Below are positions 1 through 53,807 of a stretch of DNA of 53,807 nt, one piece after another. Origin of the DNA: Candidatus Staskawiczbacteria bacterium RIFCSPHIGHO2_02_FULL_43_16. GTDB taxonomy: Bacteria > Patescibacteriota > Minisyncoccia > Minisyncoccales > Staskawiczbacteraceae. The notes beneath the pieces are model-generated. The model did no database searches and was not told where the DNA came from. It saw only the letters and a program-made list of their open reading frames with translations. The stretch is from NCBI GenBank assembly GCA_001821935.1, contig MHOU01000008.1, positions 1 through 53,807 on the forward strand. Direction: 5' to 3'. Made by a program: the position numbers and the translations under genes. Numbering within the stretch: the first letter of the stretch is position 1; each line of letters begins with the position of its first letter.

Positions 1-1
1 C

Positions 2-223
2 CCCCGTCAAAAGACCCAGGACCACTTCACCGGCCAAGAGCTGATCGCCATCATCAAATCCTTGGACGACAAGTATAAAGACGTCATCTTACTCAAATAC
101 CTAGACGATCTTTCCACCAAAGAAATCGCTCTTGTGCTCAACGAAACCGAAAACAACATTTACGTGCGTTTGAGCCGGGGATTGGAAAAGGTGAAGGAAA
201 TCATAAAACACCAAGAAAATTAA
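2..223 (+). CDS. ECF-type sigma-70 factor, C-terminal region 4 (partial, runs off left edge)
   Basis: Frame 2 reads ...LDDKYKDVILLKYLDDLSTKEIALVLNETENNIYVRLSRGLEKVKE, a typical sigma region 4 HTH; stop at 221-223. Confidence 0.85.
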   Translation, partial: PRQKTQDHFTGQELIAIIKSLDDKYKDVILLKYLDDLSTKEIALVLNETENNIYVRLSRGLEKVKEIIKHQEN

Positions 224-226
224 TTT

Positions 227-1339
227 ATGATAGATAATACAGAGCAAAAATTACGAAACATAATACATTCCTCAAAAAAGGAGTCTTTGTTGCCTTCAGA
301 AAAAGAGGTGATAAAATCCAATCTCCTTCATTTTATTAAGCAAAACCCCATCAAAGAAAAACGGGAGTTTTTCCATTGGCCCGCGGTTTTCATGTCTATG
401 GCTAACGCGCCGACCGTGCGGTATGTTTCTTTGGTAGCCATGGTGTTGGTGGTAGGTGGTGGTTCAGTTGCTTTTGCCGCCCAAAATTCACAGCCGGGAG
501 AGTTTTTGTATTCGGTAAAAACCGGAGTGAGTGAAAAAGTGCTGGCCTTCACGTTGTTTTCTCCAAAAGCCAAGGCGGAGTTTCAAATTAACCTGGCCCA
601 GCTGCGGCTTGAAGAATTGGAAACCATAGCTTATCAAAATAAATTAGACGGCAAAAACAGCGCCAAGGTGCAAGCCCTGCTTAATAACCACGTGGAAGAT
701 GTGAAAAAAAGGGTTTCCAGTTTGAATGGCCAAGACAAGTCAAAAATTTCCGTGGAAATTAATTCTCGACTTGAAGCATCGCTCAATGCCCATGCTAAGG
801 TGTTGGGAGAATTGTCGGGCAAGGATAACAATTCGTCAGAAGGTTTGAAGAATATTTTGGATGACGTTACCGGTAAGGCCGCCCAAAGTGCCGCATCTCG
901 CCAAAGCGGTGAGTTAACGCTGGTAGTTGAAAAGTCAAATGGTTTTGCAAAGGCTTCGGAAGGAAAATTAAAGGCGGCCCAGCAGGCAATTAACGTTTCG
1001 GCCAGTTTGGTGGCCAGCAAGCAAGAAAACCTGAGCGCCCAGGTTTTTGCCAAGGCCCAAGCTGATTTGGATGTGGCGCGCCAGCATATTGTGGAAGGCC
1101 AAAAGGAAATGGTGATCGGTGAATATGCCAAAGCATTTATCTTTTTTCAGAATGCCTTGCGCCAAGCCCAGGAAGTGAAAATTTATATTTCCAATGAATC
1201 AAAACTGGAATTACATTTTAATTTGCAAGGATCTTTGCTTGCACCTATTAGGCAGCAAATGGAAGGCGGTGGACAAAAAAATGATATTGATGTTAAGATA
1301 GATATTGACAATAAGTTAAATATTATTAATAAGCAGTAA
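227..1339 (+). CDS. DUF5667-type membrane-anchored protein, putative anti-sigma factor
   Basis: Single TM followed by AAQNSQPGEFLYSVKTGVSEKV motif; directly after the ECF sigma gene. Confidence 0.65.
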   Translation: MIDNTEQKLRNIIHSSKKESLLPSEKEVIKSNLLHFIKQNPIKEKREFFHWPAVFMSMANAPTVRYVSLVAMVLVVGGGSVAFAAQNSQPGEFLYSVKTGVSEKVLAFTLFSPKAKAEFQINLAQLRLEELETIAYQNKLDGKNSAKVQALLNNHVEDVKKRVSSLNGQDKSKISVEINSRLEASLNAHAKVLGELSGKDNNSSEGLKNILDDVTGKAAQSAASRQSGELTLVVEKSNGFAKASEGKLKAAQQAINVSASLVASKQENLSAQVFAKAQADLDVARQHIVEGQKEMVIGEYAKAFIFFQNALRQAQEVKIYISNESKLELHFNLQGSLLAPIRQQMEGGGQKNDIDVKIDIDNKLNIINKQ

Positions 1340-1343
1340 AACC

Positions 1344-1679
1344 ATGGATAATGTGCCCTTGAAAGTGCAGCGCTTCACGTATGATATTATTTATTATGTA
1401 CTGTGGATCATAGAAATAACCTTGTTTTTACGGTTCGCGCTAAAGCTTTTGGCGGCCAACCCGGCCAATGAAATTGTGGCATTTTTATACTCAATCAGCC
1501 TGGTGTTGATTGGCCCGTTTGACGGAATGTTCGGCACCTCCATGGTGGGCAATATGGTGCTGGAACCATCGGTGTTAATTGCCATGGTGTTTTACGCCTT
1601 GGTGGGATATGCTTTGGTTTCATTGGTGAAAGTGATTAGCGGGTTTCACAATAGCCCCCCGCCGCACTCATCCATATAA
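1344..1679 (+). CDS. YggT-family membrane protein
   Basis: LRFALKLLAANP...FLYSISLVLIGPFDGMF pattern; hydrophobic. Confidence 0.7.
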   Translation: MDNVPLKVQRFTYDIIYYVLWIIEITLFLRFALKLLAANPANEIVAFLYSISLVLIGPFDGMFGTSMVGNMVLEPSVLIAMVFYALVGYALVSLVKVISGFHNSPPPHSSI

Positions 1680-1681
1680 TA

Positions 1682-1852
1682 CCTTGAATTACGAAATGCC
1701 TTATGAAAAAACGAGTTTCAGGTCTTTCCCCCAAATTTCAACGGAAAATGCGCAATAATTCCAAAACGTAGCTTGCTACGTTTTGGAATTCTATCGCATT
1801 TTCGTTTGGGAAATTTGGGAAAAATCCCATGAAAGCATTTCGTAATTCAAGG
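1682..1852. repeat. Long palindromic MITE-like element with 18-bp perfect terminal inverted repeats
   Basis: CCTTGAATTACGAAATGC ... GCATTTCGTAATTCAAGG with nested internal palindrome; related copy at 50206-50285. Confidence 0.8.
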
Positions 1853-1932
1853 CATATTTTTTAAAAGCCGTCCCCATACGAATGGGGCGGTTTTTTGTTG
1901 TAAGGAACAAAAATGCCAGGCGTCTTATAGGT

Positions 1933-2316
1933 ATGAAAACAAACACTGTATCTTTTTTAACGCTGGGGATATTGTTTTTTTCGGCAATGTTTTTTGCGGG
2001 GGTAAGTCCGGTTGATGCTGCCATGCCGGCTGCCAGCCAACTGGTAAGTATGGAAACCCACAGTACCGACCTTAATGTTTACGACCAGGCCTATCCAGCC
2101 ACACTGATGCCCCAAGCAGAAGGAGGTTACGGATTCCCCTGGCTTTCGCTCAATGAAGTCATGTTGGCATTTTCCGTGGCAGCCGCGCTGGCAGGCGGCT
2201 TATTTTTGCTGTACCTGATAGCAGATTTTTTTACAGACCATGATAAAAAGCGCGCGGTCAGGATGCATTCGCATTCTTCGTTGATGCACCGGCACATAAC
2301 CCCCAAGCACCGATAA
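1933..2316 (+). CDS. Hypothetical membrane protein (signal peptide plus C-terminal TM)
   Basis: ORF, probable start at ATG 1933; two hydrophobic segments. Confidence 0.55.
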   Translation: MKTNTVSFLTLGILFFSAMFFAGVSPVDAAMPAASQLVSMETHSTDLNVYDQAYPATLMPQAEGGYGFPWLSLNEVMLAFSVAAALAGGLFLLYLIADFFTDHDKKRAVRMHSHSSLMHRHITPKHR

Positions 2317-2351
2317 TGGTAGGGCCCTAAAGGTCGAAGGCCCGTACTCTA

Positions 2352-2468
2352 ATTCAAAATTAAAAAATCAAAAATCAAAATGACAATTCAAAATTAAAAA
2401 TGGAGTGAGTGCAAGTAATTTTACATTTTACACTGTCATTTTACATTTTGATATTTGCATTTTGCATT
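2352..2468. repeat. Inverted cluster of ~7-bp AT-rich units (CAAAATT/TTTTGCA type)
   Basis: A-rich arm followed by a complementary T-rich arm; same style at 9594-9725 and 41056-41140. Confidence 0.6.
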
Positions 2469-2475
2469 AACTTTT

Positions 2476-3237
2476 ATGAATAATAAAGGACTCATTATAG
2501 GAATAATCGTGGTAGTGGTAGCAGCATTAATTGGCGGTTGGTGGTGGATGATGTCTGGCGCCAATACTGGCCAGATAAGCAACAACACCAACCAAACGGG
2601 CACGCAAAATACTAACAACGCCGAAGGAACGTTATACGTTAATTTCACCGATGCCGCGGTGAACATGGGCAATGTGAGCACGGTCAATATGACTGTGGAT
2701 AAAGTATATGTGCATAGTCAGACCCAGGGTTGGGTTACCGTTTCAACCACTCCCCAGACCTTCAGTTTGTTAGCCTTAAAAGCCGCCGGTAAAACCGCGG
2801 TCATGGCCAAAACCAACGTTAAAGCCGATACCTATGACCAGGTATGGTTTCATATAACAGCCGTAGCCATAACTGAAACCGGCAAAACCGCCAAGCAGGC
2901 TACGCTGCCTTCCGCTGATTTCAAAATGGCAGGCGCGGTAAAGGTGGTTAACGGAGCAAGTTCAACCGCTACGCTTGATGTGCTGGCTGACCAGTCAATT
3001 TACAAAACCGACAAGGGTGAATTTATTTTCGCCCCGGTAGTAGAATTTGAAGGACGCCAAAGCGCCACGGTTAATGTTGACGCCGACAACATGGCCACTA
3101 TTACCAATGGAATGGTGAATTCAAACACCACCGCCGGCATGGATATTAACGGAGAAGTGAAGGCTAATTTCAAATTAGACCTTAATTCAAAAATTGAAAT
3201 TAACGGGGGAGTGATAAGCGTTAAGAGTGTGATATAG
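2476..3237 (+). CDS. DUF4382-like exported protein
   Basis: N-terminal TM; GTLYVNFTDAA...VNMTVDKVYVH motif. Confidence 0.65.
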   Translation: MNNKGLIIGIIVVVVAALIGGWWWMMSGANTGQISNNTNQTGTQNTNNAEGTLYVNFTDAAVNMGNVSTVNMTVDKVYVHSQTQGWVTVSTTPQTFSLLALKAAGKTAVMAKTNVKADTYDQVWFHITAVAITETGKTAKQATLPSADFKMAGAVKVVNGASSTATLDVLADQSIYKTDKGEFIFAPVVEFEGRQSATVNVDADNMATITNGMVNSNTTAGMDINGEVKANFKLDLNSKIEINGGVISVKSVI

Positions 3238-3239
3238 AA

Positions 3240-3400
3240 AGCGCGGAAAAAACGCGGAATCTTACGCCCAAAAACGCGGAAATGATTCTGCGTTTTTGTT
3301 TCCAATAAGTTTGCTTTTTTTTCCGAAAAAATACACAATTACATCGTATTATTGTTTTCTGCGTCATTCTGCGTAAATTTCCGCGGAGTTCCGCGGGTCG
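3240..3400. repeat. ACGCGGA/TCCGCG inverted repeat cluster
   Basis: Repeated ACGCGGAA units then TTC(C/T)GCG units; similar clusters at 31983-32070 and 41765-41812. Confidence 0.65.
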
Positions 3401-3406
3401 CGCCAT

Positions 3407-4870
3407 ATGCTAACTAAAACCGATTTTATGAATTACCTGGAATGCCCCATGTATTTGTGGCTTTCCAAAAACCGGCCGGAATTGTTGCCGGAAGATGACG
3501 CCGAAAAAGAGCGGATTTTGGCGGCGGGGCGCGAGGTGGACGAATTTGCCAAAAAGTTATTTCCCAAAGCAATAGAAATCAAAGGCTATAACGAAATTGG
3601 TTTTGAACAGACCCAAAAAGCCCTGGCCCAAAATCCCAAGGCGCTGTTTCAGCCCACTGCCGTGGCAGGCGAATTGGCAGCCCGGGCCGATATTTTGGTT
3701 GCCGGCCAAACGCCCGGCACCTTTGACATCAATGAAGTAAAAATGGCCACCAAGGTAAAAAAGGAATATCTGTATGACTTGGGATTCCAAAAAATCTGTT
3801 TTGAAGGCGCGGGCATACAAATCGGCCGATTAAAGTTGGTGCATATTAACGGCAACTATGTGCGCCACGGCGAAATTAACCCCAGCCAGCTGTTTGACAT
3901 TGAAGATATTACGGAAGATGTTAACGAAAAACTGCCCCAGATACAAGATGAAATTCAGCGCGCGCTAAAAATCATTAATCTAAAAGAAGAGCCCAGTGTT
4001 ACTTTGATTAATTCTTGCGCCAACCCCAAATACTGCGATTATATAGAACATTATTCTAAAATATCCGAAGATATTTTTCCGTTAGCCGAAAACATTCAAA
4101 TGCCGCACCTGTTGCACTTGTTGGAGCGTGAAATTTTAGACCACAAAAAAGTGCCCGCCACGCTGTTGGGAAAAATCGGGTTTGAACCGCCGGTGGAATT
4201 TACCAATATAAATACCGAAGGCATAAAACGCGAATTGGCAAAACTGCAATACCCGCTTTACTTTTTTGATTATGAAACTTACAACTGTGCTATTCCGCCG
4301 TTTGACGGCACCACGCCTTATCAGCAAATTCCGTTTCAATATTCACTGCATATCCAAGACGCGCCGGGTGCCCAGCTGCGCCATGCTGATTTTTTAGCCC
4401 AGACCTTTGAAAACCCCATTCCCGGTTTGTTGGAACATTTGCAAAAAGACATGGGCTCCAAAGGCAGCGTGATTGTTTGGTTCGCGCCGTTTGAAACGGG
4501 GCGCAATAAAGAAATGGCTCTGGGAAATCCGGAATTTGCCCAACTGTTGAATTCCATCAATGAACGGATGTTTGACTTGATGGTCATTTTTAAATTTAAA
4601 AATCAGCTGTACACCAAAAGCGAATTTAAAAAACTAGCTTCGTTAAAAGTTATTTTGCCGGTGCTGTGCCCGGAGCTTTCGTACAAAGATTTGGCTATTC
4701 AAGAAGGGGGGACAGCTTCCGCCAGTTGGCCTATTATGACTAACCCGCAAACTCCGCCCAGCGAGCGCGAACGGCTCAAACATGACATGGTTGAATACTG
4801 CAAGCGCGACACCTTGGCCATGGCGGCGATATTGGAGAGGGTGCGAGCAGACCTTGACATAGTTGTGTAA
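3407..4870 (+). CDS. DUF2779-type protein: PD-(D/E)XK (Cas4/RecB-like) nuclease fused to DnaQ/RNase H-like exonuclease
   Basis: CPMYLW, RADIL..INEVK, FFDYET and YCKRDT motifs. Confidence 0.75.
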   Translation: MLTKTDFMNYLECPMYLWLSKNRPELLPEDDAEKERILAAGREVDEFAKKLFPKAIEIKGYNEIGFEQTQKALAQNPKALFQPTAVAGELAARADILVAGQTPGTFDINEVKMATKVKKEYLYDLGFQKICFEGAGIQIGRLKLVHINGNYVRHGEINPSQLFDIEDITEDVNEKLPQIQDEIQRALKIINLKEEPSVTLINSCANPKYCDYIEHYSKISEDIFPLAENIQMPHLLHLLEREILDHKKVPATLLGKIGFEPPVEFTNINTEGIKRELAKLQYPLYFFDYETYNCAIPPFDGTTPYQQIPFQYSLHIQDAPGAQLRHADFLAQTFENPIPGLLEHLQKDMGSKGSVIVWFAPFETGRNKEMALGNPEFAQLLNSINERMFDLMVIFKFKNQLYTKSEFKKLASLKVILPVLCPELSYKDLAIQEGGTASASWPIMTNPQTPPSERERLKHDMVEYCKRDTLAMAAILERVRADLDIVV

Positions 4871-4882
4871 ATAATACATAAT
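4854..4882 (+). promoter_or_regulatory. Sigma-70 promoter of the effector gene
   Basis: TTGACA(4854)-17 bp-CATAAT(4877); SD AAGGAG at 4922-4927 before GTG 4935. Confidence 0.7.
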
Positions 4883-4934
4883 AGGAGACGTTTACAGTAC
4901 CTTACACTATCAACATTTCACAAGGAGTTTTTCC

Positions 4935-6383
4935 GTGAAAAACACCAAAGAAGAAAAGTGGATGCAGACGTATTGCTTCGATCTGACAGATGAGGAGTTC
5001 GGCGCGGAAAATATCCGCCTGGCGACGCACATCAGCGATAGCCTGGTGCCACTTTTTAATGAAGTTCTTCTGCAAGTTCTCAAGGGTGACGAAACCATCA
5101 AGGAGTTAAAGCAGGAGGTGAAACTACGTGGCAGAGCGCTCAAGCAAAAGGCTAAGGAGGCGCAGATGGAAGATTTGTGGGACAGGGAAAACAACGAGAT
5201 TGACGACGAAGAGTGGCTGGAAAGGGGATATGACCAAGAGGTTATCAAAGAGCATCGTGACTACGTTGACGAAATAGCAAAGCTATATTCGGAAAACAAA
5301 GTCACGGCCTTTGATCACAACTACCACTACGCCCAAGAAAATCTAGAGGCAATTGGTTGCACCGCACCGTACGTTAATATCTCTGCTGGACTTCGCCGTG
5401 GCGCCATTAAAAACTGCCACGGGGCAGTGGATTCATGGCGTAAGCATTTGGCGACGGGCGATTACAAGTCCAAGCCGCCCGGTCAGCAAGAGGTTGGCAA
5501 GTTTTATATGCTTCGGTGCGAACCTGGGTGCGCTGTCACCAAAGATCGTAAAAACGTGCGCATCAGTCTTGGAGATCGCAAGTCCAGCCCGGTGTTTGAG
5601 CTGCCTGGGCTTGATAATTCCAAAAACAAACCCCTGCACATGCTTTTGCGTTCTGATGCGAAGGTGAAAAGTTTTACTTTGAGCCGCCGTTCAGCTCGCA
5701 ACCCTGACAAAAAAGAGTCGGACTTGCAAAAGCCCGGCGTGTGGCGCATTTCAATTAATTTCGAATTGCCTTTGCCAGAGAAAAAGCCCGCGACTGAATA
5801 CAATACGGTGGCGTTGGTTATCGGGTCAAACTACCTTGGGGTGGCATTACATGATTCGGAGAGAAACTTTCCTTTGAATCTGCCATTGCCTCACAAGCAC
5901 TGGTTCCCGATTATTGGCGACATTGAGGGTCGGGCAAACGTTCCTTGGCGGAAGAAAGGGAGTAAAAAGTGGCGGCGAAAAATGTTTGGCGTCCAGAAAA
6001 AGCATTCTGGCGGCCGGCAGGCCTGCTACAGATACATGGCTCGCCAGCAAAAACAAGGCGAGTACGAAACCATTGCCGATCACCTGATTGGCTGTGGTGT
6101 TCACTTTGTGGTGAGCAAACCTTCAATCAACCATCCAAAAGGTTTGGCTGATGCTTCTGCTCCTGACCGCGGAGGTGATACCGGTCCCAACCGCATCATC
6201 TCTAGCACCGGTGTTAATTCGCTCGTGTTAAAGCTCAAGCAGAAAGTGAAGGAGTTTGGCGGGTCGGTCACAGAAATGGAAGCGCCACCGTTGCCCGAAC
6301 GATTTCGTTTTTGGGACAGCGGCCCCAAAAAAGTGATCGTTGCCCAGTTGTTGAGAAATCAATATCTGGCGCAAAAAAAATAA
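4935..6383 (+). CDS. TnpB/Cas12-like CRISPR-associated protein, predicted nuclease-dead
   Basis: TnpB-like blocks (QTYCFDL, VKSFTLSR..GVWRISINFE, KKGSKKWRR, NRIISSTG..LKQKVKEFG); RuvC-I reads VALVIG (D>V295), RuvC-II reads FVVSK (E>S394); no Zn finger or RuvC-III; next to cas1 and array. Confidence 0.8.
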   Translation: MKNTKEEKWMQTYCFDLTDEEFGAENIRLATHISDSLVPLFNEVLLQVLKGDETIKELKQEVKLRGRALKQKAKEAQMEDLWDRENNEIDDEEWLERGYDQEVIKEHRDYVDEIAKLYSENKVTAFDHNYHYAQENLEAIGCTAPYVNISAGLRRGAIKNCHGAVDSWRKHLATGDYKSKPPGQQEVGKFYMLRCEPGCAVTKDRKNVRISLGDRKSSPVFELPGLDNSKNKPLHMLLRSDAKVKSFTLSRRSARNPDKKESDLQKPGVWRISINFELPLPEKKPATEYNTVALVIGSNYLGVALHDSERNFPLNLPLPHKHWFPIIGDIEGRANVPWRKKGSKKWRRKMFGVQKKHSGGRQACYRYMARQQKQGEYETIADHLIGCGVHFVVSKPSINHPKGLADASAPDRGGDTGPNRIISSTGVNSLVLKLKQKVKEFGGSVTEMEAPPLPERFRFWDSGPKKVIVAQLLRNQYLAQKK

Positions 6384-6388
6384 CTCAG

Positions 6389-6425
6389 GCCGTCCCGGTA
6401 CACCTGTATCGCGGACGGCATTTTT
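6389..6425 (+). terminator. Intrinsic terminator after the effector gene
   Basis: GCCGTCC-CGGTACA..TGTATCG-CGGACGGC hairpin followed by ATTTTT. Confidence 0.7.
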
Positions 6426-6439
6426 GTTACACTATAACT

Positions 6440-7171
6440 ATGAATGCCATTTGGTTAACTCATATTTCCAATTACCAAAAAACCGCACATGCTTTTGCTT
6501 CGGCTGAAAAGATTATGAATGTAAAAAACCAGCGGCGTGAATTACTCATGCAAAGGTATGGCACTCTGTTACCCAAAATACGTTTGGCAGATTATCATAA
6601 TAACCAAGAAATTATGTTAGCCGAAGGCCGCACCGCCCAAATATTTTGGAAAAAGTTTTCTTTGCTGTTGCCAAGATGGTGCAGCTTTCGTTCAAGATAC
6701 CCAGGGTCAGATGATCTGGTTAATCGATTACTAGATTTGGGCTACCATCAAATTACTAATGCTATCAGGAAAATCCTTGAAAAGTATGATATTTCGTCAG
6801 CGCTAGGAATTTTGCATGTTGCTCGCAAAACAACCAGCGCTCCACTGGCGTATGATTTGGTAGAAATGTTCCGGGCGGATATTGTGGAAGTGGAAGTCTT
6901 AAGATTTTTGCGCATGAAAAAACAGCCATTGGAAGAGCTGCGCCAAAAAGATATTGCTATTTTTTTATACAGAATTAATCACCGCCTTAATCATAGGTAT
7001 TTTATTAAATCGTTCAAGCAATGCCAAACCTACCGCTATTATATGGAATTACAAATCTTAAAATTTATCAAAGCGGTAAACCATAAAGAAGTTTTTTCTC
7101 CAATTTATTTACCTATTCGTCATGATACAAGATGTACTAAGGGAGTATGTTTTCATGACAAAAAAACTTGA
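6440..7171 (+). CDS. cas1: Short Cas1 (catalytic helical domain only, 243 aa)
   Basis: EGRTAQIFW, DLVNRLLDLGY, GILH, LAYDLVEMFR Cas1 motifs; TG-n-TACACT 6 nt before ATG 6440 supports this start. Confidence 0.85.
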   Translation: MNAIWLTHISNYQKTAHAFASAEKIMNVKNQRRELLMQRYGTLLPKIRLADYHNNQEIMLAEGRTAQIFWKKFSLLLPRWCSFRSRYPGSDDLVNRLLDLGYHQITNAIRKILEKYDISSALGILHVARKTTSAPLAYDLVEMFRADIVEVEVLRFLRMKKQPLEELRQKDIAIFLYRINHRLNHRYFIKSFKQCQTYRYYMELQILKFIKAVNHKEVFSPIYLPIRHDTRCTKGVCFHDKKT

Positions 7172-7197
7172 CAAATAAGGCGATGCCATGCTAAGCT
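7168..7197 (+). promoter_or_regulatory. Promoter for the CRISPR leader/array
   Basis: TTGACA(7168) and extended -10 TG-c-TAAGCT(7192). Confidence 0.55.
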
Positions 7198-7203
7198 CAA
7201 AAT

Positions 7204-7428
7204 AGCACATCATAGGAATATGAGAAAAGTACCCCTGTTCTTGGCAGTTCAGGAAGTATTTTTCTCACCAACTAGTGGTAGTCAGGATGATTACCTTCAA
7301 TCAATTGACAGGATGTATGCGCTGTAGCAGCGCCGCCTGGTCTTGAGCGGACCGGGATGAGGCCTTGTAAAATCTCCTTGCTTTCCTGCAAGGTTGAGGA
7401 AAAAAACACCCCCAGCTCATTTTTTCTT
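7204..7428 (+). ncRNA. Structured CRISPR leader; candidate tracr/scout-like RNA
   Basis: Hairpins at 7221-7267, 7277-7295, 7336-7356 and 7376-7393 between the promoter and repeat 1. Confidence 0.45.
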
Positions 7429-7955
7429 GTAGACGGGCCCTTGCCGACGACGGAGGGGGTTGGTTACTGAAGGGCAACTAGCCACAAATGTCCCATCTTG
7501 TAGACGGGCCCTTGCCGACGACGGAGGGGGTTGGTTACGATAACCGGTTCTGGGAATGAAATTTTTTCCAAGTAGACGGGCCCTTGCCGACGACGGAGGG
7601 GGTTGGTTACGAAAAACAGAACTTTTAGAGCCTCTCTGGTCTTGTAGACGGGCCCTTGCCGACGACGGAGGGGGTTGGTTACGGCAATAGACATGACAAA
7701 AAAAGCGATGATAAGTAGACGGGCCCTTGCCGACGACGGAGGGGGTTGGTTACTGGTCCACGAATGGGCCCTTTCTTAAACTTCGTAGACGGGCCCTTGC
7801 CGACGACGGAGGGGGTTGGTTACAAATAACGGCGACAAGAAAGTATTTTTAGCGGCGTAGACGGGCCCTTGCCGACGAAGACGGGGGTTGGCTACAACAC
7901 GGCCTTATCAATTTTCTTGGGCAAATGTAGACGGGCCCTTGCCGACGACGGAGGG
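7429..7955 (+). CRISPR. CRISPR array: 8 repeats (39 bp, GTAGACGGGCCCTTGCCGACGACGGAGGGGGTTGGTTAC), 7 spacers of 31-33 bp
   Basis: Repeats start at 7429, 7500, 7572, 7644, 7715, 7785, 7857 (4 mismatches) and 7927 (truncated to 29 bp); degenerate right end and downstream terminator indicate + orientation. Confidence 0.98.
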
Positions 7956-7980
7956 TCAAAACAAAAAACAAAAAACTGCC

Positions 7981-8008
7981 AAAGAGCTTCATTGGGGGCT
8001 CTTTTTTC
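7981..8008 (+). terminator. Intrinsic terminator after the array
   Basis: AAAGAGCTTC-ATTG-GGGGCTCTTT followed by a T run. Confidence 0.75.
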
Positions 8009-8103
8009 TTGTAGAACTTTTGTGGTAGAATGGTTTTATGAAAAAAAAGTGGCGATTTTTATAGAGGGGCCACAAAGATATTTCAAAACATATTTCAAAA
8101 CAT

Positions 8104-8132
8104 TTGACAGTCATTTTTTAGAAGCATATAAT
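8104..8132 (+). promoter_or_regulatory. Consensus sigma-70 promoter (leaderless transcript)
   Basis: TTGACA-17 bp-TATAAT, ATG 6 nt downstream. Confidence 0.85.
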
Positions 8133-8138
8133 GAAAAT

Positions 8139-8387
8139 ATGTTAGATGATAAAGATATACAAAAATTAATAGAGGTATTTGCAACAAGAGAGGAAATTGT
8201 TACAAAACCGATGTTTGAAGAATTAAAGTCAAGTTTTAATGACCTGCAAACTTCGGTTGATGCTTATGCCGAAAAAGCGGATACATATTTCCAGGAAATG
8301 GCAATGTTGACCCTTAAGGTAAATAGGCATGAAAAGTGGTTGGAAAAAATGGCAGAAAAATTGGGGATGAAACTTGATTATTACTAA
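8139..8387 (+). CDS. Small coiled-coil hypothetical protein (82 aa)
   Basis: MLDDKDIQKLIEVFATREE...; own promoter and terminator (8404-8431). Confidence 0.7.
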   Translation: MLDDKDIQKLIEVFATREEIVTKPMFEELKSSFNDLQTSVDAYAEKADTYFQEMAMLTLKVNRHEKWLEKMAEKLGMKLDYY

Positions 8388-8515
8388 CATTATCAAGGCT
8401 ACAAAAAATCACCTTAACACGGTGATTTTTTGTGCATTTGACAGCAGGCAGTTTAACTGGTAATATTATTTTTAGTTGTAGATTTCACTGGCTAGTTTTC
8501 ATAAAGGAGTTGGGA

Positions 8516-8791
8516 ATGCGAAGTACCAGTACCGAGGCTGTTGTCTGCCCCATTGAAGGTAGTGATGGCCGTCACACGTGGCATCAGGTTGGTTTCGAAA
8601 TCAAGCCCGCTTGCAAATGTGGAATCGTGTTGTGCGGAGCCAATAGTCCGCAGCAAGGGGAATTCTACGCCCCCTGCAATCTTCCCAAAAACCATGATGG
8701 GCCGTGTGAATGCACCTGGCATCCTGAATTGGGCACTTGGGAAAAAACAACTCCCGCCAGGCACGAAACTGGCCAGTTAGTCGAAGTTTGA
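8516..8791 (+). CDS. Small Cys/His-rich hypothetical protein (91 aa)
   Basis: SD AAGGAG before ATG 8516; upstream TTGACA-17-TAATAT; terminator-like hairpin at 8808-8842. Confidence 0.55.
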   Translation: MRSTSTEAVVCPIEGSDGRHTWHQVGFEIKPACKCGIVLCGANSPQQGEFYAPCNLPKNHDGPCECTWHPELGTWEKTTPARHETGQLVEV

Positions 8792-8871
8792 TCTGTTGCG
8801 GATCAACCAAGGCGGCCCGAATTACCGTGGCCGCCTTTTTTCTTGGAAAAAATGTGTGGTAGAATACGGGT

Positions 8872-9594
8872 ATGAAACAAAAAGTCGCGATTTTTGATGT
8901 TGATGGCACGATTTTCCGATCCAGTTTATTAATAGAAGTGGTACGGGTTTTAATTGAAAATAAAATATTTCCGCAGAAAGTAAGGTTCACCTATGAAAAA
9001 AGTTACCAGGATTGGTTGGATAGAAAAGGCAGTTATGAAACCTATATTATGGATGTGGTTAAGGCTTTTGAGGGGAATTTGAAAATATTGGCCCACGATG
9101 ATTTTATGAGAGCGGTAAAACAGGTCATTGCTTTCCATAAAAACCGGACCTATGTTTACACGCGGGGCTTGATTGCCGATTTAAAAAAGAAAGGCTATTT
9201 TATTTTAGCCATTTCTCATTCGCCCAAAGAATTACTGGATGAGTTTTGTGCGCAGTGGGGGTTTGATAAGGTGTATGGCCGGGTGTATGAAGTGGGCAAG
9301 AACGGGAAATTTACCGGTGAAACATTATATAAAGAAGAAATTTCCGACAAGGCAAAAATTTTAAAGCGTTTTATTGAAAAGGCCACCGCCGTTGGCGGGG
9401 TCCCGTCCGAAGGCGGGAAAGGGTTGAGTTTGGCGGATTCCTATGGTGTGGGGGATTCGGAAAGTGATATTAAGTTTTTGACGTTTGTGGAAAACCCGAT
9501 TTGTTTTAACCCTAATGGTAAGCTGTATGAGCACGCCAAAAAGCATGGGTGGCAAATAGTCGTTGAGCGCAAAGATGTAATATATAATTTATAA
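8872..9594 (+). CDS. HAD-superfamily (IB, SerB-like) hydrolase
   Basis: FDVDGT motif I, GDSESD motif IV. Confidence 0.9.
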   Translation: MKQKVAIFDVDGTIFRSSLLIEVVRVLIENKIFPQKVRFTYEKSYQDWLDRKGSYETYIMDVVKAFEGNLKILAHDDFMRAVKQVIAFHKNRTYVYTRGLIADLKKKGYFILAISHSPKELLDEFCAQWGFDKVYGRVYEVGKNGKFTGETLYKEEISDKAKILKRFIEKATAVGGVPSEGGKGLSLADSYGVGDSESDIKFLTFVENPICFNPNGKLYEHAKKHGWQIVVERKDVIYNL

Positions 9595-9725
9595 ATCCAA
9601 AATACAAAATTACAAATCCCAAATAATACCAAAATCCAAACTTTTTAAATCCAAAACACTTTTTGAATTTTAAATTTCGAAGATTGTAATTTATTTGGAG
9701 CTTGTAATTTTGAATTTGTAATTTA
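9594..9725. repeat. Inverted cluster of heptamer-like units (AAATCCA/AAATTAC)
   Basis: AAATCCAAAATACAAAATTACAAATCCCAAATAA arm and complementary arm; near copy at 41056-41140. Confidence 0.65.
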
Positions 9726-9731
9726 ACTTTC

Positions 9732-10442
9732 ATGGACTTAAAAGGAAAAACCATCATCATTACTGGGGCGGCGCGGATTGGGAAGGAAGTGGCAAAACAA
9801 CTTAAAGAAAAAGGGGCGAATTTGGTGATAGCGTATTTCAGCGACCCGGCTGAGGCCGGGCCCCATGGCGCGGGTGTGCAGGCCGATGTTTCAAAAAAAG
9901 AAGATGTGGCACGGGTGGTGGCATTTGCCAAAGAAACATTTGGCCGAGTGGACGGGCTGGTGCATATGGCGGCCATTTATGAAAAATCGCCTTGGGAAGC
10001 GCTGGACGAAAAGCATTGGGACAAAAATATGAATGTCATGGCCAAAAGCACGTTTTTATTTGGCAAGATTTTGGGGGATGAACTTTTGAAAAATGATGGG
10101 GAAGTAAAGGGGAAGATGATTTTCTTTGCTGATTGGTCGGTGCTGGCTAGCCCATACAAAGATTACTTAGCTTATAATGCGGCCAAAAGCGCCGTGGTGG
10201 GGTTGACCAAGTCGTTTGCCAAGGAATTGGCTCCCGGAGTTTTGGTCAATGCCATTGCGCCCGGCCCCATGTTGCGGCCGCTGGATTTGACCGATGAAGA
10301 AAATGAAGAAGCCATGGCCGGCACGCCGCTTGCCCGCTGGGGCGGGGCGGATGAAATTGCTAAAGGGGTTTGCTATTTAATGGATGCCGATTTTGTGACG
10401 GGGCAAGTGCTGACGATTGACGGAGGGAGGAGTATTGCTTGA
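9732..10442 (+). CDS. Short-chain dehydrogenase/reductase (pteridine reductase-like)
   Basis: TGAARIG, YNAAK, VNAIAPG, DGG motifs. Confidence 0.9.
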   Translation: MDLKGKTIIITGAARIGKEVAKQLKEKGANLVIAYFSDPAEAGPHGAGVQADVSKKEDVARVVAFAKETFGRVDGLVHMAAIYEKSPWEALDEKHWDKNMNVMAKSTFLFGKILGDELLKNDGEVKGKMIFFADWSVLASPYKDYLAYNAAKSAVVGLTKSFAKELAPGVLVNAIAPGPMLRPLDLTDEENEEAMAGTPLARWGGADEIAKGVCYLMDADFVTGQVLTIDGGRSIA

Positions 10443-10607
10443 CGGATTTATTAAGATATTGCATAGCTATTGACACGCAAAACATAGCATGCTAACATTA
10501 CCTTACTTAGTAGAAGCGGGGTCGAGTTTCTCACGAGGTAAAATTTAAAAGTAACAACAGGTGGCAGGCGGCGGGTTAATCCCCAAAACCTAACACCTAA
10601 AATCTAG

Positions 10608-10805
10608 ATGACAGGTACAATCAAAACTCTGACAGAAAAAGGTTTTGGATTTATCGCCCGCGAAGGCGAAGCCAAGGATCTTTTCTTCCATTCAAATGAT
10701 TTGAATGGCGTAACCTTCACTGAATTGAAAGTTGGCGATGTAGTCAACTTCGATGTTGAAGAAGGTCCAAAAGGACCTAGCGCAAAAAACGTAACACGCG
10801 CTTAG
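10608..10805 (+). CDS. cspA: Cold-shock protein
   Basis: KGFGFI and DLFFH RNP motifs; terminator at 10816-10843. Confidence 0.92.
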   Translation: MTGTIKTLTEKGFGFIAREGEAKDLFFHSNDLNGVTFTELKVGDVVNFDVEEGPKGPSAKNVTRA

Positions 10806-10887
10806 TTAGTAATAAAAGCCGCGCCCTGTCGGGCGCGGCTTTTATGTTGTTGCAAAAAACCGCCACCAGTGAGATAATGTATATATT

Positions 10888-11664
10888 ATGGCCATACAGC
10901 GCAGAAGGTCAAATTTATATACACCGGGATTAGATGCTCCTTTCAATGTCAGCAGGTCAAAAATCGCGCTCTTCTTGGAATGCCCACAATGTTTTTGGCT
11001 GGACCGGCGGCTGGGGATTTCCCGGCCAGACATGCCCGGCTGGTCGCTTAACAGTGCGGTGGACACCTTGCTAAAAAACGAATTTGATTTACTGCGTGAA
11101 AAAAAAGAACCGCACCGGCTGATGCTGTTTCACCGCATAGACGCTGTTCCATTCAATCACCCCGATTTCCACATTTGGCGGGATGATCATGGTAAGCGCA
11201 TCGGGGCTTCTGTCTTACACAAAAAAACTAATTTGAATATTTGTGGTATCATTGATGATATCTGGCAAAACACGCAAACCGGGCAGCTGCACATTGTAGA
11301 TTACAAATCCACCAGCACCGATTACCGAATTTCCCTGGACGGCAAGTACAAAGATGGCTATAAAAAACAGATGGAAGTATACCAGTGGATTTTCAAACAG
11401 ATGGGCTTTGAGGTTGCGCCCGCCGGTTATTTCTTGTTTGCCAATGCCGTAAAAAACCGGCCGGGTTTTCATGGCAAATTGGAATTTGAGAGTTCTATTT
11501 TAGAGCACGTTGGCGATGATTTATGGATTGAACCTGTTTTGCTGGATATTAAAAAATCCCTTGATAGCGATCACATTCCCGAACCGGGGCCGCAATGTCA
11601 GCATTGCGCTTACCGCAAATTAATCAACCAAGCAAAATTAAAAACACAAATCAGTTTAATTTAA
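10888..11664 (+). CDS. PD-(D/E)XK nuclease family protein (Cas4/AddB-like, 4 Cys)
   Basis: CPQC, GIIDD, VDYKST, QMEVY, CQHC. Confidence 0.85.
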   Translation: MAIQRRRSNLYTPGLDAPFNVSRSKIALFLECPQCFWLDRRLGISRPDMPGWSLNSAVDTLLKNEFDLLREKKEPHRLMLFHRIDAVPFNHPDFHIWRDDHGKRIGASVLHKKTNLNICGIIDDIWQNTQTGQLHIVDYKSTSTDYRISLDGKYKDGYKKQMEVYQWIFKQMGFEVAPAGYFLFANAVKNRPGFHGKLEFESSILEHVGDDLWIEPVLLDIKKSLDSDHIPEPGPQCQHCAYRKLINQAKLKTQISLI

Positions 11665-11668
11665 AAAC

Positions 11669-12064
11669 ATGGATGAAAAGTTAAAGTGGGGGATAATAAC
11701 CATTATCATAATTTCAGTCATTGCGGGCGGGTTTTTCGTTCTGCAAAACATCCAGCATGCCAAAGCGGTAAAGCTTCAACAGTTTGCCACGTGCTTGAAA
11801 GATAGTGGCGCGGTTTTTTACGGGGCGTTTTGGTGTTCACATTGCCAGAACCAAAAAGCCATGTTTAATACCTTATTTGAAAGCGCTGTGGATAAACTGC
11901 CTTACATTGAATGCTCAACGCCTGATACCAACGGTCAGCTGGAAATTTGCAAAACAGAAAAAATAGACACGTATCCAACCTGGAAATTCGCCGACGGTTC
12001 GGTTGAAACCGGAGAAGTTTCTTTGCAAAAACTTTCACAGAAAACTAATTGTCCGTTGCCATAG
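11669..12064 (+). CDS. Thioredoxin-like membrane-anchored protein
   Basis: FYGAFWCSHC, YIEC, YPTW. Confidence 0.8.
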   Translation: MDEKLKWGIITIIIISVIAGGFFVLQNIQHAKAVKLQQFATCLKDSGAVFYGAFWCSHCQNQKAMFNTLFESAVDKLPYIECSTPDTNGQLEICKTEKIDTYPTWKFADGSVETGEVSLQKLSQKTNCPLP

Positions 12065-12066
12065 TT

Positions 12067-12609
12067 ATGGATTTACTGTTTATCGTCAATAAAAAACTTG
12101 CTATTGAAACGGTACTGGCCCAGCTGTTTATTGTTTGGGCTTTGGTGTATCTGTTTTTTTTGCGTAATAAGCACCGTACGATAACAGATTTTTTAGGAAA
12201 ATATGGAATTGCGTTTGCGTTTTTGATTTCTTTTACGGCAACCGCCGGCAGTTTATTTTATTCAAACGTGGCGGGGTATGCGCCATGTTACCTGTGCTGG
12301 TGGCAGAGGATTTTCATGTATCCACTGGTGATTATCACCGGTTTGGCTTTGTTAAAACGCGACCGGCGCGCCGTAGATTATATTCTTTCGCTTGCGGTGA
12401 TTGGGTTCGGTATTTCCCTTTGGCACAATTTCATTTACTACTACAATGGAGGGTTAAGTGTGTTTTGTGATTTAGGCGCCGGCCAGGTTTCTTGCGTGAA
12501 GCGCTATGTGTTTGAATTGGGTTATGTGACCATTCCCATGATGGCGCTGACGGCGTTTGCCCTGATTATTACCCTTACCATTTTTGTAAAATTAAAAGAT
12601 AAATCATAA
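12067..12609 (+). CDS. Disulfide bond formation protein DsbB/BdbC family
   Basis: GSLFYS..PCYLCWWQRIFMYP. Confidence 0.88.
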   Translation: MDLLFIVNKKLAIETVLAQLFIVWALVYLFFLRNKHRTITDFLGKYGIAFAFLISFTATAGSLFYSNVAGYAPCYLCWWQRIFMYPLVIITGLALLKRDRRAVDYILSLAVIGFGISLWHNFIYYYNGGLSVFCDLGAGQVSCVKRYVFELGYVTIPMMALTAFALIITLTIFVKLKDKS

Positions 12610-12612
12610 ACC

Positions 12613-12912
12613 ATGTCAGATATTTTAGATATCGACGGTTACAAAATCGGTAGCATTTCAGAGGACGGCAAAGTGCATAACAAAAAAGGTTATGCTATTG
12701 GCCGTGTCTCTATTGACGGTAATGTTTTTAACGCTTCAGGTGGCAAGGTTGGCACATTTAAGCCGGACGGCCATGTTTATAAAATGGGCGAATATGTGGG
12801 TGATGTCAAAACCGACGGCAAGGTATACGATAATGACGAAGATTATGTGGGAAGGGTGAAGGGTGAACACATTATTTCAGGCGGGGCGGCGCTGTTACTG
12901 TTGATTATTTAG
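12613..12912 (+). CDS. Hypothetical protein with G-x-V-x-x-DG-x-V repeats
   Basis: Repeated IG/VG..DG.V units. Confidence 0.6.
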   Translation: MSDILDIDGYKIGSISEDGKVHNKKGYAIGRVSIDGNVFNASGGKVGTFKPDGHVYKMGEYVGDVKTDGKVYDNDEDYVGRVKGEHIISGGAALLLLII

Positions 12913-12987
12913 TGCGCCATGCTTGACAGGTTTTCTTTTATTTTTTACCGTGGTATAATGATTCTAATATAATAATTATTATTTTAT

Positions 12988-13368
12988 ATGTCTAAACAAC
13001 ATAAAGACGATTCCAATCCCTATGGAGCAGAGCTCATTATAGATTTGCATGAATGTGATCTGGATGGGCTGGTTAATAAAGAAAAATTAACCGAATTTTT
13101 TGTGACGTTATGCGAAAAAATTGACATGAAGCGGCACGGCGATCCGTTACTTTGGGAAGACTACAGCGATCTACCGCACTTAAACGGGGTTTCCGCCATG
13201 CAATTCATTGAAACCAGCACCATTGTCTGTCATCCGCTCCCTATGCTGGGGTCGGTGTATGTAAACATCTTTTCCTGCAAAGAGTTTGATTACAATATGG
13301 CCTTAGAATTTTGCAAAGGTTTTTGGCGCGCCAAAAAAGAGGTGCATACCTTGGTAGTGAGAACCTAG
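12988..13368 (+). CDS. speD: S-adenosylmethionine decarboxylase-family proenzyme
   Basis: ELIIDLHEC, GVSAMQFIETSTIVCH, VNIFSCKEFD. Confidence 0.75.
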   Translation: MSKQHKDDSNPYGAELIIDLHECDLDGLVNKEKLTEFFVTLCEKIDMKRHGDPLLWEDYSDLPHLNGVSAMQFIETSTIVCHPLPMLGSVYVNIFSCKEFDYNMALEFCKGFWRAKKEVHTLVVRT

Positions 13369-13371
13369 TTT

Positions 13372-13689
13372 ATGAACTTTTTTTATCAAATTTTATTCGT
13401 ACTTATTACAACCGGTTTTTTTGTAGCCGGAAATACCATTACCGCCCATTGGGCCAGAACCAATCAACAATGGCTTTGGATTCCAATTTTTTTGTGCGCC
13501 GCCATTGGGTACATGCTTTTCGGGTTATTGATAAGGCAAACCAATTTCTCTGTTTCCGTGGGACTAGTGGACGCCCTTTTGGTTGTTATCTCTATTGCTA
13601 TCGGAGTTTTTATTTTAAAAGATACAGTTAATATTCAGCAAATGATAGGACTTGCGTTTGCTTGTTTGGCTGTAATACTTCTTGTCTAG
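13372..13689 (+). CDS. SMR/DMT-type 4-TM small transporter
   Basis: 105 aa, four hydrophobic helices. Confidence 0.65.
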   Translation: MNFFYQILFVLITTGFFVAGNTITAHWARTNQQWLWIPIFLCAAIGYMLFGLLIRQTNFSVSVGLVDALLVVISIAIGVFILKDTVNIQQMIGLAFACLAVILLV

Positions 13690-13726
13690 TCTTGCGTATC
13701 AAAAATATAGTATAATAAATAATAAA

Positions 13727-14566
13727 ATGTCTAACGGATTACTTTTACACAGAATATTCATTGCCTTAATGTCGCTGGTGTACCTTTTCTTCATCGGTTG
13801 GTTTTTAAAGTTGTGGCTTAACGGACAAACCCAGGGTGTAGAAAACTTATGGACTAATTTTTATGGAATTATTCCTCTGGCTGGCGGAATCTATGGTTTG
13901 GTCATTTCCCGTCATTGGGGCGGATTAAAAAGCAGTGTCGGGCGTGCAGTGGTGTTTCTTTCCCTGGGATTGGTAACGTGGGGAATTGGCATAGCCATAT
14001 GGATTTTTTATAACCTGGTGCTTGGCACAGAAGTCCCCTACCCCTCTTGGGCCGATGCCGGATTTATTTTGAGCTGGCCACTGTGGGGCATGGGGGCTGT
14101 TTATCTGTCACGGGCCACGGGCGCTCAATTCGGACTTAAAAATAAAGGCGGAAAATTGGTTCTTTTTATTGTACCGGTTGTTATTATCGGGTTTTCTTAT
14201 TATTTTCTGGTTACGGTTGCCCGGGGAGGGATTTTGCTGGACTTGTCTGAATGGAGCTTATTGAAAATCTTTTTCGATTTGGCGTATCCGATTGGCGATA
14301 TTGTTATTCTGACGCTTGCAATGCTGGTGTATGGCCTTTCGTATAAATACTTTGGAGGGAAATATCGTTACGCCATTTATCTCATTCTCTTGGCATTTGC
14401 GTTTAACTATCTGGCTGACTTTACCTTTTCTTATACCACCACCATTGAAAGCTATTATAATGGAAGTTTGGCGGATGCCCTGTTCGCAACAACCATGTTT
14501 ACTTTGTCGGCAGGCATTGCCATGCTCAACCCAGCCGTTCTGCGCAATAAAAAAGAAAATAGTTAA
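13727..14566 (+). CDS. Multi-TM membrane sensor-like protein
   Basis: VPYPSWAD and AYPIGD motifs; 7-8 TM. Confidence 0.65.
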   Translation: MSNGLLLHRIFIALMSLVYLFFIGWFLKLWLNGQTQGVENLWTNFYGIIPLAGGIYGLVISRHWGGLKSSVGRAVVFLSLGLVTWGIGIAIWIFYNLVLGTEVPYPSWADAGFILSWPLWGMGAVYLSRATGAQFGLKNKGGKLVLFIVPVVIIGFSYYFLVTVARGGILLDLSEWSLLKIFFDLAYPIGDIVILTLAMLVYGLSYKYFGGKYRYAIYLILLAFAFNYLADFTFSYTTTIESYYNGSLADALFATTMFTLSAGIAMLNPAVLRNKKENS

Positions 14567-14571
14567 AACCC

Positions 14572-14868
14572 ATGTCATTTTTTGATCAAATAGCTATAAG
14601 GATCATCAAAGAACAGGAGCTTATTATTGGTCCGGTTGCTTGGGATGAAGCAAAAAAAGTTTCGGGCCTTCAAATGACTGGTTTAAACCATACCGAAATT
14701 AGTGTTCAAAATGGTGATCCTAAGGTAGTAATCAATAAGCTGGTAGAGCAATATGAAAATATTTTCGGCAAAGCTTCCCACGAAGTTTGCAAAGAGGCGG
14801 TGCAGGATTTGATTGCGGAAATGCCGGACGACCAGATTCCTTCAAGTTTGAAGCAACGGGCCCAATAA
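14572..14868 (+). CDS. Conserved hypothetical protein
   Basis: IIKEQELIIGPVA motif; co-oriented with the sensor gene. Confidence 0.6.
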   Translation: MSFFDQIAIRIIKEQELIIGPVAWDEAKKVSGLQMTGLNHTEISVQNGDPKVVINKLVEQYENIFGKASHEVCKEAVQDLIAEMPDDQIPSSLKQRAQ

Positions 14869-14974
14869 TTTGATATTAGTTGGCGAGGCCTCTTGGCGAG
14901 GCTTTTTGCATAAATATAATTTGACAAAGGTATTTTATATGTGTTAATATAGTAAACAAGAAAGGAGGTGGTGC

Positions 14975-15364
14975 ATGAAAAGGACTTTATTCCTTCTCAA
15001 GCCTGACTTTTTCGAGAAAGAACTTTGGCAAGAGTTTCTGGATGTCTTAAAAACGCACAACTTGGTGGTTGAATGCGATTTCTATGTCACGCTGGCAACC
15101 CTTGATGACGTGAAGGATCTTTATCAATGGGAAACCTTGTGGAACATAGAAATGATGATCCAGTACTGGTGCCAACAGCCTCATCGTGTCTTAGTGGTTA
15201 AGGCGAGGAATGCCGTACAAAAAGCCCATCAGGTCAAAAAGTTTTTCCGCTCTAAGTATTGCAACGAGTGTCATGTGATGTATACGCTTATACATTGTCC
15301 TGACACCTTCAAGGATTTTCAGAGGGAAATTAACTTTTTGATGGGCAAAAAGCTGGTGCAATAG
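14975..15364 (+). CDS. Nucleoside-diphosphate kinase-like protein (divergent)
   Basis: RTLFLLKPD N-terminus and IHCPD phospho-His motif; own TTGACA promoter, SD and hairpin. Confidence 0.65.
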   Translation: MKRTLFLLKPDFFEKELWQEFLDVLKTHNLVVECDFYVTLATLDDVKDLYQWETLWNIEMMIQYWCQQPHRVLVVKARNAVQKAHQVKKFFRSKYCNECHVMYTLIHCPDTFKDFQREINFLMGKKLVQ

Positions 15365-15408
15365 CATATCGGGGAGAACTACTGCACCAGTTCTCCTTAC
15401 TTAAATTT

Positions 15409-16695
15409 ATGAAAGGTATTTTCTATTTAACTTTTAACGGAGTTGTAAATAATACTAACGGCATAGGAACTCAAACAAAACTATTATTAGATGGTTTTGA
15501 TTTTTTTTACGATAAGTTTAAGGAAAGATATGGTGATATTTTTTTGAATATTATTACACCAGATTATCCCGAAAACTACGAAGGTTATTCAAGGGATCAT
15601 GTTAATTTTTCAAAAGAAAAAGTAAATAGATTGGGAGGAAAGATATTTTTTTGTAAAGATTCAAAAACTGTTAAAGATTTTTGGACACCAGAATATTGGG
15701 ATGATTTATCAAAAGAGGCCTGTGAAATTATTAAAAGAGAGATGGTTAAATACGATGATATTCTGGTGATATGTGTTGATATGCCATTTCTTCAAATGCC
15801 GATTTATTTTGAGAATAAATATGGCAAGGTCAATAATATCAAATGGCTTTTATCGCCTTATGGCAGTTCCTATATACATGATAAAAATGCAATAAGTAAT
15901 AAGCGACTGGCTTGGGAGTTTGTGGGAATGTCAGCTTTACGGCTCAATAAAAATGTATATCTTGGCACAGTTTGTGATTTTATGAGTAATCACTGGGTTG
16001 AATACTATGGTGCGCCAAAAGATAAGTTTGCGCCTTATGAATCGAGCTTATTTTTACAAAGTAAGGATTTTGAGAAATTAAATAGTAAAGAAATTGAGGA
16101 CGTCCTTGTGCAATATAAAATACCAATAGATAAGGATATTGTATTTTGTTTTGGCAGAGGAGTATGGATTAAAGGTTTTGATATGGTGCTTAACGCCCTT
16201 CAATTTACTAAAAAAGATTTTCATTTGGTTATGATATCCGTTCCGACACAAAGCGAAATAAATGAGTATGGAGCGTATTTAGAAATGCTGAAAAAGGCTA
16301 AATATTCTTATACGATTATTCCCAAATTCTCAAGAATTTTACCAAAAGCTTTGTGCCAGTGGCGTAAAACAAGAATAGTTGTATGTCCATCAAGAGGAGA
16401 ACCTTTTTCCAATATTCCCCTTGAAACAGCAATTTGGGCGAAAGATAGTGGACCTATTGTTTTGGCTTCGAATATAGATGGATTTCTTGAGCAAATTAAA
16501 AGTGGATTTAATGGTTATTTGTTTAAGATCGAATCTCCTTCTGATTTAGCCAAGAATATCGATTCTGTCCTTTTCCTGAAGGCAAACACTTTAAAGAAAA
16601 TACGAAATAATGCCTATAATAAAGTTGTAAAAGAAAGAAATTTCTTCGCTAACATAAAAGATACGCTAGATTATTTTTGGAATCATAAAAAGTAA
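15409..16695 (+). CDS. Glycosyltransferase family 4
   Basis: FGR..KGFD, PSRGEPFSNIPLE, NGYLF. Confidence 0.85.
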   Translation: MKGIFYLTFNGVVNNTNGIGTQTKLLLDGFDFFYDKFKERYGDIFLNIITPDYPENYEGYSRDHVNFSKEKVNRLGGKIFFCKDSKTVKDFWTPEYWDDLSKEACEIIKREMVKYDDILVICVDMPFLQMPIYFENKYGKVNNIKWLLSPYGSSYIHDKNAISNKRLAWEFVGMSALRLNKNVYLGTVCDFMSNHWVEYYGAPKDKFAPYESSLFLQSKDFEKLNSKEIEDVLVQYKIPIDKDIVFCFGRGVWIKGFDMVLNALQFTKKDFHLVMISVPTQSEINEYGAYLEMLKKAKYSYTIIPKFSRILPKALCQWRKTRIVVCPSRGEPFSNIPLETAIWAKDSGPIVLASNIDGFLEQIKSGFNGYLFKIESPSDLAKNIDSVLFLKANTLKKIRNNAYNKVVKERNFFANIKDTLDYFWNHKK

Positions 16696-16756
16696 GAGTA
16701 ATTTTTGAAAAGTGCTATAATTAAAAAGCTTAAAATTAATAATATAATATAAAAAT

Positions 16757-17206
16757 ATGACATTTAGAACTTTAGCTCGCGTAGTAGTCTACGATATAAA
16801 TTCCCAAAGGATTTTATTAATTCGAAATAAAAACACTGATTTTTGGTATGTTCCCGGTGGTGGATGGGAATACGAAAAAGAAAATATCTTAGAATGTGGA
16901 GTCCGTGAAGTAAAAGAAGAGACAGGCCTTGATGTTGTGACTGATAAGTTTATGTATCTTAGAGAATATCACGAATCACCAGAAAAAATATTTTTTGAAA
17001 CTTTTTGGTTAGCGCACCCTAAAAACACTGTTGACTTAAATAAGGATCACGTGGATATGGATCTTAATGGAAAGGTAGAAGAAGCTAAATGGTTTACCCA
17101 GCAGGAATTGTTGAGATTAACTATTTTTCCTGAATTTTTAAAGAATAAGTTTTGGTCTGATGTAGAAAAAATAGGCAGTGATGAGGATAGATTCATTGGC
17201 TTTTAA
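16757..17206 (+). CDS. NUDIX hydrolase
   Basis: PGGG...REVKEETG Nudix box. Confidence 0.92.
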   Translation: MTFRTLARVVVYDINSQRILLIRNKNTDFWYVPGGGWEYEKENILECGVREVKEETGLDVVTDKFMYLREYHESPEKIFFETFWLAHPKNTVDLNKDHVDMDLNGKVEEAKWFTQQELLRLTIFPEFLKNKFWSDVEKIGSDEDRFIGF

Positions 17207-17211
17207 TTATT

Positions 17212-17736
17212 ATGGATATAACTGATATTGCTGAATTGTCTCTGACAAACAAAGAGGTAACTTCAATTAAAGATGTCATAGCTAGTTTGGTTAAACATAA
17301 AGATGATACAGAATGGTCAGCAAAAACTACCCATTTTGCAATAGATCATATTAAGGAATTTGAAAACGAATATAGTGGTGGTTGTGTAAAAGGATTATTG
17401 GGCAAAGAACACTTCTTAAATATAGTGTTACCCTTTCATGGTCATATGGAAGATTTTACGACGGGTATATTATTATTTCCCGACAACGTTTCAGTAAAAG
17501 AGGCTCTGGAATACTATAAAAAACCTGATCCAAGATATACTAAAAGTTGTTTTGATTATATATTACTTTTAAAAGATCAAATAAAAAACAAGGGTTTCAC
17601 CAGTGAGATAATCATAGAGCTTTTTGATGGTAAATTAAGACATATTGATGGATTGCACAGAATGATTGCATTAAGTCTTCTTTTGGAAGATAGTTATGAG
17701 TACAAGCCAATCCCTGTTTATATTCTTATAAGATAA
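17212..17736 (+). CDS. Hypothetical protein with ParB/Srx-like motif
   Basis: HIDGLHRMIAL near the C-terminus. Confidence 0.55.
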   Translation: MDITDIAELSLTNKEVTSIKDVIASLVKHKDDTEWSAKTTHFAIDHIKEFENEYSGGCVKGLLGKEHFLNIVLPFHGHMEDFTTGILLFPDNVSVKEALEYYKKPDPRYTKSCFDYILLLKDQIKNKGFTSEIIIELFDGKLRHIDGLHRMIALSLLLEDSYEYKPIPVYILIR

Positions 17737-17740
17737 AATT

Positions 17741-18364
17741 ATGAAGAAAGACATTGTTTTCATAGATTGGCATAATACGCTTTCTTGGTCAAAATATTGG
17801 GAAAGCCTATTGGGCAAGAATACTGACTTTACAAAAGTGGTAGATGATTTTTTTGCTTTTGAAAAAGAAATGGAAGCAGAGTGGATGCTGGGAAAGTTGA
17901 AGTCGGAAGATATAGTTAAATTAATCAGCAATAGGTCTGGTTTATCTGAAGATTTGCTTTGGCAAACATTTGTGTCCGACTGTCAAAAGATGCACATTGA
18001 TCCGGAAGCAGTTTCTCTAATAAAAAAACTAAAGGATAAGTATAATGTAGTACTTGTCACTGGTAACATGGATTGTTTTTCTCGTTTTACTGTCCCTGCA
18101 CTAGAATTGGACAAAGTATTTGACCGTATTATAAATTCAGCAGATGTCGGTTATTTAAAAACCGATCATGATGGAAAAACTTTTACTGATTGTTTTAAGC
18201 AATACAATATAAGCGATGTGTCGAAATCATATCTTCTAGATGATTCAGAAAAAACATGTGTTTTATTTAGTAAACTTGGAGGGAAATCTTTGCAAGTTAA
18301 TAGTAAAGAAGACACTATTGGTCATCTGAGTTTTATACTTAAAAACAATTACAATTTAAATTAG
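17741..18364 (+). CDS. HAD-like hydrolase
   Basis: FIDWHNTL motif I variant, VTGN, K, LLDDS. Confidence 0.7.
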   Translation: MKKDIVFIDWHNTLSWSKYWESLLGKNTDFTKVVDDFFAFEKEMEAEWMLGKLKSEDIVKLISNRSGLSEDLLWQTFVSDCQKMHIDPEAVSLIKKLKDKYNVVLVTGNMDCFSRFTVPALELDKVFDRIINSADVGYLKTDHDGKTFTDCFKQYNISDVSKSYLLDDSEKTCVLFSKLGGKSLQVNSKEDTIGHLSFILKNNYNLN

Positions 18365-18371
18365 AAATTTT

Positions 18372-19241
18372 ATGAATAAAGAACAATGTTATAAATTATC
18401 TATCTCGGCATTTTTAGGTGTTTTTTGTATATTTCTTATTACCAATTTTATATTCTTCAAAATTAATTGGCTGTTTTCGATTTTAATTTTCTGTTTTGGG
18501 GTGGTGCTTTTATTAATTGTTAAACTTTATTTAAAAATAGAGAGCAGTGTTGATAGAATCCAGCGCGAGTTGGGACTATCTAAAGTAATCAACGGAGAAA
18601 CAGATAGATGGAATATTGATGAAAAAACGGGAGAGAAAAAATATTATAGTCAATGCAAGCAAGATCAATGGATTATTGAAGAAGTGTTCGATTATAAGAA
18701 AAATGGTTTTTTCTTGGATCTTGGCGGAGCGGATGGAATAGACATTTCTAATACGTATGTACTAGAGAAAAAATATGGATGGAAAGGCATTTGCATAGAA
18801 TGCGAGGACTCATTGTTCGAAAAGTTAAAGTCCAATAGAAACTGTATTTGTGTTCATGTATGCATAGATGATTACTCTAAAAAAACAATTAAGTTTACAA
18901 AGAATAGGGGATTAATAGGAGGAATTATTGATCAAGATACTGACAATAAAGGTTTTATTAATACCAATGAATTTGATAAAAAAGAAACATATGCTTTGGC
19001 GGAAATTCTTGATAAATATAACGCTCCGAAAGTGATAGATTATTTCAGTTTAGACGTTGAGGGAGCAGAGCACCGGATTTTCAGAAATTTTCCCTTTGAT
19101 CGATATAAATTTCTGGCGATGAGCATAGAAAGGCCAAATGAAGATCTGGTAAAAAATCTCAGAGAGAACGGCTATATAAAAGTAGGAGCTAATGAATTTG
19201 ATAAATTATTTATTCACAAAGATTTTAATAAATATAGGTAA
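18372..19241 (+). CDS. FkbM-family methyltransferase with N-terminal TMs
   Basis: YSQ..QD, FLDLGGADG..SNT, SLDVEGAE. Confidence 0.85.
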   Translation: MNKEQCYKLSISAFLGVFCIFLITNFIFFKINWLFSILIFCFGVVLLLIVKLYLKIESSVDRIQRELGLSKVINGETDRWNIDEKTGEKKYYSQCKQDQWIIEEVFDYKKNGFFLDLGGADGIDISNTYVLEKKYGWKGICIECEDSLFEKLKSNRNCICVHVCIDDYSKKTIKFTKNRGLIGGIIDQDTDNKGFINTNEFDKKETYALAEILDKYNAPKVIDYFSLDVEGAEHRIFRNFPFDRYKFLAMSIERPNEDLVKNLRENGYIKVGANEFDKLFIHKDFNKYR

Positions 19242-19345
19242 TGTATTGATGATTTGTAAAAGATAGATATGGGCGATAATTCAGTGGAGCGTAGCAAGAT
19301 TTTTGTTTATGCTATAATAGAACTAAGATTCAACAATATAAAGAT

Positions 19346-20722
19346 ATGTTTAAATTTTTTGGTGAAACCAAAAAAATAACCGAAAAACTCTACGAACAAA
19401 ACCTTGAGCTTGCGGTAAAAAACAAAACCCTTTCGCTTCTTGAAAACTTGTATCAAACAAGTGTTTTGACGTTAATGCCCGAAGATATGGCCCGTAAGAT
19501 TGCCGATATTATCCGCAAAGATTTAAATCTTGAATTTGCAGGGGTATTTGCTTTGGAAAAAGACGGGGATGCGCTTTTGCCACTGGCTTTTTCGGTTTCG
19601 GAAAGGCTGCAACGGGTACTGGGTGATTTTGGGATTTCCCTGAAAAATACCAAGATTACCGGCGTTTCTCGGAATGATTTTTTAAAAAGGATTATTTATG
19701 GCAAGTTGGAAAGCAGTACGAATGATTTTAAGGACATTTGGGAGGTGTTGCTGGACGAAAAGCGTTTGGCAGAAATAAAAAAAGAGTCGCATGTAAAAAC
19801 CATGTTGATGTATCCGCTGGTAAGGGGCCAGGAAGCGGACGGGGTGCTGATGCTGGGAATTAACCGCGATTATGCCAACTTGAATGCCTTTGAGAAAGCA
19901 TCCATAAAAAGCTGCATTAACGCCATCGCCCTTCTGTTGGATAAGGCTTATTTGTACAAAGATTTACAGGCTTCCTATGAAGTGGAAAAGCGCGCTCATG
20001 AAGTGGAAAAAAAGGCTAATGAAGAATTGGCTAATTTGGACAAAGTTAAAGACCAGTTTTTGACCATCACCCAGCATAATTTGCGCACGCCGCTGACCAG
20101 CATCATGGGCTATTCCGATTTGATTTTGAACGGCACCTACGGCAAGCAGAATAAAAAAACGGTGGAAGTGATAAAAAAGTTCCAAATACTGGGTAAAGGC
20201 ATGATAAGAATGGTTAATGACTTTTTGGATGCTTCGGCCTTTCAGCTGGGTAAAGACGTGGTGCAGTTGCAGCTGGGCGTTGCATTGAAACCGTTGCTGG
20301 ACGAGGTGGTGGGCGAATTGAAATTCAAGGCGGAAGAAAAAGGGATTTCCTTAACTTTAAAACAGCCCGAACAGCCGTTTATCATCAAGGCCGACCCGCA
20401 AAAACTGAAAGCCGCCATTTTCAACGTTATTGATAATTCTATCAAGTATACCGCCAAGGGCGGGGTTGAGGTGAAGTTTGCTAATCATGATAGTGTAAAA
20501 ATTATTGTTTCAGACACCGGCATTGGCATTGCCCCGGATCACTTGGCCAACTTGTTTACCAAAATGTTTGAGCGGGGGGCCAATGCTAAAAATATTTCGG
20601 GCAGTGGGGTGGGATTATATTTGTCATATCAAATTATCAAATCGCATCATGGAAAAATATGGGCCGAATCGGAGGGTGAAGGGAAGGGTTCTACGTTTTA
20701 TATTGAATTGCCGCTGGGGTAG
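19346..20722 (+). CDS. GAF-domain sensor histidine kinase
   Basis: HNLRTPLT H-box, NVIDNSIKYT, DTGIG, GSGVGL, GKGSTF. Confidence 0.92.
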   Translation: MFKFFGETKKITEKLYEQNLELAVKNKTLSLLENLYQTSVLTLMPEDMARKIADIIRKDLNLEFAGVFALEKDGDALLPLAFSVSERLQRVLGDFGISLKNTKITGVSRNDFLKRIIYGKLESSTNDFKDIWEVLLDEKRLAEIKKESHVKTMLMYPLVRGQEADGVLMLGINRDYANLNAFEKASIKSCINAIALLLDKAYLYKDLQASYEVEKRAHEVEKKANEELANLDKVKDQFLTITQHNLRTPLTSIMGYSDLILNGTYGKQNKKTVEVIKKFQILGKGMIRMVNDFLDASAFQLGKDVVQLQLGVALKPLLDEVVGELKFKAEEKGISLTLKQPEQPFIIKADPQKLKAAIFNVIDNSIKYTAKGGVEVKFANHDSVKIIVSDTGIGIAPDHLANLFTKMFERGANAKNISGSGVGLYLSYQIIKSHHGKIWAESEGEGKGSTFYIELPLG

Positions 20723-20730
20723 GGGCTGCA

Positions 20731-20809
20731 CTCTCGGCGAAAAATTCGCCTGCGGGCGAAACCAATCTTTTTCGCCTCCGAGAGCCACTTTCAAAACCAA
20801 CGCCTCGCT
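20731..20809. repeat. Left arm of ~80-bp imperfect inverted repeat (partner 21464-21544)
   Basis: CTCTCGGCGAAAAATTCGCCTG...CAACGCCTCGCT aligns with the reverse complement of 21464-21544. Confidence 0.75.
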
Positions 20810-20921
20810 TTGCCGCCGAAAAAACGGTTTTCTATTTCAGTATTGACAGAGTCAGTTAATAAGTATATCATTGAATATTCGTGACCTACCCAACCATGTT
20901 CCTTTCACAACAAGGTGTGCC

Positions 20922-21386
20922 GTGGAAAAAATACTCAAGCTCATCACAGAAACCGAAAATCTTTTGGGAGAGGCAGAAAAAAACCTTGACCAAATCAAGG
21001 CACTAGATTTCCCAGAAAAAGTTTCCAAACTCGATGACTTAGCCAATAGGCATGATGCGCTAGCCCGAAGCCTGTACGACTGGAAGCGTATGGTTGTTCA
21101 GAAAATGGCTTCCCTCGCCGAAGCTATCGGCGCACGGGAAGAATTTGCGGGGAAATATCGCAAAAGAATCGGCTACGCCGATTTCAGCTTCTATTGCGAA
21201 GGGTCTTCATGTGTAGCTCATCCTGAGAGTGATCCCATCACAGAGTTCATGGGGCTCTGCAAAGATGTGATAGCAGCGGCCGAACAGTTTCTTACAGTAA
21301 AACCACGGGCCTTGCGCACTGAGATCAAACAGCTTTCCGGATTGGCAACCATGTTCGAAAAGCTCAATGAAAAAAAGAAAAAGTGA
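20922..21386 (+). CDS. Hypothetical helical protein
   Basis: TTGACA-17-TATCAT promoter at 20843; GTG 20922 after AAGG; terminator at 21397-21422. Confidence 0.6.
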   Translation: MEKILKLITETENLLGEAEKNLDQIKALDFPEKVSKLDDLANRHDALARSLYDWKRMVVQKMASLAEAIGAREEFAGKYRKRIGYADFSFYCEGSSCVAHPESDPITEFMGLCKDVIAAAEQFLTVKPRALRTEIKQLSGLATMFEKLNEKKKK

Positions 21387-21463
21387 GTTATTTGAACTGC
21401 CTTAGCCCAAGGCAGTTTTTTTCATGTAATTTAAACGGCTCAATACGTTGAGCCGTTCAGTAG

Positions 21464-21544
21464 AGCGAGGGCGTTGCGCCAAAAGTGCACCTCGCAGGCA
21501 GAAAAGCATGGTTTTTGCCAACAGGCAAAATTTTCTGCCGAGAG
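21464..21544. repeat. Right arm of inverted repeat within a GC-rich hairpin cluster (21433-21680)
   Basis: Reverse-complement similarity to 20731-20809. Confidence 0.75.
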
Positions 21545-21706
21545 ATGAGCGGGAATAGGCGAAGGGAGCCGCGCGCCCGCGGGCGCGCGGGCCCGCAGCC
21601 GGTTCGCGCTGGCGAAATTAACCGCGTCACTTTTGGCGCAATACCCGAGCGGAACATATCCACAGGGTGGCTTTTTTTGTGTGTGGTAAAATAGATAAAC
21701 ATTCCT

Positions 21707-23461
21707 ATGAACATCGAACCGGAACGGCTTAAGAAATTTTTGGTTGATGCCAATCTCATTAAAGAGAAGGATTTTGATGCCGCCCAAAAAGAGGGCGTTA
21801 AAATCCGCGCCGCGGTAAGCGATATGTTGGTCAAGCGGGGTCTTATTGAACGGGAAAAGCTCACTAAATTTGAAGCCTATTTGTTAGGAGTGCCTTTTGT
21901 TAACATTGAAAAAGAAATTATTCCCCATGAAGTCCTGCAAATTATCCCCGAACAGATCGCCAGGGCTCACAGTGTTGTCGCCTTTCGCAAGCGGGAAAAT
22001 AACCTTGAGGTGGCCATGCTTGACCCGGAAGATTTAGCAACCATTGATTTTATCAAAAAAACCGATCCGTTTTTAAAAATCTTGCCGCGCCTGACTACGC
22101 CCGAAGGCATTAAAAATGCTTTGCGTCAATACCAGGAAACGCTGGATGTTGAATTCGGTGGCATTATGCCGGCTGGCGCGTCTGGCGCCATTAACCATAA
22201 GCCCGGAGAAGAAGTTCTGGTTGATAAAAGAGACTTGATTAAAGCTTCCCAGGAACTGCCCATTGTCAAAATTGTGGACACCTTGATGAAGCACGCCATT
22301 TTGCAAAACGCTTCGGATGTGCACATTGAACCGATGGAAAAAGAAGTGGTGGCGCGTTTCCGTATTGATGGTATTTTGCATGACATGATGGCTCTGCCGG
22401 TTTCCAGCGCCCTGGGCATTGTGGCGCGCATCAAGGTGCTGAGCAATTTAAAATTGGATGAACACCGCCTGCCCCAAGACGGGCGGTTTAAAATTGAAAC
22501 GGATGATTATAAATATTCGGTGAGGGTTTCCGTGTTACCGGTGTTTAACGGTGAAAAAATCGTGATGCGGCTTTTGGCCGAAGGCACCAAAGCTCAAACT
22601 TTGGAGGGCTTGGGGTTTTCGGGTAAAGCCTTGGAAATCATCAAGCAAAATTTGGTCAGGCCCACCGGCATGATTTTAATTACCGGGCCCACGGGCAGCG
22701 GGAAAACCACCACGCTCTATTCCATGATGGATATTTTAAACACTCCCAAGGTGAATATTTCCACGGTGGAAGATCCTATTGAATACCGCATGCCGCGAAT
22801 CAACCAAACCCAAACTAACGCGGCCATCGGTTTGACCTTTGCGGCCGGTTTGCGCGCTTTGGTTCGCCAAGACCCCAATATCATCATGGTGGGTGAAATC
22901 AGAGACAGTGAAACGGCTAGCCTCGCCATTAATGCCGCCCTTACCGGCCACTTGGTGCTTTCCACCATCCACACCACCGAAGCCGCCGGCGCCATCCCGC
23001 GGTTAATTGACATGCAGGTGGAACCGTTTTTGATTGCTTCAACCGTCAATGTGATTATCGCCCAGCGTTTGGTGCGCAAGTTTTCCGCCAACAAAGAAAA
23101 GTATCGGTTAAAAAAGGCCGAAGTTGATGAGTTGGCGGCGCACTGCAATATGGCCAGGGTGTTGGAAATACTGCGCGCTGAAAAAATACTGAAAGCTAAG
23201 GGGACGTTGTTGGATCTGGATTTTTACCGGCCGGATATTTCCCAGGGGTCCGGTACGGGATACAAGGGCCGGATGGGCATTTACGAAGTGTTGCCGGTCA
23301 CCCAGGCTATCAAAGAACTGATTGTTAAAAAAGCTTCCACCAAGGATATTACCGATGTGGCCGTTGCCGGTGGCATGCGCACCATGTTTGAAGACGGGCT
23401 AATCAAAGCCGCACAAGGCTTAACAAGCATTGAAGAAGTGTTGAGAGTGATTATAGAGTAA
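21707..23461 (+). CDS. pilB: Type IV pilus assembly ATPase PilB/GspE
   Basis: ASDVHIEP, RLPQDGR, GPTGSGKTTT, RQDPNIIMVGEIRD. Confidence 0.95.
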   Translation: MNIEPERLKKFLVDANLIKEKDFDAAQKEGVKIRAAVSDMLVKRGLIEREKLTKFEAYLLGVPFVNIEKEIIPHEVLQIIPEQIARAHSVVAFRKRENNLEVAMLDPEDLATIDFIKKTDPFLKILPRLTTPEGIKNALRQYQETLDVEFGGIMPAGASGAINHKPGEEVLVDKRDLIKASQELPIVKIVDTLMKHAILQNASDVHIEPMEKEVVARFRIDGILHDMMALPVSSALGIVARIKVLSNLKLDEHRLPQDGRFKIETDDYKYSVRVSVLPVFNGEKIVMRLLAEGTKAQTLEGLGFSGKALEIIKQNLVRPTGMILITGPTGSGKTTTLYSMMDILNTPKVNISTVEDPIEYRMPRINQTQTNAAIGLTFAAGLRALVRQDPNIIMVGEIRDSETASLAINAALTGHLVLSTIHTTEAAGAIPRLIDMQVEPFLIASTVNVIIAQRLVRKFSANKEKYRLKKAEVDELAAHCNMARVLEILRAEKILKAKGTLLDLDFYRPDISQGSGTGYKGRMGIYEVLPVTQAIKELIVKKASTKDITDVAVAGGMRTMFEDGLIKAAQGLTSIEEVLRVIIE

Positions 23462-23468
23462 ACTTAAA

Positions 23469-23864
23469 ATGATTCCTAAATATATTGATCACATAGTTCT
23501 CATTGTGAAAGATGTCAATAAAACATCAGAATTTTACATTAAGTTTCTGGGTAAGCCAGAATTAAAAAATGACGAAGAAGTTGCTTTTAAAATAGGTGAA
23601 ACGAAATTATTTTTTGTTTTGCCGCTAAAAGAATATAAACTAAATGATAAAGATAGTTATTCGCTAAATCACTTGTCGTTTGGTGTAACAAGCACAGAAG
23701 AATTAAGGGAATTTGAACAAGTTCTCAATAATGCAAAAATACCAAACAAAGGAATAAGGATAGACAAATATGGAAAAAAAGAATACGTTTCTTTTGATGA
23801 CCCTGACGGGTATAGGATAGAATTTTATAATCGGCCAATAGAAAAAGATAATGCAACACAATAA
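23469..23864 (+). CDS. VOC/glyoxalase family protein
   Basis: IDHIVLIV, NHLSF, DPDGYRIE. Confidence 0.88.
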   Translation: MIPKYIDHIVLIVKDVNKTSEFYIKFLGKPELKNDEEVAFKIGETKLFFVLPLKEYKLNDKDSYSLNHLSFGVTSTEELREFEQVLNNAKIPNKGIRIDKYGKKEYVSFDDPDGYRIEFYNRPIEKDNATQ

Positions 23865-24684
23865 TACGATTATAAACTTCGAAAATGTTCCGGTGCGGCG
23901 GGTTTGGGATGAAAAAAAAGAGACTTGGTATTTTTCAGTTGTTGATGTGGTGGGGATTTTAACTAACAGCAAAGCCCCTCGCCGGTATTGGTCAGATTTA
24001 AAAATTAAGTTAAAGCAGGAAGGTGCTCAGTTGTACGAAAAAATCGTACAACTGAAATTCTTAGCCCAAGATGGGAAAAAGTATGTTTCCGATGCGGCAG
24101 ATACCGAAACGATGTTTAGAATCATCCAAAGCATTCCTTCACCAAAAGCGGAACCATTAAAGCAATGGTTGGCGAAAGTGGGGTATGAAAGGTTGCAAGA
24201 AACCGTTAACCCAGAAATGGCGGTCAATCGTGCTAGAGGTCATTGGTTGCAAGTGGGCAGGTCAACAAAGTGGATAGAGCAGCGTATGCGTGGCCAAGAA
24301 ATCAGGAATAAACTTACTGATTATTGGGCTGGCCATGAGGTGACCAAAGAAGTTGAGTATGCCATGTTAACGGATATTATTCACAAAGAGTGGAGCGGGC
24401 TGACTACCAAACAACATAAAAAAGCTAAAAGTTTGCGGGGGCATAATTTGCGCGACAACATGACCGAAGCTGAATTAATTTTTACCGCCTTGGCGGAACT
24501 TTCAACCCGGCAGATAGCCGAAAGCGAAAAAGCCAAAGGCTATAGAGAAAATAAAGTTTCAGCACGTAAGGGTGGGAAAATTTCCGGTGATGCCCGTAAA
24601 AAACTTGAACTTCAAACTGGTAAAAAAGTGGTAAGCAAAGAAAACTTTTTACCGCCAAGGAAAGAAATTAAAACATTAACGTAA
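23851..24684 (+). CDS. BRO-N domain protein (phage antirepressor-like)
   Basis: VRRVWDE..WYFSVVDVV, RIIQSIPSPKAEP, NLRDNM. Confidence 0.88.
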   Translation: MQHNNTIINFENVPVRRVWDEKKETWYFSVVDVVGILTNSKAPRRYWSDLKIKLKQEGAQLYEKIVQLKFLAQDGKKYVSDAADTETMFRIIQSIPSPKAEPLKQWLAKVGYERLQETVNPEMAVNRARGHWLQVGRSTKWIEQRMRGQEIRNKLTDYWAGHEVTKEVEYAMLTDIIHKEWSGLTTKQHKKAKSLRGHNLRDNMTEAELIFTALAELSTRQIAESEKAKGYRENKVSARKGGKISGDARKKLELQTGKKVVSKENFLPPRKEIKTLT

Positions 24685-25904
24685 TGCCCAATTTTTCTTA
24701 CAAAGCCAAATCGTTTGAGGGGGCTGATTCTTCCGGGAAGATGCAGGCGGTTGATGAGCGCGAGCTGGCTTTGGCTCTAAAAGCCCAGGGGCTGATTTTG
24801 ATTGACGCGGCCAAGGAAGGCAAAAAGAGGGGGTTGAACATGGAAATCAATGTGCCGTTTTTGGGCGTTTCCAGCACGGAAAAAATCATGATGACGCGCA
24901 ATTTGGGCGTCATGTTTTCCACGGGGCTTAGCATGGTGAAAATTTTTGATATTTTGTCAATTCAATCAAAAAGCCGGCAATTAAAAGATGCCCTGGCGAA
25001 TATTAAAGACAGCGTCAGTAAAGGAGAAAATCTTTCCGACGCGCTGGCGCGCTACCCGAAAATTTTCAATGAATTGTTTGTCAACATGATAAAAGTGGGG
25101 GAGGAGTCCGGCACCTTGGACGAAATTTTCCAAATTTTGGCTCTGCAGCTTGGCAAAGAGCACGAGTTAAAAAGCAAAATCAAAAACGCCATGACCTATC
25201 CGGCCATCATTGTGCTGGTGATGTTGTGCGTGGGCGTGGTGATCATTACCATTGTACTGCCCAGCCTGGATACGTTTTTTACTTCGCTCAACGTGCCGAT
25301 TCCTTTTTACACCCGGGCGGTATTATGGGGGGGGAGGTTTTTGTCAAAAAACTGGTGGCTGCTTTTTGCCGGACCGGCAGCGCTGGTGGGCGCTGTTATG
25401 CTGATCATTAGGACGCCCAAGGGCAAATGGGCTTTGGATACGTTATTGTTGCGTTTGCCGGTGGTTTCCCAGATTGTCAAAAAAGGCAATTCGGCATTTT
25501 TGATCCGGTCGCTCTCTTCATTAATCGCCTCCGGGGTTCCGCTGATACGCGCATTGGAAATTTCTTCCAAAACGGTGGGCAACCAGTATTTTTCAAAGGC
25601 CTTAGTGGAAGCGGCGGTGAAAATAAAAAAAGGGGAAAAATTATCCGGGGCCCTGCGCGAACATGCTAACCTGTTTTCGTTCGGAGTAATTGAAATGATG
25701 GAGGTGGGGGAGGAAACCGGAAAAACCGCCGTCATTTTAAAAAAACTGGCCGAATTTTATGAACAGGAAGCCGGCGCCGCGGTGGAAAAGATGGCCATTT
25801 TAATAGAACCGATGCTGATTATTTTCTTGGGAGTGTCTGTCGGATTTTTCGCTTTTTCCATTATCCAGCCCATGTATTCTTCACTAAAATTTATCGGAAG
25901 TTAA
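24684..25904 (+). CDS. pilC: Type IV pilus platform protein PilC/GspF
   Basis: VGEESGTLD, AMTYP, VGEETG, IEP. Confidence 0.93.
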   Translation: MPNFSYKAKSFEGADSSGKMQAVDERELALALKAQGLILIDAAKEGKKRGLNMEINVPFLGVSSTEKIMMTRNLGVMFSTGLSMVKIFDILSIQSKSRQLKDALANIKDSVSKGENLSDALARYPKIFNELFVNMIKVGEESGTLDEIFQILALQLGKEHELKSKIKNAMTYPAIIVLVMLCVGVVIITIVLPSLDTFFTSLNVPIPFYTRAVLWGGRFLSKNWWLLFAGPAALVGAVMLIIRTPKGKWALDTLLLRLPVVSQIVKKGNSAFLIRSLSSLIASGVPLIRALEISSKTVGNQYFSKALVEAAVKIKKGEKLSGALREHANLFSFGVIEMMEVGEETGKTAVILKKLAEFYEQEAGAAVEKMAILIEPMLIIFLGVSVGFFAFSIIQPMYSSLKFIGS

Positions 25905-25928
25905 ATTTATGAAACAAAGGGGCTTTAC

Positions 25929-26030
25929 CCAAGCACCACTTTCGCTATGTCATTATTATCTAGTGCTTACCATTATTTTAAGAATATTATGATTTGCAAG
26001 AAACCCATCAATCGCGAAAGTGGTGCTGGG
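25929..26030. mobile_element. 102-bp inverted-repeat element (copy 1) at a prepilin GFT site
   Basis: CCAAGCACCACTTTCGC...GCGAAAGTGGTGCTGGG flanked by TTTAC direct repeats. Confidence 0.7.
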
Positions 26031-26879
26031 TTTACTTTGATTGAAATTTTGGTGGTAATTTTTATTCTCGCCGTTTTGGTGCTGGTTTCCATTCCCGCCC
26101 TCGACCTTTTTTTAAAAAATTCCCACGTGGCCAACGGTATGCAGGAATTTTACACCGCCCTCACCCTGGCCCAAAGTAAAACGATTGCCTCGCAAGACGA
26201 AAGCCAATATGGCGTATATGTGGATACCGGCGTTTCGCCCCACCGCTATGTCATATTCAAAGGAGCCACCTATGCCACGCGCCTTGAGGCGGCCGATCAA
26301 TCATTTTGGCTGCCAAAAACGGTGGAATTTTCGGAAATCCTTTTGGGCAGTGGCAATGAAGTGGTGTTTAGCAAGTTAACCGGATATGCTAATCCGGCGG
26401 GCAGCGTTTCTGTAAGATTAAAAGCCGATGCCAGCAAGACAAAAACCGTTTATATTTCCAGCGCCGGCATTTTGGATTTTACGGCTCCTGCGGTAGTGGC
26501 CGACACCCGGGTGAAAGATTCACGCCATGTGCACGTTGATTATAGCCGGGTGATTGATACTGCTACCGAAAGCATCACCATGCTGTTTGACGGCACGGTT
26601 TCCCAGGTTATTCCCATCGCCGTTAATATGGCGGGGGGTCAAATATACTGGACAGGCACGGTGGCGGCCGGCGGATCTGATCAAACCGTAACTGTACGCA
26701 CCCACCGTTTAAACGATGCCGATACCCAGTTTAGCATTCATCGCGACGCAAGCATGAACAATAAAAGCTTGCGCGTTACCATTTCAGGTGACAGTTCGGG
26801 CAACCTGGCGCTGTATTCGGCCGACGGCCTGACCACCAGCTTTTCGTCGGTGTATGTTTCTGATCTTGAGTGGCAATAG
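25947..26879 (+). CDS. Type IV pilin-like (FimT/GspH-like) protein
   Basis: GFTLIEILVV N-methylation motif; start uncertain (25947 or 25989). Confidence 0.85.
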   Translation: MSLLSSAYHYFKNIMICKKPINRESGAGFTLIEILVVIFILAVLVLVSIPALDLFLKNSHVANGMQEFYTALTLAQSKTIASQDESQYGVYVDTGVSPHRYVIFKGATYATRLEAADQSFWLPKTVEFSEILLGSGNEVVFSKLTGYANPAGSVSVRLKADASKTKTVYISSAGILDFTAPAVVADTRVKDSRHVHVDYSRVIDTATESITMLFDGTVSQVIPIAVNMAGGQIYWTGTVAAGGSDQTVTVRTHRLNDADTQFSIHRDASMNNKSLRVTISGDSSGNLALYSADGLTTSFSSVYVSDLEWQ

Positions 26880-26886
26880 GGTTCAC

Positions 26887-26988
26887 CCAAGCACCACTTT
26901 CGCCAAATAATTGTATGCAGACAAAAGTATGTTTATGAATTTGCCATCAAAATCTTATCAAAATGATATTCGCGAAAGTGGTGCTGGG
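26887..26988. mobile_element. 102-bp inverted-repeat element (copy 2) at a prepilin GF site
   Basis: Same termini, flanked by TTCAC/TTCAT. Confidence 0.7.
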
Positions 26989-27465
26989 TTCATATTTCTA
27001 GAAATTTTAATAGCCGTCACGTTAATCAGCGTGGTGTTTGTTACGTTACTGGGGGTCGGGTTTTCCGCTTTAACGCTTGCCACCTCACTGCAAAAAACCG
27101 CCCAAGCTGATTCTTTGATTAAAGAAGAATTGGAAGCGGTGCGTTCATTTCGGGAAGGAACCACCTGGCAAACCAATGGCTTGGCAACCAAAAGTATTGG
27201 CAGCGCCAACCCCTATTACGCAACCTTGGATCCGGAGATTAATCCGCCCGCATGGCAGTTAACCGAAGGCATTGAAACCGTGGGCGATTTTACCCGGAAG
27301 GTGGTTTTTGATGCCGTTTCGCGCGATCTGGCAACCAACAATATTGAAGCGGTGTATAATGCTACTCGTGACGATCCCGATACCCGTAAAGTCACCGTCA
27401 CCGTAACTTTGGGTGCTAAAACGTACCAAGTTATATCATATTTAACCAATTGGAATCAGCAATGA
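26911..27465 (+). CDS. Minor pilin (PilV-like)
   Basis: GFIFLEILIA motif; start uncertain (26911, 26929 or 26935). Confidence 0.8.
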   Translation: MYADKSMFMNLPSKSYQNDIRESGAGFIFLEILIAVTLISVVFVTLLGVGFSALTLATSLQKTAQADSLIKEELEAVRSFREGTTWQTNGLATKSIGSANPYYATLDPEINPPAWQLTEGIETVGDFTRKVVFDAVSRDLATNNIEAVYNATRDDPDTRKVTVTVTLGAKTYQVISYLTNWNQQ

Positions 27466-28007
27466 ATGTAAAGCTTTACCGGTTACATTTTGGCAAAAAG
27501 GGTTTTTCCTTGGTTGAGGTTCTGGTTTCGGTTGCCATATCTTCATTTGTTTTGTTGGCTATTTTGGGGTTTGTTTTCTGGATGAATGTTACCAATCTTA
27601 AAACCAAAGCCAACGCCAACACCCTGGAAAATGCCCGCCGGATATTAGATGTGATAGCTTATGAAATAAAGGGAGCCGAAAATGTGTATTCGCCCACCAC
27701 CGGCGCAGCCCAGCTTTCTTTAAAAACCCTCCGGCACTTGCCTCTGGATGAAGACGTGACATTCATTGATTTTTTCTTGTGTGGCGCGGATAGTACAGAT
27801 ATTTGCTTGAAAAAAGAATCCCAGGTTCCCGTCGTGTTAAATGCTGGCAACGTAGCCATAACCAGCCTTTCCTTTTCGCAAATTGCCAATGGCGCCAACA
27901 CATCGGTTAAAATAAGCCTAACGGTTGAGAACAAAAATCCCACTAACGAAACCAGCCAAAGTTCTCTGGTGACATTGGATTCAACGGTTTCTTTAAGAAG
28001 TTATTAA
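27462..28007 (+). CDS. Minor pilin (PilW-like)
   Basis: KKGFSLVEVLVSV. Confidence 0.85.
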   Translation: MNVKLYRLHFGKKGFSLVEVLVSVAISSFVLLAILGFVFWMNVTNLKTKANANTLENARRILDVIAYEIKGAENVYSPTTGAAQLSLKTLRHLPLDEDVTFIDFFLCGADSTDICLKKESQVPVVLNAGNVAITSLSFSQIANGANTSVKISLTVENKNPTNETSQSSLVTLDSTVSLRSY

Positions 28008-28008
28008 T

Positions 28009-29253
28009 ATGAAACATATCATCAACAACCAGCAAGGCTTTGTCGTTTCTGTTATTACTTTTTTTGTGTTGATTATCATGTTGGCGGTGGCGGTGAGCAT
28101 GAGCGCTTTGGTGGCCCAGCGCCAGGGCGTTTCCACTAACGCGGTCAAAGCCACCCAGTCTTACTACGCGGCCGAATCTGGCATTGAAGATGCGCTGCTC
28201 AGGCTGAACAATGATCCCTCAATTTCCACGCTTTCGTACGCATTGCCCGTTGGCGGAGCCATAGCTGATGTTACCATCCCGGCCGCGGTGGGCGGGTCGC
28301 GGGCTATCAGTTCAAAGGGGGATGTGGATGGCCGTATCAGGACCGTAGAAACGGTATACAGCCTTGATGCCGCCGCCGCATCGTTTTTTTATGGCGCCCA
28401 GGTAGGCGAGGGCGGGTTGGATATGTCTAACGGAAGCCGGATTAAGGGCAACGTGTTTTCCAATGGCAACATTACCGGCACCGGAACGATTGATAATGAG
28501 GTCATCGTGGCGGGCAACGGTCATAGTATTGAAGATGTGTACGTGGGAGGCAGCGTGCAAAGTTATAGCTGTCTGGCTTCGGCCAGCGTGGCCAACTTAA
28601 CCTATGTGACGGGGGGAGTCCATACCTGTACGGTGCGGGGCAGCACTTCTTTACAATCCGATGAAATTCCCACCCAGCCCATGCCTATCAGCCAGTCGCA
28701 AATTAACGACTGGAAAACTGAAGCCGCCGCCGGCCAGGTGATAACCGGAAATTATAGCATTGGAAATAATGCCACCGTATCTCTGGGTCACGTTAAAATT
28801 ACCGGCAACCTGAGTTTTGGCAACGGAGCCGTCCTTAACATTACCGGGGTCATTTACGTGCAGGGTAACATTATTTTCGGTAACTCCAATACCATCCGTT
28901 TGGACAGTTCGTACGGTTCCCTCAGCGGGGTGTTTGTGCTTGATGGCACCATGGACACGGGCAATAACACGGTGCTGACGGGTTCGGGCCAGGAGGGAAG
29001 CTATTTATTGGTATTATCAACCAACGTATCGGATACGGCCATTGAAGTCAGCAACAACGCCGACGGCGCGGTATTTTACACCACGGTCGGGGGCATTAAG
29101 GTCAACAACAACGTAAGCGTGAGCGAATTGGTGGGATATAAAGTGAAACTCAATAACAACGCCGTGTTGGACTATAATAGCGGTTTGGCCAATACGTTTT
29201 TTTCATCAGGCCCCAGCGGCGGCTGGAAGGTGGAGAGCTGGCAGGAAAAATAG
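28009..29253 (+). CDS. PilX-like pilus protein
   Basis: QQGFV hydrophobic helix; SYYAAESGIEDALLRL. Confidence 0.8.
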   Translation: MKHIINNQQGFVVSVITFFVLIIMLAVAVSMSALVAQRQGVSTNAVKATQSYYAAESGIEDALLRLNNDPSISTLSYALPVGGAIADVTIPAAVGGSRAISSKGDVDGRIRTVETVYSLDAAAASFFYGAQVGEGGLDMSNGSRIKGNVFSNGNITGTGTIDNEVIVAGNGHSIEDVYVGGSVQSYSCLASASVANLTYVTGGVHTCTVRGSTSLQSDEIPTQPMPISQSQINDWKTEAAAGQVITGNYSIGNNATVSLGHVKITGNLSFGNGAVLNITGVIYVQGNIIFGNSNTIRLDSSYGSLSGVFVLDGTMDTGNNTVLTGSGQEGSYLLVLSTNVSDTAIEVSNNADGAVFYTTVGGIKVNNNVSVSELVGYKVKLNNNAVLDYNSGLANTFFSSGPSGGWKVESWQEK

Positions 29254-29345
29254 TCCCATTTCTATGGTATAATAACTGAATTACCAAGCACATAAAATCT
29301 AAAGATTTTTGTGCTCGGTGAAAATTTTTAAATATTTAAATTTTC

Positions 29346-30464
29346 ATGTTTAAGTTTTTAAATTTACAGCCCGAATTGTTTGCTCTGGACATTAATGATT
29401 CTTCCGTAAAAGTGGTGAAACTGGAAAAAAGGAAGAAGAATTTTTTCCTGGCTTCTTATAATGAATTAAGGATTGCGCCCAATATTGTAAGGGGCGGGGT
29501 GATTTTACAGCAGGAGGTTTTGGTAAAAATCATCCGGGGCGCTTTGGAGGGCGTTAAGGGTAAAAAGATCGCTACCAAGCATGTCGTGTTGTCATTGCCG
29601 GAAGAGAAATCATTTTCCCAAATCATCCAAATGCCGCGCATGACCGAACAGGAATTAAAAAAAGCCGTGCCGTTTGAAGCGGAAAATTATATTCCTCTTC
29701 CCATTGACAGCGTCTATTTGGATTTCCAAGTCATTAATGCCCATCAAGAAGTTACGGACAGCGCCCATTTGGATATTTTAGTCAACGCCATGCCCAAGTA
29801 TATTGTTGATTCATATGTCGCCTGCGCGAAGGCGGCGGGCCTGGTGCCTTGCGTGCTGGAAATTGAGTCCCAGTCAATTGCTCGGGCCCTGGTAGAAAAC
29901 GGCCAGGCGCAAAAACCGGTGGCACTGATTGATGTTGGCAAAGACAATACCAGTTTCATTATCTTTTCAGGCAGTGCGCCGCGCTTTACCACTTCCGTGC
30001 CATTTTCTTCAAAACAGCTTACAGTTGCCATTGAAGGCGCGCTTCATGTAACCTCTCAAAAAGCCGAGGAGTTAAAAGTAAAAAACGGCCTGGTATCCAA
30101 AAAAGGCAAAGAAAACAAAGAAGCCATACTCGCCATGACACCGCTGCTGGAAGACTTCGCTTTAAAGATTAAAAAGTATATTGGCTTTTACCATGGCCAT
30201 TCTTCCCACGATTATTTTCCTTCGGATGATGATATTGAAAAAATCATCTTGTGCGGCGGCGGAGCCAATTTAAAAGGTTTGGCGGAATTTCTCTCAACGG
30301 CTCTTCATATCCCGGTTGGGTTGGGCGATCCCTTCATTAATATTATCCCCTGCAATAAGGGGGAGAGGTGCCCCATTATTTACCAAAAAGCCCTATCATA
30401 CACTACCGCTTTTGGTTTGGCGCTACGTGCTGCCGCCAACCAAGAAGATCAGCTCAATGATTAA
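29346..30464 (+). CDS. pilM: Type IV pilus assembly protein PilM
   Basis: ALDINDSSVK, EAENYIP, IDVG, LCGGGA. Confidence 0.9.
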   Translation: MFKFLNLQPELFALDINDSSVKVVKLEKRKKNFFLASYNELRIAPNIVRGGVILQQEVLVKIIRGALEGVKGKKIATKHVVLSLPEEKSFSQIIQMPRMTEQELKKAVPFEAENYIPLPIDSVYLDFQVINAHQEVTDSAHLDILVNAMPKYIVDSYVACAKAAGLVPCVLEIESQSIARALVENGQAQKPVALIDVGKDNTSFIIFSGSAPRFTTSVPFSSKQLTVAIEGALHVTSQKAEELKVKNGLVSKKGKENKEAILAMTPLLEDFALKIKKYIGFYHGHSSHDYFPSDDDIEKIILCGGGANLKGLAEFLSTALHIPVGLGDPFINIIPCNKGERCPIIYQKALSYTTAFGLALRAAANQEDQLND

Positions 30465-31014
30465 TTTATTGCCATTACAGGAAAAGAAGGAATTGCTGGC
30501 CCAAAAAAACCAAAAACTGGCGGCCGTGCTGGCATACATGGGTTTGGCGGCGCTGGCCTGTTTTGCGTTAATATTGCTTTCACTTTATTTTTATGTTTTA
30601 ACCGAGGTTGCCTACCATAGAGAAATATTGCGATCGGCTAAAAATACATATCAAACTAACGACTTCTTGAGTTATAAAAATATCATAAGCCAAAGCAACC
30701 AGGCTTTGCTCAAACTGGATAATTTCTATAAAAAAGAGGTGCGTTTTAGCGGTGCCTTAAAGACGGTTTCTGATATCCCAAAACCTGCGGATTTACGAGT
30801 AACCGATATCACCATGGAGCCGGGAACTAAAAATACCATTAAGATGGGCATTGGCGGGGTGGCGGACAGCCGTGAAAGCCTGCTGGCCTTTAAAGACAGT
30901 ATCCAACAGCAAAAAAGCGTCACGAACGTTTATTTTCCGCCGGATAATTGGATAAAGCCCAAAGACATCAATTTTTATTTAACCCTTGAGGTAATGCCTC
31001 CTAACGGCCCATGA
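30457..31014 (+). CDS. pilN: PilN-like protein
   Basis: MINLLP motif plus TM, directly after pilM. Confidence 0.8.
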   Translation: MINLLPLQEKKELLAQKNQKLAAVLAYMGLAALACFALILLSLYFYVLTEVAYHREILRSAKNTYQTNDFLSYKNIISQSNQALLKLDNFYKKEVRFSGALKTVSDIPKPADLRVTDITMEPGTKNTIKMGIGGVADSRESLLAFKDSIQQQKSVTNVYFPPDNWIKPKDINFYLTLEVMPPNGP

Positions 31015-31568
31015 CTATTATTCCTAAAAATAAATGGCAAGTCACCTTGTTAATTCTTGCCGGCACGCTGATCGTGGCCCTGGCGGTTTTTTCTTATCTG
31101 GTTTTCGGGGCGATTCTTGGCGCCTCGGCTCAAATCACCCTGTCAAAAAAAGAGGTGGCATTGATGCAATTACAGGACAAAGAATTGGATTCTTTTAAAT
31201 CTCGGTATGGCGAGTATCAGGAAGATTTAAATAAGATCGGCCAGTTGTTTGTTGACGGCGCAAACCCCGTAGCCTTTATCACGTTTCTGGAAGGTATTTC
31301 TTCTGATACAAATATAACCAGCGATGTGGCCATAGCGCCCGCCACCAATAAAGAAGGGGCTTTGGGGGGGCGCAATATTACGTTTCAAATACGCGTCTAT
31401 GGCGACTTTTCAGATGTGTTGAAGTTCTCTGAAAAATTGGAAGCCGGGCCGTATTTGGTCAGGATAAACAGCTTTACGGTTAAAAAAAGCCAAAAAGATG
31501 CTGATGGTAAAGTCGCATCCGCCGATGCCGTGGAAGCGTATCTATTAGTAGAGGCGTTGCCCAGGTAA
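31011..31568 (+). CDS. pilO: PilO-like protein
   Basis: TM, coiled coil, GDFSDVLKFSEKLE; operon position. Confidence 0.7.
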   Translation: MTIIPKNKWQVTLLILAGTLIVALAVFSYLVFGAILGASAQITLSKKEVALMQLQDKELDSFKSRYGEYQEDLNKIGQLFVDGANPVAFITFLEGISSDTNITSDVAIAPATNKEGALGGRNITFQIRVYGDFSDVLKFSEKLEAGPYLVRINSFTVKKSQKDADGKVASADAVEAYLLVEALPR

Positions 31569-31659
31569 AATATTATAGAAATTGCTTGCGCAATTTATAT
31601 AATTAATCGTGCGGTCGCTATGAAAATTTGCTATTTTCATATCTCCCTTACTCATAATT

Positions 31660-31980
31660 ATGGAAAACATATTTAACATTATTATTGAAGATAGTAAAAA
31701 AACGGTGGCTAAATATGGAGCCGTTGCCAAAAAACTTCCATGGGTTTTAGCGCGCCATGCGTTTTTATTTATCTTGTTGTTTGTTGTCTTGGAAGCGGTC
31801 ATCGGTACTTTCTTATTTTACGCCTACATCTTTGTTCCCAAAACAAAAAATACAGAAATGGTTGATTCTCCTGAAACGTTTCAGGAAAAAACTTATCGGT
31901 CAGTGCTAGAAGCATGGGAAAAGCGAGATGCCATTATTGAAAGTTCACCGCAAGAGGAATATAATGACCCATTTCAGTAA
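31660..31980 (+). CDS. Hypothetical single-TM protein
   Basis: ORF ending DPFQ after the pil cluster. Confidence 0.55.
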   Translation: MENIFNIIIEDSKKTVAKYGAVAKKLPWVLARHAFLFILLFVVLEAVIGTFLFYAYIFVPKTKNTEMVDSPETFQEKTYRSVLEAWEKRDAIIESSPQEEYNDPFQ

Positions 31981-31982
31981 AC

Positions 31983-32070
31983 ACCGCGGAAGTCCGCAGA
32001 AATTAACGCAGAAAAACGCGGAAGAACGTTTCCGCGAAATTCCGCGTAAGATTCCGCGTCATTCCGCGAA
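31983..32070. repeat. ACGCGGA/TCCGCG inverted repeat cluster
   Basis: Four CGC(G/A)GA units then four TTCCGCG units. Confidence 0.7.
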
Positions 32071-32075
32071 AAATT

Positions 32076-32459
32076 ATGAGTAAACGAATAATTTTAGTTG
32101 AGGACGATGCGGCCATTATAGATATTTATCAGACGGTGATGGCCAAAAGCCACTTTGATGTCCAAGTGCTGAGTTTGGGTGCGGATGTACTTAAAGAAAT
32201 AAAAGAAATAGAGGAAGGAAAAGTGCCATCGCCGGCAGCCTTGTTGCTGGACTTAATATTGCCCGACATGAATGGTATTGATATTCTTGTCCAGATACGC
32301 AAGAATCACGCCACCAAAGATATGAAAGTGTTTATATTAACCAACCAGGAAAACGCCGAAAAGCAAATGCCCGAAGGCATCAAAGCCGATAAAATCATCA
32401 TCAAGGCTAACACCAGTCCTACTGATCTGGTGGAAATCATCAAGAAGGCTGTAACATAA
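32076..32459 (+). CDS. Stand-alone response regulator receiver
   Basis: LVEDD, LLDLILPDMNG, LTN, K. Confidence 0.9.
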   Translation: MSKRIILVEDDAAIIDIYQTVMAKSHFDVQVLSLGADVLKEIKEIEEGKVPSPAALLLDLILPDMNGIDILVQIRKNHATKDMKVFILTNQENAEKQMPEGIKADKIIIKANTSPTDLVEIIKKAVT

Positions 32460-32507
32460 TTGGTGCAATAAAATAACCCTGGAATCCTTCCAGGGTTTTC
32501 GCGCAGT

Positions 32508-33641
32508 TTAGTGCGCCTTTTTGACGTTTTGTATCTGTGGAGCTCCGAACTGGTTTTCAAACGGTTCCTTCAGCAATGGCCACAGTCCGTAAAACCACGC
32601 GCCGGCTATCAAAAACCATGCCAGGGCGAATGGAAAAGCATACTTGATGTAGAATTTCCATTCCGGAATGGTTTTAAAGAGCATTACTCCCACCAGGCTA
32701 CTGATGGGGGTTAAGAGCACGGCTGTGCTCAGAATATGGACATCATGCCACATATCCCCGCTCACCGGAAAAATGGCTCCCGTCAAAACCCCGTTTATCA
32801 CAGAGGGGAAGAAGGCCCACCATCCGCCCCACTTTGCCATATAGGGTTCAATTGGACCTGCCACGAAAGCGGCGAACACCAGTAGAAGCATCACCCCCAC
32901 TTCTGTTTCCGTTTTCATGATGTCTATTAAATCTTCTCCCTGGCCGGTGACAAAAGAGTACGCCAGCAAGATGCCAAGGCACAAAAAGGCATCGTGGGTG
33001 TAGAGCAAAAGCAAAATGGCTCCGGCAAACTCAAGGTAGTCACCCCAGTCAGCTTCGGTTTTCTTTTGGTGCCCGTTGCCATTGGTGCCGTTGCCATTTT
33101 TAAACGGCAACACTTTTAGTTCCAGCTTTGACGCCACAACCGAAAGCATCGACAAAAAAACAAACACCGGCGGGATCATGGGAAGCATGGAATACCAATC
33201 CCTTTGCCCGTACTTTAGGAGAACTGGTAGTATGTATATTTCTCCAATGTAAAGGGTGAGTCCTCCGATCAGGGCGGCAAACATGTTGAGCGCCTTGAAT
33301 TTCATCTTTGCCTTTTTCTCTCCCTGAAGGTTGGCTGCCTCGACCAAAAGCAACACCAAAAAGCTGTCCATGAATCCACTGATTAATCCACTGATGAGCG
33401 GATAGGCTCGAATGGGTATGGCCTTGCCGGCGATGCTGGAGGGAAAGGGGATTCTGGTAATTCCCATCAATCCTCCAAGAAAGATGACCAGCACAATGGT
33501 TTCCGGGACCACATTAAGGTGTGGCAGAAGACTTTCCTTGTAGAGCCAGATGAGGGCGAACCCGACCAGGCCCAGGAAAAGGCATTCCATATTCCAGCAC
33601 TTCTTCCGTTTTTCCGTCCCAACAACACTATTGGAGTCCAT
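32508..33641 (-). CDS. Multi-pass membrane transporter (ion-transporter superfamily-like)
   Basis: Protein is encoded on the minus strand (CAT at 33639-33641, TTA at 32508-32510) although the ORF track labels it +; SGFMDS and IGGLTLYIGE resemble IT/NhaD-type motifs. Confidence 0.7.
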   Translation of the reverse strand: MDSNSVVGTEKRKKCWNMECLFLGLVGFALIWLYKESLLPHLNVVPETIVLVIFLGGLMGITRIPFPSSIAGKAIPIRAYPLISGLISGFMDSFLVLLLVEAANLQGEKKAKMKFKALNMFAALIGGLTLYIGEIYILPVLLKYGQRDWYSMLPMIPPVFVFLSMLSVVASKLELKVLPFKNGNGTNGNGHQKKTEADWGDYLEFAGAILLLLYTHDAFLCLGILLAYSFVTGQGEDLIDIMKTETEVGVMLLLVFAAFVAGPIEPYMAKWGGWWAFFPSVINGVLTGAIFPVSGDMWHDVHILSTAVLLTPISSLVGVMLFKTIPEWKFYIKYAFPFALAWFLIAGAWFYGLWPLLKEPFENQFGAPQIQNVKKAH

Positions 33642-33810
33642 TCTACCCTTCCTTCTAGAAAAAGTTTTTAATGTTCTAAACGCAAAAGAATTATAACACG
33701 AAAGTTATAAAAATACAATTGTTTGGGTAATCTTATTGTTATTGCAAAAAATATAAAATCGGGTTACAGTGGAATCATTAATTAATTAGTTCTGACCGCT
33801 TCCGATTAAT

Positions 33811-34083
33811 ATGAATGCATTACAACAAGAGCAACACAAGCAAATAGAAAAAATATTTTGGCTGGGGCTTCAAATTTCATTTATTTTTGCCATTCCGGCC
33901 GGTATTGCTGTTTTTGCGGGTAAAAAAGTTGATGCGATGCTTGGTACCGATGGTTTGGCAACCACTATCGCCCTGGCAACGGCTTTTATTTTTTCCTGGG
34001 CCTTAGTTTTGGTTCAGTACCACCGCTTAAATAAAAAATTGAAAGAGGTGAACCGGCGCATAAAAGAAAATAACCATGTTTAA
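33811..34083 (+). CDS. AtpZ/AtpI-like protein
   Basis: Two TMs, G..VD motif, first gene of the atp operon. Confidence 0.7.
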   Translation: MNALQQEQHKQIEKIFWLGLQISFIFAIPAGIAVFAGKKVDAMLGTDGLATTIALATAFIFSWALVLVQYHRLNKKLKEVNRRIKENNHV

Positions 34084-34879
34084 TTTGAACTTTTTACAAA
34101 TATCCCGACCCATAGACCTCATATATTCTGAAACTATTTTTACAATAGCGGGTTTTCAGATAAATAACTCCACGATTTTTATTTTCCTTATCTTGCTTTT
34201 GTGCGCTCTTTTTTGTTTTTATGTTGTCACCAGGTTCACCCTGCTTCCCGGAAAAATCCAAGGGGCGGTTGAATTGGTATATGAATTGATTGAAAACCTT
34301 GTTTTGCAAATTACCGGAAGCAAAAAGCAGACCAAGTTTATTTTACCTTTTGTCGGCTCCATATTTTTATTTGTGTTATTTTCCAACCTTATGGGAATTT
34401 TACCCGGATTAACCAATATTACCTATAATGGCAAGGCGCTACTGAGAATTCCAACGGCGGATTTCAGCACCACTTTTTCTTTGGCGGTGGCTTCAATGGC
34501 AGTGATTCAAATAATGAGCATTAAAGATTTTGGGATGTTAGGTTATGTGGGAAGATTTATAAAAATCCATGAGGTATATTTTGGTTTTAAAGACGGGTTC
34601 AAAAATGGCATGATTTCCGTGGTGAATCTTTTTGTCGGTTTTTTGGATATCATCGGGGAAATTGCCAAAGTGCTTTCAATTTCGTTAAGGTTGTTTGGAA
34701 ATATGTACGCAGGGATTGTATTGGCAACGGTCATTGGTGGGATTGTGGCATATGTGTTGCCTGTTTTTTTGGTGGGGATGGGTTTGCTGGTTGCGGTTGT
34801 CCAGGCGATCGTTTTTACTTCATTGATAACCATATATTACATGTTGGCACTTAAGCCGGCGCCCCAGGAAGATTCTTAG
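34076..34879 (+). CDS. atpB: ATP synthase subunit a
   Basis: PTAD, SLRLFGNMYAG, QAIVF. Confidence 0.95.
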   Translation: MFNLNFLQISRPIDLIYSETIFTIAGFQINNSTIFIFLILLLCALFCFYVVTRFTLLPGKIQGAVELVYELIENLVLQITGSKKQTKFILPFVGSIFLFVLFSNLMGILPGLTNITYNGKALLRIPTADFSTTFSLAVASMAVIQIMSIKDFGMLGYVGRFIKIHEVYFGFKDGFKNGMISVVNLFVGFLDIIGEIAKVLSISLRLFGNMYAGIVLATVIGGIVAYVLPVFLVGMGLLVAVVQAIVFTSLITIYYMLALKPAPQEDS

Positions 34880-34942
34880 CAGAGCAGAAAGTATTTAGTA
34901 GCTTACAGTAAATAATAATATTAAAAATAACATAAAAACATT

Positions 34943-35158
34943 ATGGAAGTAGAATCAGCGAGGTTAATTGCAAAAAGCATTATTATAATGGCAATGTTGG
35001 GGACAGCCATTGGAGAAGGCTATCTTTTGGGCAAGGGTTTTGAGGCCATGGGCAGGAATCCGGAAATTTCTGATTCTCTGTTTACCAAAATGATTATCGG
35101 GGTGGCGATGGCTGAATCAACCGCCATTTACGCCTTGGTGGCATTCTTTATTATCTAA
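34943..35158 (+). CDS. atpE: ATP synthase subunit c
   Basis: GRNPE loop, AESTAIY. Confidence 0.95.
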   Translation: MEVESARLIAKSIIIMAMLGTAIGEGYLLGKGFEAMGRNPEISDSLFTKMIIGVAMAESTAIYALVAFFII

Positions 35159-35169
35159 CCCTTTGTGGC

Positions 35170-35685
35170 ATGGTAAACCTTTACGAAATTTTACAAAAAA
35201 TCGGATTTGACTGGCAGGTGGCTTTAGCTAACCTGGTCAATTTTTTGATTATTCTTTTTTTGCTTAAAAAGTTTGCCTTCAAGCCCATTGGAAAACTGAT
35301 CAAAGACCGGCAGGATAAAATTAGTGAAGGTTTGCAAAAAGCCAAAGAAGCGGATGTCCGGTTGGCACAAGTGGATGCGATTGCCATTTTACGCCTGAAA
35401 GAAACAGACCAAAAATCCGCCGTTATGATGAGCCAGGCGCAAGAGCGCGCCAAAAAATTGGAAGAAGGCTTGGTGAAAAAAGCGCAAGAACGGCAACGCC
35501 AGCTACTAGCGCAAGCAGAGGACCAGCACAAAAAAGCGCAGGAAGAATCACAAAGGCAGATATTAAAAGAGGCCGGAGTCTTGGTTAAAGAAATGATTGT
35601 TAAAACCGTTGAGTTAAAGCCCGAAGCCGTTGATGAGGCGCTCATAGAAAAAGCCGTTTTACAGTTGCACCATGGCAAACATTAA
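35170..35685 (+). CDS. atpF: ATP synthase subunit b
   Basis: NFLIILFLLKKFAFKPI..RQ. Confidence 0.92.
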   Translation: MVNLYEILQKIGFDWQVALANLVNFLIILFLLKKFAFKPIGKLIKDRQDKISEGLQKAKEADVRLAQVDAIAILRLKETDQKSAVMMSQAQERAKKLEEGLVKKAQERQRQLLAQAEDQHKKAQEESQRQILKEAGVLVKEMIVKTVELKPEAVDEALIEKAVLQLHHGKH

Positions 35686-36031
35686 ACCCAAAATGTACGC
35701 AGAGGTTCTTTTGACAGCATTGGCGGTTAAAAAGACCGGTATTTTTGAAAGGTTTTTGAAGGTGCTTGAAAGAAACGGCGATACAAAAAAACTAAAACAG
35801 ATTGCGGTATCGGCGGAAAAGATGCTTTTGGAAAAAAGCGGTCATAAAAGCGTGGTGATTGAAACCGCGCGTCGCTTGCCGAAAAATTCCCTGAAAGGTT
35901 TTATAAAAAATGGGGATGCGGTAGTCGAAAAAATAAATCCCGAATTGATTGCCGGAATGAGAGTTATCGTTAACGGAGAAAAACAATTGGATTTCTCTTT
36001 GCAAAAAAAGTTAAATGAAATTTTCAATTAA
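35672..36031 (+). CDS. atpH: ATP synthase subunit delta (short)
   Basis: INPELIAGM..DFS; operon position. Confidence 0.85.
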   Translation: MANIKPKMYAEVLLTALAVKKTGIFERFLKVLERNGDTKKLKQIAVSAEKMLLEKSGHKSVVIETARRLPKNSLKGFIKNGDAVVEKINPELIAGMRVIVNGEKQLDFSLQKKLNEIFN

Positions 36032-37567
36032 ATGTCACATGAAATTTTAGAAAAATTAAAACAACAGATTGAAGGTTATAAGCCTGATCCAAAATGGGAA
36101 GAAATCGGCACCATTATTGAAGTGGGTGATGGAATTATAAAAATTTCCGGTCTTTCCAATGTGCAAAGCCAGGAGGTTTTGGTGGTAGAGGCTGGGAAAG
36201 AAAAGATTAAGGCTGTGGCATTAAACCTTGAAGAAGACGCGGTGGGCGCCCTTTTGCTGGGCGATACGGCCGGAGTGAAAGCGGGGCAGACAGTAAAACG
36301 CACCAAGCAACTGCTCTCTATTAACGTGGGCGAGCAGTTGTTGGGCCGGGTGGTTGATCCGTTAGGAAGCCCCATGGACGGCAAAGGGCCAATTTTTTCA
36401 GAAAAAGACAAGCCAAAAGCAAGCCCTTTGGAAAATAACGCTCCTGATGTGTTGGCTCGTCAATCCGTAAAACAGCCGTTGCACACCGGAATTAAAGCTA
36501 TTGATGCCATGATCCCGATTGGTAGGGGTCAGAGAGAATTAATTATCGGAGACCGCGGAACCGGGAAAACGGCTATTGCGTTGGATATGATTATCAATCA
36601 AGGTAAAGAAAGCGGTGGACGCCTGACGTCCACGGTCTGCGTTTACGTGGCGGTTGGGCAGAAAGAATCTAAAATTGCTAAAATTGTTGAAACCTTAAAA
36701 AATAATAACGCCCTAGAATACACCATTGTGGTGGTGGCGGGAGCTTCAAGCCCGGCCGCTTGGTGGTATTTGGCTCCTTTTGCCGGATGCGCTATTGGTG
36801 AATATTTCCGCGACAAAGGCCAGGATGCCTTGATTATTTATGATGATTTATCAAAGCATGCCTGGGCATATAGGCAAATTTCTTTGCTTTTGCGTAGACC
36901 ACCGGGAAGAGAAGCCTATCCGGGAGACGTGTTTTATCTACATTCAAGGCTTTTGGAACGCGCCGCCAAACTTTCCAAAGAAAACGGCGGAGGTTCGCTT
37001 ACAGCGATTCCCATTATTGAAACGCAACTTGGCGACGGCACAGCTTATATTCCTACCAACGTTATTTCCATTACCGACGGGCAGATTTATTTGGAATCAG
37101 ATTTGTTTTATCAGGGCACGCGGCCGGCGGTAAACGTGGGTTTATCCGTTTCGCGCGTGGGAGGCGCAGCCCAAACCAAAGCTATGAAAAAAGTGGCGGG
37201 AAGGTTAAGGCTTGAATTGGCGCAGTTCAGGGAATTACAAACCTTCGTACAATTTGCTTCCGATGTTGACGAACAAACCAAACAAAAAATCCACAAGGGA
37301 AGAATTATGACCGAAGTCTTAAAACAGTCTGATTTAAATCCCTTTCCATTTGAAGAACAGGTGCTGGTTTTGTACGCGGCATTAAACGGATATTTTGATA
37401 AGTTCAAACCCGAAGAAATCCAGAAACTTGAAGTGAAATTTTTAGAGTACGTAAAAGATTTACATGGGAATCTGTTGGAATCATTGAAAACCGAAAAACA
37501 GATAACTGATGACATTGAGGGAAAGTTGAAGGAAGTAATCACTAAATTCATAGAATCTAGTATCTAG
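36032..37567 (+). CDS. atpA: ATP synthase subunit alpha
   Basis: [23 protein letters not shown]. Confidence 0.98.
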
Positions 37568-37645
37568 TAGCTGGAATCTAGAATGGAATAGAGAATTCTG
37601 AATTCAAAATTCTATTCAAGCTACAAGATACAAGATTCCAGATTC
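37552..37645. repeat. Heptamer-unit inverted repeat between atpA and atpG
   Basis: GAATCTAG/TATCTAG units then CAAGATA/CAAGATT units. Confidence 0.55.
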
Positions 37646-37647
37646 AC

Positions 37648-38613
37648 GTGGACAGTCCGCAACACTTAAAAAAACGGCTTAAATCAGTTGCCAACATCAA
37701 TAAAATTACCAAGGCGATGGAATTGGTGGCGGCGACGAAGATGCGTAGATCCCAAGAAATTGCGCTGGCTTCGCGCCCGTACGCTTTTGCGGCATTGGAT
37801 TTGTTGGCGAATTTGACTAGGTTAGAAATGAGTGGACGTCGGGCGTCCACGGAACTGCCAATATTATTGCAACAGCGGAAGATTAAGAAGGTGTTGTTTG
37901 TACTGGTGGCTTCAGATAAAGGTTTGGCAGGGGCGTTTAATAGTTCATTATTTAGAAAATTTGAGAAGTATTTACAGGAACATGACGCAAAATATCAGGA
38001 AGAAAAAATATTTTTAGCAATTGGAGAAAAAGCATTTCAATATCTTTCAAAAAAAGTTAGTCCTGTGGTTCGGACTACGGGACTAAAAAAGTTTACGCAA
38101 GTGGGGGATTTCACAACGGTTGAGCAAGTCCAGCCCATTGCCGATTTTTTAGTGAATGGTTATTTAGAAAAACAGTGGGATCGGGTGGTTGTTTTTTCAA
38201 CTAATTTCAAGTCAGCTTTGAAGCAAGAACCTATGGTGCGCAGGGTTTTGCCCATCAGTTTTGACTATATTAAAGAAACCATCCAAGAAATTGTTCCAGC
38301 CACTGGCAGATTTTCAGATATTATCAGTAAGATACAAGATACAAGAAACAATAACCAAACTTATACGATTGAACCTTCGCCAGAAAAAGTGTTAGAAAAA
38401 TTAGCCAGGCATTTACTGTTTATGCAAGTTTATCATGTTATTTTAGAGGCCAATGCTTCAGAACACAGCGCCCGCAGATTGGCCATGAAAACCGCTTCAG
38501 ATAATGCCAGCGATTTAGGTCAAAAATTAAATTTACAATACAACAAGGTACGGCAAGCGGGTATTACTAACCAGATTATTGAAATTTCAGCTGGTGCGGA
38601 AGCGCAAGCGTAG
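37648..38613 (+). CDS. atpG: ATP synthase subunit gamma
   Basis: KITKAMELVAA, DKGLAGAFN, ASEHSAR, RQAGIT. Confidence 0.97.
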   Translation: MDSPQHLKKRLKSVANINKITKAMELVAATKMRRSQEIALASRPYAFAALDLLANLTRLEMSGRRASTELPILLQQRKIKKVLFVLVASDKGLAGAFNSSLFRKFEKYLQEHDAKYQEEKIFLAIGEKAFQYLSKKVSPVVRTTGLKKFTQVGDFTTVEQVQPIADFLVNGYLEKQWDRVVVFSTNFKSALKQEPMVRRVLPISFDYIKETIQEIVPATGRFSDIISKIQDTRNNNQTYTIEPSPEKVLEKLARHLLFMQVYHVILEANASEHSARRLAMKTASDNASDLGQKLNLQYNKVRQAGITNQIIEISAGAEAQA

Positions 38614-38678
38614 ATGAGAATTATCAAGTATCAAGTATCAATTATCAATAAATTTTTAATCAATTAATTTTAAAAAAT

Positions 38679-39083
38679 ATGGAATCAGAACAGCCAAGTC
38701 CTCAAGAAGGCGACGATGCAGAAAGAGAAGCTTTCGAGGCAAAATTCGGTAAAATGAAAGAGTATAAGGCGTTAAAATTTGCTGAAAATTTTGATGAGCT
38801 TTTTGATATATTAAGGAATCGGCGATATATTGTAGATGGCGTGAAGACACAAGGTGAATGGGAAGTTTTTGGTGTGGAAAATTTAATTGGTGATATTGAA
38901 AGAATTCGTGCTCGGTGTGAAGAAATAAAGGGCGATAAGGGGGAAGTTAGTTATGATGATTTGATGGGGTTAACGGATGATTTGGTGCCAGTGGAAGAGA
39001 TGGGAAATATGAATTATCGTTACGTAAAAATCAGGGTTAAGGATTTCTTGTTTTCGCAGTATTGCTTTAAAGAAAAATCATAA
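38679..39083 (+). CDS. Hypothetical acidic protein inserted in the atp operon
   Basis: 134-aa ORF between atpG and atpD. Confidence 0.6.
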   Translation: MESEQPSPQEGDDAEREAFEAKFGKMKEYKALKFAENFDELFDILRNRRYIVDGVKTQGEWEVFGVENLIGDIERIRARCEEIKGDKGEVSYDDLMGLTDDLVPVEEMGNMNYRYVKIRVKDFLFSQYCFKEKS

Positions 39084-39085
39084 AT

Positions 39086-39117
39086 ATGAACAAAGGTAAA
39101 ATTGTACAAATTATTGG
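39086..39117 (+). repeat. 32-bp exact duplicate of the atpD 5' end
   Basis: ATGAACAAAGGTAAAATTGTACAAATTATTGG is identical to 39682-39713. Confidence 0.95.
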
Positions 39118-39214
39118 ATTGATGTAATGCTGATCAACCTAATAGCGTCTTTGTGTGTGGAGTTAGAAAATTGACATAGGGGGCTAAAAATTCTATACTA
39201 AACTTAGAAAATAT

Positions 39215-39416
39215 ATGGAAAAAGCAGTTATTCTTTCTAAAAAAATGCTATCTGAAGGTAATTTGGTGGTTATCCATCGCAAAGACTACGAGGAGTATTT
39301 GGAATTGAAAAAAATCGTACCAATGGTAATTGCCACCGTGGCTGAAAAACGGGCTATCTACGAAGGAAGAAAACAGATAAAAAATGGGAAATATCTTTCA
39401 TTGGTAAAACTACGCC

Positions 39417-39433
<17 letters not shown>
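39215..39433 (+). CDS. Putative antitoxin
   Basis: 72 aa, LVVIHRKDYEE; overlaps the downstream toxin gene. Confidence 0.7.
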
Positions 39434-41073
<1,640 letters not shown>

Positions 41074-41144
41074 TAAATCCCAAATAATATCAAAATTACA
41101 ATAAATAAATCCAAAACGTGTTTTGAATTTGTGATTTTAAAGTA

Positions 41145-41384
41145 ATGAAACTTTCTGTTTATTCATTAAAAAAAGTGCTATTTTCTGGCCAGGCTCGTCT
41201 TTTAAACTGCAAAACCATGGTGGGCGAGATTACTATATTAGATAATCATGAAACGTATATTGGCGTATTAAAGCCAGGCGTGGCTAAAGTTATTGATACG
41301 GCTAATCAGGAACATTTTTTTGAAATTAAATCGGGATTTTTAGAAGTACGGGAGGGCAATGAAGTGAGGTGTTTGGTGGACTAG
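41145..41384 (+). CDS. atpC: ATP synthase subunit epsilon (N-terminal domain only)
   Basis: GEITILDNH..LKPG, GFLEV; lacks the C-terminal helices. Confidence 0.85.
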   Translation: MKLSVYSLKKVLFSGQARLLNCKTMVGEITILDNHETYIGVLKPGVAKVIDTANQEHFFEIKSGFLEVREGNEVRCLVD

Positions 41385-41505
41385 TGGATAACTTGTTTGA
41401 CGTGGTTAATTGCAAAAATGGTATAATTAATAAATCGTTAACATTTTAACGGGGAAAGGTCGTTTTGTTAAAAAAGATTACTATTAATTAATCGATTTTA
41501 AAAAA

Positions 41506-41715
41506 ATGAACATGAAAATGGTAGACATGATCGCCCTTATTTTGTTGGTAGTTGGCGGTTTAAATTGGGGGATCTTAGGACTAACGGGCAGCACCAATGT
41601 GGTATGGATGATCTTTGGCACATGGCCAATGTTGGTTAACCTTATCTATATCTTGGTAGGTTTGTCAGCGGTATATGTTGGCTGGATGGCAATGTCAAAA
41701 AAGGGAGCTATGTAA
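41506..41715 (+). CDS. DUF378 family membrane protein
   Basis: VGGLNWG..IYILVGLSA. Confidence 0.85.
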   Translation: MNMKMVDMIALILLVVGGLNWGILGLTGSTNVVWMIFGTWPMLVNLIYILVGLSAVYVGWMAMSKKGAM

Positions 41716-41816
41716 TTTTCTTGCATGCAGCAAAAAATCGCCTGAGGGCGATTTTTTGTTGAAACGTTTTTGTGCATTTTTCTGCGTTAAATTCCGCGTT
41801 TTTCCGCGGCGTTACC

Positions 41817-41996
41817 TTAGTAACGCTTTGGAGGCCTGTTTTTCTTCCAGCAATCCAAGCAGTAAATAGGCCTGTCTGGGGCCGGTTCAAAAGGAAGTTC
41901 AGTTATTTCTTTACCGCAATCTGAACATTTCCAGTTCCCTTGCACTTTTGGGCGGGGAGTGAAATTTCCGCCCCCATTGTTATTGTTATCGAACAT
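41817..41996 (-). CDS. CxxC-x17-CxxC zinc-ribbon protein
   Basis: CSDCGKEITELPFEPAPDRPIYCLDC; probable start at ATG 41996. Confidence 0.85.
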   Translation of the reverse strand: MFDNNNNGGGNFTPRPKVQGNWKCSDCGKEITELPFEPAPDRPIYCLDCWKKNRPPKRY

Positions 41997-42136
41997 GTAT
42001 TTTTTTCTTTGACTAATTAAACGACCTTTTCCTAGATTAATGTAATTGTACCTTTTATTAAAAACCATGTCTAGCGCCAGGTAATTGATTTTTTATGCGG
42101 CAGGGATTAGGATGAAATCAATTAACCGCAAGCAAG

Positions 42137-42225
42137 GTATCCAGCGTAAATGGGGCCGCAAAGAATATTATAGATATTGGCCCCATTTACGAGGTGAATT
42201 TCCTCGCTTCGCTCCGTAAATTCAT
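42137..42225 (+). repeat. ~88-bp structured direct repeat, copy 1
   Basis: Homologous to 43044-43130; both abut start codons. Confidence 0.85.
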
Positions 42226-43032
42226 ATGAATAAAAATCTCATCATTAGTGTCATTGCGTTAGCCGCCATTATTATCGCGCTCACCGGCCTTTTGCTGTGG
42301 CCTCAAAATACCAATAATAACCCGCCGCAAGATACCGCGGATGTGCGCAACATTTCCGTAAAGGCGGGCGACACGGTGCAGCCTCCGCTAACCATAACCG
42401 GCGAGGCGCGGGGCAGTTGGTTTTTTGAAGCCAGTTTTCCCATTAAAGTTATAGATCAAGACGGCAACGTTTTGGCAAATTCCTATGTGCAGGCTCAAAG
42501 CGAATGGATGACTGCTGATTACGTGCCTTTTCAGGGGGAAATAACTTTTATTGCCAAAAAAGACGGGCCGGGATTTTTGGTCTTCGCCAAAGACAACCCT
42601 TCGGGACTTCCTGAAAATGACAAGGAAATCCGCGTGCCTATCATGTTGAAAATAACTGAAACGGCAAAGGTAAAAGTGTATTTTAGCAAAGGCGACGTCT
42701 GTGAAAATGTGGTAGCGTTGGAAAGGGAAATCCCTAAAACCCAAGCCATTGCCAGCGCCGCATTGCGTGAATTGTTAAAGGGCCCGACAGGGGCGGAAGG
42801 GATTGGGGGGTTTTCAACCAACATTAATTATGGCGTTACCGTAAAAAGCGTGAATATCGTAAACGGCGTGGCAACTGCCGATTTTGATGAAACATTGGGC
42901 GCGCAAGTGGCCGGCGCTTGCAGGGTTACGGCAATCAGGGCCCAAATTGAAAAAACTTTGAAACAATTCCCCACGGTCAAAAGCGTGGTCATTTCCATTA
43001 ACGGAAAAACAGAAGATATTTTGCAGCCGTAG
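42226..43032 (+). CDS. Gmad2 Ig-like plus GerMN domain protein
   Basis: GEARGSWFFEASFP, KDNPSG, LLKGP, QIEKTLKQFPTV. Confidence 0.85.
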   Translation: MNKNLIISVIALAAIIIALTGLLLWPQNTNNNPPQDTADVRNISVKAGDTVQPPLTITGEARGSWFFEASFPIKVIDQDGNVLANSYVQAQSEWMTADYVPFQGEITFIAKKDGPGFLVFAKDNPSGLPENDKEIRVPIMLKITETAKVKVYFSKGDVCENVVALEREIPKTQAIASAALRELLKGPTGAEGIGGFSTNINYGVTVKSVNIVNGVATADFDETLGAQVAGACRVTAIRAQIEKTLKQFPTVKSVVISINGKTEDILQP

Positions 43033-43043
43033 AAAATATTAAT

Positions 43044-43130
43044 GTATCCAGCGCAAATGTGGCCGCAAGGAATGCCATAGATATTAGCCACATTTGCGAG
43101 GTGAATTTATTCGCTTCGCTCCATAAATTC
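43044..43130 (+). repeat. ~88-bp structured direct repeat, copy 2
   Basis: Compensatory stem changes relative to copy 1. Confidence 0.85.
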
Positions 43131-44264
43131 ATGAATTTTAAAATTTTAAAAAAATCTAAACTCAGTAATGCCAGATTGGGGTTGATAGAAACATCACACG
43201 GAGTGGTTGAAACTCCGTGTTTGGTTACCGTGGCCACTCAGGCCACGGTAAAAACGTTAACCAGTGAAGAAATTGAACAGGTAAATTCACCCATGCTTAT
43301 TGCCAACACCTTTCATTTACACATCAAGCCAGGTGAACAGTTTTTGAAAAAAGCCGGCGGCATTCACAAGTTTATGAATTTTAATCGGCCTATGATGACG
43401 GATTCAGGCGGCTTTCAAGTATTTTCTTTGGGCTTTGGCCGCGACCACGGCGTGGGGAAAATTCTAAAGCAGGCGCACGATGCCGAAGTGACCGTAAACC
43501 AAAAGCCCAAACATATTAAAATTACTCAAGATGGGGTGTATTTTAAATCTCCCGTTGATGGCCGGCCATTGTTTATCGGCCCGCGCGAAAGTATAAAAAT
43601 CCAGCAAGACATTGGTGCCGATATTATTTTTGCCTTTGACGAATGCACTTCACCGGTGGCCAACCACGAATACACCAAAAGATCATTGGAAAAAACCCAT
43701 GCTTGGGCAAAAATTTGTTTGCAGGTCAAAACATCCAACCAGGCGCTTTTTGGCATTGTCCAGGGCGGAAAGTATAAAGATTTACGGATTGAGAGCGCAA
43801 AATTCATGGCTAGTTTGCCGTTTGACGGTTTTGGCATTGGCGGAGAATTTGGCGACGATAAGCGCCAAATGCCAAAAATGCTTGATTGGGTGATTAAAGA
43901 ATTACCGGAAAAAAAGCCGCGCCATTTATTGGGAGTAGGGCATTTAGACGACATGGAAAAAATGATCAAATGCGGGGTGGACACCTTTGATTGCACTGCA
44001 CCAACCCATTACGCCCGCCGCGGCGTGGCTTTTACTAGCGAAGGCAAGCTGATTATGCGCACCCAAAAATATTTAAAAAAACTGGAACCGTTGGATAAAA
44101 ACTGCGTCTGCCAAGTTTGCCTAAATTACACCAAAGCCTATATTTGTCATTTATTGCGGGCGGGGGAGATCACGGCGTTAAGGTTAATCACTTTTCACAA
44201 TTTGCATTATTTTAACGCCTATGTGGCTAACATTAGGGAGAAGATAAAGCGTGGTGAAATATAG
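43131..44264 (+). CDS. tgt: tRNA-guanine transglycosylase
   Basis: TDSGGFQVFSL, GIVQGG, DTFDC, CVCQVC..HN. Confidence 0.95.
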   Translation: MNFKILKKSKLSNARLGLIETSHGVVETPCLVTVATQATVKTLTSEEIEQVNSPMLIANTFHLHIKPGEQFLKKAGGIHKFMNFNRPMMTDSGGFQVFSLGFGRDHGVGKILKQAHDAEVTVNQKPKHIKITQDGVYFKSPVDGRPLFIGPRESIKIQQDIGADIIFAFDECTSPVANHEYTKRSLEKTHAWAKICLQVKTSNQALFGIVQGGKYKDLRIESAKFMASLPFDGFGIGGEFGDDKRQMPKMLDWVIKELPEKKPRHLLGVGHLDDMEKMIKCGVDTFDCTAPTHYARRGVAFTSEGKLIMRTQKYLKKLEPLDKNCVCQVCLNYTKAYICHLLRAGEITALRLITFHNLHYFNAYVANIREKIKRGEI

Positions 44265-44288
44265 TGAAAGTTTTGGTATAATGAAACT

Positions 44289-44921
44289 ATGAATAAAAAT
44301 ATTCACACTTTGCCCCAGTTGCCGTATGCATATGATGCGCTGGAACCTTACATTTCAAAAGAAATTATGGAGCTTCATCACGATAAGCATCATGCAGGTT
44401 ATGTTAAAAATTTAAATGAAGCGCTGGAAAAGTTCTCGGAACTTTTTGGAAAATCAGCTGAAGAATTGTTAATGAATTTAAATACGGTACCGGAAGCAAT
44501 TCGTATGGCGGTGCGTAATAATGCTGGCGGACATGTTAACCATTCAATGTTTTGGGAGATAATGAAACCCGGGGGTGGAGGAGAACCAACTGGCGCGCTT
44601 TTAGAAGAAATCAAAAAGACTTTTGGCAGTTTTGAAGAATTCCAAAATACATTCAATGAGGCCGGGGCAAAAAGATTTGGTAGCGGGTGGGTGTGGTTGG
44701 TTAGGACCCATTCGACAGGCTCAGGGCAGGCAAAATTGGAAATCCTATCAACGGCTAACCAAGATAACCCCATGTCCGATGGCCATTATCCGATTATGGG
44801 AAACGACGTTTGGGAGCATGCTTATTATTTGCAATACAAAAATGTTCGGCCGGATTATCTAAAAGCTTGGTGGAACGTGGTCAATTGGCAGGAAGTAGAA
44901 AAAAGATTTAATAAAACATAA
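44289..44921 (+). CDS. sodA: Mn/Fe superoxide dismutase
   Basis: [22 protein letters not shown]. Confidence 0.95.
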
Positions 44922-44922
44922 T

Positions 44923-45585
44923 ATGATAACTTTAAACGACGTTAAAAAGAATCCGCAGATTTTAGAATTTATCAACCAGACCGAGCAAGCCATGGAGGCC
45001 TTGCGTTACACTAATCATGGCTTGCGCCATTCGGAAGTGGTTTCCCAAAGGGTCTTGGAAATTTCTACGGCTATAGGGCTGGATGAACGCGAGGGGGAAT
45101 TAGCGGCCATTGCCGGCTTTTGTCATGACATGGGAAATTTTATGACTAGAACCTTGCACCACCATTTTGGGGGGTTGCTGTTCGGCCAGGTATTTACCGG
45201 TCAGTTTGAGCCCAGGGAATTGGCCATGATTATACAAGCAATCTCAAACCACGACAAATACGAAATGAATTTTGTGCACAATGTTTCAGCCTTGGTGGTG
45301 TTGGCGGATAAATCGGATGTGCACCGTAGCCGTGTAGCCAAACAAAGCATGGAAGAAACCAAGTCTGACATTCATGACCGGGTTAATTACGCCACTACGG
45401 AAAGTGCTGTGAAGGTAGATAAAAAAGAAAAGCGGATTACACTGACCCTAAAAATTGATACCAAGTTTTGTCCTATCATAGAATATTTTGAGATTTTTAC
45501 CGAAAGAATGATTTTCTGCCGTAAAGCCGCAAAATTTTTGGGGTATAACTTTGGGTTGGTTATCAATGATTTTCAACTACTTTAA
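44923..45585 (+). CDS. HD-domain phosphohydrolase
   Basis: HGLRH, CHDMG, ADKSD. Confidence 0.88.
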   Translation: MITLNDVKKNPQILEFINQTEQAMEALRYTNHGLRHSEVVSQRVLEISTAIGLDEREGELAAIAGFCHDMGNFMTRTLHHHFGGLLFGQVFTGQFEPRELAMIIQAISNHDKYEMNFVHNVSALVVLADKSDVHRSRVAKQSMEETKSDIHDRVNYATTESAVKVDKKEKRITLTLKIDTKFCPIIEYFEIFTERMIFCRKAAKFLGYNFGLVINDFQLL

Positions 45586-46046
45586 TGTTGGTCCAAAAAG
45601 ACTTCTTTGTGATTTGTGATAACATCCGTAGCTTGGAAAACATTGGTTCTATTTTCAGGACAGCAGATGCGCTGGGAGTGACGAAGGTTTTTTTATGTGG
45701 GATTTCGGGCAAGCCGCCGGAGGCAAAGATTAGTAAAACTGCGCTCGGCGCAGAAAAAATGGTGCCATGGGAACATCATAAGCAAATATGGCGCCTTATA
45801 GAAAAATTAAAATCTCAAAAAATCGCCATTGTTGCCTTGGAACAAAGTAAAAAATCCGTGGATTATAGCCAATTTAAGCCGCGCTTTCCCATGGCATTAA
45901 TTATCGGCAACGAAGTCAAGGGTGTTTCCAAAAAGGCATTAGAATTATCAGATGCTATTATCAGCCTGCCTATGAAAGGCAAAAAAGAATCATTGAACGT
46001 ATCGGTGGCGTTTGGGGTGGCCGGCTATGAAATCATAAAGCATTAA
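45585..46046 (+). CDS. SpoU/TrmH-family RNA methyltransferase
   Basis: NIGSIFRTADA, GNEVKG, SLNVSVA. Confidence 0.92.
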   Translation: MLVQKDFFVICDNIRSLENIGSIFRTADALGVTKVFLCGISGKPPEAKISKTALGAEKMVPWEHHKQIWRLIEKLKSQKIAIVALEQSKKSVDYSQFKPRFPMALIIGNEVKGVSKKALELSDAIISLPMKGKKESLNVSVAFGVAGYEIIKH

Positions 46047-46087
46047 AAAACCACATCCTCCAATGTGGTTTTTGGTTGCTTGGGTTA

Positions 46088-46633
46088 CTAGAAATTTTTT
46101 TCTTCTGCTGATGCAAAAGTTATCCGATTGACGGTGGAAACGGGGGGAACGGGATTGGATGAATATTTCATCCTGTACCCATTGGTCATTTTGTATTCTC
46201 CGCCTGCGGGGTCATCCAATAGCACGGGGGTCGCAAATGCCCCTGCAACGGTTTCAATGTGCCGGAATTGATTTTTATTGGCAAGAAAGAGCTGGGTGGC
46301 TAGGTCGTCTTCCCTGACTAGCGCGGAAAGTTCATTGATGCCCCATTCTTTCAAGGCACCAATTATGCGGGTGCCGATATTCCGGTTGCGCAGGGGTGGC
46401 GCAACATAGATGTCGAAAATCCGCTGGCCTTTCAAAAAGGTAAAGCCGGCGATAGACTCGTTTGCCAGGGCGATGACCCCAAGAAGACTTTTCTTTTTTA
46501 CAATGTCCATGAGGTTTTCTTTTTGATAGGGGAAGTCGCCCATGGCTTTCATAAAACCAAGCATGTTGGGGATATCCGTTTCTGCCATAACCCTTATCCG
46601 GTATCTTTGCCTACTGGACTGATTTGAAAGCAT
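46088..46633 (-). CDS. GNAT (RimI-like) acetyltransferase
   Basis: IYVAPPLRNRNIGT, VREDDLATQLF; SD GGAGG before ATG 46633. Confidence 0.75.
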   Translation of the reverse strand: MLSNQSSRQRYRIRVMAETDIPNMLGFMKAMGDFPYQKENLMDIVKKKSLLGVIALANESIAGFTFLKGQRIFDIYVAPPLRNRNIGTRIIGALKEWGINELSALVREDDLATQLFLANKNQFRHIETVAGAFATPVLLDDPAGGEYKMTNGYRMKYSSNPVPPVSTVNRITFASAEEKNF

Positions 46634-46753
46634 GTGAGCCTCCCCTTGTTGTGAAAGGTGCTTTTTGGTTGTAATACCATTTATATTATAGGTTAAATAT
46701 TGATGAAGCGCAAAGGGTCGTGCCACAAATCTGTTATGTGGTATAATATCCAT

Positions 46754-47239
46754 ATGAAAAAGAATAAGATGTTTTCTTGGTTGTATCGGATTACCCCCCT
46801 GAAAATATCGGCATTGCTCCGTTTGCGAAAGCCACAAAAATATGTGTTGCCAGTGGCCATTGCCGTGGGTGTAGCCGTGGTAGTTTTGGGGGGGCTGATA
46901 TACGCCAATGTGGGGTTTTTAAACATTACCGGATATTTTGAAAAACACGATCCCTATAAAGATAGCATGGTGTTATTTTTCCACAATGAATGCCTTTATT
47001 GCGCCAAGGTTGACGACTATTTACGGGATAGTAATGCGGCCGAAAAACTGCAATACATAAGGTTGAATGTGCTGGAAAGCGACTATAACCGCAATGAATT
47101 GCAGGATAAGGCTCAGACCTGCGGCTTGGATGTTGAAAGCATCGGAGTGCCGTTTTTGTGGGACGGCCAGAGCAAGCAATGCATCATCGGGTATATTGAC
47201 ATTATCAATTTTTTTAATCAGAAGTTGAAAAAACCTTGA
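46754..47239 (+). CDS. Membrane-anchored glutaredoxin/thioredoxin-like protein
   Basis: CLYC, GVPFL. Confidence 0.7.
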   Translation: MKKNKMFSWLYRITPLKISALLRLRKPQKYVLPVAIAVGVAVVVLGGLIYANVGFLNITGYFEKHDPYKDSMVLFFHNECLYCAKVDDYLRDSNAAEKLQYIRLNVLESDYNRNELQDKAQTCGLDVESIGVPFLWDGQSKQCIIGYIDIINFFNQKLKKP

Positions 47240-47240
47240 C

Positions 47241-47343
47241 CCAGCACCACTTTCCTCCAATAATCTATATAGTAGTTTAATAATAATTTTTATAAAAATA
47301 GTTTGACAGATGTGAAAAATTGGTATGGGAAAGTGGTGCTGGG
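47241..47343. mobile_element. 103-bp inverted-repeat element (copy 3)
   Basis: CCAGCACCACTTTCC...GGAAAGTGGTGCTGGG flanked by TTGAC direct repeats. Confidence 0.7.
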
Positions 47344-47478
47344 TTGACACAGGCTTGCGCCTCCCACCATTATAGGCTAAAATGGGGCAATAGTGTTCAT
47401 AACCGGTTTTCGCAATATCGCGAAAGCTTTAAAAAACAAGGTCGATTATCATTAATTATAATTTATTTAAAAAAAATT

Positions 47479-47736
47479 ATGCCAGGAAAAGCAAATTCGG
47501 CTTTTATGAAGCCAATGAAATTAAGCGCTGATTTAGAAGAGGTGGTTGGGAAGGGTCCGATGCCCAGAAGCCAGGTGGTAAAAAATATTTGGGTATATAT
47601 CAAAAAAAATAATCTCCAAAATCCAAAGAACAAAAGGAATATTTTAGCAGATGCGAAACTGAAAGCAGTATTTGGCGGAAAAGGTGAGGTTACCATGTTT
47701 GAAATGACAAAACTCGTTTCAAAACACCTTTCTTAA
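47479..47736 (+). CDS. SWIB/MDM2 domain protein
   Basis: PMPRSQVVKNIWVYIKKNNLQ..MFEMTKLVSKHL. Confidence 0.9.
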   Translation: MPGKANSAFMKPMKLSADLEEVVGKGPMPRSQVVKNIWVYIKKNNLQNPKNKRNILADAKLKAVFGGKGEVTMFEMTKLVSKHLS

Positions 47737-47755
47737 TAAATTAAATCGTCAAAAA

Positions 47756-47920
47756 ATGGCAACAGAAGCATATTGCGTAAAATGCAAAGCGAAGCGTATG
47801 ATGAAAGATGAAAAGCAGGTGACCATGAAGGGCAAGGGGGGCAAGGTGCGCCTGGCCATGACGGGAGCCTGTGAAAAGTGCGGGACAAAAATGTTTCGCA
47901 TTATGGGAATGAAAAAATAA
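47756..47920 (+). CDS. Small zinc-ribbon protein (DUF5679-like, 54 aa; below ORF-track cutoff)
   Basis: MATEAYCVKCKAKR...GACEKCGTKMFRIMG. Confidence 0.8.
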   Translation: MATEAYCVKCKAKRMMKDEKQVTMKGKGGKVRLAMTGACEKCGTKMFRIMGMKK

Positions 47921-48001
47921 GAGTTGCCACAGCGCGTTTCGTGGCCAAAGAACATCGGATTGCCGGTGTTTTTTGTTGGCAACTGGCGGTATAATAGATG
48001 T

Positions 48002-48865
48002 ATGGTTACAAAAAACAAGATATTGCTGGGACTTGTTGCCATGGTGGTTGTTTTGGATTTTTTGGTTTTTAAAGAAGTTTTCATGTTGGCGGGCCCGCGC
48101 TATTTGAACGTGGAAATACTGGATGTCGGGCAGGGGGACTCCATATTTATCCGGACTCCGGCGCACAGGAACATAGTCATTGACGGCGGGCCGGATGCGG
48201 CGGTTTTAAGCAAATTATCGGGGCGGTTGCCCTTTTGGCAAAAATCGTTGGATGTGGTTATCCTCACCCACCCTGACGCGGACCACCTGATGGGAATATT
48301 AGAAATACTGAAAAAATATAAAGCAGATTACATTGTCTGGACCGGCATGGAGCGTGAGGGGGCAAATTACCAAGAGTGGCTTTCGCTGTTGCAAAAAGCC
48401 AAAGAGCGGGGAAGTCAGATTATTATTGCCAAGCCGGGGCTTGTGATAACTTCTGGCGGGGCGGCGGTTGAGGTGTTGCATCCATTTGAAAATTTAGAAG
48501 GCCAGTTTTTTAAAGAAGCTAATGATACGGGGATAGTCGCACGTCTGGCCTACGGTAAAAAATCATTTTTATTTACCGCGGATATTTCCAGCAAGGTTGA
48601 AGAGCAGTTGGTAACGGCGGGAGGCGTTGCTTCAGACGTATTAAAAGTGGCGCACCACGGGTCTAAATATTCTTCTTTTGAAAGTTTTTTGCAGGCTGTT
48701 AATCCAAAAGTGGCCGTCATTTCTGTGGGCGGGGAAAATACCTATGGTCACCCCACGCCGGAAGTTTTGCAAAGGTTGGCGAAATTTGGTATAACGGTTT
48801 TGAGGACAGATCAGCGGGGGGATATTAAGTTTGTAAGCGATGGAGAGAAGATTCAAATAAAATAA
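48002..48865 (+). CDS. ComEC/Rec2-type metallo-beta-lactamase domain protein
   Basis: DVGQGD, THPDADH, KVAHHGS, YGHP. Confidence 0.9.
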   Translation: MVTKNKILLGLVAMVVVLDFLVFKEVFMLAGPRYLNVEILDVGQGDSIFIRTPAHRNIVIDGGPDAAVLSKLSGRLPFWQKSLDVVILTHPDADHLMGILEILKKYKADYIVWTGMEREGANYQEWLSLLQKAKERGSQIIIAKPGLVITSGGAAVEVLHPFENLEGQFFKEANDTGIVARLAYGKKSFLFTADISSKVEEQLVTAGGVASDVLKVAHHGSKYSSFESFLQAVNPKVAVISVGGENTYGHPTPEVLQRLAKFGITVLRTDQRGDIKFVSDGEKIQIK

Positions 48866-48874
48866 TTCACCACT

Positions 48875-49933
48875 ATGGATTTTCCTATTTTTAAGACTAA
48901 AACCGGCGAGAAAACATTTGACTTGACGGATGCAAAAGATCGTCAGGCGTATTTTGAATACAAAGCCGGGGCGGAAATTAAAAAGCTGCAGGATTACCTA
49001 AAAGATAAAACCTTTATCGTGTATTTGCTGGGAAAAAAATCTTCCGGAAAGGGCACCTATGCCAAAATGTTCAAGGAAGTTATTGACTCCCAAAAGATAG
49101 AGCATCTTTCCATCGGGGATATGATCCGCGGCTTTGATGAAGCCCTCAAAAACCCGGCCAAAAAACAGGAATTAGTTGATTTTTTGCACAAAAAATACCG
49201 CGGGCCCGTTTCCGTGGAGGATATTATTAAGGCCATGGAGAATCGGTCAACGAAAGTACTGTTGCCCTCAGAATTGATTTTGGCGTTAACGGAAAGGGAA
49301 ATTTCAAAGATGGGTAAAAAAGCTATTTTTTTAGATGGTTTTCCGCGCGACTTGGATCAGGTTTCTTATTCGTTGTTTTTTAAAAACCTGATTGATTACC
49401 GCCAAGATCCGGATATTTTTGTCCTAATAGATGTCCCAACTAATGTCATTGATGAAAGAGTTAAATATCGGTTAATTTGCCCCCTGTGCAATACGTCCAG
49501 GAATTTGAAATTGTTGCCTACCAAACATGTCGGCTATGATGCCGAGCGCAATTCGTATTATCTGATGTGCGATAATGCCAGCTGCAGCGGAGCCCGCATG
49601 ATTACCAAAGAGGGGGATGAGTTGGGCATTGAGCCGATCAAAGAAAGGCTGGATAAAGACGGGCTGTTGATGGGACAAATTTATAATATGCACGGAATCA
49701 AAAGGATATTGTTGCGTAATTCCATTCCCGTAAATAAAACGAAAGAACACTACGATGATTATGAAATTACTCCGGAGTACCATTATACATTTGACTTTGC
49801 ATTGCAAAAAGTAACGGTCCAAGAAAAACCCTGGGAAGTAAAAGATGATGAAGGCAATGCGGTTAATTCTTTAATGCCTCCGCCGGTGGTGGTTTCTTTA
49901 ATAAAGCAGATGGTGGCAATCTTGGAGTTATAA
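48875..49933 (+). CDS. Adenylate kinase-like nucleoside monophosphate kinase
   Basis: GKKSSGKGT, HLSIGD, LDGFPR, CPLC lid. Confidence 0.8.
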   Translation: MDFPIFKTKTGEKTFDLTDAKDRQAYFEYKAGAEIKKLQDYLKDKTFIVYLLGKKSSGKGTYAKMFKEVIDSQKIEHLSIGDMIRGFDEALKNPAKKQELVDFLHKKYRGPVSVEDIIKAMENRSTKVLLPSELILALTEREISKMGKKAIFLDGFPRDLDQVSYSLFFKNLIDYRQDPDIFVLIDVPTNVIDERVKYRLICPLCNTSRNLKLLPTKHVGYDAERNSYYLMCDNASCSGARMITKEGDELGIEPIKERLDKDGLLMGQIYNMHGIKRILLRNSIPVNKTKEHYDDYEITPEYHYTFDFALQKVTVQEKPWEVKDDEGNAVNSLMPPPVVVSLIKQMVAILEL

Positions 49934-49971
49934 ACACTTGACTTGGTTTTTGGAAGAGTTACAATGAAGAT

Positions 49972-50097
49972 AGCTCTGAGGTCCAGTAAATATTCTATAT
50001 TACATTTATCAAGGGAGTCCAATATTTGTTTTAGCCTTGGTTAAGACTTGAGGACACCCACTTAAAATTTCATAGAAATTTTAAAGGATGTCAGGGC
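49972..50097 (+). ncRNA. ssrS: Candidate 6S RNA
   Basis: Own promoter (TTGACT-16-TACAAT) and terminator; ends pair (GCTCTGA/TCAGGGC); rod-like fold with a central bubble. Confidence 0.55.
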
Positions 50098-50131
50098 AGC
50101 AAAAAAATCACCGCATGGTGATTTTTTTGCT
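50098..50131. terminator. Bidirectional intrinsic terminator
   Basis: AGCAAAAAAATCACC-GCAT-GGTGATTTTTTTGCT. Confidence 0.8.
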
Positions 50132-50205
50132 GCTGGAAGTGTGAAGTTATCCACATTGTTGACAACTTTTTTTAGTGGTAAAATGAATGAATATTTCTAA
50201 TATCT

Positions 50206-50285
50206 AATCTTTAAATTACGAAATGCTTTCAGGAGAAAAGACCTGAAAAGAAAATATTAAACGTGCATTTCGTAATTCAAAGATT
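50206..50285. repeat. Short copy of the 1682-1852 palindromic element
   Basis: AATTACGAAATGC...GCATTTCGTAATT termini; shared internal AAAGACCTGAAA. Confidence 0.75.
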
Positions 50286-50295
50286 CTAATACATT

Positions 50296-52716
50296 TTGGG
50301 CAAGTTTTTTGTATTTTTATTTATTGTTGTTACAGCTATAGGTTTGCCAGCGCAAGCGGTTTTTGCTTCAACTACTGACGGCACTATTTCCGGTTACGCC
50401 TGGTCCAGCCAGATTGGCTGGATTAATTTTGGCACTACCAATGGGAACACGCACATTACCGATTCTGTGGTAACTGGATATGCTTGGAATGAAAACATGG
50501 GTCGCATTAATTTAGACCCTACTAATAGCGGCGTGGTAAATAATAGCGAGGGTACTCTTTCAGGAAAAGCTTGGTGTGAAGGCACGGGGTGGATAAATTT
50601 TAGTGGGGTGACGGTAAGTTCTTCAGGTGTATTTTCCGGAACGGCAACAGGAGATAATAATGTAAGTATTAATTTTAATTGCGCTAACTGTAACGTAACC
50701 ACAGACTGGCGGCCAGCTAGTACCCGTTCTTCGGGCGGCGGGGGGGGGTCGGTATCTGGCGGTGGCGGTGGTGGCGAGACTAGCGGAACTTATGATGGAC
50801 CGTTTGGTATTGTCATAAATAATGAAAATCAGTATACCAACAGTAAAAATGTTACACTTTCTCTTAAAGGGGGCGTAGTTGTGGATAAAATGATGGTTTC
50901 TGATAATGTGGATTTTGCCAACGCTTTCCAAGAACTTTTTTCTGAGAATAAAAATTGGGTACTGCCCGGATCCGATGGCTTAAAAACGGTGTATGCTAAA
51001 TTTTATAATACCCAGGGCCTTGTTTCGCCCATCGTATCGGCCAATATTATATTAGACACCCAGCCGCCACTTATTAATCTTGGCGTTTTAAAAAAATCGT
51101 ATGATACGGTTGAACAGATTGCCATTACCGGAACCGCAGAGCCCGGTGCCCAGGTTATTTTTTTGTTGGATGGTTATTATGGAATTGTGCCAAGCGACCA
51201 ATGGGGCAATTGGGTGCTGCCTGTCGGCAATTTGGGAATAGGTAACCATCAAGTAGAGGTTTTTGCTAAAGATTTGGCGGGCAATGCAAGCCCCGTTATA
51301 AAAGCTGGATTTTCAGTGTACGACACGCCCATACCTTATCAACCCCCTGTCGTGGATATTTTTAAAAAATTGACCGAAGGCATTCAATTTTTATTCCCCC
51401 AGTTTTTTAAGCCAAAGGAATTACCCAAAGTTGCCATTACCGTTCCCCAAATTACTCCGCCCGCGTTTAAGGGAGCTTTTCACTATATTTCAACCATGAC
51501 CCTGGCCAGGCTAGTGCTGCAGCCCTTGCCTTCAGATGTAAAACTTCTTGCCCAAAAATTTCCCCAAGTGCAAAAAACCTTTAACGAAGTCGGGGTTAAT
51601 AAAATTACGGATCTTCAAAAACTTTCCAATGCCAATTTAAAATTGCCCAATCTCACTGAAACTGTATTGCCCAAACCAACCATCGCAGTTGGGAAGTTTG
51701 CGGTGCCCAAAGGAGTACCCATTGAAAAATTATCAGCTATTGCCAAAAACAGCATTCCTTCGGAAATTGTGTTCGCTAAAGTTGCCGGTGGGTTGGTTGA
51801 TTTAAATGTGGCGCTGTCAATTAACAACCAGGGAAAACCGGTACAAACCATTAAAGTTCTTTCCAGCCAGCATTTACAGTTGGTGGTAAGAACCGAACAG
51901 GAAGTTAGAAAAATGACCGGATATGTGGTGTTTAAATCAAAAAAATATAATTCCCCATCCGTCAAATCTGATTTAAATACTATGTCAGCTTCACTGCTGT
52001 TTGCCAATCCCAGCTTGGCGGCGTTGGCCGAGCCAAGCATCAAAATTCCCATTGAAGGAGCAACTCAAAAAATAAATACACAGGAATTCCCAGATGCATC
52101 AACCATAGAAAAAAGACTGGTAATTTCTGAATTTGAATACCAAGACAGTGGAAACGGAGTTTATATTTCTACCATCCAAACTCCGGTGGTTGACGGTGAG
52201 TATGAAATTATTACCGTCATTGATTACGTGGACGGTGATCAGGAAAAAGAAATAAAACTGATTACGTTAATTGACCCCGAGGGATATATTTATGAAAAAA
52301 ACGGGGATATGGAAACCCGAATTGCCGGAGCTATCGCTTCTTTATATTGGTTAAACCCCGAAAGCAAGCAGTATGAACTTTGGCCGGCCAAAGAATTCCA
52401 GCAGGAAAACCCCCAGACCACAGACATCCGGGGAACTTATTCATTTTTAGTGCCCGAAGGATATTATTATTTAAAGGTCGACTCTCCCGGATATTTAAGT
52501 TATGACGGGAAACCCTTTGAAGTGAAAGAGGGGAGCGGGATTCATATCAACATTGAACTGAAAACCAAATATTGGTTTTTGAACATAGTTGACTGGAAAA
52601 CAATTCTATTGGTTGCGGTTGTCTTGATGTTACTCTATAACTTTTATCGGGATAAAATTCGGGAGAAACAAAAAAATAACATACAAGTAAGTAATATACA
52701 AAATGGAATTAAATAA
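50296..52716 (+). CDS. Large exported/surface protein (GYAW/GWINF repeats, Ig-like, carboxypeptidase-regulatory-like domain, C-terminal TM)
   Basis: Signal peptide, GYAWSSQIGWINF repeats, Gly linker, DPEGYIYE..QENPQTTD. Confidence 0.75.
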   Translation: MGKFFVFLFIVVTAIGLPAQAVFASTTDGTISGYAWSSQIGWINFGTTNGNTHITDSVVTGYAWNENMGRINLDPTNSGVVNNSEGTLSGKAWCEGTGWINFSGVTVSSSGVFSGTATGDNNVSINFNCANCNVTTDWRPASTRSSGGGGGSVSGGGGGGETSGTYDGPFGIVINNENQYTNSKNVTLSLKGGVVVDKMMVSDNVDFANAFQELFSENKNWVLPGSDGLKTVYAKFYNTQGLVSPIVSANIILDTQPPLINLGVLKKSYDTVEQIAITGTAEPGAQVIFLLDGYYGIVPSDQWGNWVLPVGNLGIGNHQVEVFAKDLAGNASPVIKAGFSVYDTPIPYQPPVVDIFKKLTEGIQFLFPQFFKPKELPKVAITVPQITPPAFKGAFHYISTMTLARLVLQPLPSDVKLLAQKFPQVQKTFNEVGVNKITDLQKLSNANLKLPNLTETVLPKPTIAVGKFAVPKGVPIEKLSAIAKNSIPSEIVFAKVAGGLVDLNVALSINNQGKPVQTIKVLSSQHLQLVVRTEQEVRKMTGYVVFKSKKYNSPSVKSDLNTMSASLLFANPSLAALAEPSIKIPIEGATQKINTQEFPDASTIEKRLVISEFEYQDSGNGVYISTIQTPVVDGEYEIITVIDYVDGDQEKEIKLITLIDPEGYIYEKNGDMETRIAGAIASLYWLNPESKQYELWPAKEFQQENPQTTDIRGTYSFLVPEGYYYLKVDSPGYLSYDGKPFEVKEGSGIHINIELKTKYWFLNIVDWKTILLVAVVLMLLYNFYRDKIREKQKNNIQVSNIQNGIK

Positions 52717-53086
52717 TTCAGTGCAAACAAATAAAAAAAGCATTCTGCTAATGGTCGTCGTGGCGGCTCTTCTGGTAGCAGTTGTCTTTTTCGCCGTTCA
52801 GAGTTTTGTGAAAGTTCAGGAAGTCAGGGAAGCCCAAAAAGAACTGGCCCGGCAGAAAACCAATGTCAAAGTGGTTAACTTCTTAAGCTTATTTATCCAA
52901 AAAGTATTAAAAACCGACAAAGAGATTTCTTTTGAAGACCGGCTGAAACTGGAAAATGCCATACGCGATATTAATGACCCGGAAATTTTGGCAAAGTGGG
53001 AACAGTTTACCGGCGGCACTAATGAGGCGGAAATCCAGGCCGGAGTGAAAAATTTATTGGAAATCTTGGTGAGAAAGATGTATTAG
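52703..53086 (+). CDS. Hypothetical single-TM protein
   Basis: 127-aa ORF overlapping the upstream stop. Confidence 0.65.
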   Translation: MELNNSVQTNKKSILLMVVVAALLVAVVFFAVQSFVKVQEVREAQKELARQKTNVKVVNFLSLFIQKVLKTDKEISFEDRLKLENAIRDINDPEILAKWEQFTGGTNEAEIQAGVKNLLEILVRKMY

Positions 53087-53224
53087 CTTTCTGCTTTTTG
53101 ATAGTTGCCGGGCTCGGTAATTTTTAAAAAGCAGAAAGTTATTGCATTGAAGATTATGCACAGGGCGAGTACTGTCTTTTGTGGTAAAATAAATAAATAA
53201 TTTAGTGAATATAAGTTGCTAACA

Positions 53225-53807
53225 TTGAAAAATATTTCTAAAAAATTAAGACAAATCTTCTGGCCCAAAGAAGGGAATTTGTTTTCCTCATTGATTACTG
53301 GATTAGTTTTGGCCGGTTTGTTTTCTACGGCATTCTATGTCTTTGCCTTACCGTATAGTCCGGGTGAAACTACTGATCCTTCCTGTCTCCCAACCGATGC
53401 CAATTGCACTGTAACCGAATCAGTGCCATACACGGGAGCCACCGCCGCGGTTGATTTGGGCAGTAAAAATATAACCACTACCGGCACCGGATCTTTTGGT
53501 TCATTAAGTCTGACTACCACTTCTTTGACCGTAGGTAATGGAGGAACTGGCAATTCATCGCTTACTGCCTACGCGCTTTTATCAGGAGGAACCACTACGA
53601 CTGGCGCCCTTCAACAAATTTCCGGAGTGGGAACTTCAGGCCAGGTATTAACTTCAAACGGAGCGGGGGTTTTGCCAACTTGGCAAACAGGATCGGGTGG
53701 GGGAGCTAGTACTGCTTTGGATAACCTCGCCTCCGTAGCCATCAACACCTCTTTAATCTCTGACACCGATGACACCGACGACCTGGGTTCAGCCACCGTA
53801 GAATGGA
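53225..53807 (+). CDS. Thr/Gly-rich surface/fibre-like protein (partial, runs off right edge)
   Basis: Open frame from TTG 53225: TM then PYSPGETTDPSC..VPYTGAT..NGGTG..GQVLTSNG. Confidence 0.7.
   Translation, partial: MKNISKKLRQIFWPKEGNLFSSLITGLVLAGLFSTAFYVFALPYSPGETTDPSCLPTDANCTVTESVPYTGATAAVDLGSKNITTTGTGSFGSLSLTTTSLTVGNGGTGNSSLTAYALLSGGTTTTGALQQISGVGTSGQVLTSNGAGVLPTWQTGSGGGASTALDNLASVAINTSLISDTDDTDDLGSATVEW

What the first reader, a model, noticed from the sequence alone, without database searches (positions are those of the whole stretch)
7539..7571. Spacer 2 is antisense to elongation factor G (fusA)
Its reverse complement TTGGAAAAAATTTCATTCCCAGAACCGGTTATC reads LEKISFPEPVI across the whole spacer, matching the conserved EF-G motif LE(S/K)xxFPEPVI. 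A cutting effector could not tolerate this as a self-target.
Basis: partly seen in the sequence, partly recalled or inferred. Interest (0 to 1): 0.85.

Follow-up and report, generated by a model that had tools for sequence, protein, structure and literature searches.

The report
Self-derived spacers beside a dead Cas12f
A tiny groundwater bacterium carries a CRISPR array whose spacers are copied mostly from its own housekeeping genes (EF-G among them), next to a Cas12f-like guide protein that appears to have lost its DNA-cutting site, which would explain why the cell survives.

Summary
Window 7539-7571 is spacer 2 of a 7-spacer array with a 39-nt repeat. It matches the genome's single fusA gene at 32 of 33 bases, antisense.

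It is not alone. In this genome, spacers 1, 5, 6 and 7 match enolase (32/32), rpsS (31/31), rplD (31/33) and glyA (24/31). Spacer 4 matches a membrane-exchanger gene in relatives. Only spacer 3 has no match.

The effector (4935-6383) has a Cas12f/TnpB fold. Three things indicate it cannot cut:
- The RuvC-I Asp is replaced by Val.
- The RuvC-II Glu is replaced by Ser.
- The zinc finger and RuvC-III segment are absent.

Cas1 keeps its catalytic motifs. No Cas2 was found.

The pattern recurs in three more lineages of the same genus, where arrays of this effector family also hold spacers identical or nearly identical to chromosomal genes. These include dnaK (twice), 23S rRNA, a release factor and others. 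I found no PAM and no strand bias.

Best reading: this is a non-cutting, binding-type CRISPR variant that records chromosomal DNA, and the self-spacers are tolerated because nothing is cleaved. It is not known whether they regulate their targets.

I rate it a new variant of a known kind. The closest parallels are TldR, dCas12f and the fragmented-CasY case.

The parts
3407..4870 (+). DUF2779 / weak Cas4-like PD-(D/E)XK-type protein (487 aa), directly upstream of the effector
   Evidence: Pfam DUF2779 5.9e-37; Cas_Cas4 0.0019, below cut-off. PADLOC Cas4 models 2e-5 to 3e-4. A homologue lies next to the effector in 7 of 44 family loci.
4935..6383 (+). Effector: 482-aa Cas12f/TnpB-like protein with RuvC-I Asp replaced by Val295, RuvC-II Glu replaced by Ser394, and no zinc finger or RuvC-III (predicted nuclease-dead)
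   Evidence: PADLOC Cas12_x1 (CAS-V-F effector) E 1.2e-42 over 3-401 of 402 profile positions. No Pfam, NCBIfam or PDB sequence hit. AlphaFold2 model pLDDT 89, pTM 0.81. Foldseek top hits are Cas12m2, AsCas12f, a dCas12f-gRNA complex, CnCas12f1 and ISDra2 TnpB, E 2e-10 to 2e-8. Catalytic columns come and hhalign.
6311..7171 (+). Cas1 (286-aa ORF as listed; overlaps the effector's 3' end, so the true start may be later)
   Evidence: Pfam Cas_Cas1 3.7e-20; TIGR00287 74.2 bits against a cut-off of 71.7. Alignment to solved Cas1 chains keeps the EG, G.LH and YDL.E.FR motifs. It is the only cas1 in the genome. A homologue sits beside the effector in 39 of 44 family loci.
7172..7428 (+). Conserved non-coding element between cas1 and the first repeat (candidate tracrRNA/scaffold and leader)
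   Evidence: It aligns with the equivalent regions of G018, G020 and L045, including an invariant block TATGCGCTGTAGC.GCGCCG and GCTCATTTT just before repeat 1. No Rfam family at E <= 1. RNA duplex prediction against the repeat was no better than the opposite-strand control.
7429..7965 (+). CRISPR array: 6 exact 39-nt repeats, 2 degenerate terminal repeats, 7 spacers of 31-33 nt
   Evidence: It is the only array found in the genome by a k-mer screen.
7468..7499 (+). Spacer 1: identical (32/32) to the organism's own enolase gene, antisense, 83-114 nt into the ORF
   Evidence: C10:75583-75614(-). Enolase_C 4.6e-92.
7539..7571 (+). Spacer 2 (the finding): 32/33 to the organism's own fusA, antisense; the mismatch is at spacer position 1
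7611..7643 (+). Spacer 3: no match found
   Evidence: No match in the own genome, in 25 genomes of the genus, or as an exact match in viral contigs.
7683..7714 (+). Spacer 4: matches a Na/Ca-exchanger-family gene of relatives (28/32 in G011; 85-91% in four others). No homologue in the 95%-complete G000 assembly.
   Evidence: No exact match in viral contigs.
7754..7784 (+). Spacer 5: identical (31/31) to the organism's own rpsS (ribosomal protein S19), antisense, starting 8 nt after the start codon
   Evidence: C10:21429-21459(-). Ribosomal_S19 8.2e-34.
7824..7856 (+). Spacer 6: 31/33 to the organism's own rplD (ribosomal protein L4), sense; mismatches at spacer positions 1 and 7, both at third codon positions
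   Evidence: C10:19942-19974(+). Ribosomal_L4 2.1e-64.
7896..7926 (+). Spacer 7 (oldest): serine hydroxymethyltransferase (glyA), antisense. 24/31 to the organism's own copy, 29/31 to G006, 28/31 to G008.
   Evidence: The 17-nt match to rpmE seen is rejected as chance.
7981..8004 (+). Terminator-like hairpin with T-run just after the array
   Evidence: 10-pair stem. Two such sites were found in the region against 1.2 expected, so this is weak evidence on its own.

Best explanation
Spacer 2 is a real copy of the bacterium's own fusA gene, or of a near-identical allele. Cas1 placed it in the array of a non-cutting CRISPR variant.

The system consists of a DUF2779/Cas4-like protein, a C-terminally truncated and RuvC-dead Cas12f/TnpB-like effector, Cas1 without Cas2, a conserved scaffold-like non-coding RNA, and the array.

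Shown:
- The spacer-to-gene matches.
- The loss of the RuvC-I and RuvC-II catalytic residues.
- The missing zinc finger and RuvC-III segment.
- Intact Cas1 motifs.
- The same self-derived spacer content in three further lineages of the genus.

Inferred:
- Acquisition has little or no PAM or self/non-self filtering. It therefore samples chromosomal DNA, apparently favouring heavily transcribed genes (rRNA, ribosomal proteins, EF-G, DnaK, enolase).
- The crRNAs can at most direct binding, not cleavage, so the self-spacers are not lethal and persist.
- Any effect on fusA would be a CRISPRi-like roadblock. For spacer 2 this is probably weak. By analogy with dCas12a, RNA polymerase would meet the PAM-distal side, and position 1 is mismatched.

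I consider tolerated, largely neutral self-recording more likely than a dedicated regulatory circuit. The spacers lie inside ORFs at arbitrary positions, differ between lineages, and decay by synonymous drift.
For: Self-matches in G000: 4 of 7 spacers match at 31-32 nt, E 2e-10 to 1.6e-8. A fifth, sp7, matches glyA at 24/31.

The targets are single-copy genes.

Array contig C8 and target contig C10 belong to one genome:
- Contamination is 0.07% and completeness 94.94%.
- C8 carries ATP synthase, type IV pilus genes and tgt.
- Tetranucleotide correlation between C8 and C10 is r = 0.989.
- Four runs from four studies that hold 72-80% of the array's sampled words also hold zero-difference contigs over the rplD and rpsS targets.
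- Contig ends fall at the edges of the 31-nt spacer-5 protospacer in all four runs. This is what a 31-mer present in two contexts would produce.

Dead effector:
- In an alignment of 85 family members of at least 380 aa, the close subfamily has xALG where distant members have (I/V)DLG.
- The subfamily has no Glu at RuvC-II.
- hhalign against a canonical TnpB-like member (P0103: GIDLG, VEDL, CxxC...CxxC, HADVLAALNI) gives probability 99.3%. It aligns Asp to Val295 and Glu to Ser394. The alignment ends at P0103 residue 348 of 409, so its last 61 residues, which carry the zinc finger and RuvC-III motif, have no aligned counterpart.
- The fold is Cas12f/TnpB-like.

Cas1 motifs are kept.

Family trait:
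- L045, which has the same repeat and the same downstream mini-array spacer as G018: 6 of 10 spacers match G018. Three are exact, two have 2 mismatches and one has 5. Targets are dnaK twice, 23S rRNA, a transketolase-like gene, a C-methyltransferase and an unknown ORF.
- G020's second array: 1 exact match (MBL-fold hydrolase) and 1 at 27/32 (release factor).
- L044: 1-2 of 4 spacers match conserved genes of the genus.

No PAM: the 5' and 3' flanks of 12 targets show no consensus.

Precedent: a fragmented CasY locus with 12 self-targeting spacers in a Roizmanbacterium, where the authors note that CPR bacteria lack RecBCD (PMC6509639, passages read).
Against: - No activity was measured. 'Nuclease-dead' rests on sequence and a predicted fold.
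- Asp406 and Glu440 are nearly invariant in the family, so a relocated active site or a recruited nuclease is not excluded. The DUF2779 protein is the obvious candidate for a recruited nuclease.
- The single spacers of the mini-arrays next to the G018 and G020 effectors have no match within 3 mismatches in their own genomes. Self-targeting is therefore not universal.
- Perfect matches to essential genes (enolase, rpsS) should be costly if binding were strong. That argues for weak or no binding, or for a purpose.
- The enrichment for highly expressed genes is a post-hoc category. Several targets are ordinary genes (methyltransferase, MBL hydrolase, exchanger).
- Mismatches at synonymous sites, and sp7's better match to another species, show that not every spacer came from this exact genome.
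Confidence: 0.6

Rival explanations
1. The self-spacers are functional. The dead effector is an adaptive, natural CRISPRi system that binds growth-related genes (translation, glycolysis, chaperones, rRNA) and throttles their transcription, for instance to control growth or dormancy in a symbiotic cell with a very small genome.
For: - RNA-guided repression by nuclease-dead TnpB/Cas12f relatives is established for TldR (10.1101/2023.11.30.569447, passages read).
- A CRISPR-array-associated dCas12f cluster with predicted promoter targets is mentioned in PMC13472631 (passages read).
- The effector family is intact and conserved: 57 clusters at E <= 1e-30 and a high-confidence fold.
- Self-spacers recur in four lineages.
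- Many targets are among the most highly expressed genes: fusA, rpsS, rplD, eno, dnaK twice, 23S rRNA.
- The array is held in runs from 7 studies.
Against: - Targets lie inside ORFs at arbitrary positions, not at promoters.
- Both strands are hit, about half each.
- No spacer-target pair is conserved between lineages. Each array has different targets.
- The older spacers are decayed: 2 and 7 mismatches, mainly at synonymous sites. That is not expected for guides under selection.
- No PAM was found.
Confidence: 0.2
2. The spacers were taken from DNA of related Staskawiczbacteria, not from the cell's own chromosome. The source could be DNA taken up from kin or competitors, or old spacers carried along when the locus moved between species. 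On this view the system is aimed at, or simply records, incoming kin DNA, and the matches to self are collateral.
For: - 8 of 10 mismatches in sp2, sp6 and sp7 lie at third codon positions. That is the signature of allelic or orthologous divergence.
- sp7 matches glyA of G006 (29/31) better than the organism's own copy (24/31).
- sp4 matches a gene present in five relatives but not found in G000.
- The window encodes type IV pilus machinery. A role of that machinery in DNA uptake is recalled, not tested.
- The effector family is patchy within the genus, 4 of 25 genomes, which suggests mobility.
Against: - Three G000 spacers are identical or nearly identical to the organism's own genes: 32/32, 31/31 and 32/33.
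- For sp2 the own gene is the best match among the 26 genomes of the genus that were searched, G000 included.
- L045 and G020 also have exact self-matches.
- G000 is only 95% complete, so the sp4 gene may simply be unassembled.
Confidence: 0.12
3. The spacers derive from RNA. cDNA of abundant transcripts, made by one of the genome's reverse transcriptases acting in trans, is integrated by Cas1.
For: - The combination seen here is the one I recall for RT-Cas1 systems (recalled, not checked in a paper here): a bias to highly transcribed genes including rRNA, no PAM and no strand bias.
- G000 holds six RVT_1 genes over the Pfam cut-off. One lies directly beside glyA, the sp7 target.
Against: - No RT is fused to or adjacent to cas1 here.
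- The RTs score far below every named NCBIfam family cut-off. They are probably retroelement RTs with their own templates; I recall that DGRs are common in CPR.
- Several targets are not obviously abundant transcripts.
Confidence: 0.05
4. Binning or assembly artefact: the array contig (C8) and the target contigs come from different organisms, so there is no self-targeting.
For: - The genome is a metagenome bin of 12 contigs.
- All four strong targets sit on one contig, C10.
Against: - Contamination is 0.07%.
- C8 and C10 carry complementary single-copy core genes.
- Tetranucleotide correlation is r = 0.989.
- Array and targets co-occur with zero-difference contigs in 4 runs from 4 studies.
- Independent genomes G018/L045 and G020 show the same pattern.
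- sp7's diverged match is on a different contig, C12.
Confidence: 0.03

Closest known systems
Type V-F CRISPR-Cas (Cas12f / Cas14)
   Same: - Miniature effector with a TnpB/Cas12f fold (PADLOC CAS-V-F model; Foldseek hits to As, Cn, Un1, Sp and Os Cas12f).
- Repeat of about 39 nt and spacers of about 31-33 nt.
- cas1 and a long conserved non-coding RNA between the cas genes and the array.
- Found in ultra-small uncultivated prokaryotes.
   Different: - RuvC-I Asp and RuvC-II Glu are replaced, and the zinc finger and RuvC-III are missing.
- No Cas2, and only a weak Cas4-like protein.
- No T-rich or other PAM at the targets.
- Spacers match the host chromosome rather than mobile elements.
TldR (TnpB-like nuclease-dead repressors; 10.1101/2023.11.30.569447)
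   Same: - TnpB-derived, with RuvC residues lost and a C-terminal truncation removing the zinc finger and RuvC (paper passages).
- Guides match the host's own chromosome.
   Different: - TldRs carry one fixed guide RNA aimed at a conserved promoter (fliC, oppF), and have no CRISPR array and no Cas1.
- Here there is a multi-spacer array, an apparently active Cas1, targets that differ by lineage, and targets that lie inside ORFs.
CRISPR-array-associated dCas12f cluster, and dCas12f-sigmaE (PMC13472631)
   Same: - Nuclease-dead, C-terminally truncated Cas12f homologues, some next to CRISPR arrays, with predicted genomic targets (paper passage).
- The solved dCas12f-gRNA complex (9n9c, 9n9m) is among the best fold matches.
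   Different: - No detectable sequence similarity to any solved chain.
- No sigma-factor or HTH gene among the neighbours scanned.
- The paper's array-linked cluster is described as targeting promoters of efflux cassettes. Here housekeeping ORFs are hit.
- That paper's Extended Data and supplements, which I could not see, may or may not include this clade.
Fragmented CasY (Cas12d) locus with self-targeting spacers in a Roizmanbacterium (PMC6509639)
   Same: - CPR bacterium, type V effector presumed unable to cut, Cas1-only adaptation.
- 12 of 22 spacers match the organism's own genome, and old self-spacers persist.
- The authors suggest a link to the lack of RecBCD and a possible regulatory role (passages read).
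   Different: - That case is a one-off: a recently broken nuclease with intact RuvC motifs and a clear 5'-TA/TG PAM on its self targets.
- Here the whole effector family is natively RuvC-less, no PAM is seen, and the pattern recurs in several lineages.
Cas12k, Cas12m, Cas12c (binding-only type V effectors)
   Same: RNA-guided DNA binding without target cleavage. Cas12m2 is the top fold match.
   Different: - Cas12k works with Tn7-like transposition genes, and none are present here.
- Cas12m and Cas12c keep a RuvC site and defend against mobile elements using PAM-dependent binding. Their arrays are not dominated by self-spacers (recalled, plus abstracts seen).

Membership tests
CRISPR-Cas type V-F (Cas12f) | Single effector with a TnpB/Cas12f-like fold | tested here: met
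   PADLOC Cas12_x1 E 1.2e-42. Foldseek E 2e-10 to 1e-7 to Cas12m2, Cas12f and TnpB structures.
CRISPR-Cas type V-F (Cas12f) | Intact RuvC D-E-D triad with zinc finger/target-nucleic-acid-binding segment | tested here: not met
   Asp to Val295 and Glu to Ser394. The protein ends about 29 residues after the last position aligned to a canonical member, and has no CxxC pairs.
CRISPR-Cas type V-F (Cas12f) | CRISPR array and adaptation genes (cas1, cas2, cas4) | tested here: inconclusive
   Array and cas1 are present. Cas2 was not found in the 95%-complete genome. Cas4 is represented only by sub-threshold matches of a DUF2779 protein.
CRISPR-Cas type V-F (Cas12f) | tracrRNA that pairs with the repeat | tested here: inconclusive
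   There is a conserved non-coding block between cas1 and the array. Predicted duplex energy was no better than the opposite-strand control. No Rfam match.
CRISPR-Cas type V-F (Cas12f) | 5' PAM next to protospacers | tested here: not met
   No consensus in the 5' or 3' flanks of 12 chromosomal targets. No foreign targets were available.
TldR | Nuclease-dead TnpB-like protein, often truncated at the C-terminus | tested here: met
TldR | Single omega-RNA-like guide, no CRISPR array and no Cas1, with a conserved promoter target | tested here: not met
   7-spacer array and Cas1. Cas1 lies beside the effector in 39 of 44 loci. Targets are inside ORFs and differ between lineages.
dCas12f-sigmaE activators | Operonic ECF sigma factor (rpoE), with or without an HTH gene, next to dCas12f | tested here: not met
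   The ten ORFs around the effector show no sigma-factor or HTH Pfam domain.
RT-Cas1 (RNA spacer acquisition) | Reverse transcriptase fused to or adjacent to Cas1 | tested here: not met
   Cas1 is 286 aa with no RT domain. The six RVT_1 genes are elsewhere in the genome.
Type V-K CAST (Cas12k) | Dead Cas12 linked to tnsB/tnsC/tniQ inside a Tn7-like element | tested here: not met
   No transposition domains among the neighbouring ORFs.

The most novel reading that the evidence does not exclude
This is an adaptive 'self-recording' CRISPR variant. Cas1 writes pieces of the cell's own most heavily transcribed genes (rRNA, ribosomal proteins, EF-G, DnaK, enolase) into the array, without PAM selection. 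A natively nuclease-dead Cas12f-like effector then uses these guides to bind and damp those genes. That would be a heritable, updatable feedback on growth in a minimal-genome symbiont, with transcription-coupled (or even RT-mediated) sampling explaining the choice of targets.
Probability: 0.15. Interest if true: 0.92.

Novelty: new variant of a known kind. Interest (0 to 1): 0.74.

Why it matters
Self-targeting spacers are normally rare and lethal accidents. Here they are the main content of the arrays of a whole effector family. That family has an apparently working integrase and no nuclease.

If the guides are used, this would be a natural CRISPRi system whose targets are updated by adaptation. 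That lies between fixed-guide repressors (TldR, dCas12f) and immune CRISPR systems.

If the guides are not used, the family is a clean natural experiment on what Cas1 samples when interference exerts no counter-selection. The sampled material is chromosomal, apparently highly transcribed DNA, with no PAM, in organisms said to lack RecBCD.

Either way, the family offers a compact (about 420-480 aa), natively dead, possibly PAM-less DNA-binding scaffold that would be worth testing.

Tried and rejected
Leads that gave nothing or were dropped:
- rpmE as the target of spacer 7. The 17-nt exact match is rejected: the flanks do not match, and glyA explains the whole spacer.
- 'rplL' and 'MsrB' as targets of L045 spacers. 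These were short or weak matches to G000. The same spacer matches a G018 methyltransferase exactly, so both are dropped.
- The single spacers of the G020 and G018 mini-arrays have no second match within 3 mismatches in five genomes.
- The window's repeat was not found in G002, G019, G018 or G020 within 3 mismatches. A 25-nt repeat core gave 0 exact matches in metagenome contigs.
- Spacers 3, 4 and 7 have 0 exact matches in viral contigs. Exact matching only, so this is weak evidence.
- The effector family was not found in 400 sampled genomes of the class at E <= 1e-10. The search for related loci on genome contigs returned only the four genus loci already known.
- Spacers of the other metagenome loci gave no tblastx signal above shuffled controls against G000. 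Their own genomes are not held: L045 was 'not held, not searched'.
- tracrRNA anti-repeat: RNAduplex energies were no better than the opposite-strand control.
- Sigma-70 promoter scan of 7100-8100: 0 sites.
- Read laying over the fusA protospacer is not interpretable. Many other organisms' contigs pile up on this conserved stretch and contigs break nearby. Only one run (X5) shows a zero-difference contig spanning it.
- I did not use complex prediction, the protein-atlas search or a second structure job.

- Supplementary files of papers are closed. The Extended Data and supplements of PMC13472631, and the Cas12/TnpB survey it cites, may already list this clade.
Full report
**The observation.** The window holds one CRISPR array at 7429-7965 on the + strand. 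The 39-nt repeat GTAGACGGGCCC...GGTTAC occurs six times exactly, against none in 100 shuffles. Two degenerate copies sit at the far end. Seven spacers of 31-33 nt lie between the repeats. The finding's coordinates, 7539-7571, are exactly spacer 2, and its reverse complement reads LEKISFPEPVI.

A pattern search of the whole 740,502-base, 12-contig genome found one further place, C10:15303-15335 on the minus strand, with one mismatch. The reversed control pattern found none. That place lies in a 691-aa ORF containing ...VVLEKISFPEPVIAMRVEP... and all EF-G domains. So the spacer is a near-exact nucleotide copy (32/33; E 7e-10) of the organism's own single-copy fusA. It is not merely a motif-level resemblance.

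There is no phage match. The best hit in the plasmid collection is another fusA at 85%. None of the 25 other genomes of the genus matches better than the organism's own gene.

**It is not an isolated spacer.** BLAST of all seven spacers against the genome, followed by annotation, gives:
- Spacer 1: enolase, 32/32, antisense.
- Spacer 2: fusA, 32/33, antisense.
- Spacer 5: rpsS, 31/31, antisense, starting 8 nt after the start codon.
- Spacer 6: rplD, 31/33, sense.

Searching the array against the 25 other genomes of the genus resolved two more. Spacer 7 is serine hydroxymethyltransferase: 29/31 in G006, 28/31 in G008, and only 24/31 in the organism's own glyA on contig C12. Spacer 4 matches a Na/Ca-exchanger-family gene in five relatives (28/32 in G011), and that gene has no homologue in this 95%-complete assembly. 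Only spacer 3 has no match anywhere I could look.

Eight of the ten mismatches in spacers 2, 6 and 7 fall at third codon positions. They therefore reflect allelic or orthologous divergence of the genes, not random decay of the spacers. Mismatch load tends to rise toward the old end of the array: 0, 1, no match, not scorable (gene absent from the assembly), 0, 2, 7.

**Same genome?** Several lines say yes.
- The bin has 94.94% completeness and 0.07% contamination.
- The array contig C8 carries chromosomal core genes: F-type ATP synthase alpha and beta, type IV pilus PilB/C/M, and tgt.
- C10 carries the only copies of the targeted genes.
- The tetranucleotide profiles of C8 and C10 correlate at r = 0.989.
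- Ten public runs hold part of the array region, and six of them hold half or more of its sampled words. The ten runs come from 7 studies.
- In the four runs I laid (X1, X2, X4, X5, from four studies), zero-difference contigs cover the rplD and rpsS targets.
- In all four runs, contig ends fall at L003 8430/8431 and 8459/8460, the edges of the 31-nt spacer-5 protospacer. This is expected if that 31-mer occurs in two contexts in the assembly graph.
- The fusA site itself is not interpretable there, because contigs of many other organisms pile up on it.

**The locus.** Reading upstream of the array on the same strand:
- A 487-aa DUF2779 protein with sub-threshold Cas4 similarity.
- A 482-aa protein with no Pfam, NCBIfam or PDB sequence match. 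It matches the PADLOC CAS-V-F effector model Cas12_x1 end to end (E 1.2e-42).
- Cas1, which keeps the EG, G.LH and YDL.E.FR motifs when aligned to solved Cas1 chains.
- A 257-nt non-coding stretch that is conserved in relatives and matches no Rfam family.

No Cas2 was found in the genome. There is only one array and one cas1. Four things place transcription on the + strand: the far-end degenerate repeats, the conserved order effector-cas1-ncRNA-array, the family-wide repeat ending ...GGGG.T..GCTAC next to the spacer, and a terminator-like hairpin at 7981-8004. The crRNA of spacer 2 would then be complementary to fusA mRNA and to the coding strand.

**The effector looks unable to cut.** A profile search of 1.84 billion representative proteins found 117 relatives at E <= 1e-3, of which 57 were at E <= 1e-30. 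I aligned the 85 of them that are at least 380 aa long. Distant members show the canonical RuvC-I (I/V)DLG, whereas the subfamily containing this protein has xALG; here it is L-V-I-G. At RuvC-II the subfamily has FVV(T/S)x instead of vvvEdL.

hhalign of the 40-sequence subfamily profile against a canonical TnpB-like member (GIDLG, VEDL, two CxxC pairs, HADVLAALNI) gives probability 99.3%. It pairs the catalytic Asp with Val295 and the Glu with Ser394. The alignment stops at residue 348 of 409 in the canonical protein, before its zinc finger and RuvC-III. The query has only about 29 residues left, and these are modelled as one helix.

The AlphaFold2 model is confident (pLDDT 89, pTM 0.81). Its best structural matches are Cas12m2, AsCas12f, a solved dCas12f-gRNA complex, CnCas12f1 and ISDra2 TnpB. 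This is the same kind of decay described for TldR and dCas12f proteins (passages of 10.1101/2023.11.30.569447 and PMC13472631).

One caveat applies. This is sequence and model evidence only. Asp406 and Glu440 are nearly invariant in the family, so an unconventional active site or a recruited nuclease cannot be excluded.

**A family trait.** The effector occurs in 4 of 25 other genomes of the genus and in none of 400 sampled genomes of the class. Record titles name these relatives Candidatus Staskawiczbacteria, with one titled Saccharibacteria.

Forty metagenome loci encode relatives. Counting these with the four genus loci, 39 of 44 have cas1 beside the effector and 7 of 44 have the DUF2779 gene. 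A k-mer screen flagged repeat clusters in 31 of the 40 metagenome loci. In 28 of these a repeat could be resolved, and most arrays are small.

Three further lineages show self-derived spacers:
- *L045.* It shares its repeat and its downstream mini-array spacer with genome G018, so it is practically the same species. Its 10-spacer array has six spacers matching G018: exact matches to the 23S rRNA gene, a C-methyltransferase and an unknown ORF; two spacers with 2 mismatches each in dnaK; and one with 5 mismatches in a transketolase-like gene.
- *G020.* It has a second array with its own copy of the non-coding element. One spacer is identical to G020's MBL-fold hydrolase gene and another is 27/32 to its release-factor gene.
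- *L044.* One spacer matches an OmpR-type regulator gene conserved in the genus (91-96% in four genomes), and another matches G011 at 92% over 26 nt.

Against generality, the single spacers of the mini-arrays next to the G018 and G020 effectors match nothing else in those genomes.

**What the targets say about mechanism.** In crRNA orientation the twelve targets fall on either strand relative to the gene: in G000, three antisense and one sense among the four strong matches, and sp7 is also antisense; in L045, four sense relative to the ORFs overlapping the targets and two antisense, one of the 'sense' calls (s9) being in fact antisense to the 23S rRNA it lies in; and in G020, two antisense. 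Their 5' and 3' flanks show no shared motif. They lie at arbitrary positions inside genes rather than at promoters. No spacer-target pair is shared between lineages.

These features speak against RNA targeting and against an evolved, fixed regulatory circuit of the TldR kind. They fit promiscuous, PAM-less sampling of chromosomal DNA.

Many targets are among the most transcribed genes of any cell: 23S rRNA, S19, L4, EF-G, DnaK twice and enolase. This suggests that transcription-associated DNA damage or exposure feeds Cas1. The category is post hoc, though, and several targets are ordinary genes.

The only closely similar published case I found is the fragmented-CasY locus of a Roizmanbacterium, with 12 self-targeting spacers. 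Its authors also point to the lack of RecBCD in CPR bacteria and speculate about regulation (PMC6509639, passages read).

**Most likely working.** Cas1 integrates fragments of the cell's own DNA, or of close kin. The array is transcribed on the + strand and processed with the upstream conserved RNA. The dead effector loads these guides and can at most bind. Because nothing is cut, the spacers persist and drift.

For spacer 2 I expect at most a weak roadblock, for three reasons:
- The guide pairs with the coding strand, so RNA polymerase would meet the PAM-distal end first. This is by analogy with dCas12a and is recalled, not tested.
- Position 1 is mismatched.
- No PAM is evident.

I give this reading 0.6. 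A truly regulatory, adaptive CRISPRi role gets 0.2. Kin-DNA origin as the main story gets 0.12, cDNA origin 0.05 and a binning artefact 0.03.

**Literature.** I ran four literature searches:
- nuclease-dead / Cas12 / self-targeting / CPR
- Staskawiczbacteria / CRISPR
- inactivated RuvC / type V / self-targeting spacers / repression
- dCas12f / sigma factor / CRISPR array

None returned a description of this family or of arrays dominated by housekeeping-gene spacers beside a natively dead Cas12f-like protein. PMC13472631 mentions, in one sentence, a cluster of array-associated dCas12f proteins with predicted promoter targets. I could not see its Extended Data or supplements, so overlap with this clade cannot be excluded.

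**Verdict.** The locus is best filed as a new variant within the known kind 'nuclease-dead TnpB/Cas12f derivatives'. Three features set it apart: it retains an adaptation module, its arrays are filled mainly with chromosomal spacers, and it shows no evident PAM.

Noticed in passing
G000 contigs C12:82410-83009, C2:103589-104185, C12:112936-113535, C2:831-1427, C11:70883-71479, C6:5870-6478: There are six reverse-transcriptase (RVT_1) genes of about 340-370 aa in a 740-kb genome, all over the Pfam cut-off. One lies directly beside glyA, the target of spacer 7. Two were scanned and score far below every named NCBIfam RT family. The type is undetermined; possibly diversity-generating retroelements (recalled).
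   Followed up: partly
G020:C6:20275-20560 (L076 5308-5561): A second, orphan array in a relative, preceded by a 93%-identical duplicate of the conserved non-coding element found next to that genome's effector locus. Alternate repeats differ in their middle part.
   Followed up: partly
L038 584-1181 and 3813-4410; L039; L049: Some metagenome loci carry two arrays in inverted orientation flanking the effector-cas1 pair. In L038 the two are mirror images with the same spacer lengths, which could be an inverted duplication or an assembly artefact.
   Followed up: no
G020 and G018, many contigs (query positions 665-761 of L076:5100-6000): A short palindromic element just downstream of G020's second array is repeated on both strands at many places: most of the 24 hits in G020 and 33 in G018. 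It may be a REP-like or terminator-type repeat.
   Followed up: no
G000 contig C1 (18,808 bases): This contig is a tetranucleotide outlier in the bin, with r = 0.70 to C8 and 0.67 to C10. All other contigs give 0.91-0.99. It may be foreign, mobile or mis-binned.
   Followed up: no
window 8001-8048 and 8835-8882 (also weakly 7118-7165): A repeated promoter-like block, CTTTTTTCTTG...TGTGGTAGAAT...ATGAAA, sits in front of two downstream genes. The same TTTTTTCTTGTAG string also precedes repeat 1 at 7420-7432.
   Followed up: no
G000:C10:2418-2524: A k-mer screen flagged a tandem repeat that is a coding Pro/Glu-rich repeat (…GAACCTGAACCA…), not a CRISPR array.
   Followed up: yes
window 21707-30464: A type IV pilus gene cluster (PilB-like ATPase, PilC-like platform protein, PilM) lies on the same contig as the CRISPR locus. 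It may be relevant to DNA uptake in CPR bacteria (recalled).
   Followed up: no

What the first reader, a model, noticed from the sequence alone, without database searches (positions are those of the whole stretch)
7754..7784. Spacer 5 is antisense to the 5' end of ribosomal protein S19 (rpsS)
Its reverse complement reads (R)SLRKGPFVD, matching the S19 N-terminus RSLKKGPF(V/I)D. The site lies a few codons after the start codon inside the S10 operon, where a roadblock would be polar on downstream ribosomal genes.
Basis: partly seen in the sequence, partly recalled or inferred. Interest (0 to 1): 0.85.

Follow-up and report, generated by a model that had tools for sequence, protein, structure and literature searches.

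The report
CRISPR spacer matching own rpsS gene
A CRISPR spacer in this very small groundwater bacterium is an exact copy of the start of its own ribosomal protein S19 gene, and the neighbouring Cas12-like protein lacks the residues needed to cut DNA, so the cell survives the match, which might act as a natural gene brake.

Summary
Window 7754-7784 is spacer 5 of a seven-spacer CRISPR array (7429-7955). It matches the genome's own rpsS, codons 3-13, at 31 of 31 bases and is antisense to it. It is not the only such spacer. Spacers 1, 2 and 6 match the genome's own enolase, fusA and rplD genes. Spacers 4 and 7 match a Na/Ca-exchanger gene and glyA of close relatives.

The array lies downstream of a 482-aa protein with a Cas12f/TnpB fold. 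This protein lacks the RuvC-I Asp and RuvC-II Glu, and it ends before the zinc finger and RuvC-III. Also present are a short Cas1 with an intact active site and a conserved, covarying tracr-like RNA. No Cas2 gene and no second array were found.

A second species of the genus carries a related system. One of its spacers matches its own genome perfectly and another matches partly.

My best reading is that these spacers were captured from the cell's own chromosome by a binding-only type V system, and that they are tolerated because nothing is cut. No PAM is shared. Seven of eight gene-matching spacers lie in the orientation that gives a weak roadblock for Cas12-type proteins. Deliberate self-regulation is not excluded.

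The parts
3407..4870 (+). DUF2779 / Cas4-like PD-(D/E)xK nuclease gene (487 aa). A resident chromosomal neighbour of the CRISPR module, not shown to be part of it.
   Evidence: Pfam DUF2779 E 5.9e-37; the Cas_Cas4 match is weak (0.0019, below cut-off). PADLOC Cas4 E 2e-05. The gene is present at 75% DNA identity in the complete congener genome G186, which has no CRISPR module. It also lies beside the effector in L004, L005, L009, L012/L013 and G439.
4935..6383 (+). Effector: 482-aa protein with a Cas12f/TnpB fold, lacking RuvC catalytic residues and truncated at the C-terminus (nuclease-dead).
   Evidence: PADLOC Cas12_x1 (CAS-V-F effector) E 1.2e-42, end to end. No Pfam or NCBIfam hit. AlphaFold2 model pLDDT 88.6, pTM 0.81. 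Foldseek top hits are AsCas12f 8j12_A (E 3.8e-10), Cas12m2, CnCas12f1, dCas12f 9n9c and ISDra2 TnpB. The RuvC-I Asp column holds Ala in the family and Val in this protein; the RuvC-II Glu column holds Thr in the family and Ser here. The protein ends before the zinc finger and RuvC-III.
6311..7171 (+). cas1. The ORF is 286 aa; the part conserved among relatives begins at Met44, position 6440. It is a short Cas1 lacking the N-terminal domain.
   Evidence: Pfam Cas_Cas1 E 3.7e-20. TIGR00287 matches model positions 91-326 of 327. The Glu, His and Asp/Glu motifs align to solved Cas1 structures. It is 74% identical to the Cas1 of L008, although the two effectors are only 29% identical.
7225..7428 (+). 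tracr-like structured RNA and leader between cas1 and the first repeat.
   Evidence: Alignment of 8 loci shows a conserved core. RNAalifold predicts 24 pairs, 12 of them with compensatory changes. In 5 of 8 loci the best duplex with the repeat starts at the same conserved tracr motif and pairs with the 3' end of the repeat, and the two covary. A conserved leader motif lies just before repeat 1.
7429..7955 (+). CRISPR array of 8 repeats (39 nt) and 7 spacers (31-33 nt). The degenerate repeats are at the right-hand (trailer) end.
   Evidence: It is the only array in the genome. The 3' end of the repeat is conserved across relatives.
7468..7499 (+). Spacer 1: 32/32 match to the own enolase gene (C10:75583-75614), antisense, codons 28-38.
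   Evidence: E 2.2e-10; Pfam Enolase_N/C.
7539..7571 (+). Spacer 2: 32/33 match to the own fusA (EF-G) gene (C10:15303-15335), antisense. The mismatch is at spacer position 1.
   Evidence: It also matches fusA of many relatives at 88-94%.
7611..7643 (+). Spacer 3: no match found anywhere searched.
   Evidence: No match in the own genome with up to 7 mismatches, none in 60 family genomes, and no exact 26-nt core match in viral contigs.
7683..7714 (+). Spacer 4: antisense to a Na/Ca-exchanger family gene of relatives (28/32). No homologue in this assembly.
   Evidence: PF01699. tblastn against the own genome found nothing. A 1310-nt non-array contig in run X6 matches the spacer with 1 differing letter.
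7754..7784 (+). Spacer 5 (the finding): 31/31 match to the own rpsS gene, codons 3-13 (C10:21429-21459), antisense.
7824..7856 (+). Spacer 6: 31/33 match to the own rplD (L4) gene (C10:19942-19974), sense orientation. The mismatches are at spacer positions 1 and 7.
7896..7926 (+). Spacer 7 (the oldest): antisense to glyA. It has 2 and 3 mismatches to the glyA of congeners G276 and G186, and 7 mismatches to the own glyA.
   Evidence: PF00464.
7981..8013 (+). Terminator-like hairpin plus T-run just after the array.
   Evidence: Similar hairpin plus T-run after the arrays of relatives, by my reading of their sequences.

Best explanation
Spacer 5 is a real spacer captured from the cell's own rpsS gene. 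It sits in a small type V CRISPR system made of a tracr-like RNA, a short Cas1, and a Cas12f-like effector that can bind a target but cannot cut DNA. Cas1, without Cas2, inserts 31-33 nt pieces of DNA at the leader end with no visible PAM selection. Because self DNA is the commonest DNA in the cell, and because a self-match is not lethal when nothing is cut, chromosome-derived spacers accumulate and persist. The spacers that survive are those whose guide does little harm: either it pairs with the coding strand, which is the weak roadblock orientation for Cas12-type proteins, or it has mismatches at the 5' (seed) end. On this reading the rpsS match is tolerated self-targeting, with at most weak repression of rpsS, rather than a dedicated regulator.

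Shown: the perfect self-match, the multi-spacer pattern, the absence of catalytic residues, the intact Cas1 motifs, the conserved RNA, and persistence across samples.

Inferred: how the spacers were captured, that the effector binds its targets, and that the effect on expression is small.
For: Self-matches.
- 4 of 7 spacers match the own genome: 32/32, 32/33, 31/31 and 31/33. The targets are enolase, EF-G, S19 and L4.
- 2 further spacers match chromosomal genes of congeners.

Effector.
- It has a Cas12f/TnpB fold.
- It lacks the RuvC-I Asp and RuvC-II Glu and ends before RuvC-III.
- In the 51-member family alignment the majority residues at these two positions are Ala and Thr, and the aligned members end before RuvC-III. 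This looks like a long-standing state rather than a recent break.

Adaptation and guide RNA.
- The Cas1 catalytic motifs are present.
- No Cas2 and no other array were found in the genome.
- The RNA between cas1 and the array covaries: 12 of 24 predicted pairs show compensatory changes.

No shared flanking motif. None was seen on either side of the eight protospacers.

Orientation and mismatches.
- 7 of 8 gene-matching spacers, in two genomes, are antisense to the mRNA.
- The single sense spacer (rplD) has mismatches at positions 1 and 7.
- DNase-dead Cas12a represses better when the guide targets the template strand (abstract of PMC5460296).

Persistence. The locus is held by 9 DNA runs from 6 studies. 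In the four runs laid, spacers 1, 2, 6 and 7 are covered in all four, and spacer 5 in X1 and X2.

Recurrence. In congener G439, a related orphan tracr-plus-array has 1 of 4 spacers matching its own genome at 32/32 (a metallo-beta-lactamase-fold gene) and 1 of 4 at 27/32 (a release factor gene). No better match was found in 25 congeners.

Precedent. A Roizmanbacteria CasY locus with a fragmented effector has 12 self-targeting spacers, and CPR bacteria lack RecBCD-based self-avoidance (passages of PMC6509639).
Against: - Two spacers match essential genes perfectly and are kept across samples and years. This fits a useful function as well as it fits neutrality.
- The sources are not random. All four own-genome sites lie on one contig that is 12.7% of the assembly, and three lie within 6.2 kb of the fusA-to-rpsS region. 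By my own arithmetic, four random draws would all fall on that contig with probability of about 3e-4. Pure neutral sampling therefore needs an added bias, such as high transcription.
- The antisense excess (7 of 8; one-sided binomial 0.035, my arithmetic) could reflect RNA-level action or an acquisition bias rather than purging of harmful guides.
- The other two arrays tested in congeners, with one spacer each (G336 and G439 contig C1), show no self-match.
- Binding, TAM requirement, expression of the array and any effect on rpsS were not measured.
- The genome is a metagenome bin.
Confidence: 0.55

Rival explanations
1. Deliberate self-regulation (natural CRISPRi). The nuclease-dead effector uses these guides to dampen the cell's own translation and central-metabolism genes (rpsS, rplD, fusA, eno, glyA). 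This would give a heritable, Cas1-updatable brake on growth in an ultra-small symbiont.
For: - The effector family appears nuclease-dead across the 51 aligned members yet keeps its arrays, Cas1 and a covarying guide scaffold.
- The targets are enriched for translation and housekeeping genes in two genomes: S19, L4, EF-G, enolase, SHMT and a release factor.
- The perfect matches to essential genes persist in runs from several studies.
- G439 carries an orphan tracr-plus-array away from its cas genes.
- There are precedents. TldR and dCas12f are RNA-guided transcription factors, and a CRISPR-linked dCas12f cluster has guides against an efflux promoter (passages of PMC13472631).
Against: - The targets lie at arbitrary places inside coding regions, not at promoters.
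- There is no shared flanking motif.
- The orientation is the weak one for Cas12-type roadblocks.
- Targets are not shared between G000, G336 and G439.
- An array variant lacking spacers 3-5, including the rpsS spacer, exists in run X9.
- Older spacers and their repeats have decayed: spacer 7 has 7 mismatches to the own glyA.
- Effectors at the same chromosomal site are only 29-76% identical within one genus while Cas1 is 70-74% identical. That pattern is more typical of a conflict system.
Confidence: 0.22
2. The spacers are aimed at DNA of close relatives rather than at self, for example incoming homologous DNA or competitors. The own-genome matches would then be collateral.
For: - Spacer 7 is nearer to the glyA of congeners (2 and 3 mismatches) than to the own glyA. 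Its 7 mismatches to the own gene equal the mean between-species difference per 31 nt.
- The target gene of spacer 4 is missing from this assembly but present in 10 relatives.
- Spacer 2 lies in a segment of fusA conserved across 8 of 16 genera sampled.
Against: - Spacers 1 and 5 match the own genome perfectly, and no congener matches better: the best for spacer 5 is 30/31 in G186, and spacer 1 has no hit.
- The perfect self-match in G439 has no counterpart in 25 congeners.
- A non-cutting effector is a poor barrier to incoming DNA.
- A contig at depth similar to this organism's in run X6 carries the spacer 4 target with 1 mismatch, so that gene may simply be unassembled here.
Confidence: 0.1
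3. Action at the RNA level. The guides are antisense to mRNAs, and the PAM-less effector binds transcripts. For rpsS it would bind right after the start codon and hinder translation.
For: - 7 of 8 gene-matching spacers are complementary to the mRNA.
- No flanking motif is shared, as expected for single-stranded targets.
- The rpsS target covers codons 3-13 and the release-factor target lies at the 5' end of its ORF.
- Cas12g, an RNA-targeting relative, is among the fold matches.
Against: - The best fold matches are DNA-binding Cas12f, Cas12m and TnpB.
- The other targets lie deep inside their genes.
- The strand bias rests on only eight cases and has other explanations.
- No RNA data are available.
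Confidence: 0.07
4. Artefact. The array contig and the rpsS contig come from different organisms that were binned together, or the contig is a mobile element that targets a host.
For: The genome is a 12-contig metagenome bin. The CRISPR module is patchy in the genus, found in 5 of 26 genomes.
Against: - Window 1-12,600 is collinear with the complete single-contig genome of congener G186. The CRISPR module is a roughly 4-kb insertion between two conserved chromosomal genes.
- Estimated contamination is 0.07%.
- The best matches of spacers 1, 2, 5 and 6 are in this bin, not in 60 family genomes.
- Array pieces and target-gene contigs occur in the same runs at similar depth.
Confidence: 0.02

Closest known systems
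Fragmented CasY (Cas12d) locus with self-targeting spacers in CPR Roizmanbacteria (Chen et al. 2019, PMC6509639; passages read)
   Same: A CPR bacterium with a type V array in which a large share of spacers match the organism's own genes (12 of 22 unique spacers there). The effector is presumed unable to cut. Old self-targeting spacers persist in the population, and a Cas4-like protein is nearby. The authors also raise genome regulation as a possibility.
   Different: There the effector is a large CasY broken by recent mutations that keeps its RuvC residues, and the self-targets keep the 5'-TA/TG PAM. Here the effector is a 482-aa Cas12f-like protein from a family that lacks the catalytic residues, no PAM is visible, and the targets include essential translation genes.
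Nuclease-dead Cas12f homologues (dCas12f-sigmaE, and a CRISPR-linked dCas12f cluster) (Hoffmann et al. 2026, PMC13472631; passages read)
   Same: A Cas12f-like fold with a C-terminal truncation that removes part of the RuvC site. A guide RNA scaffold upstream of the array that was detected by covariation. Guides that match the host chromosome. The solved dCas12f structures (9n9c, 9n9m) are among the top fold matches.
   Different: Those proteins are from Bacteroidetes, and are linked to a sigma factor or target a promoter upstream of an efflux system. The passages read do not mention a Cas1 link. Here the system is in Patescibacteria, is linked to Cas1, and its targets lie inside coding regions. 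Sequence relatedness to that clade was not tested.
Cas12m (type V-M), binding-only interference (PMC11013384 abstract in a search listing; Wu 2022 seen only as a cited reference)
   Same: A small type V effector that silences by binding DNA rather than cutting it. Cas12m2 structures are among the top fold matches.
   Different: Cas12m is about 600 aa, and type V-M loci are reported without adaptation genes (passage of PMC10691335). A Cas12m fold hit alone does not make this protein a member.
TldR, TnpB-like nuclease-dead repressors (bioRxiv 10.1101/2023.11.30.569447; search listing only)
   Same: TnpB/Cas12-fold proteins that have lost RuvC activity and act as RNA-guided repressors of host genes.
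   Different: As I recall, TldRs use a single fixed guide, have no CRISPR array or Cas1, and target promoters of specific partner genes.
Cas1-only type V adaptation modules (V-C, V-D) (passage of PMC10691335)
   Same: Type V loci that carry cas1 but no cas2 or cas4.
   Different: Those effectors are large active nucleases. As I recall, their spacers are short (17-19 nt), against 31-33 nt here.

Membership tests
CRISPR array | Direct repeats of constant length separated by unique spacers of similar length | tested here: met
   Eight 39-nt repeats at 70-72 nt spacing and seven unique spacers of 31-33 nt.
CRISPR array | Adjacent cas genes, a leader, and a defined polarity | tested here: met
   cas1 and the effector lie upstream. 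The leader motif is conserved. The degenerate repeats are at the far end, followed by a terminator-like site.
Self-targeting spacer | Full-length, near-perfect match to the same genome outside the array | tested here: met
   31/31 at C10:21429-21459. The match stops at the repeat edges. The reversed-pattern control gave 0 hits.
Self-targeting spacer | Array and target lie in one organism | tested here: inconclusive
   Supported by synteny of the contig with a complete congener genome, 0.07% contamination, and best matches in the own bin. The genome is still a metagenome bin of 12 contigs.
Type V effector of the Cas12f / TnpB kind | Fold: WED/REC lobe plus a RuvC-type RNase H core | tested here: met
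   Foldseek against the PDB put AsCas12f, CnCas12f1, dCas12f, Cas12m2 and ISDra2 TnpB at the top, with E 3.8e-10 to 1.6e-8 and TM up to 0.65 on the target. PADLOC Cas12_x1 E 1.2e-42.
Type V effector of the Cas12f / TnpB kind | RuvC catalytic triad (Asp in RuvC-I, Glu in RuvC-II, Asp in RuvC-III) and a C-terminal zinc finger | tested here: not met
   In profile alignments to solved nucleases, Asp aligns to Ala in the family (Val in this protein) and Glu aligns to Thr (Ser here). The protein ends before the zinc finger and RuvC-III. It is therefore not an active Cas12f nuclease.
Nuclease-dead RNA-guided DNA binders (dCas12f, TldR, Cas12m-like) | Loss of catalytic residues while the fold and the guide RNA are retained | tested here: met
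Nuclease-dead RNA-guided DNA binders (dCas12f, TldR, Cas12m-like) | Demonstrated guide-dependent DNA binding and an effect on transcription | not testable with these tools
   This needs ChIP or reporter assays. No run on record as RNA holds the locus.
Nuclease-dead RNA-guided DNA binders (dCas12f, TldR, Cas12m-like) | A defined target-adjacent motif | tested here: not met
   No consensus on either flank of the eight protospacers, six from this array and two from G439. The sample is small and covers two different effectors.
Cas1 integrase | Cas1 catalytic domain with the Glu, His and Asp/Glu motifs | tested here: met
   Pfam E 3.7e-20; TIGR00287 at 74.2 bits against a cut-off of 71.7. The motifs align to solved Cas1 chains.
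Cas1 integrase | N-terminal beta-domain and a Cas2 partner | tested here: not met
   The profile match starts at model position 91 of 327. No Cas2 (PF09827) was found in a genome that is 94.9% complete.

The most novel reading that the evidence does not exclude
This would be an adaptive natural CRISPRi system. A Cas1-fed, nuclease-dead Cas12f-like effector in an ultra-small Patescibacteria cell writes guides against the cell's own ribosomal protein, elongation factor, release factor and glycolysis genes. It would use them, at the DNA level or on the mRNA, to throttle growth, giving a heritable and updatable brake on translation capacity.
Probability: 0.2. Interest if true: 0.9.

Novelty: new variant of a known kind. 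Interest (0 to 1): 0.72.

Why it matters
Self-targeting spacers are normally lethal accidents. Here a perfect match to an essential ribosomal gene sits in an array whose effector comes from a family that lacks nuclease residues yet keeps Cas1, a covarying guide scaffold and small arrays that change over time. That makes a long-standing question testable: what happens when CRISPR adaptation continues without cutting? Arrays might fill with harmless self-spacers, or this might be a route by which programmable gene regulation arises from immunity.

The 482-aa effector and its roughly 200-nt scaffold are also a compact, naturally dead DNA-binding module. If the absence of a flanking motif reflects the effector itself, it would be unusually free in its choice of target.

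Tried and rejected
Things that led nowhere or were rejected:
- I first suspected that the ribosomal operon lay in the window itself. The ORF at 14572-14868 is not S19, and the target is on another contig.
- Rfam found nothing in the window at gathering thresholds.
- A simple inverted-repeat search gave no clear anti-repeat. A window-wide RNAduplex scan was noisy. The anti-repeat proposal rests only.
- phmmer of the effector against PDB sequences gave 0 hits.
- The first AlphaFold2 model, built on 4 sequences, was poor (pLDDT 65.7). It was replaced by the model built on 51 sequences.
- Spacer 3 has no exact 26-nt core match in viral contigs.
- The 17 distinct spacers from relatives (18 entries, one shared by L012 and L013) were translated and compared with this genome's ORFs. 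They scored no better than reversed controls: the best real score was 22.6 bits against 21.2 for controls. Whether metagenome relatives also carry host-derived spacers therefore stays open.
- Origin or terminus proximity does not explain the clustering of sources. In the complete congener genome, dnaA lies at 185.7 kb and rpsS at 642.8 kb of 661.75 kb.
- No PAM/TAM consensus was found in either array orientation.
- No RNA holder is listed for the locus, so nothing can be said about expression.
- In run X9, bins 7104-7438 had no cover. This says nothing.
- The wider search for more genomes with the system found only the window's own genome among 401 phylum genomes and 3 of 401 in the order.
- Supplementary files were not opened. 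The SI of PMC10691335 may list this effector family as one of its V-U groups, and the supplements of PMC6509639 and PMC13472631 may hold comparable self-targets.
- Literature searches listed no paper that describes a Cas1-linked nuclease-dead Cas12f-like system in Patescibacteria with spacers against its own ribosomal genes. These searches cover only the held library.
Full report
**The observation**

Window 7429-7955 is a CRISPR array. It has eight copies of a 39-nt repeat at 70-72 nt spacing: six are perfect, one has 4 mismatches, and the last is truncated. The seven spacers are 31-33 nt long.

The finding's coordinates, 7754-7784, are exactly spacer 5. The reverse strand of 7756-7785 reads RSLRKGPFVD; the first base of the Arg codon belongs to the repeat.

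The 31-mer occurs in the 740,502-base genome only in the array and at C10:21429-21459, with no mismatch. A reversed control pattern gave nothing. In the window, 0 of 100 shuffles gave any hit at up to 3 mismatches. BLAST of the array against the genome gave E = 2.6e-9 for this spacer.

The matched site is codons 3-13 of the only S19 gene in the genome (PF00203, E 5.5e-34). That gene sits between genes scoring as L2 and L22, with L4 upstream. The match stops at the repeat edges. The taxon with identical codons is the organism itself.

**It is not one spacer but most of the array**

| Spacer | Best match | Identity | Orientation |
|---|---|---|---|
| 1 | own enolase, codons 28-38 | 32/32 | antisense |
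| 2 | own fusA | 32/33, mismatch at position 1 | antisense |
| 3 | none found | - | - |
| 4 | Na/Ca-exchanger gene of relatives | 85-88% in 10 relatives (28/32 in the two fetched) | antisense |
| 5 | own rpsS, codons 3-13 | 31/31 | antisense |
| 6 | own rplD | 31/33, mismatches at positions 1 and 7 | sense |
| 7 | glyA of congeners | 2 and 3 mismatches (7 to the own glyA) | antisense |

I searched the whole array against 60 other genomes of the family.
- Spacer 4: this assembly holds no homologue of the exchanger gene (tblastn). However, a 1310-nt non-array contig in run X6 carries the site with one differing letter.
- Spacer 7: the 7 mismatches to the own glyA equal the mean between-species difference per 31 nt in that gene.
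- Spacer 3: it matched nothing in the own genome, in the 60 family genomes, or, as a 26-nt exact core, in viral contigs.

Six of seven spacers therefore derive from chromosomal genes of this lineage. Four are best matched by the organism's own genome. All four own-genome sites lie on one contig that is 12.7% of the assembly, and three lie within 6.2 kb.

**The system around it**

Three genes lie upstream on the same strand.
- Window 3407-4870 encodes a DUF2779 protein with a weak Cas4-like signal.
- Window 4935-6383 encodes a 482-aa protein with no Pfam or NCBIfam hit, but an end-to-end match to PADLOC Cas12_x1, a V-F effector model (E 1.2e-42).
- Window 6311-7171 encodes Cas1.

The 482-aa protein has only 4 close relatives in 5.8 billion clustered proteins. 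A profile search finds 65 clusters of mostly 400-550 aa.

With 51 of them as an alignment, AlphaFold2 gives pLDDT 88.6 and pTM 0.81. Foldseek places the model with AsCas12f, Cas12m2, CnCas12f1, the solved dCas12f and ISDra2 TnpB (E 3.8e-10 to 1.6e-8).

Profile alignments to solved nucleases locate the catalytic positions.
- The RuvC-I Asp column holds Ala in the family and Val in this protein.
- The RuvC-II Glu column holds Thr in the family and Ser here.
- The proteins end before the zinc finger and RuvC-III.

The family consensus lacks these residues, so the loss is old.

Cas1 keeps its Glu, His and Asp/Glu motifs but lacks the N-terminal domain. No Cas2 gene and no second array were found in this 94.9%-complete genome.

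A structured RNA lies between cas1 and repeat 1.
- Across 8 loci it has a conserved core, and 12 of 24 predicted pairs show compensatory changes.
- In 5 of 8 loci the best duplex with the repeat starts at the same conserved motif. It pairs with the conserved 3' end of the repeat, and the two covary.

Three things fix transcription on the + strand: the degenerate repeats at the far end, the conserved 3' end of the repeat next to each spacer, and a terminator-like site at 7981-8004. The spacer 5 crRNA is therefore antisense to rpsS mRNA and would pair with the coding strand.

**Is it one organism?**

Window 1-12,600 is collinear with the complete single-contig genome of congener G186. That genome has the DUF2779 gene (75% identity) and the HAD hydrolase gene about 900 nt apart. 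In this genome about 4 kb lies between them, holding the effector, cas1, the RNA, the array and two small ORFs. The contig is therefore chromosomal.

Estimated contamination is 0.07%. Spacers 1, 2, 5 and 6 match this bin better than any of the 60 family genomes.

Nine DNA runs from six studies hold the locus. Four of them were laid on it.
- X1 and X2 carry pieces with spacers 1-3 and 5-7.
- X9 holds a contig that joins position 7571 to 7785. This is an array variant without spacers 3-5.
- Target-gene contigs occur at similar depth in the same runs.

**Relatives**

The effector family is rare. It was found in 3 of 401 genomes of the order (all in the window's genus), in the window's genome only among 401 genomes of the phylum, and in 5 of 26 genomes of the genus.

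Within the genus the effectors are 29-76% identical while the Cas1 proteins are 70-74% identical. cas1 is decayed in some loci: an internal deletion in L004/G302, frameshifts in L009/G439, and a remnant in L012/L013.

Fourteen metagenome loci share the layout of effector, cas1, RNA, a mini-array of 1-5 spacers and a terminator. L012 and L013 differ by two leader-end spacers.

Self-matching could be tested in two other genomes.
- G336: its single spacer has no self-match.
- G439, cas-linked array on contig C1: its single spacer has no self-match.
- G439, orphan RNA-plus-array on contig C6: four spacers.
  - One matches the own genome at 32/32 and is antisense in a metallo-beta-lactamase-fold gene.
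  - One matches at 27/32, with all five mismatches in the first eight positions. It is antisense at the 5' end of a release factor gene.
  - No better match exists in 25 congeners.

Self-derived spacers therefore recur in a system whose effector is only 29% identical to this one.

**How it most likely works**

No motif is shared on either flank of the eight protospacers. Seven of eight are antisense to the mRNA. The one sense spacer (rplD) has mismatches at positions 1 and 7. The one mismatch of spacer 2 is also at position 1. By my reading of the reading frames, the spacer 2 mismatch and the position-7 mismatch of spacer 6 are synonymous.

For DNase-dead Cas12a, guides that target the template strand repress better inside genes (abstract of PMC5460296). 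Here nearly all guides would target the coding strand.

The simplest account has two parts. Cas1 captures chromosomal fragments without PAM choice. Because the effector cannot cut, such spacers are not lethal. Those that would block RNA polymerase strongly have been lost or have seed mismatches, and the rest persist.

This parallels the Roizmanbacteria CasY locus with a fragmented effector and 12 self-targeting spacers. Its authors note that CPR bacteria lack RecBCD-based self-avoidance (PMC6509639).

I give this account 0.55. Its weak points are:
- the clustering of sources in highly expressed translation genes;
- the strand bias, which has other readings;
- the lack of any direct data on binding or expression.

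**Rivals**

- Deliberate self-regulation (0.22) has real support. The family is old, dead and maintained, the targets are translation and central-metabolism genes in two genomes, and nuclease-dead TnpB/Cas12f proteins are proven transcription factors (PMC13472631). Against it: the targets are inside genes at arbitrary places, they are not shared among congeners, a variant without the rpsS spacer exists, and old spacers have decayed.
- Targeting of relatives' DNA (0.10) is suggested by spacers 4 and 7, but it cannot explain the perfect own matches.
- RNA-level action (0.07) is suggested by the strand bias and the lack of a flanking motif.
- A binning artefact (0.02) is contradicted by synteny and by the read data.

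**Compared with what is known**

- The effector has a Cas12f-like fold but fails the catalytic test, so it is not an active Cas12f.
- It resembles dCas12f and TldR in the loss of RuvC, and Cas12m in presumably acting by binding only. It differs from all three in being tied to Cas1 and to a changing array.
- Altae-Tran et al. report branches of Cas12f and several V-U groups with altered catalytic sites (PMC10691335). This family may be one of them. I could not see the supplements.
- Searches listed no description of this system or of spacers against an organism's own ribosomal genes in Patescibacteria.

I rate it a new variant of a known kind, with interest 0.72.

Noticed in passing
L042 1340-1850 (G439:C6, about 20100-20614): An orphan tracr-like RNA plus a four-spacer array, with no cas gene in the 1.3 kb upstream. 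The matching effector and a frameshifted cas1 lie on another contig (C1). Two of its four spacers match G439's own genes.
   Followed up: yes
window 6311-7171 compared with L008 9207-9929, L009 and L005: Cas1 is 70-74% identical between loci whose effectors are only 29-47% identical. The effector is evolving, or being replaced, much faster than the integrase at what seems to be the same chromosomal site.
   Followed up: partly
L004 5739-6110; L009 9144-9905 (also L007 and G439); L012/L013 9074-9247: cas1 is decayed in several relatives (internal deletion, two frameshifts, or only a C-terminal remnant), while the effector ORF stays intact.
   Followed up: partly
window 3407-4870, and G186:C1:42901-44251: The DUF2779/Cas4-like nuclease gene is a resident gene of the genus, present without any CRISPR module in G186. 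Yet it lies beside the effector in the loci of G000, G302, G425 and G439 and in metagenome loci L009 and L012/L013. This could be an insertion hot spot or a functional link.
   Followed up: partly
window 8104-8791: Inside the roughly 4-kb insertion, after the array, there is a perfect sigma-70-type promoter (8104-8132). It is followed by an 82-aa ORF (8139-8387) and a Cys-rich ORF (8432-8791). Neither has a Pfam hit.
   Followed up: partly
L024 4850-5560 (minus strand) and L042 1990-2070: Short inverted-repeat elements built around a repeated 'GAATTACGAA'-like motif interrupt or flank the tracr and array regions in G336 and G439. They look like a miniature mobile element.
   Followed up: no
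L019 6940-8693: In a 631-kb metagenome contig the tracr-like RNA and a one-spacer array lie upstream of the effector on the opposite strand, with no cas1 nearby. This is a different locus layout for the same family. Its genome could not be searched.
   Followed up: partly
L012 9473-9724 compared with L013 9473-9583: Two assemblies of the same locus differ by two spacers at the leader end. This is consistent with recent polarised spacer gain or loss.
   Followed up: no
L005 / G425:C40: The public record title calls this genome an uncultured Saccharibacteria bacterium. The genome tool places the same contig in the same genus as the window.
   Followed up: no
window 7571-7785 in run X9: A population variant of the array lacks spacers 3-5, a 213-nt deletion of three repeat-spacer units. 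Runs X6 and X9 show almost no cover over these spacers.
   Followed up: partly

Follow-up and report, generated by a model that had tools for sequence, protein, structure and literature searches.

A type V-F-like CRISPR-Cas module was found in the window, a stretch of 53,807 nucleotides of contig MHOU01000008.1 from Candidatus Staskawiczbacteria bacterium RIFCSPHIGHO2_02_FULL_43_16, a member of the CPR bacteria that is ultra-small and lives in groundwater. The module consists of genes for a Cas4-like DUF2779 protein, a Cas14e-like effector, and a mini-Cas1 with no accompanying Cas2, followed by a promoter, a leader of about 230 nt, and a CRISPR array on the plus strand (Table 1). The array occupies the interval that an earlier note on this DNA had assigned to it.

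Table 1. Features of the CRISPR-Cas module and of its array
Feature	Position	Strand	Remarks
DUF2779 protein P0002, Cas4-like PD-(D/E)XK N-terminal part	3407..4870	+	Pfam DUF2779, E = 6e-37
Effector P0001, 482 aa, Cas14e-like, Cas12f/TnpB fold	4935..6383	+	PADLOC, AF2, Foldseek
Mini-Cas1, 243 aa	6440..7171	+	ATG at 6440; ORF listed from 6311
Promoter-like site	7168..7197	+	TTGACA, 18 nt, TAAGCT; from reading the sequence
Conserved noncoding stretch, candidate leader or scaffold RNA	7198..7428	+	Between promoter and repeat 1
CRISPR array, eight 39-nt repeats and seven spacers (31-33 nt)	7429..7955	+	Repeat starts: 7429, 7500, 7572, 7644, 7715, 7785, 7857, 7927
S1	7468..7499	+	Antisense to own enolase gene, gene nt 83-114
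S2	7539..7571	+	Antisense to own fusA (EF-G), mid-gene
S3	7611..7643	+	Unmapped
S4	7683..7714	+	Antisense to Na/Ca-exchanger family gene of congeners
S5	7754..7784	+	Antisense to own rpsS (S19), codons 3-13
S6	7824..7856	+	Sense to own rplD (L4)
S7	7896..7926	+	Antisense to glyA (SHMT)
Intrinsic terminator	7981..8004	+	Terminator scan; downstream of array

The DUF2779 protein also gave weak matches to PADLOC Cas4 models (E = 2e-5). Its gene is located directly upstream of the effector gene in three loci of the genus; the homologues that adjoin the effector in loci L004 (519 aa) and L048 (521 aa, 35% identity) are embedded in differing outer flanks. The mini-Cas1 lacks the N-terminal domain, as Pfam Cas_Cas1 covers profile positions 131 to 264 only and TIGR00287 aligns from position 91, and it retains the E, H, and D motif residues when aligned to solved Cas1 proteins. 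Three related genomes (G334, G420, and G435) have a Cas1 of the same short form, and no Cas2 was found in the genome that carries the array (G000). Types V-C and V-D possess a Cas2-less mini-integrase Cas1 and spacers of 17 to 19 nt. Compared by features, the locus resembles these types in its short Cas1 without an N-terminal domain, its lack of Cas2, and its complement of two to three genes, and differs from them in its spacer length of 31 to 33 nt.

The array, which starts 258 nt after the end of the Cas1 gene (itself preceded by the Cas12-like effector), has a period of 70 to 72 nt and all of its spacers are unique. Six of the repeats are identical, while those at the 3' end are degenerate, with three mismatches in the copy at 7857 and a copy at 7927 that ends after 29 nt. 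No other array with CRISPR-like spacing was found in the genome, a short repeat on contig C10 aside, and a search of metagenome contigs for the exact repeat returned no match. Junction pieces of repeat and spacer were recovered in four public metagenome runs at a depth close to that of the flank, and comparable to that of the target contigs in the same runs. Arrays vary among close relatives: the spacers differ completely between sister genomes, and one sister assembly holds two array variants with differing spacers.

Reading of the array from the plus strand, as the earlier note had proposed, is supported by several sequence features, which place its transcription on the strand of the cas genes and not on the minus strand. 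A promoter-like site precedes the array, a terminator follows it, and the decayed repeats are the last ones. The hairpin of the repeat forms seven consensus pairs, U-G wobbles included, on the plus strand, versus four pairs on the other strand, so that the G-U pairs are strand specific. The promoter-like site scores below the threshold of the promoter scan in its own genome and in G300, and an equivalent site was detected in G334, G420 C1, and G420 C6. G300, G334, and G420 C1 have terminators equivalent to the one in Table 1, likewise on the strand of the array. The noncoding stretch is 74% identical to its G300 counterpart over 244 nt. Its core is kept in G334, and the 3' end, where leader and repeat join, is conserved as well. 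The order of promoter, about 230 nt of conserved noncoding DNA, array, and terminator on the cas strand recurs in related loci, five related arrays having this layout in common with the one described here. A search of positions 6800 to 8400 against Rfam gave nothing, and pairing of the upstream noncoding region with the repeat did not exceed that with shuffled repeats in any of the three loci compared.

The effector, P0001, matches the PADLOC model Cas12_x1 (CAS-V-F) with an E value of 1e-42. Its AF2 model (pLDDT, 88.9) had AsCas12f, Cas12m2 (second best), TnpB, and dCas12f as top Foldseek matches, with an E value of 7e-11 and TM scores of 0.55/0.61 to AsCas12f (8j12_A) and a TMt of 0.61 to the solved dCas12f (9n9c); solved Cas12g structures were also among the fold matches. 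The intact RuvC D-E-D triad is missing: V295 occupies the RuvC-I Asp column, S394 the RuvC-II Glu column, and the protein ends before RuvC-III. Across 51 aligned family members, Asp was found in the RuvC-I column of two and Glu in the RuvC-II column of none, and none has a CxxC motif in its last 110 residues that would mark a C-terminal zinc finger. An acidic residue next to the RuvC-II column is kept in 40 of the 51 members and is missing in the clade of P0001. The family conserves strongly a motif around D406, N419, Q423, T425, and G426, which might belong to a rearranged active site; judged from its residues, P0001 probably binds without cutting. With 482 residues, it is a candidate compact binder for tool building. 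Relatives outside the genomes were sought with the effector profile in metagenome contigs (99 pattern matches, no relatives), with a family subalignment in viral contigs (21 pattern matches, no relatives), and with a family member by tblastn in plasmids (no match).

P0001 resembles proteins of the Cas14e kind. QBM02640.1 (P0075), which bears the database name "CRISPR-associated protein Cas14e.3," is 29% identical to residues 70 to 482 of P0001 (E = 2e-42), and Cas12_x1 is the PADLOC model for all 51 aligned family members. The representative of the cluster that includes this protein, P0010, has the same substitutions in the RuvC-I and RuvC-II columns as P0001, and further members of that cluster are named Candidatus Staskawiczbacteria. 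The assignment is tempered by the identity of only 29% and by the missing acidic residue beside the RuvC-II column in the P0001 clade.

A second relative by likeness is CRISPR-associated dCas12f, described in PMC13472631, with which the locus shares a Cas12f fold, a mutated RuvC, a C-terminal truncation, and an array with a conserved noncoding region upstream; this likeness is drawn from features and not from cluster membership. The guides of dCas12f are reported there to be directed at the promoter regions of efflux cassettes, with a sigma-E factor as the partner of the main clade. In the present locus, the targets are inside housekeeping ORFs, no sigma-factor Pfam match was found among the 32 ORFs of positions 227 to 26879, and there are both a Cas1 and arrays in turnover. 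That nuclease-dead relatives of Cas12f are natural RNA-guided transcription factors is a recent finding, and those linked to CRISPR have so far only been predicted; the present locus offers a probable relative of this kind that retains an adaptation gene and changing arrays. Protection by binding and transcription block is described, according to PMC10691335 and PMC13472631, for Cas12m and Cas12c, which are DNase-free type V effectors. Cas12m differs from P0001 in that it is larger, keeps RuvC and a zinc finger, and targets plasmids and phages rather than the host chromosome. The likeness of P0001 to Cas12m is at the level of the fold, with Cas12m2 as the second-best match.

The mapped spacers copy protein-coding genes from chromosomes of the genus. 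Four of the seven spacers match their own chromosome at 31/31 to 31/33 positions, all on contig C10, where the target genes are on the plus strand: S1 (32/32, positions 75583 to 75614, minus), S2 (32/33, positions 15303 to 15334, minus, with the mismatch at spacer position 1), S5 (31/31, positions 21429 to 21459, minus), and S6 (31/33, positions 19942 to 19974, plus, with mismatches at spacer positions 1 and 7). S6 therefore has the sense of its gene, and in frame with rplD it reads NNGDKKVFLA. Two further spacers fit the genes of congeners better than those of their own genome. S7 is nearer to the glyA of a congener (29/31; G274, L010) than to the copy on C12 of its own genome (24/31). S4 matches 28 of 32 positions in G126 (L012), where the target gene is on the opposite strand, and 91% in G431; tblastn found no homologue of this exchanger gene in the array's own genome, and a copy with four mismatches is present on a deeper contig of metagenome run X5. 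S3 had no match in its own genome, 79 family genomes, phages, or plasmids. With the whole array as the query, phage records gave chance-level matches only (E = 6), and plasmid records gave one chance match, which falls in a decayed repeat.

The earlier note had recognized four spacers (S1, S2, S5, and S7) as antisense to genes, and for these the alignments agree. From short open frames it had tentatively suggested the same orientation for the other three; S4 did turn out to be antisense, S6 is sense, and S3 is unmapped. The open-frame argument itself carries no weight, as both strands of all seven spacers have at least one open frame. It had also seen no protospacer in the window, and indeed the sites are on other contigs of the same genome. 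Two features had escaped it, namely the origin of most spacers from chromosomal genes of this genome or of congeners and the lack of nuclease residues in the effector. We considered whether the self matches might be assembly artefacts, which was rejected given the recurrence of the repeat-spacer junction pieces in the four metagenome runs, and whether the targets might belong to a mobile element, which was rejected because the matched sites belong to the fusA-S10 operon and to further core genes.

Arrays of the sister genomes yielded a similar picture, with matches to the own genome for three of eight spacers: the G300 C18 spacer to dnaB (31/31), G420 Sp1 to an MBL-fold gene (32/32), and G420 Sp3, which reaches the gene start, to a release-factor gene (27/32). 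The single spacers of G300 C5, G334, and G420 C1 had no match in their own genomes. No convincing match was found among the 79 family genomes for the G300 C5 and G334 spacers or for Sp2 and Sp4 of G420 C6, nor among the five genomes searched for the G420 C1 spacer. With S3, 6 of the 15 pooled spacers are unmapped. All nine mapped targets are inside ORFs and none is in a promoter. No PAM consensus was seen on either flank of the nine protospacers, all of which are self or kin sites. Compared with type V-F/Cas12f, the locus has the effector-model match and the Cas12f/TnpB fold and lacks the 5' T-rich PAM at these nine sites. Thirteen of the 14 mismatches between guide and target are within guide positions 1 to 13, in a count that mixes own-genome and cross-species comparisons.

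Five of the six mapped spacers of the array are antisense (one-sided binomial P = 0.11). When the seven spacers were pooled with the eight from the related arrays of three sister genomes, 8 of the 9 mapped spacers were antisense (one-sided P = 0.0195; two-sided P = 0.039), so that the bias proposed in the earlier note was kept in a larger set from the same system family. All arrays in the pooled count are from one genus; the effector family was found in only 1 of 401 genomes of a phylum-wide sample, that of the array itself, and the spacer set is thus confined to that genus. Support for the antisense bias is modest, as the independent subset, without the four spacers that prompted the hypothesis, gives only 4/5 (one-sided P = 0.19). 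That orientation is random and the pooled count is a lucky run is unlikely in our estimate. It is compatible with the independent subset, with the array alone, and with the own-genome matches (6/7; P = 0.06), all the more as the open-frame evidence is void; it is at odds with the pooled probability and with the fact that the direction had been predicted ahead of looking at the extra arrays.

The reading that we prefer, at a probability of roughly 45%, is that of a type V-F-like system with a nuclease-dead effector and a tolerance of self spacers, in which the antisense excess is a matter of survivorship. An effector that binds but cannot cut would render self spacers nonlethal and permit their accumulation in a lineage that would acquire spacers without an evident PAM. 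For Cas12-type effectors, as known from work with dCas12a, a guide with the sense sequence gives a strong roadblock to transcription. The R-loop of such an effector would halt RNA polymerase mainly with a sense guide, because the PAM-proximal side would then be the one that the polymerase reaches first. A sense guide to an essential gene would accordingly be purged, while an antisense one would persist. The sole sense spacer, S6 against rplD, has its two mismatches in what would be the expected seed. The polarity rule comes from dCas12a and is presumed to hold for P0001. With no PAM visible, it may be that the effector fails to bind at these sites, and selection could then not sort the orientations. 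Precedents for parts of the preferred reading are a CPR locus with a broken CasY in which 12 of 22 spacers are self-targeting (PMC6509639), the nuclease-dead Cas12f proteins near CRISPR arrays that are proposed to be repressors (PMC13472631), and the existence of inactivated Cas12f branches (PMC10691335).

The earlier note had offered RNA targeting, strand-specific transcription blocking, and transcription-linked acquisition as explanations. Neither of the outcomes that it had named as refuting its idea, an array transcribed from the minus strand or a larger spacer set without the bias, was seen. The bias on which the explanations were built has been kept, and the three are not separable here; strand-specific blocking fits less well, because sense guides are the strong roadblock and an antisense excess is rather what avoidance of blocking or pairing with RNA would leave.

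In a form of acquisition bias, the mini-Cas1 would insert fragments in an orientation set by their source, with the strand fixed relative to the gene; the source might be single-stranded DNA, arising at replication forks or in the R-loops of busy genes, or cDNA from a reverse transcriptase of the genome. We regard this as possible though rather unlikely. On a single contig, three of the four own-genome protospacers are within 6.2 kb of the fusA-S10 operon, the fourth being enolase, and there is no PAM to fix spacer orientation. Six RVT_1 genes are present in the 740 kb of the genome, one of them adjoining glyA, but none is inside or adjoining the cas module. Furthermore, the dnaB, release-factor, and MBL-fold targets are not obviously highly expressed, and S6 is an exception to any such rule. 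About 85 to 90% of the coding sequence is co-oriented with GC skew, and gene direction equals replication direction for nearly all targets, so that transcription and replication are confounded and a replication-strand rule would mimic an antisense rule. The dnaB gene of G300 is located in a minus-strand gene block on a contig of plus skew and its spacer is still antisense, which hints weakly that transcription, and not replication, sets the orientation.

Alternatively, the crRNAs might pair with mRNAs, the dead protein being an RNA-guided RNA binder that would make transcripts of the cell itself less stable or less well translated. Guides complementary to mRNA in 8 of 9 cases, the absence of a PAM as expected for RNA targets, the position of S5 on codons 3 to 13 of rpsS and of G420 Sp3 at the gene start, and solved Cas12g among the fold matches are consistent with this proposal. 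To our knowledge, the RNA-targeting type V enzymes (Cas12g and Cas12a2) require an active RuvC, the catalytic residues of which P0001 lacks. Most sites are at arbitrary positions within ORFs, spacers are not conserved among sister species, and the best fold matches are the DNA-binding Cas12f and TnpB, all of which make RNA targeting improbable.

Programmed self-regulation by DNA binding, a hard-wired natural CRISPRi set that would throttle translation and glycolysis genes and thereby control growth, is very improbable. Its appeal is that the array is directed at essential genes of growth (fusA, rplD, rpsS, eno, dnaB, and the release factor), that it is stable in four runs, and that a repressor role has been proposed for CRISPR-linked dCas12f (PMC13472631). 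Yet no target is in a promoter, the spacers of sister genomes are wholly different, congeners give the better fit for two of the spacers, and guides in the observed orientation would be expected to block least. A bolder combination, which we hold to be a long shot of about the standing of RNA targeting, is a CRISPR system in which the cell's own transcriptome is both written and read: the mini-Cas1 would insert gene fragments in a transcript-defined orientation, the nuclease-dead Cas14e-like protein would receive guides antisense to essential mRNAs or coding strands of the cell, and the outcome would be a heritable, adaptive throttle of the antisense or CRISPRi kind on growth genes in an ultra-small CPR bacterium.

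At least half of the mapped guides copy the host's own essential genes, with consistent polarity. If this polarity is real, it may expose the strand rule by which effectors of this class interfere with gene expression, in which case the arrays amount to a natural screen of tolerated guides; alternatively, it may be a sign of spacer uptake in a fixed orientation or of RNA pairing by a Cas12f-type protein.

After the fragmented CasY locus, this is the second case, independent of the first, of heavily self-directed arrays in CPR bacteria, and it bears on adaptation in organisms without RecBCD-type self-avoidance. The CasY (Cas12d) locus of a CPR Roizmanbacteria member is likewise of type V, with Cas1 only, many self spacers, a disabled effector, and long persistence in the population, as set out in PMC6509639, where we found no mention of a strand bias in the available part. 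Its self targets keep a 5' TA/TG PAM, in contrast to those described here, where none was seen. The CasY effector is broken but catalytically intact, whereas P0001 is an intact ORF of another family without the catalytic residues.

The array, loaded with spacers that match chromosomal genes of its own genome and lying beside what appears to be a nuclease-dead Cas14e-like system, is, as read from sequence, a weightier finding than the strand bias of the spacers itself. Three genes lie upstream of the array, all on its strand (see the table). The effector, P0001, has no match by sequence in Pfam, NCBIfam or PDB and is 29% identical (E 2e-42) to a protein named Cas14e.3 by its source, a member of one family cluster. 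The top PDB matches of its AlphaFold model (pLDDT 88.9, from a 51-row alignment) were AsCas12f, Cas12m2, CnCas12f, a dCas12f, and TnpB. When the profile is aligned with TnpB-like chains, the RuvC-I Asp column is occupied by V295 and the RuvC-II Glu column by S394; across the 51 aligned family members, the Asp occurs in 2 and the Glu in none, and a CxxC sought in the last 110 residues was found in 0 of 51. The family proteins stop short of the zinc finger and RuvC-III. All 51 match PADLOC Cas12_x1, and 19 match HTH_OrfB_IS605. A motif around D406, N419, Q423, T425, and G426 is nearly invariant, and the protein is therefore under selection; its active site may have been rearranged. The short Cas1 retains the Glu, His, and Asp motif residues in alignment with solved Cas1 proteins, and a search for Cas2 throughout the genome (G000) found none.

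Features of the window and its genome, with mapped spacers of the window array (S) and of arrays in congener genomes G300 and G420; C and L numbers are contigs and stretches of the named genome, and mismatches are given as guide positions
Feature	Position or matched gene	Strand or orientation	Detail
DUF2779 protein	3407-4870	+	Cas4-like N-terminal matches weak
Effector P0001, 482 aa	4935-6383	+	PADLOC Cas12_x1 (CAS-V-F), full length, E 1e-42
Cas1, 243 aa	likely start 6440	+	matches just C-terminal two thirds of Cas1 profiles
CRISPR array, 8 copies of 39-nt repeat	7429-7955	+	starts 7429, 7500, 7572, 7644, 7715, 7785, 7857, 7927
Spacer S1	enolase, own genome C10	antisense	32/32
Spacer S2	fusA, own genome C10	antisense	32/33; mismatch 1
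Spacer S4	Na/Ca-exchanger gene	antisense	28/32 in congener G126, 91% in congener G431; mismatches 6, 7, 9, 13
Spacer S5	rpsS, own genome C10	antisense	31/31
Spacer S6	rplD (L4), own genome C10	sense	31/33, frame reads NNGDKKVFLA; mismatches 1, 7
Spacer S7	glyA	antisense	29/31 in congener G274 copy vs 24/31 in own copy; mismatches 6, 30
G300 C18 spacer	own dnaB	antisense	31/31
G420 C6 Sp1	own MBL-fold gene	antisense	32/32
G420 C6 Sp3	own release-factor gene, start	antisense	27/32; mismatches 1, 3, 4, 5, 8
Low-GC island	15000-19300		GC 0.30-0.35 vs ~0.43 elsewhere
Type IV pilus/competence-like cluster	21707-26879		T2SSE ATPase, T2SSF platform, prepilin-type protein
Glyoxalase-family gene	23469-23864		between T2SSE ATPase and T2SSF genes
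BRO-N domain gene	23851-24684		between T2SSE ATPase and T2SSF genes
RVT_1 genes, G000	C12:82410-83009, C2:103589-104185, C12:112936-113535, C2:831-1427, C11:70883-71479, C6:5870-6478		~340-370 aa
Interrupted effector, G420 C1	L048 7904-10184		match broken by one TGA and one TAA
Orphan array region, G420 C6	L051 1505-1800		promoter, non-coding region, 4-spacer array

The effector is rare: 4 proteins among 7999 candidates scored from a 5.8-billion-protein collection, and 65 cluster representatives for the family in 1.84 billion proteins. It was found in 1 of 401 genomes sampled phylum-wide (G000 itself), in 3 of 401 sampled order-wide, and in 5 of 79 at family level, all of one genus. Related loci share the order effector, short Cas1, TTGACA promoter, ~230 nt of conserved non-coding DNA ending in a conserved junction, repeats (all ending GGYTAC), and terminator. 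The DUF2779 gene adjoins the effector in G000, G300, and G420, while the outer flanks differ. The module is also present in G334, and in G435 the contig ends inside it, at the first repeat. In G420 the effector of one locus is interrupted, and a DDE transposase gene lies between the effector and DUF2779 genes; elsewhere this genome has a distant orphan array with two alternating repeat variants whose hairpin arms differ by matching changes. G300 has one effector contig and two array variants at contig ends (L008 on C5 and L020 on C18) that share leader, first repeat, and terminator and have different single spacers; at least two array variants were therefore present in the sampled population.

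The window array is well supported, on sequence grounds, as being transcribed from the + strand, because terminators, promoters, decayed distal repeats, and a strand-specific hairpin with U-G wobbles all agree with the orientation that the earlier note had assigned. Terminators on the array strand were called 3' of four of five scanned arrays (G000, G300 C5, G334, and G420 C1), with no site called 3' of the G420 C6 array. Upstream promoters were called in three of the five (G334, G420 C1, and G420 C6) and not in G000 and G300, where the -10 box falls below what the tool needs. Repeat copies 1 to 6 of the window array are identical, copy 7 has three changes, and copy 8 ends after 29 nt. The hairpin common to seven repeat variants forms 7 pairs on the array strand versus 4 on the opposite strand. 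Anti-repeat pairing in the non-coding region 5' of the array, a candidate leader or scaffold, was not above shuffled controls at any of three loci. Directly 3' of the array terminator, positions 8003 to 8016 repeat the leader-repeat junction at 7420 to 7433 (T-run, CTT, first repeat bases), perhaps as the remnant of a former array end or of a duplication event. In each of metagenome runs X1, X4, and X5, one contig connects position 7784 with position 7856 of the other strand (window 7785 to 7856), for which the hairpin-forming repeat, acting on the assembly graph, is the most likely cause.

The seven spacers of the window array are each unique and 31 to 33 nt long. BLAST against G000 (740 kb, 12 contigs, 95% complete, the window being all of C8) matched four of them at full length, all on C10, with three of the four sites inside 6.2 kb. 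tblastn of G000 gave no homologue of the S4 target gene, and S3 had no match in its own genome, 79 family genomes, or phage and plasmid records. Public metagenome data (four runs, four studies) show pieces spanning repeat and spacer at depths similar to that of the flanking contig, and the same runs contain contigs carrying perfect targets (in X5, enolase contig depth 11.1 versus flank 11.7), which rules out an assembly artefact or rare variant as the source of the self matches. Related arrays contribute eight further spacers, of which five (G300 C5, G334, G420 C1, and Sp2 and Sp4 of G420 C6) have no mapped source.

The nine mapped spacers, from a small sample of 15 that bounds any interpretation, comprise eight antisense and one sense (binomial 0.0195 one-sided, 0.039 two-sided). 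Chance orientation is a rival on which the subsets bear: antisense spacers number 6/7 among own-genome matches (0.0625), 5/6 in the window array (0.11), and 4/5 (0.19) without the four that prompted the hypothesis. Those four (S1, S2, S5, and S7), recognized as antisense in the earlier note, are indeed so. Of its guesses from open frames, S4 proved antisense, S6 is the coding strand of rplD, and S3 is unmapped; the criterion itself is void, as both strands of all seven spacers contain open frames. The observation stood in part and was strengthened by the larger set, in which related arrays keep the bias, and the note's interpretation (RNA targeting, strand-specific blocking of transcription, or acquisition linked to it) is partly supported. 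Pairing of the crRNAs with mRNA is a further rival.

Another rival is oriented spacer uptake linked to replication or transcription. The coding strand tracks GC skew on nearly every G000 contig (on C10, 70.5 kb of coding sequence on + versus 6.2 kb on -), so that for almost all targets a spacer antisense to its gene also has the lagging-strand sequence. The sole case separating gene strand from replication strand, a single and weak data point, is G300 dnaB, which lies in a minus-strand gene block within a positive-skew contig and whose spacer is antisense nonetheless. The six RVT_1 reverse-transcriptase genes of G000, possibly diversity-generating retroelements, speak for oriented uptake; the S7-like gene glyA has one of them immediately upstream.

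We favour survivorship as the source of the antisense polarity. The established parts are a conserved Cas12f-fold effector without nuclease residues, a seemingly competent Cas1, differing arrays among close relatives, and guides that are copies of chromosomal genes, own and kin. The effector complex would bind its target without cutting, so self guides would be survivable. With dCas12a, an elongating polymerase is reported to be blocked well only by guides with sense sequence; sense guides against essential genes would thus be lost and antisense guides retained. A Cas12-type seed is expected in the repeat-proximal part of the guide, and the sole sense guide, S6, has mismatches there. Over five imperfect pairs, 13 of 14 mismatches fall within the repeat-proximal 13 nt, which is suggestive of escape from binding, although two pairs are cross-species and the mismatches of any one pair are not independent of each other. 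Neither flank of the nine protospacers gave a PAM consensus. An array serving as a programmed regulator fits poorly, for no target site lies in a promoter and sister genomes have zero spacers in common.

In CPR Roizmanbacteria, 12 of 22 spacers at a locus whose CasY is fragmented are described as self-targeting; the same paper points to the absence of RecBCD from CPR and suggests regulation as a possible role (PMC6509639). For Cas12f, inactivated branches and RuvC-III loss alongside array minimization are described (PMC10691335), as are a dCas12f acting with sigma-E and a separate dCas12f cluster near CRISPR arrays whose guides sometimes target efflux promoters (PMC13472631). The passages compared from PMC6509639, PMC10691335, and PMC13472631 report neither antisense polarity of self-derived guides nor a Cas1-bearing dead Cas12f with housekeeping-gene guides.

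Kin DNA could come within reach of the adaptation machinery through, among other routes, DNA uptake by the pilus/competence-like cluster. The low-GC island carries glycosyltransferase, NUDIX, HAD, and FkbM methyltransferase genes. On C10 of G000, at ~2000 to 2500, a 20-mer distinct from the CRISPR repeat recurs at a spacing of 45 to 100 nt.
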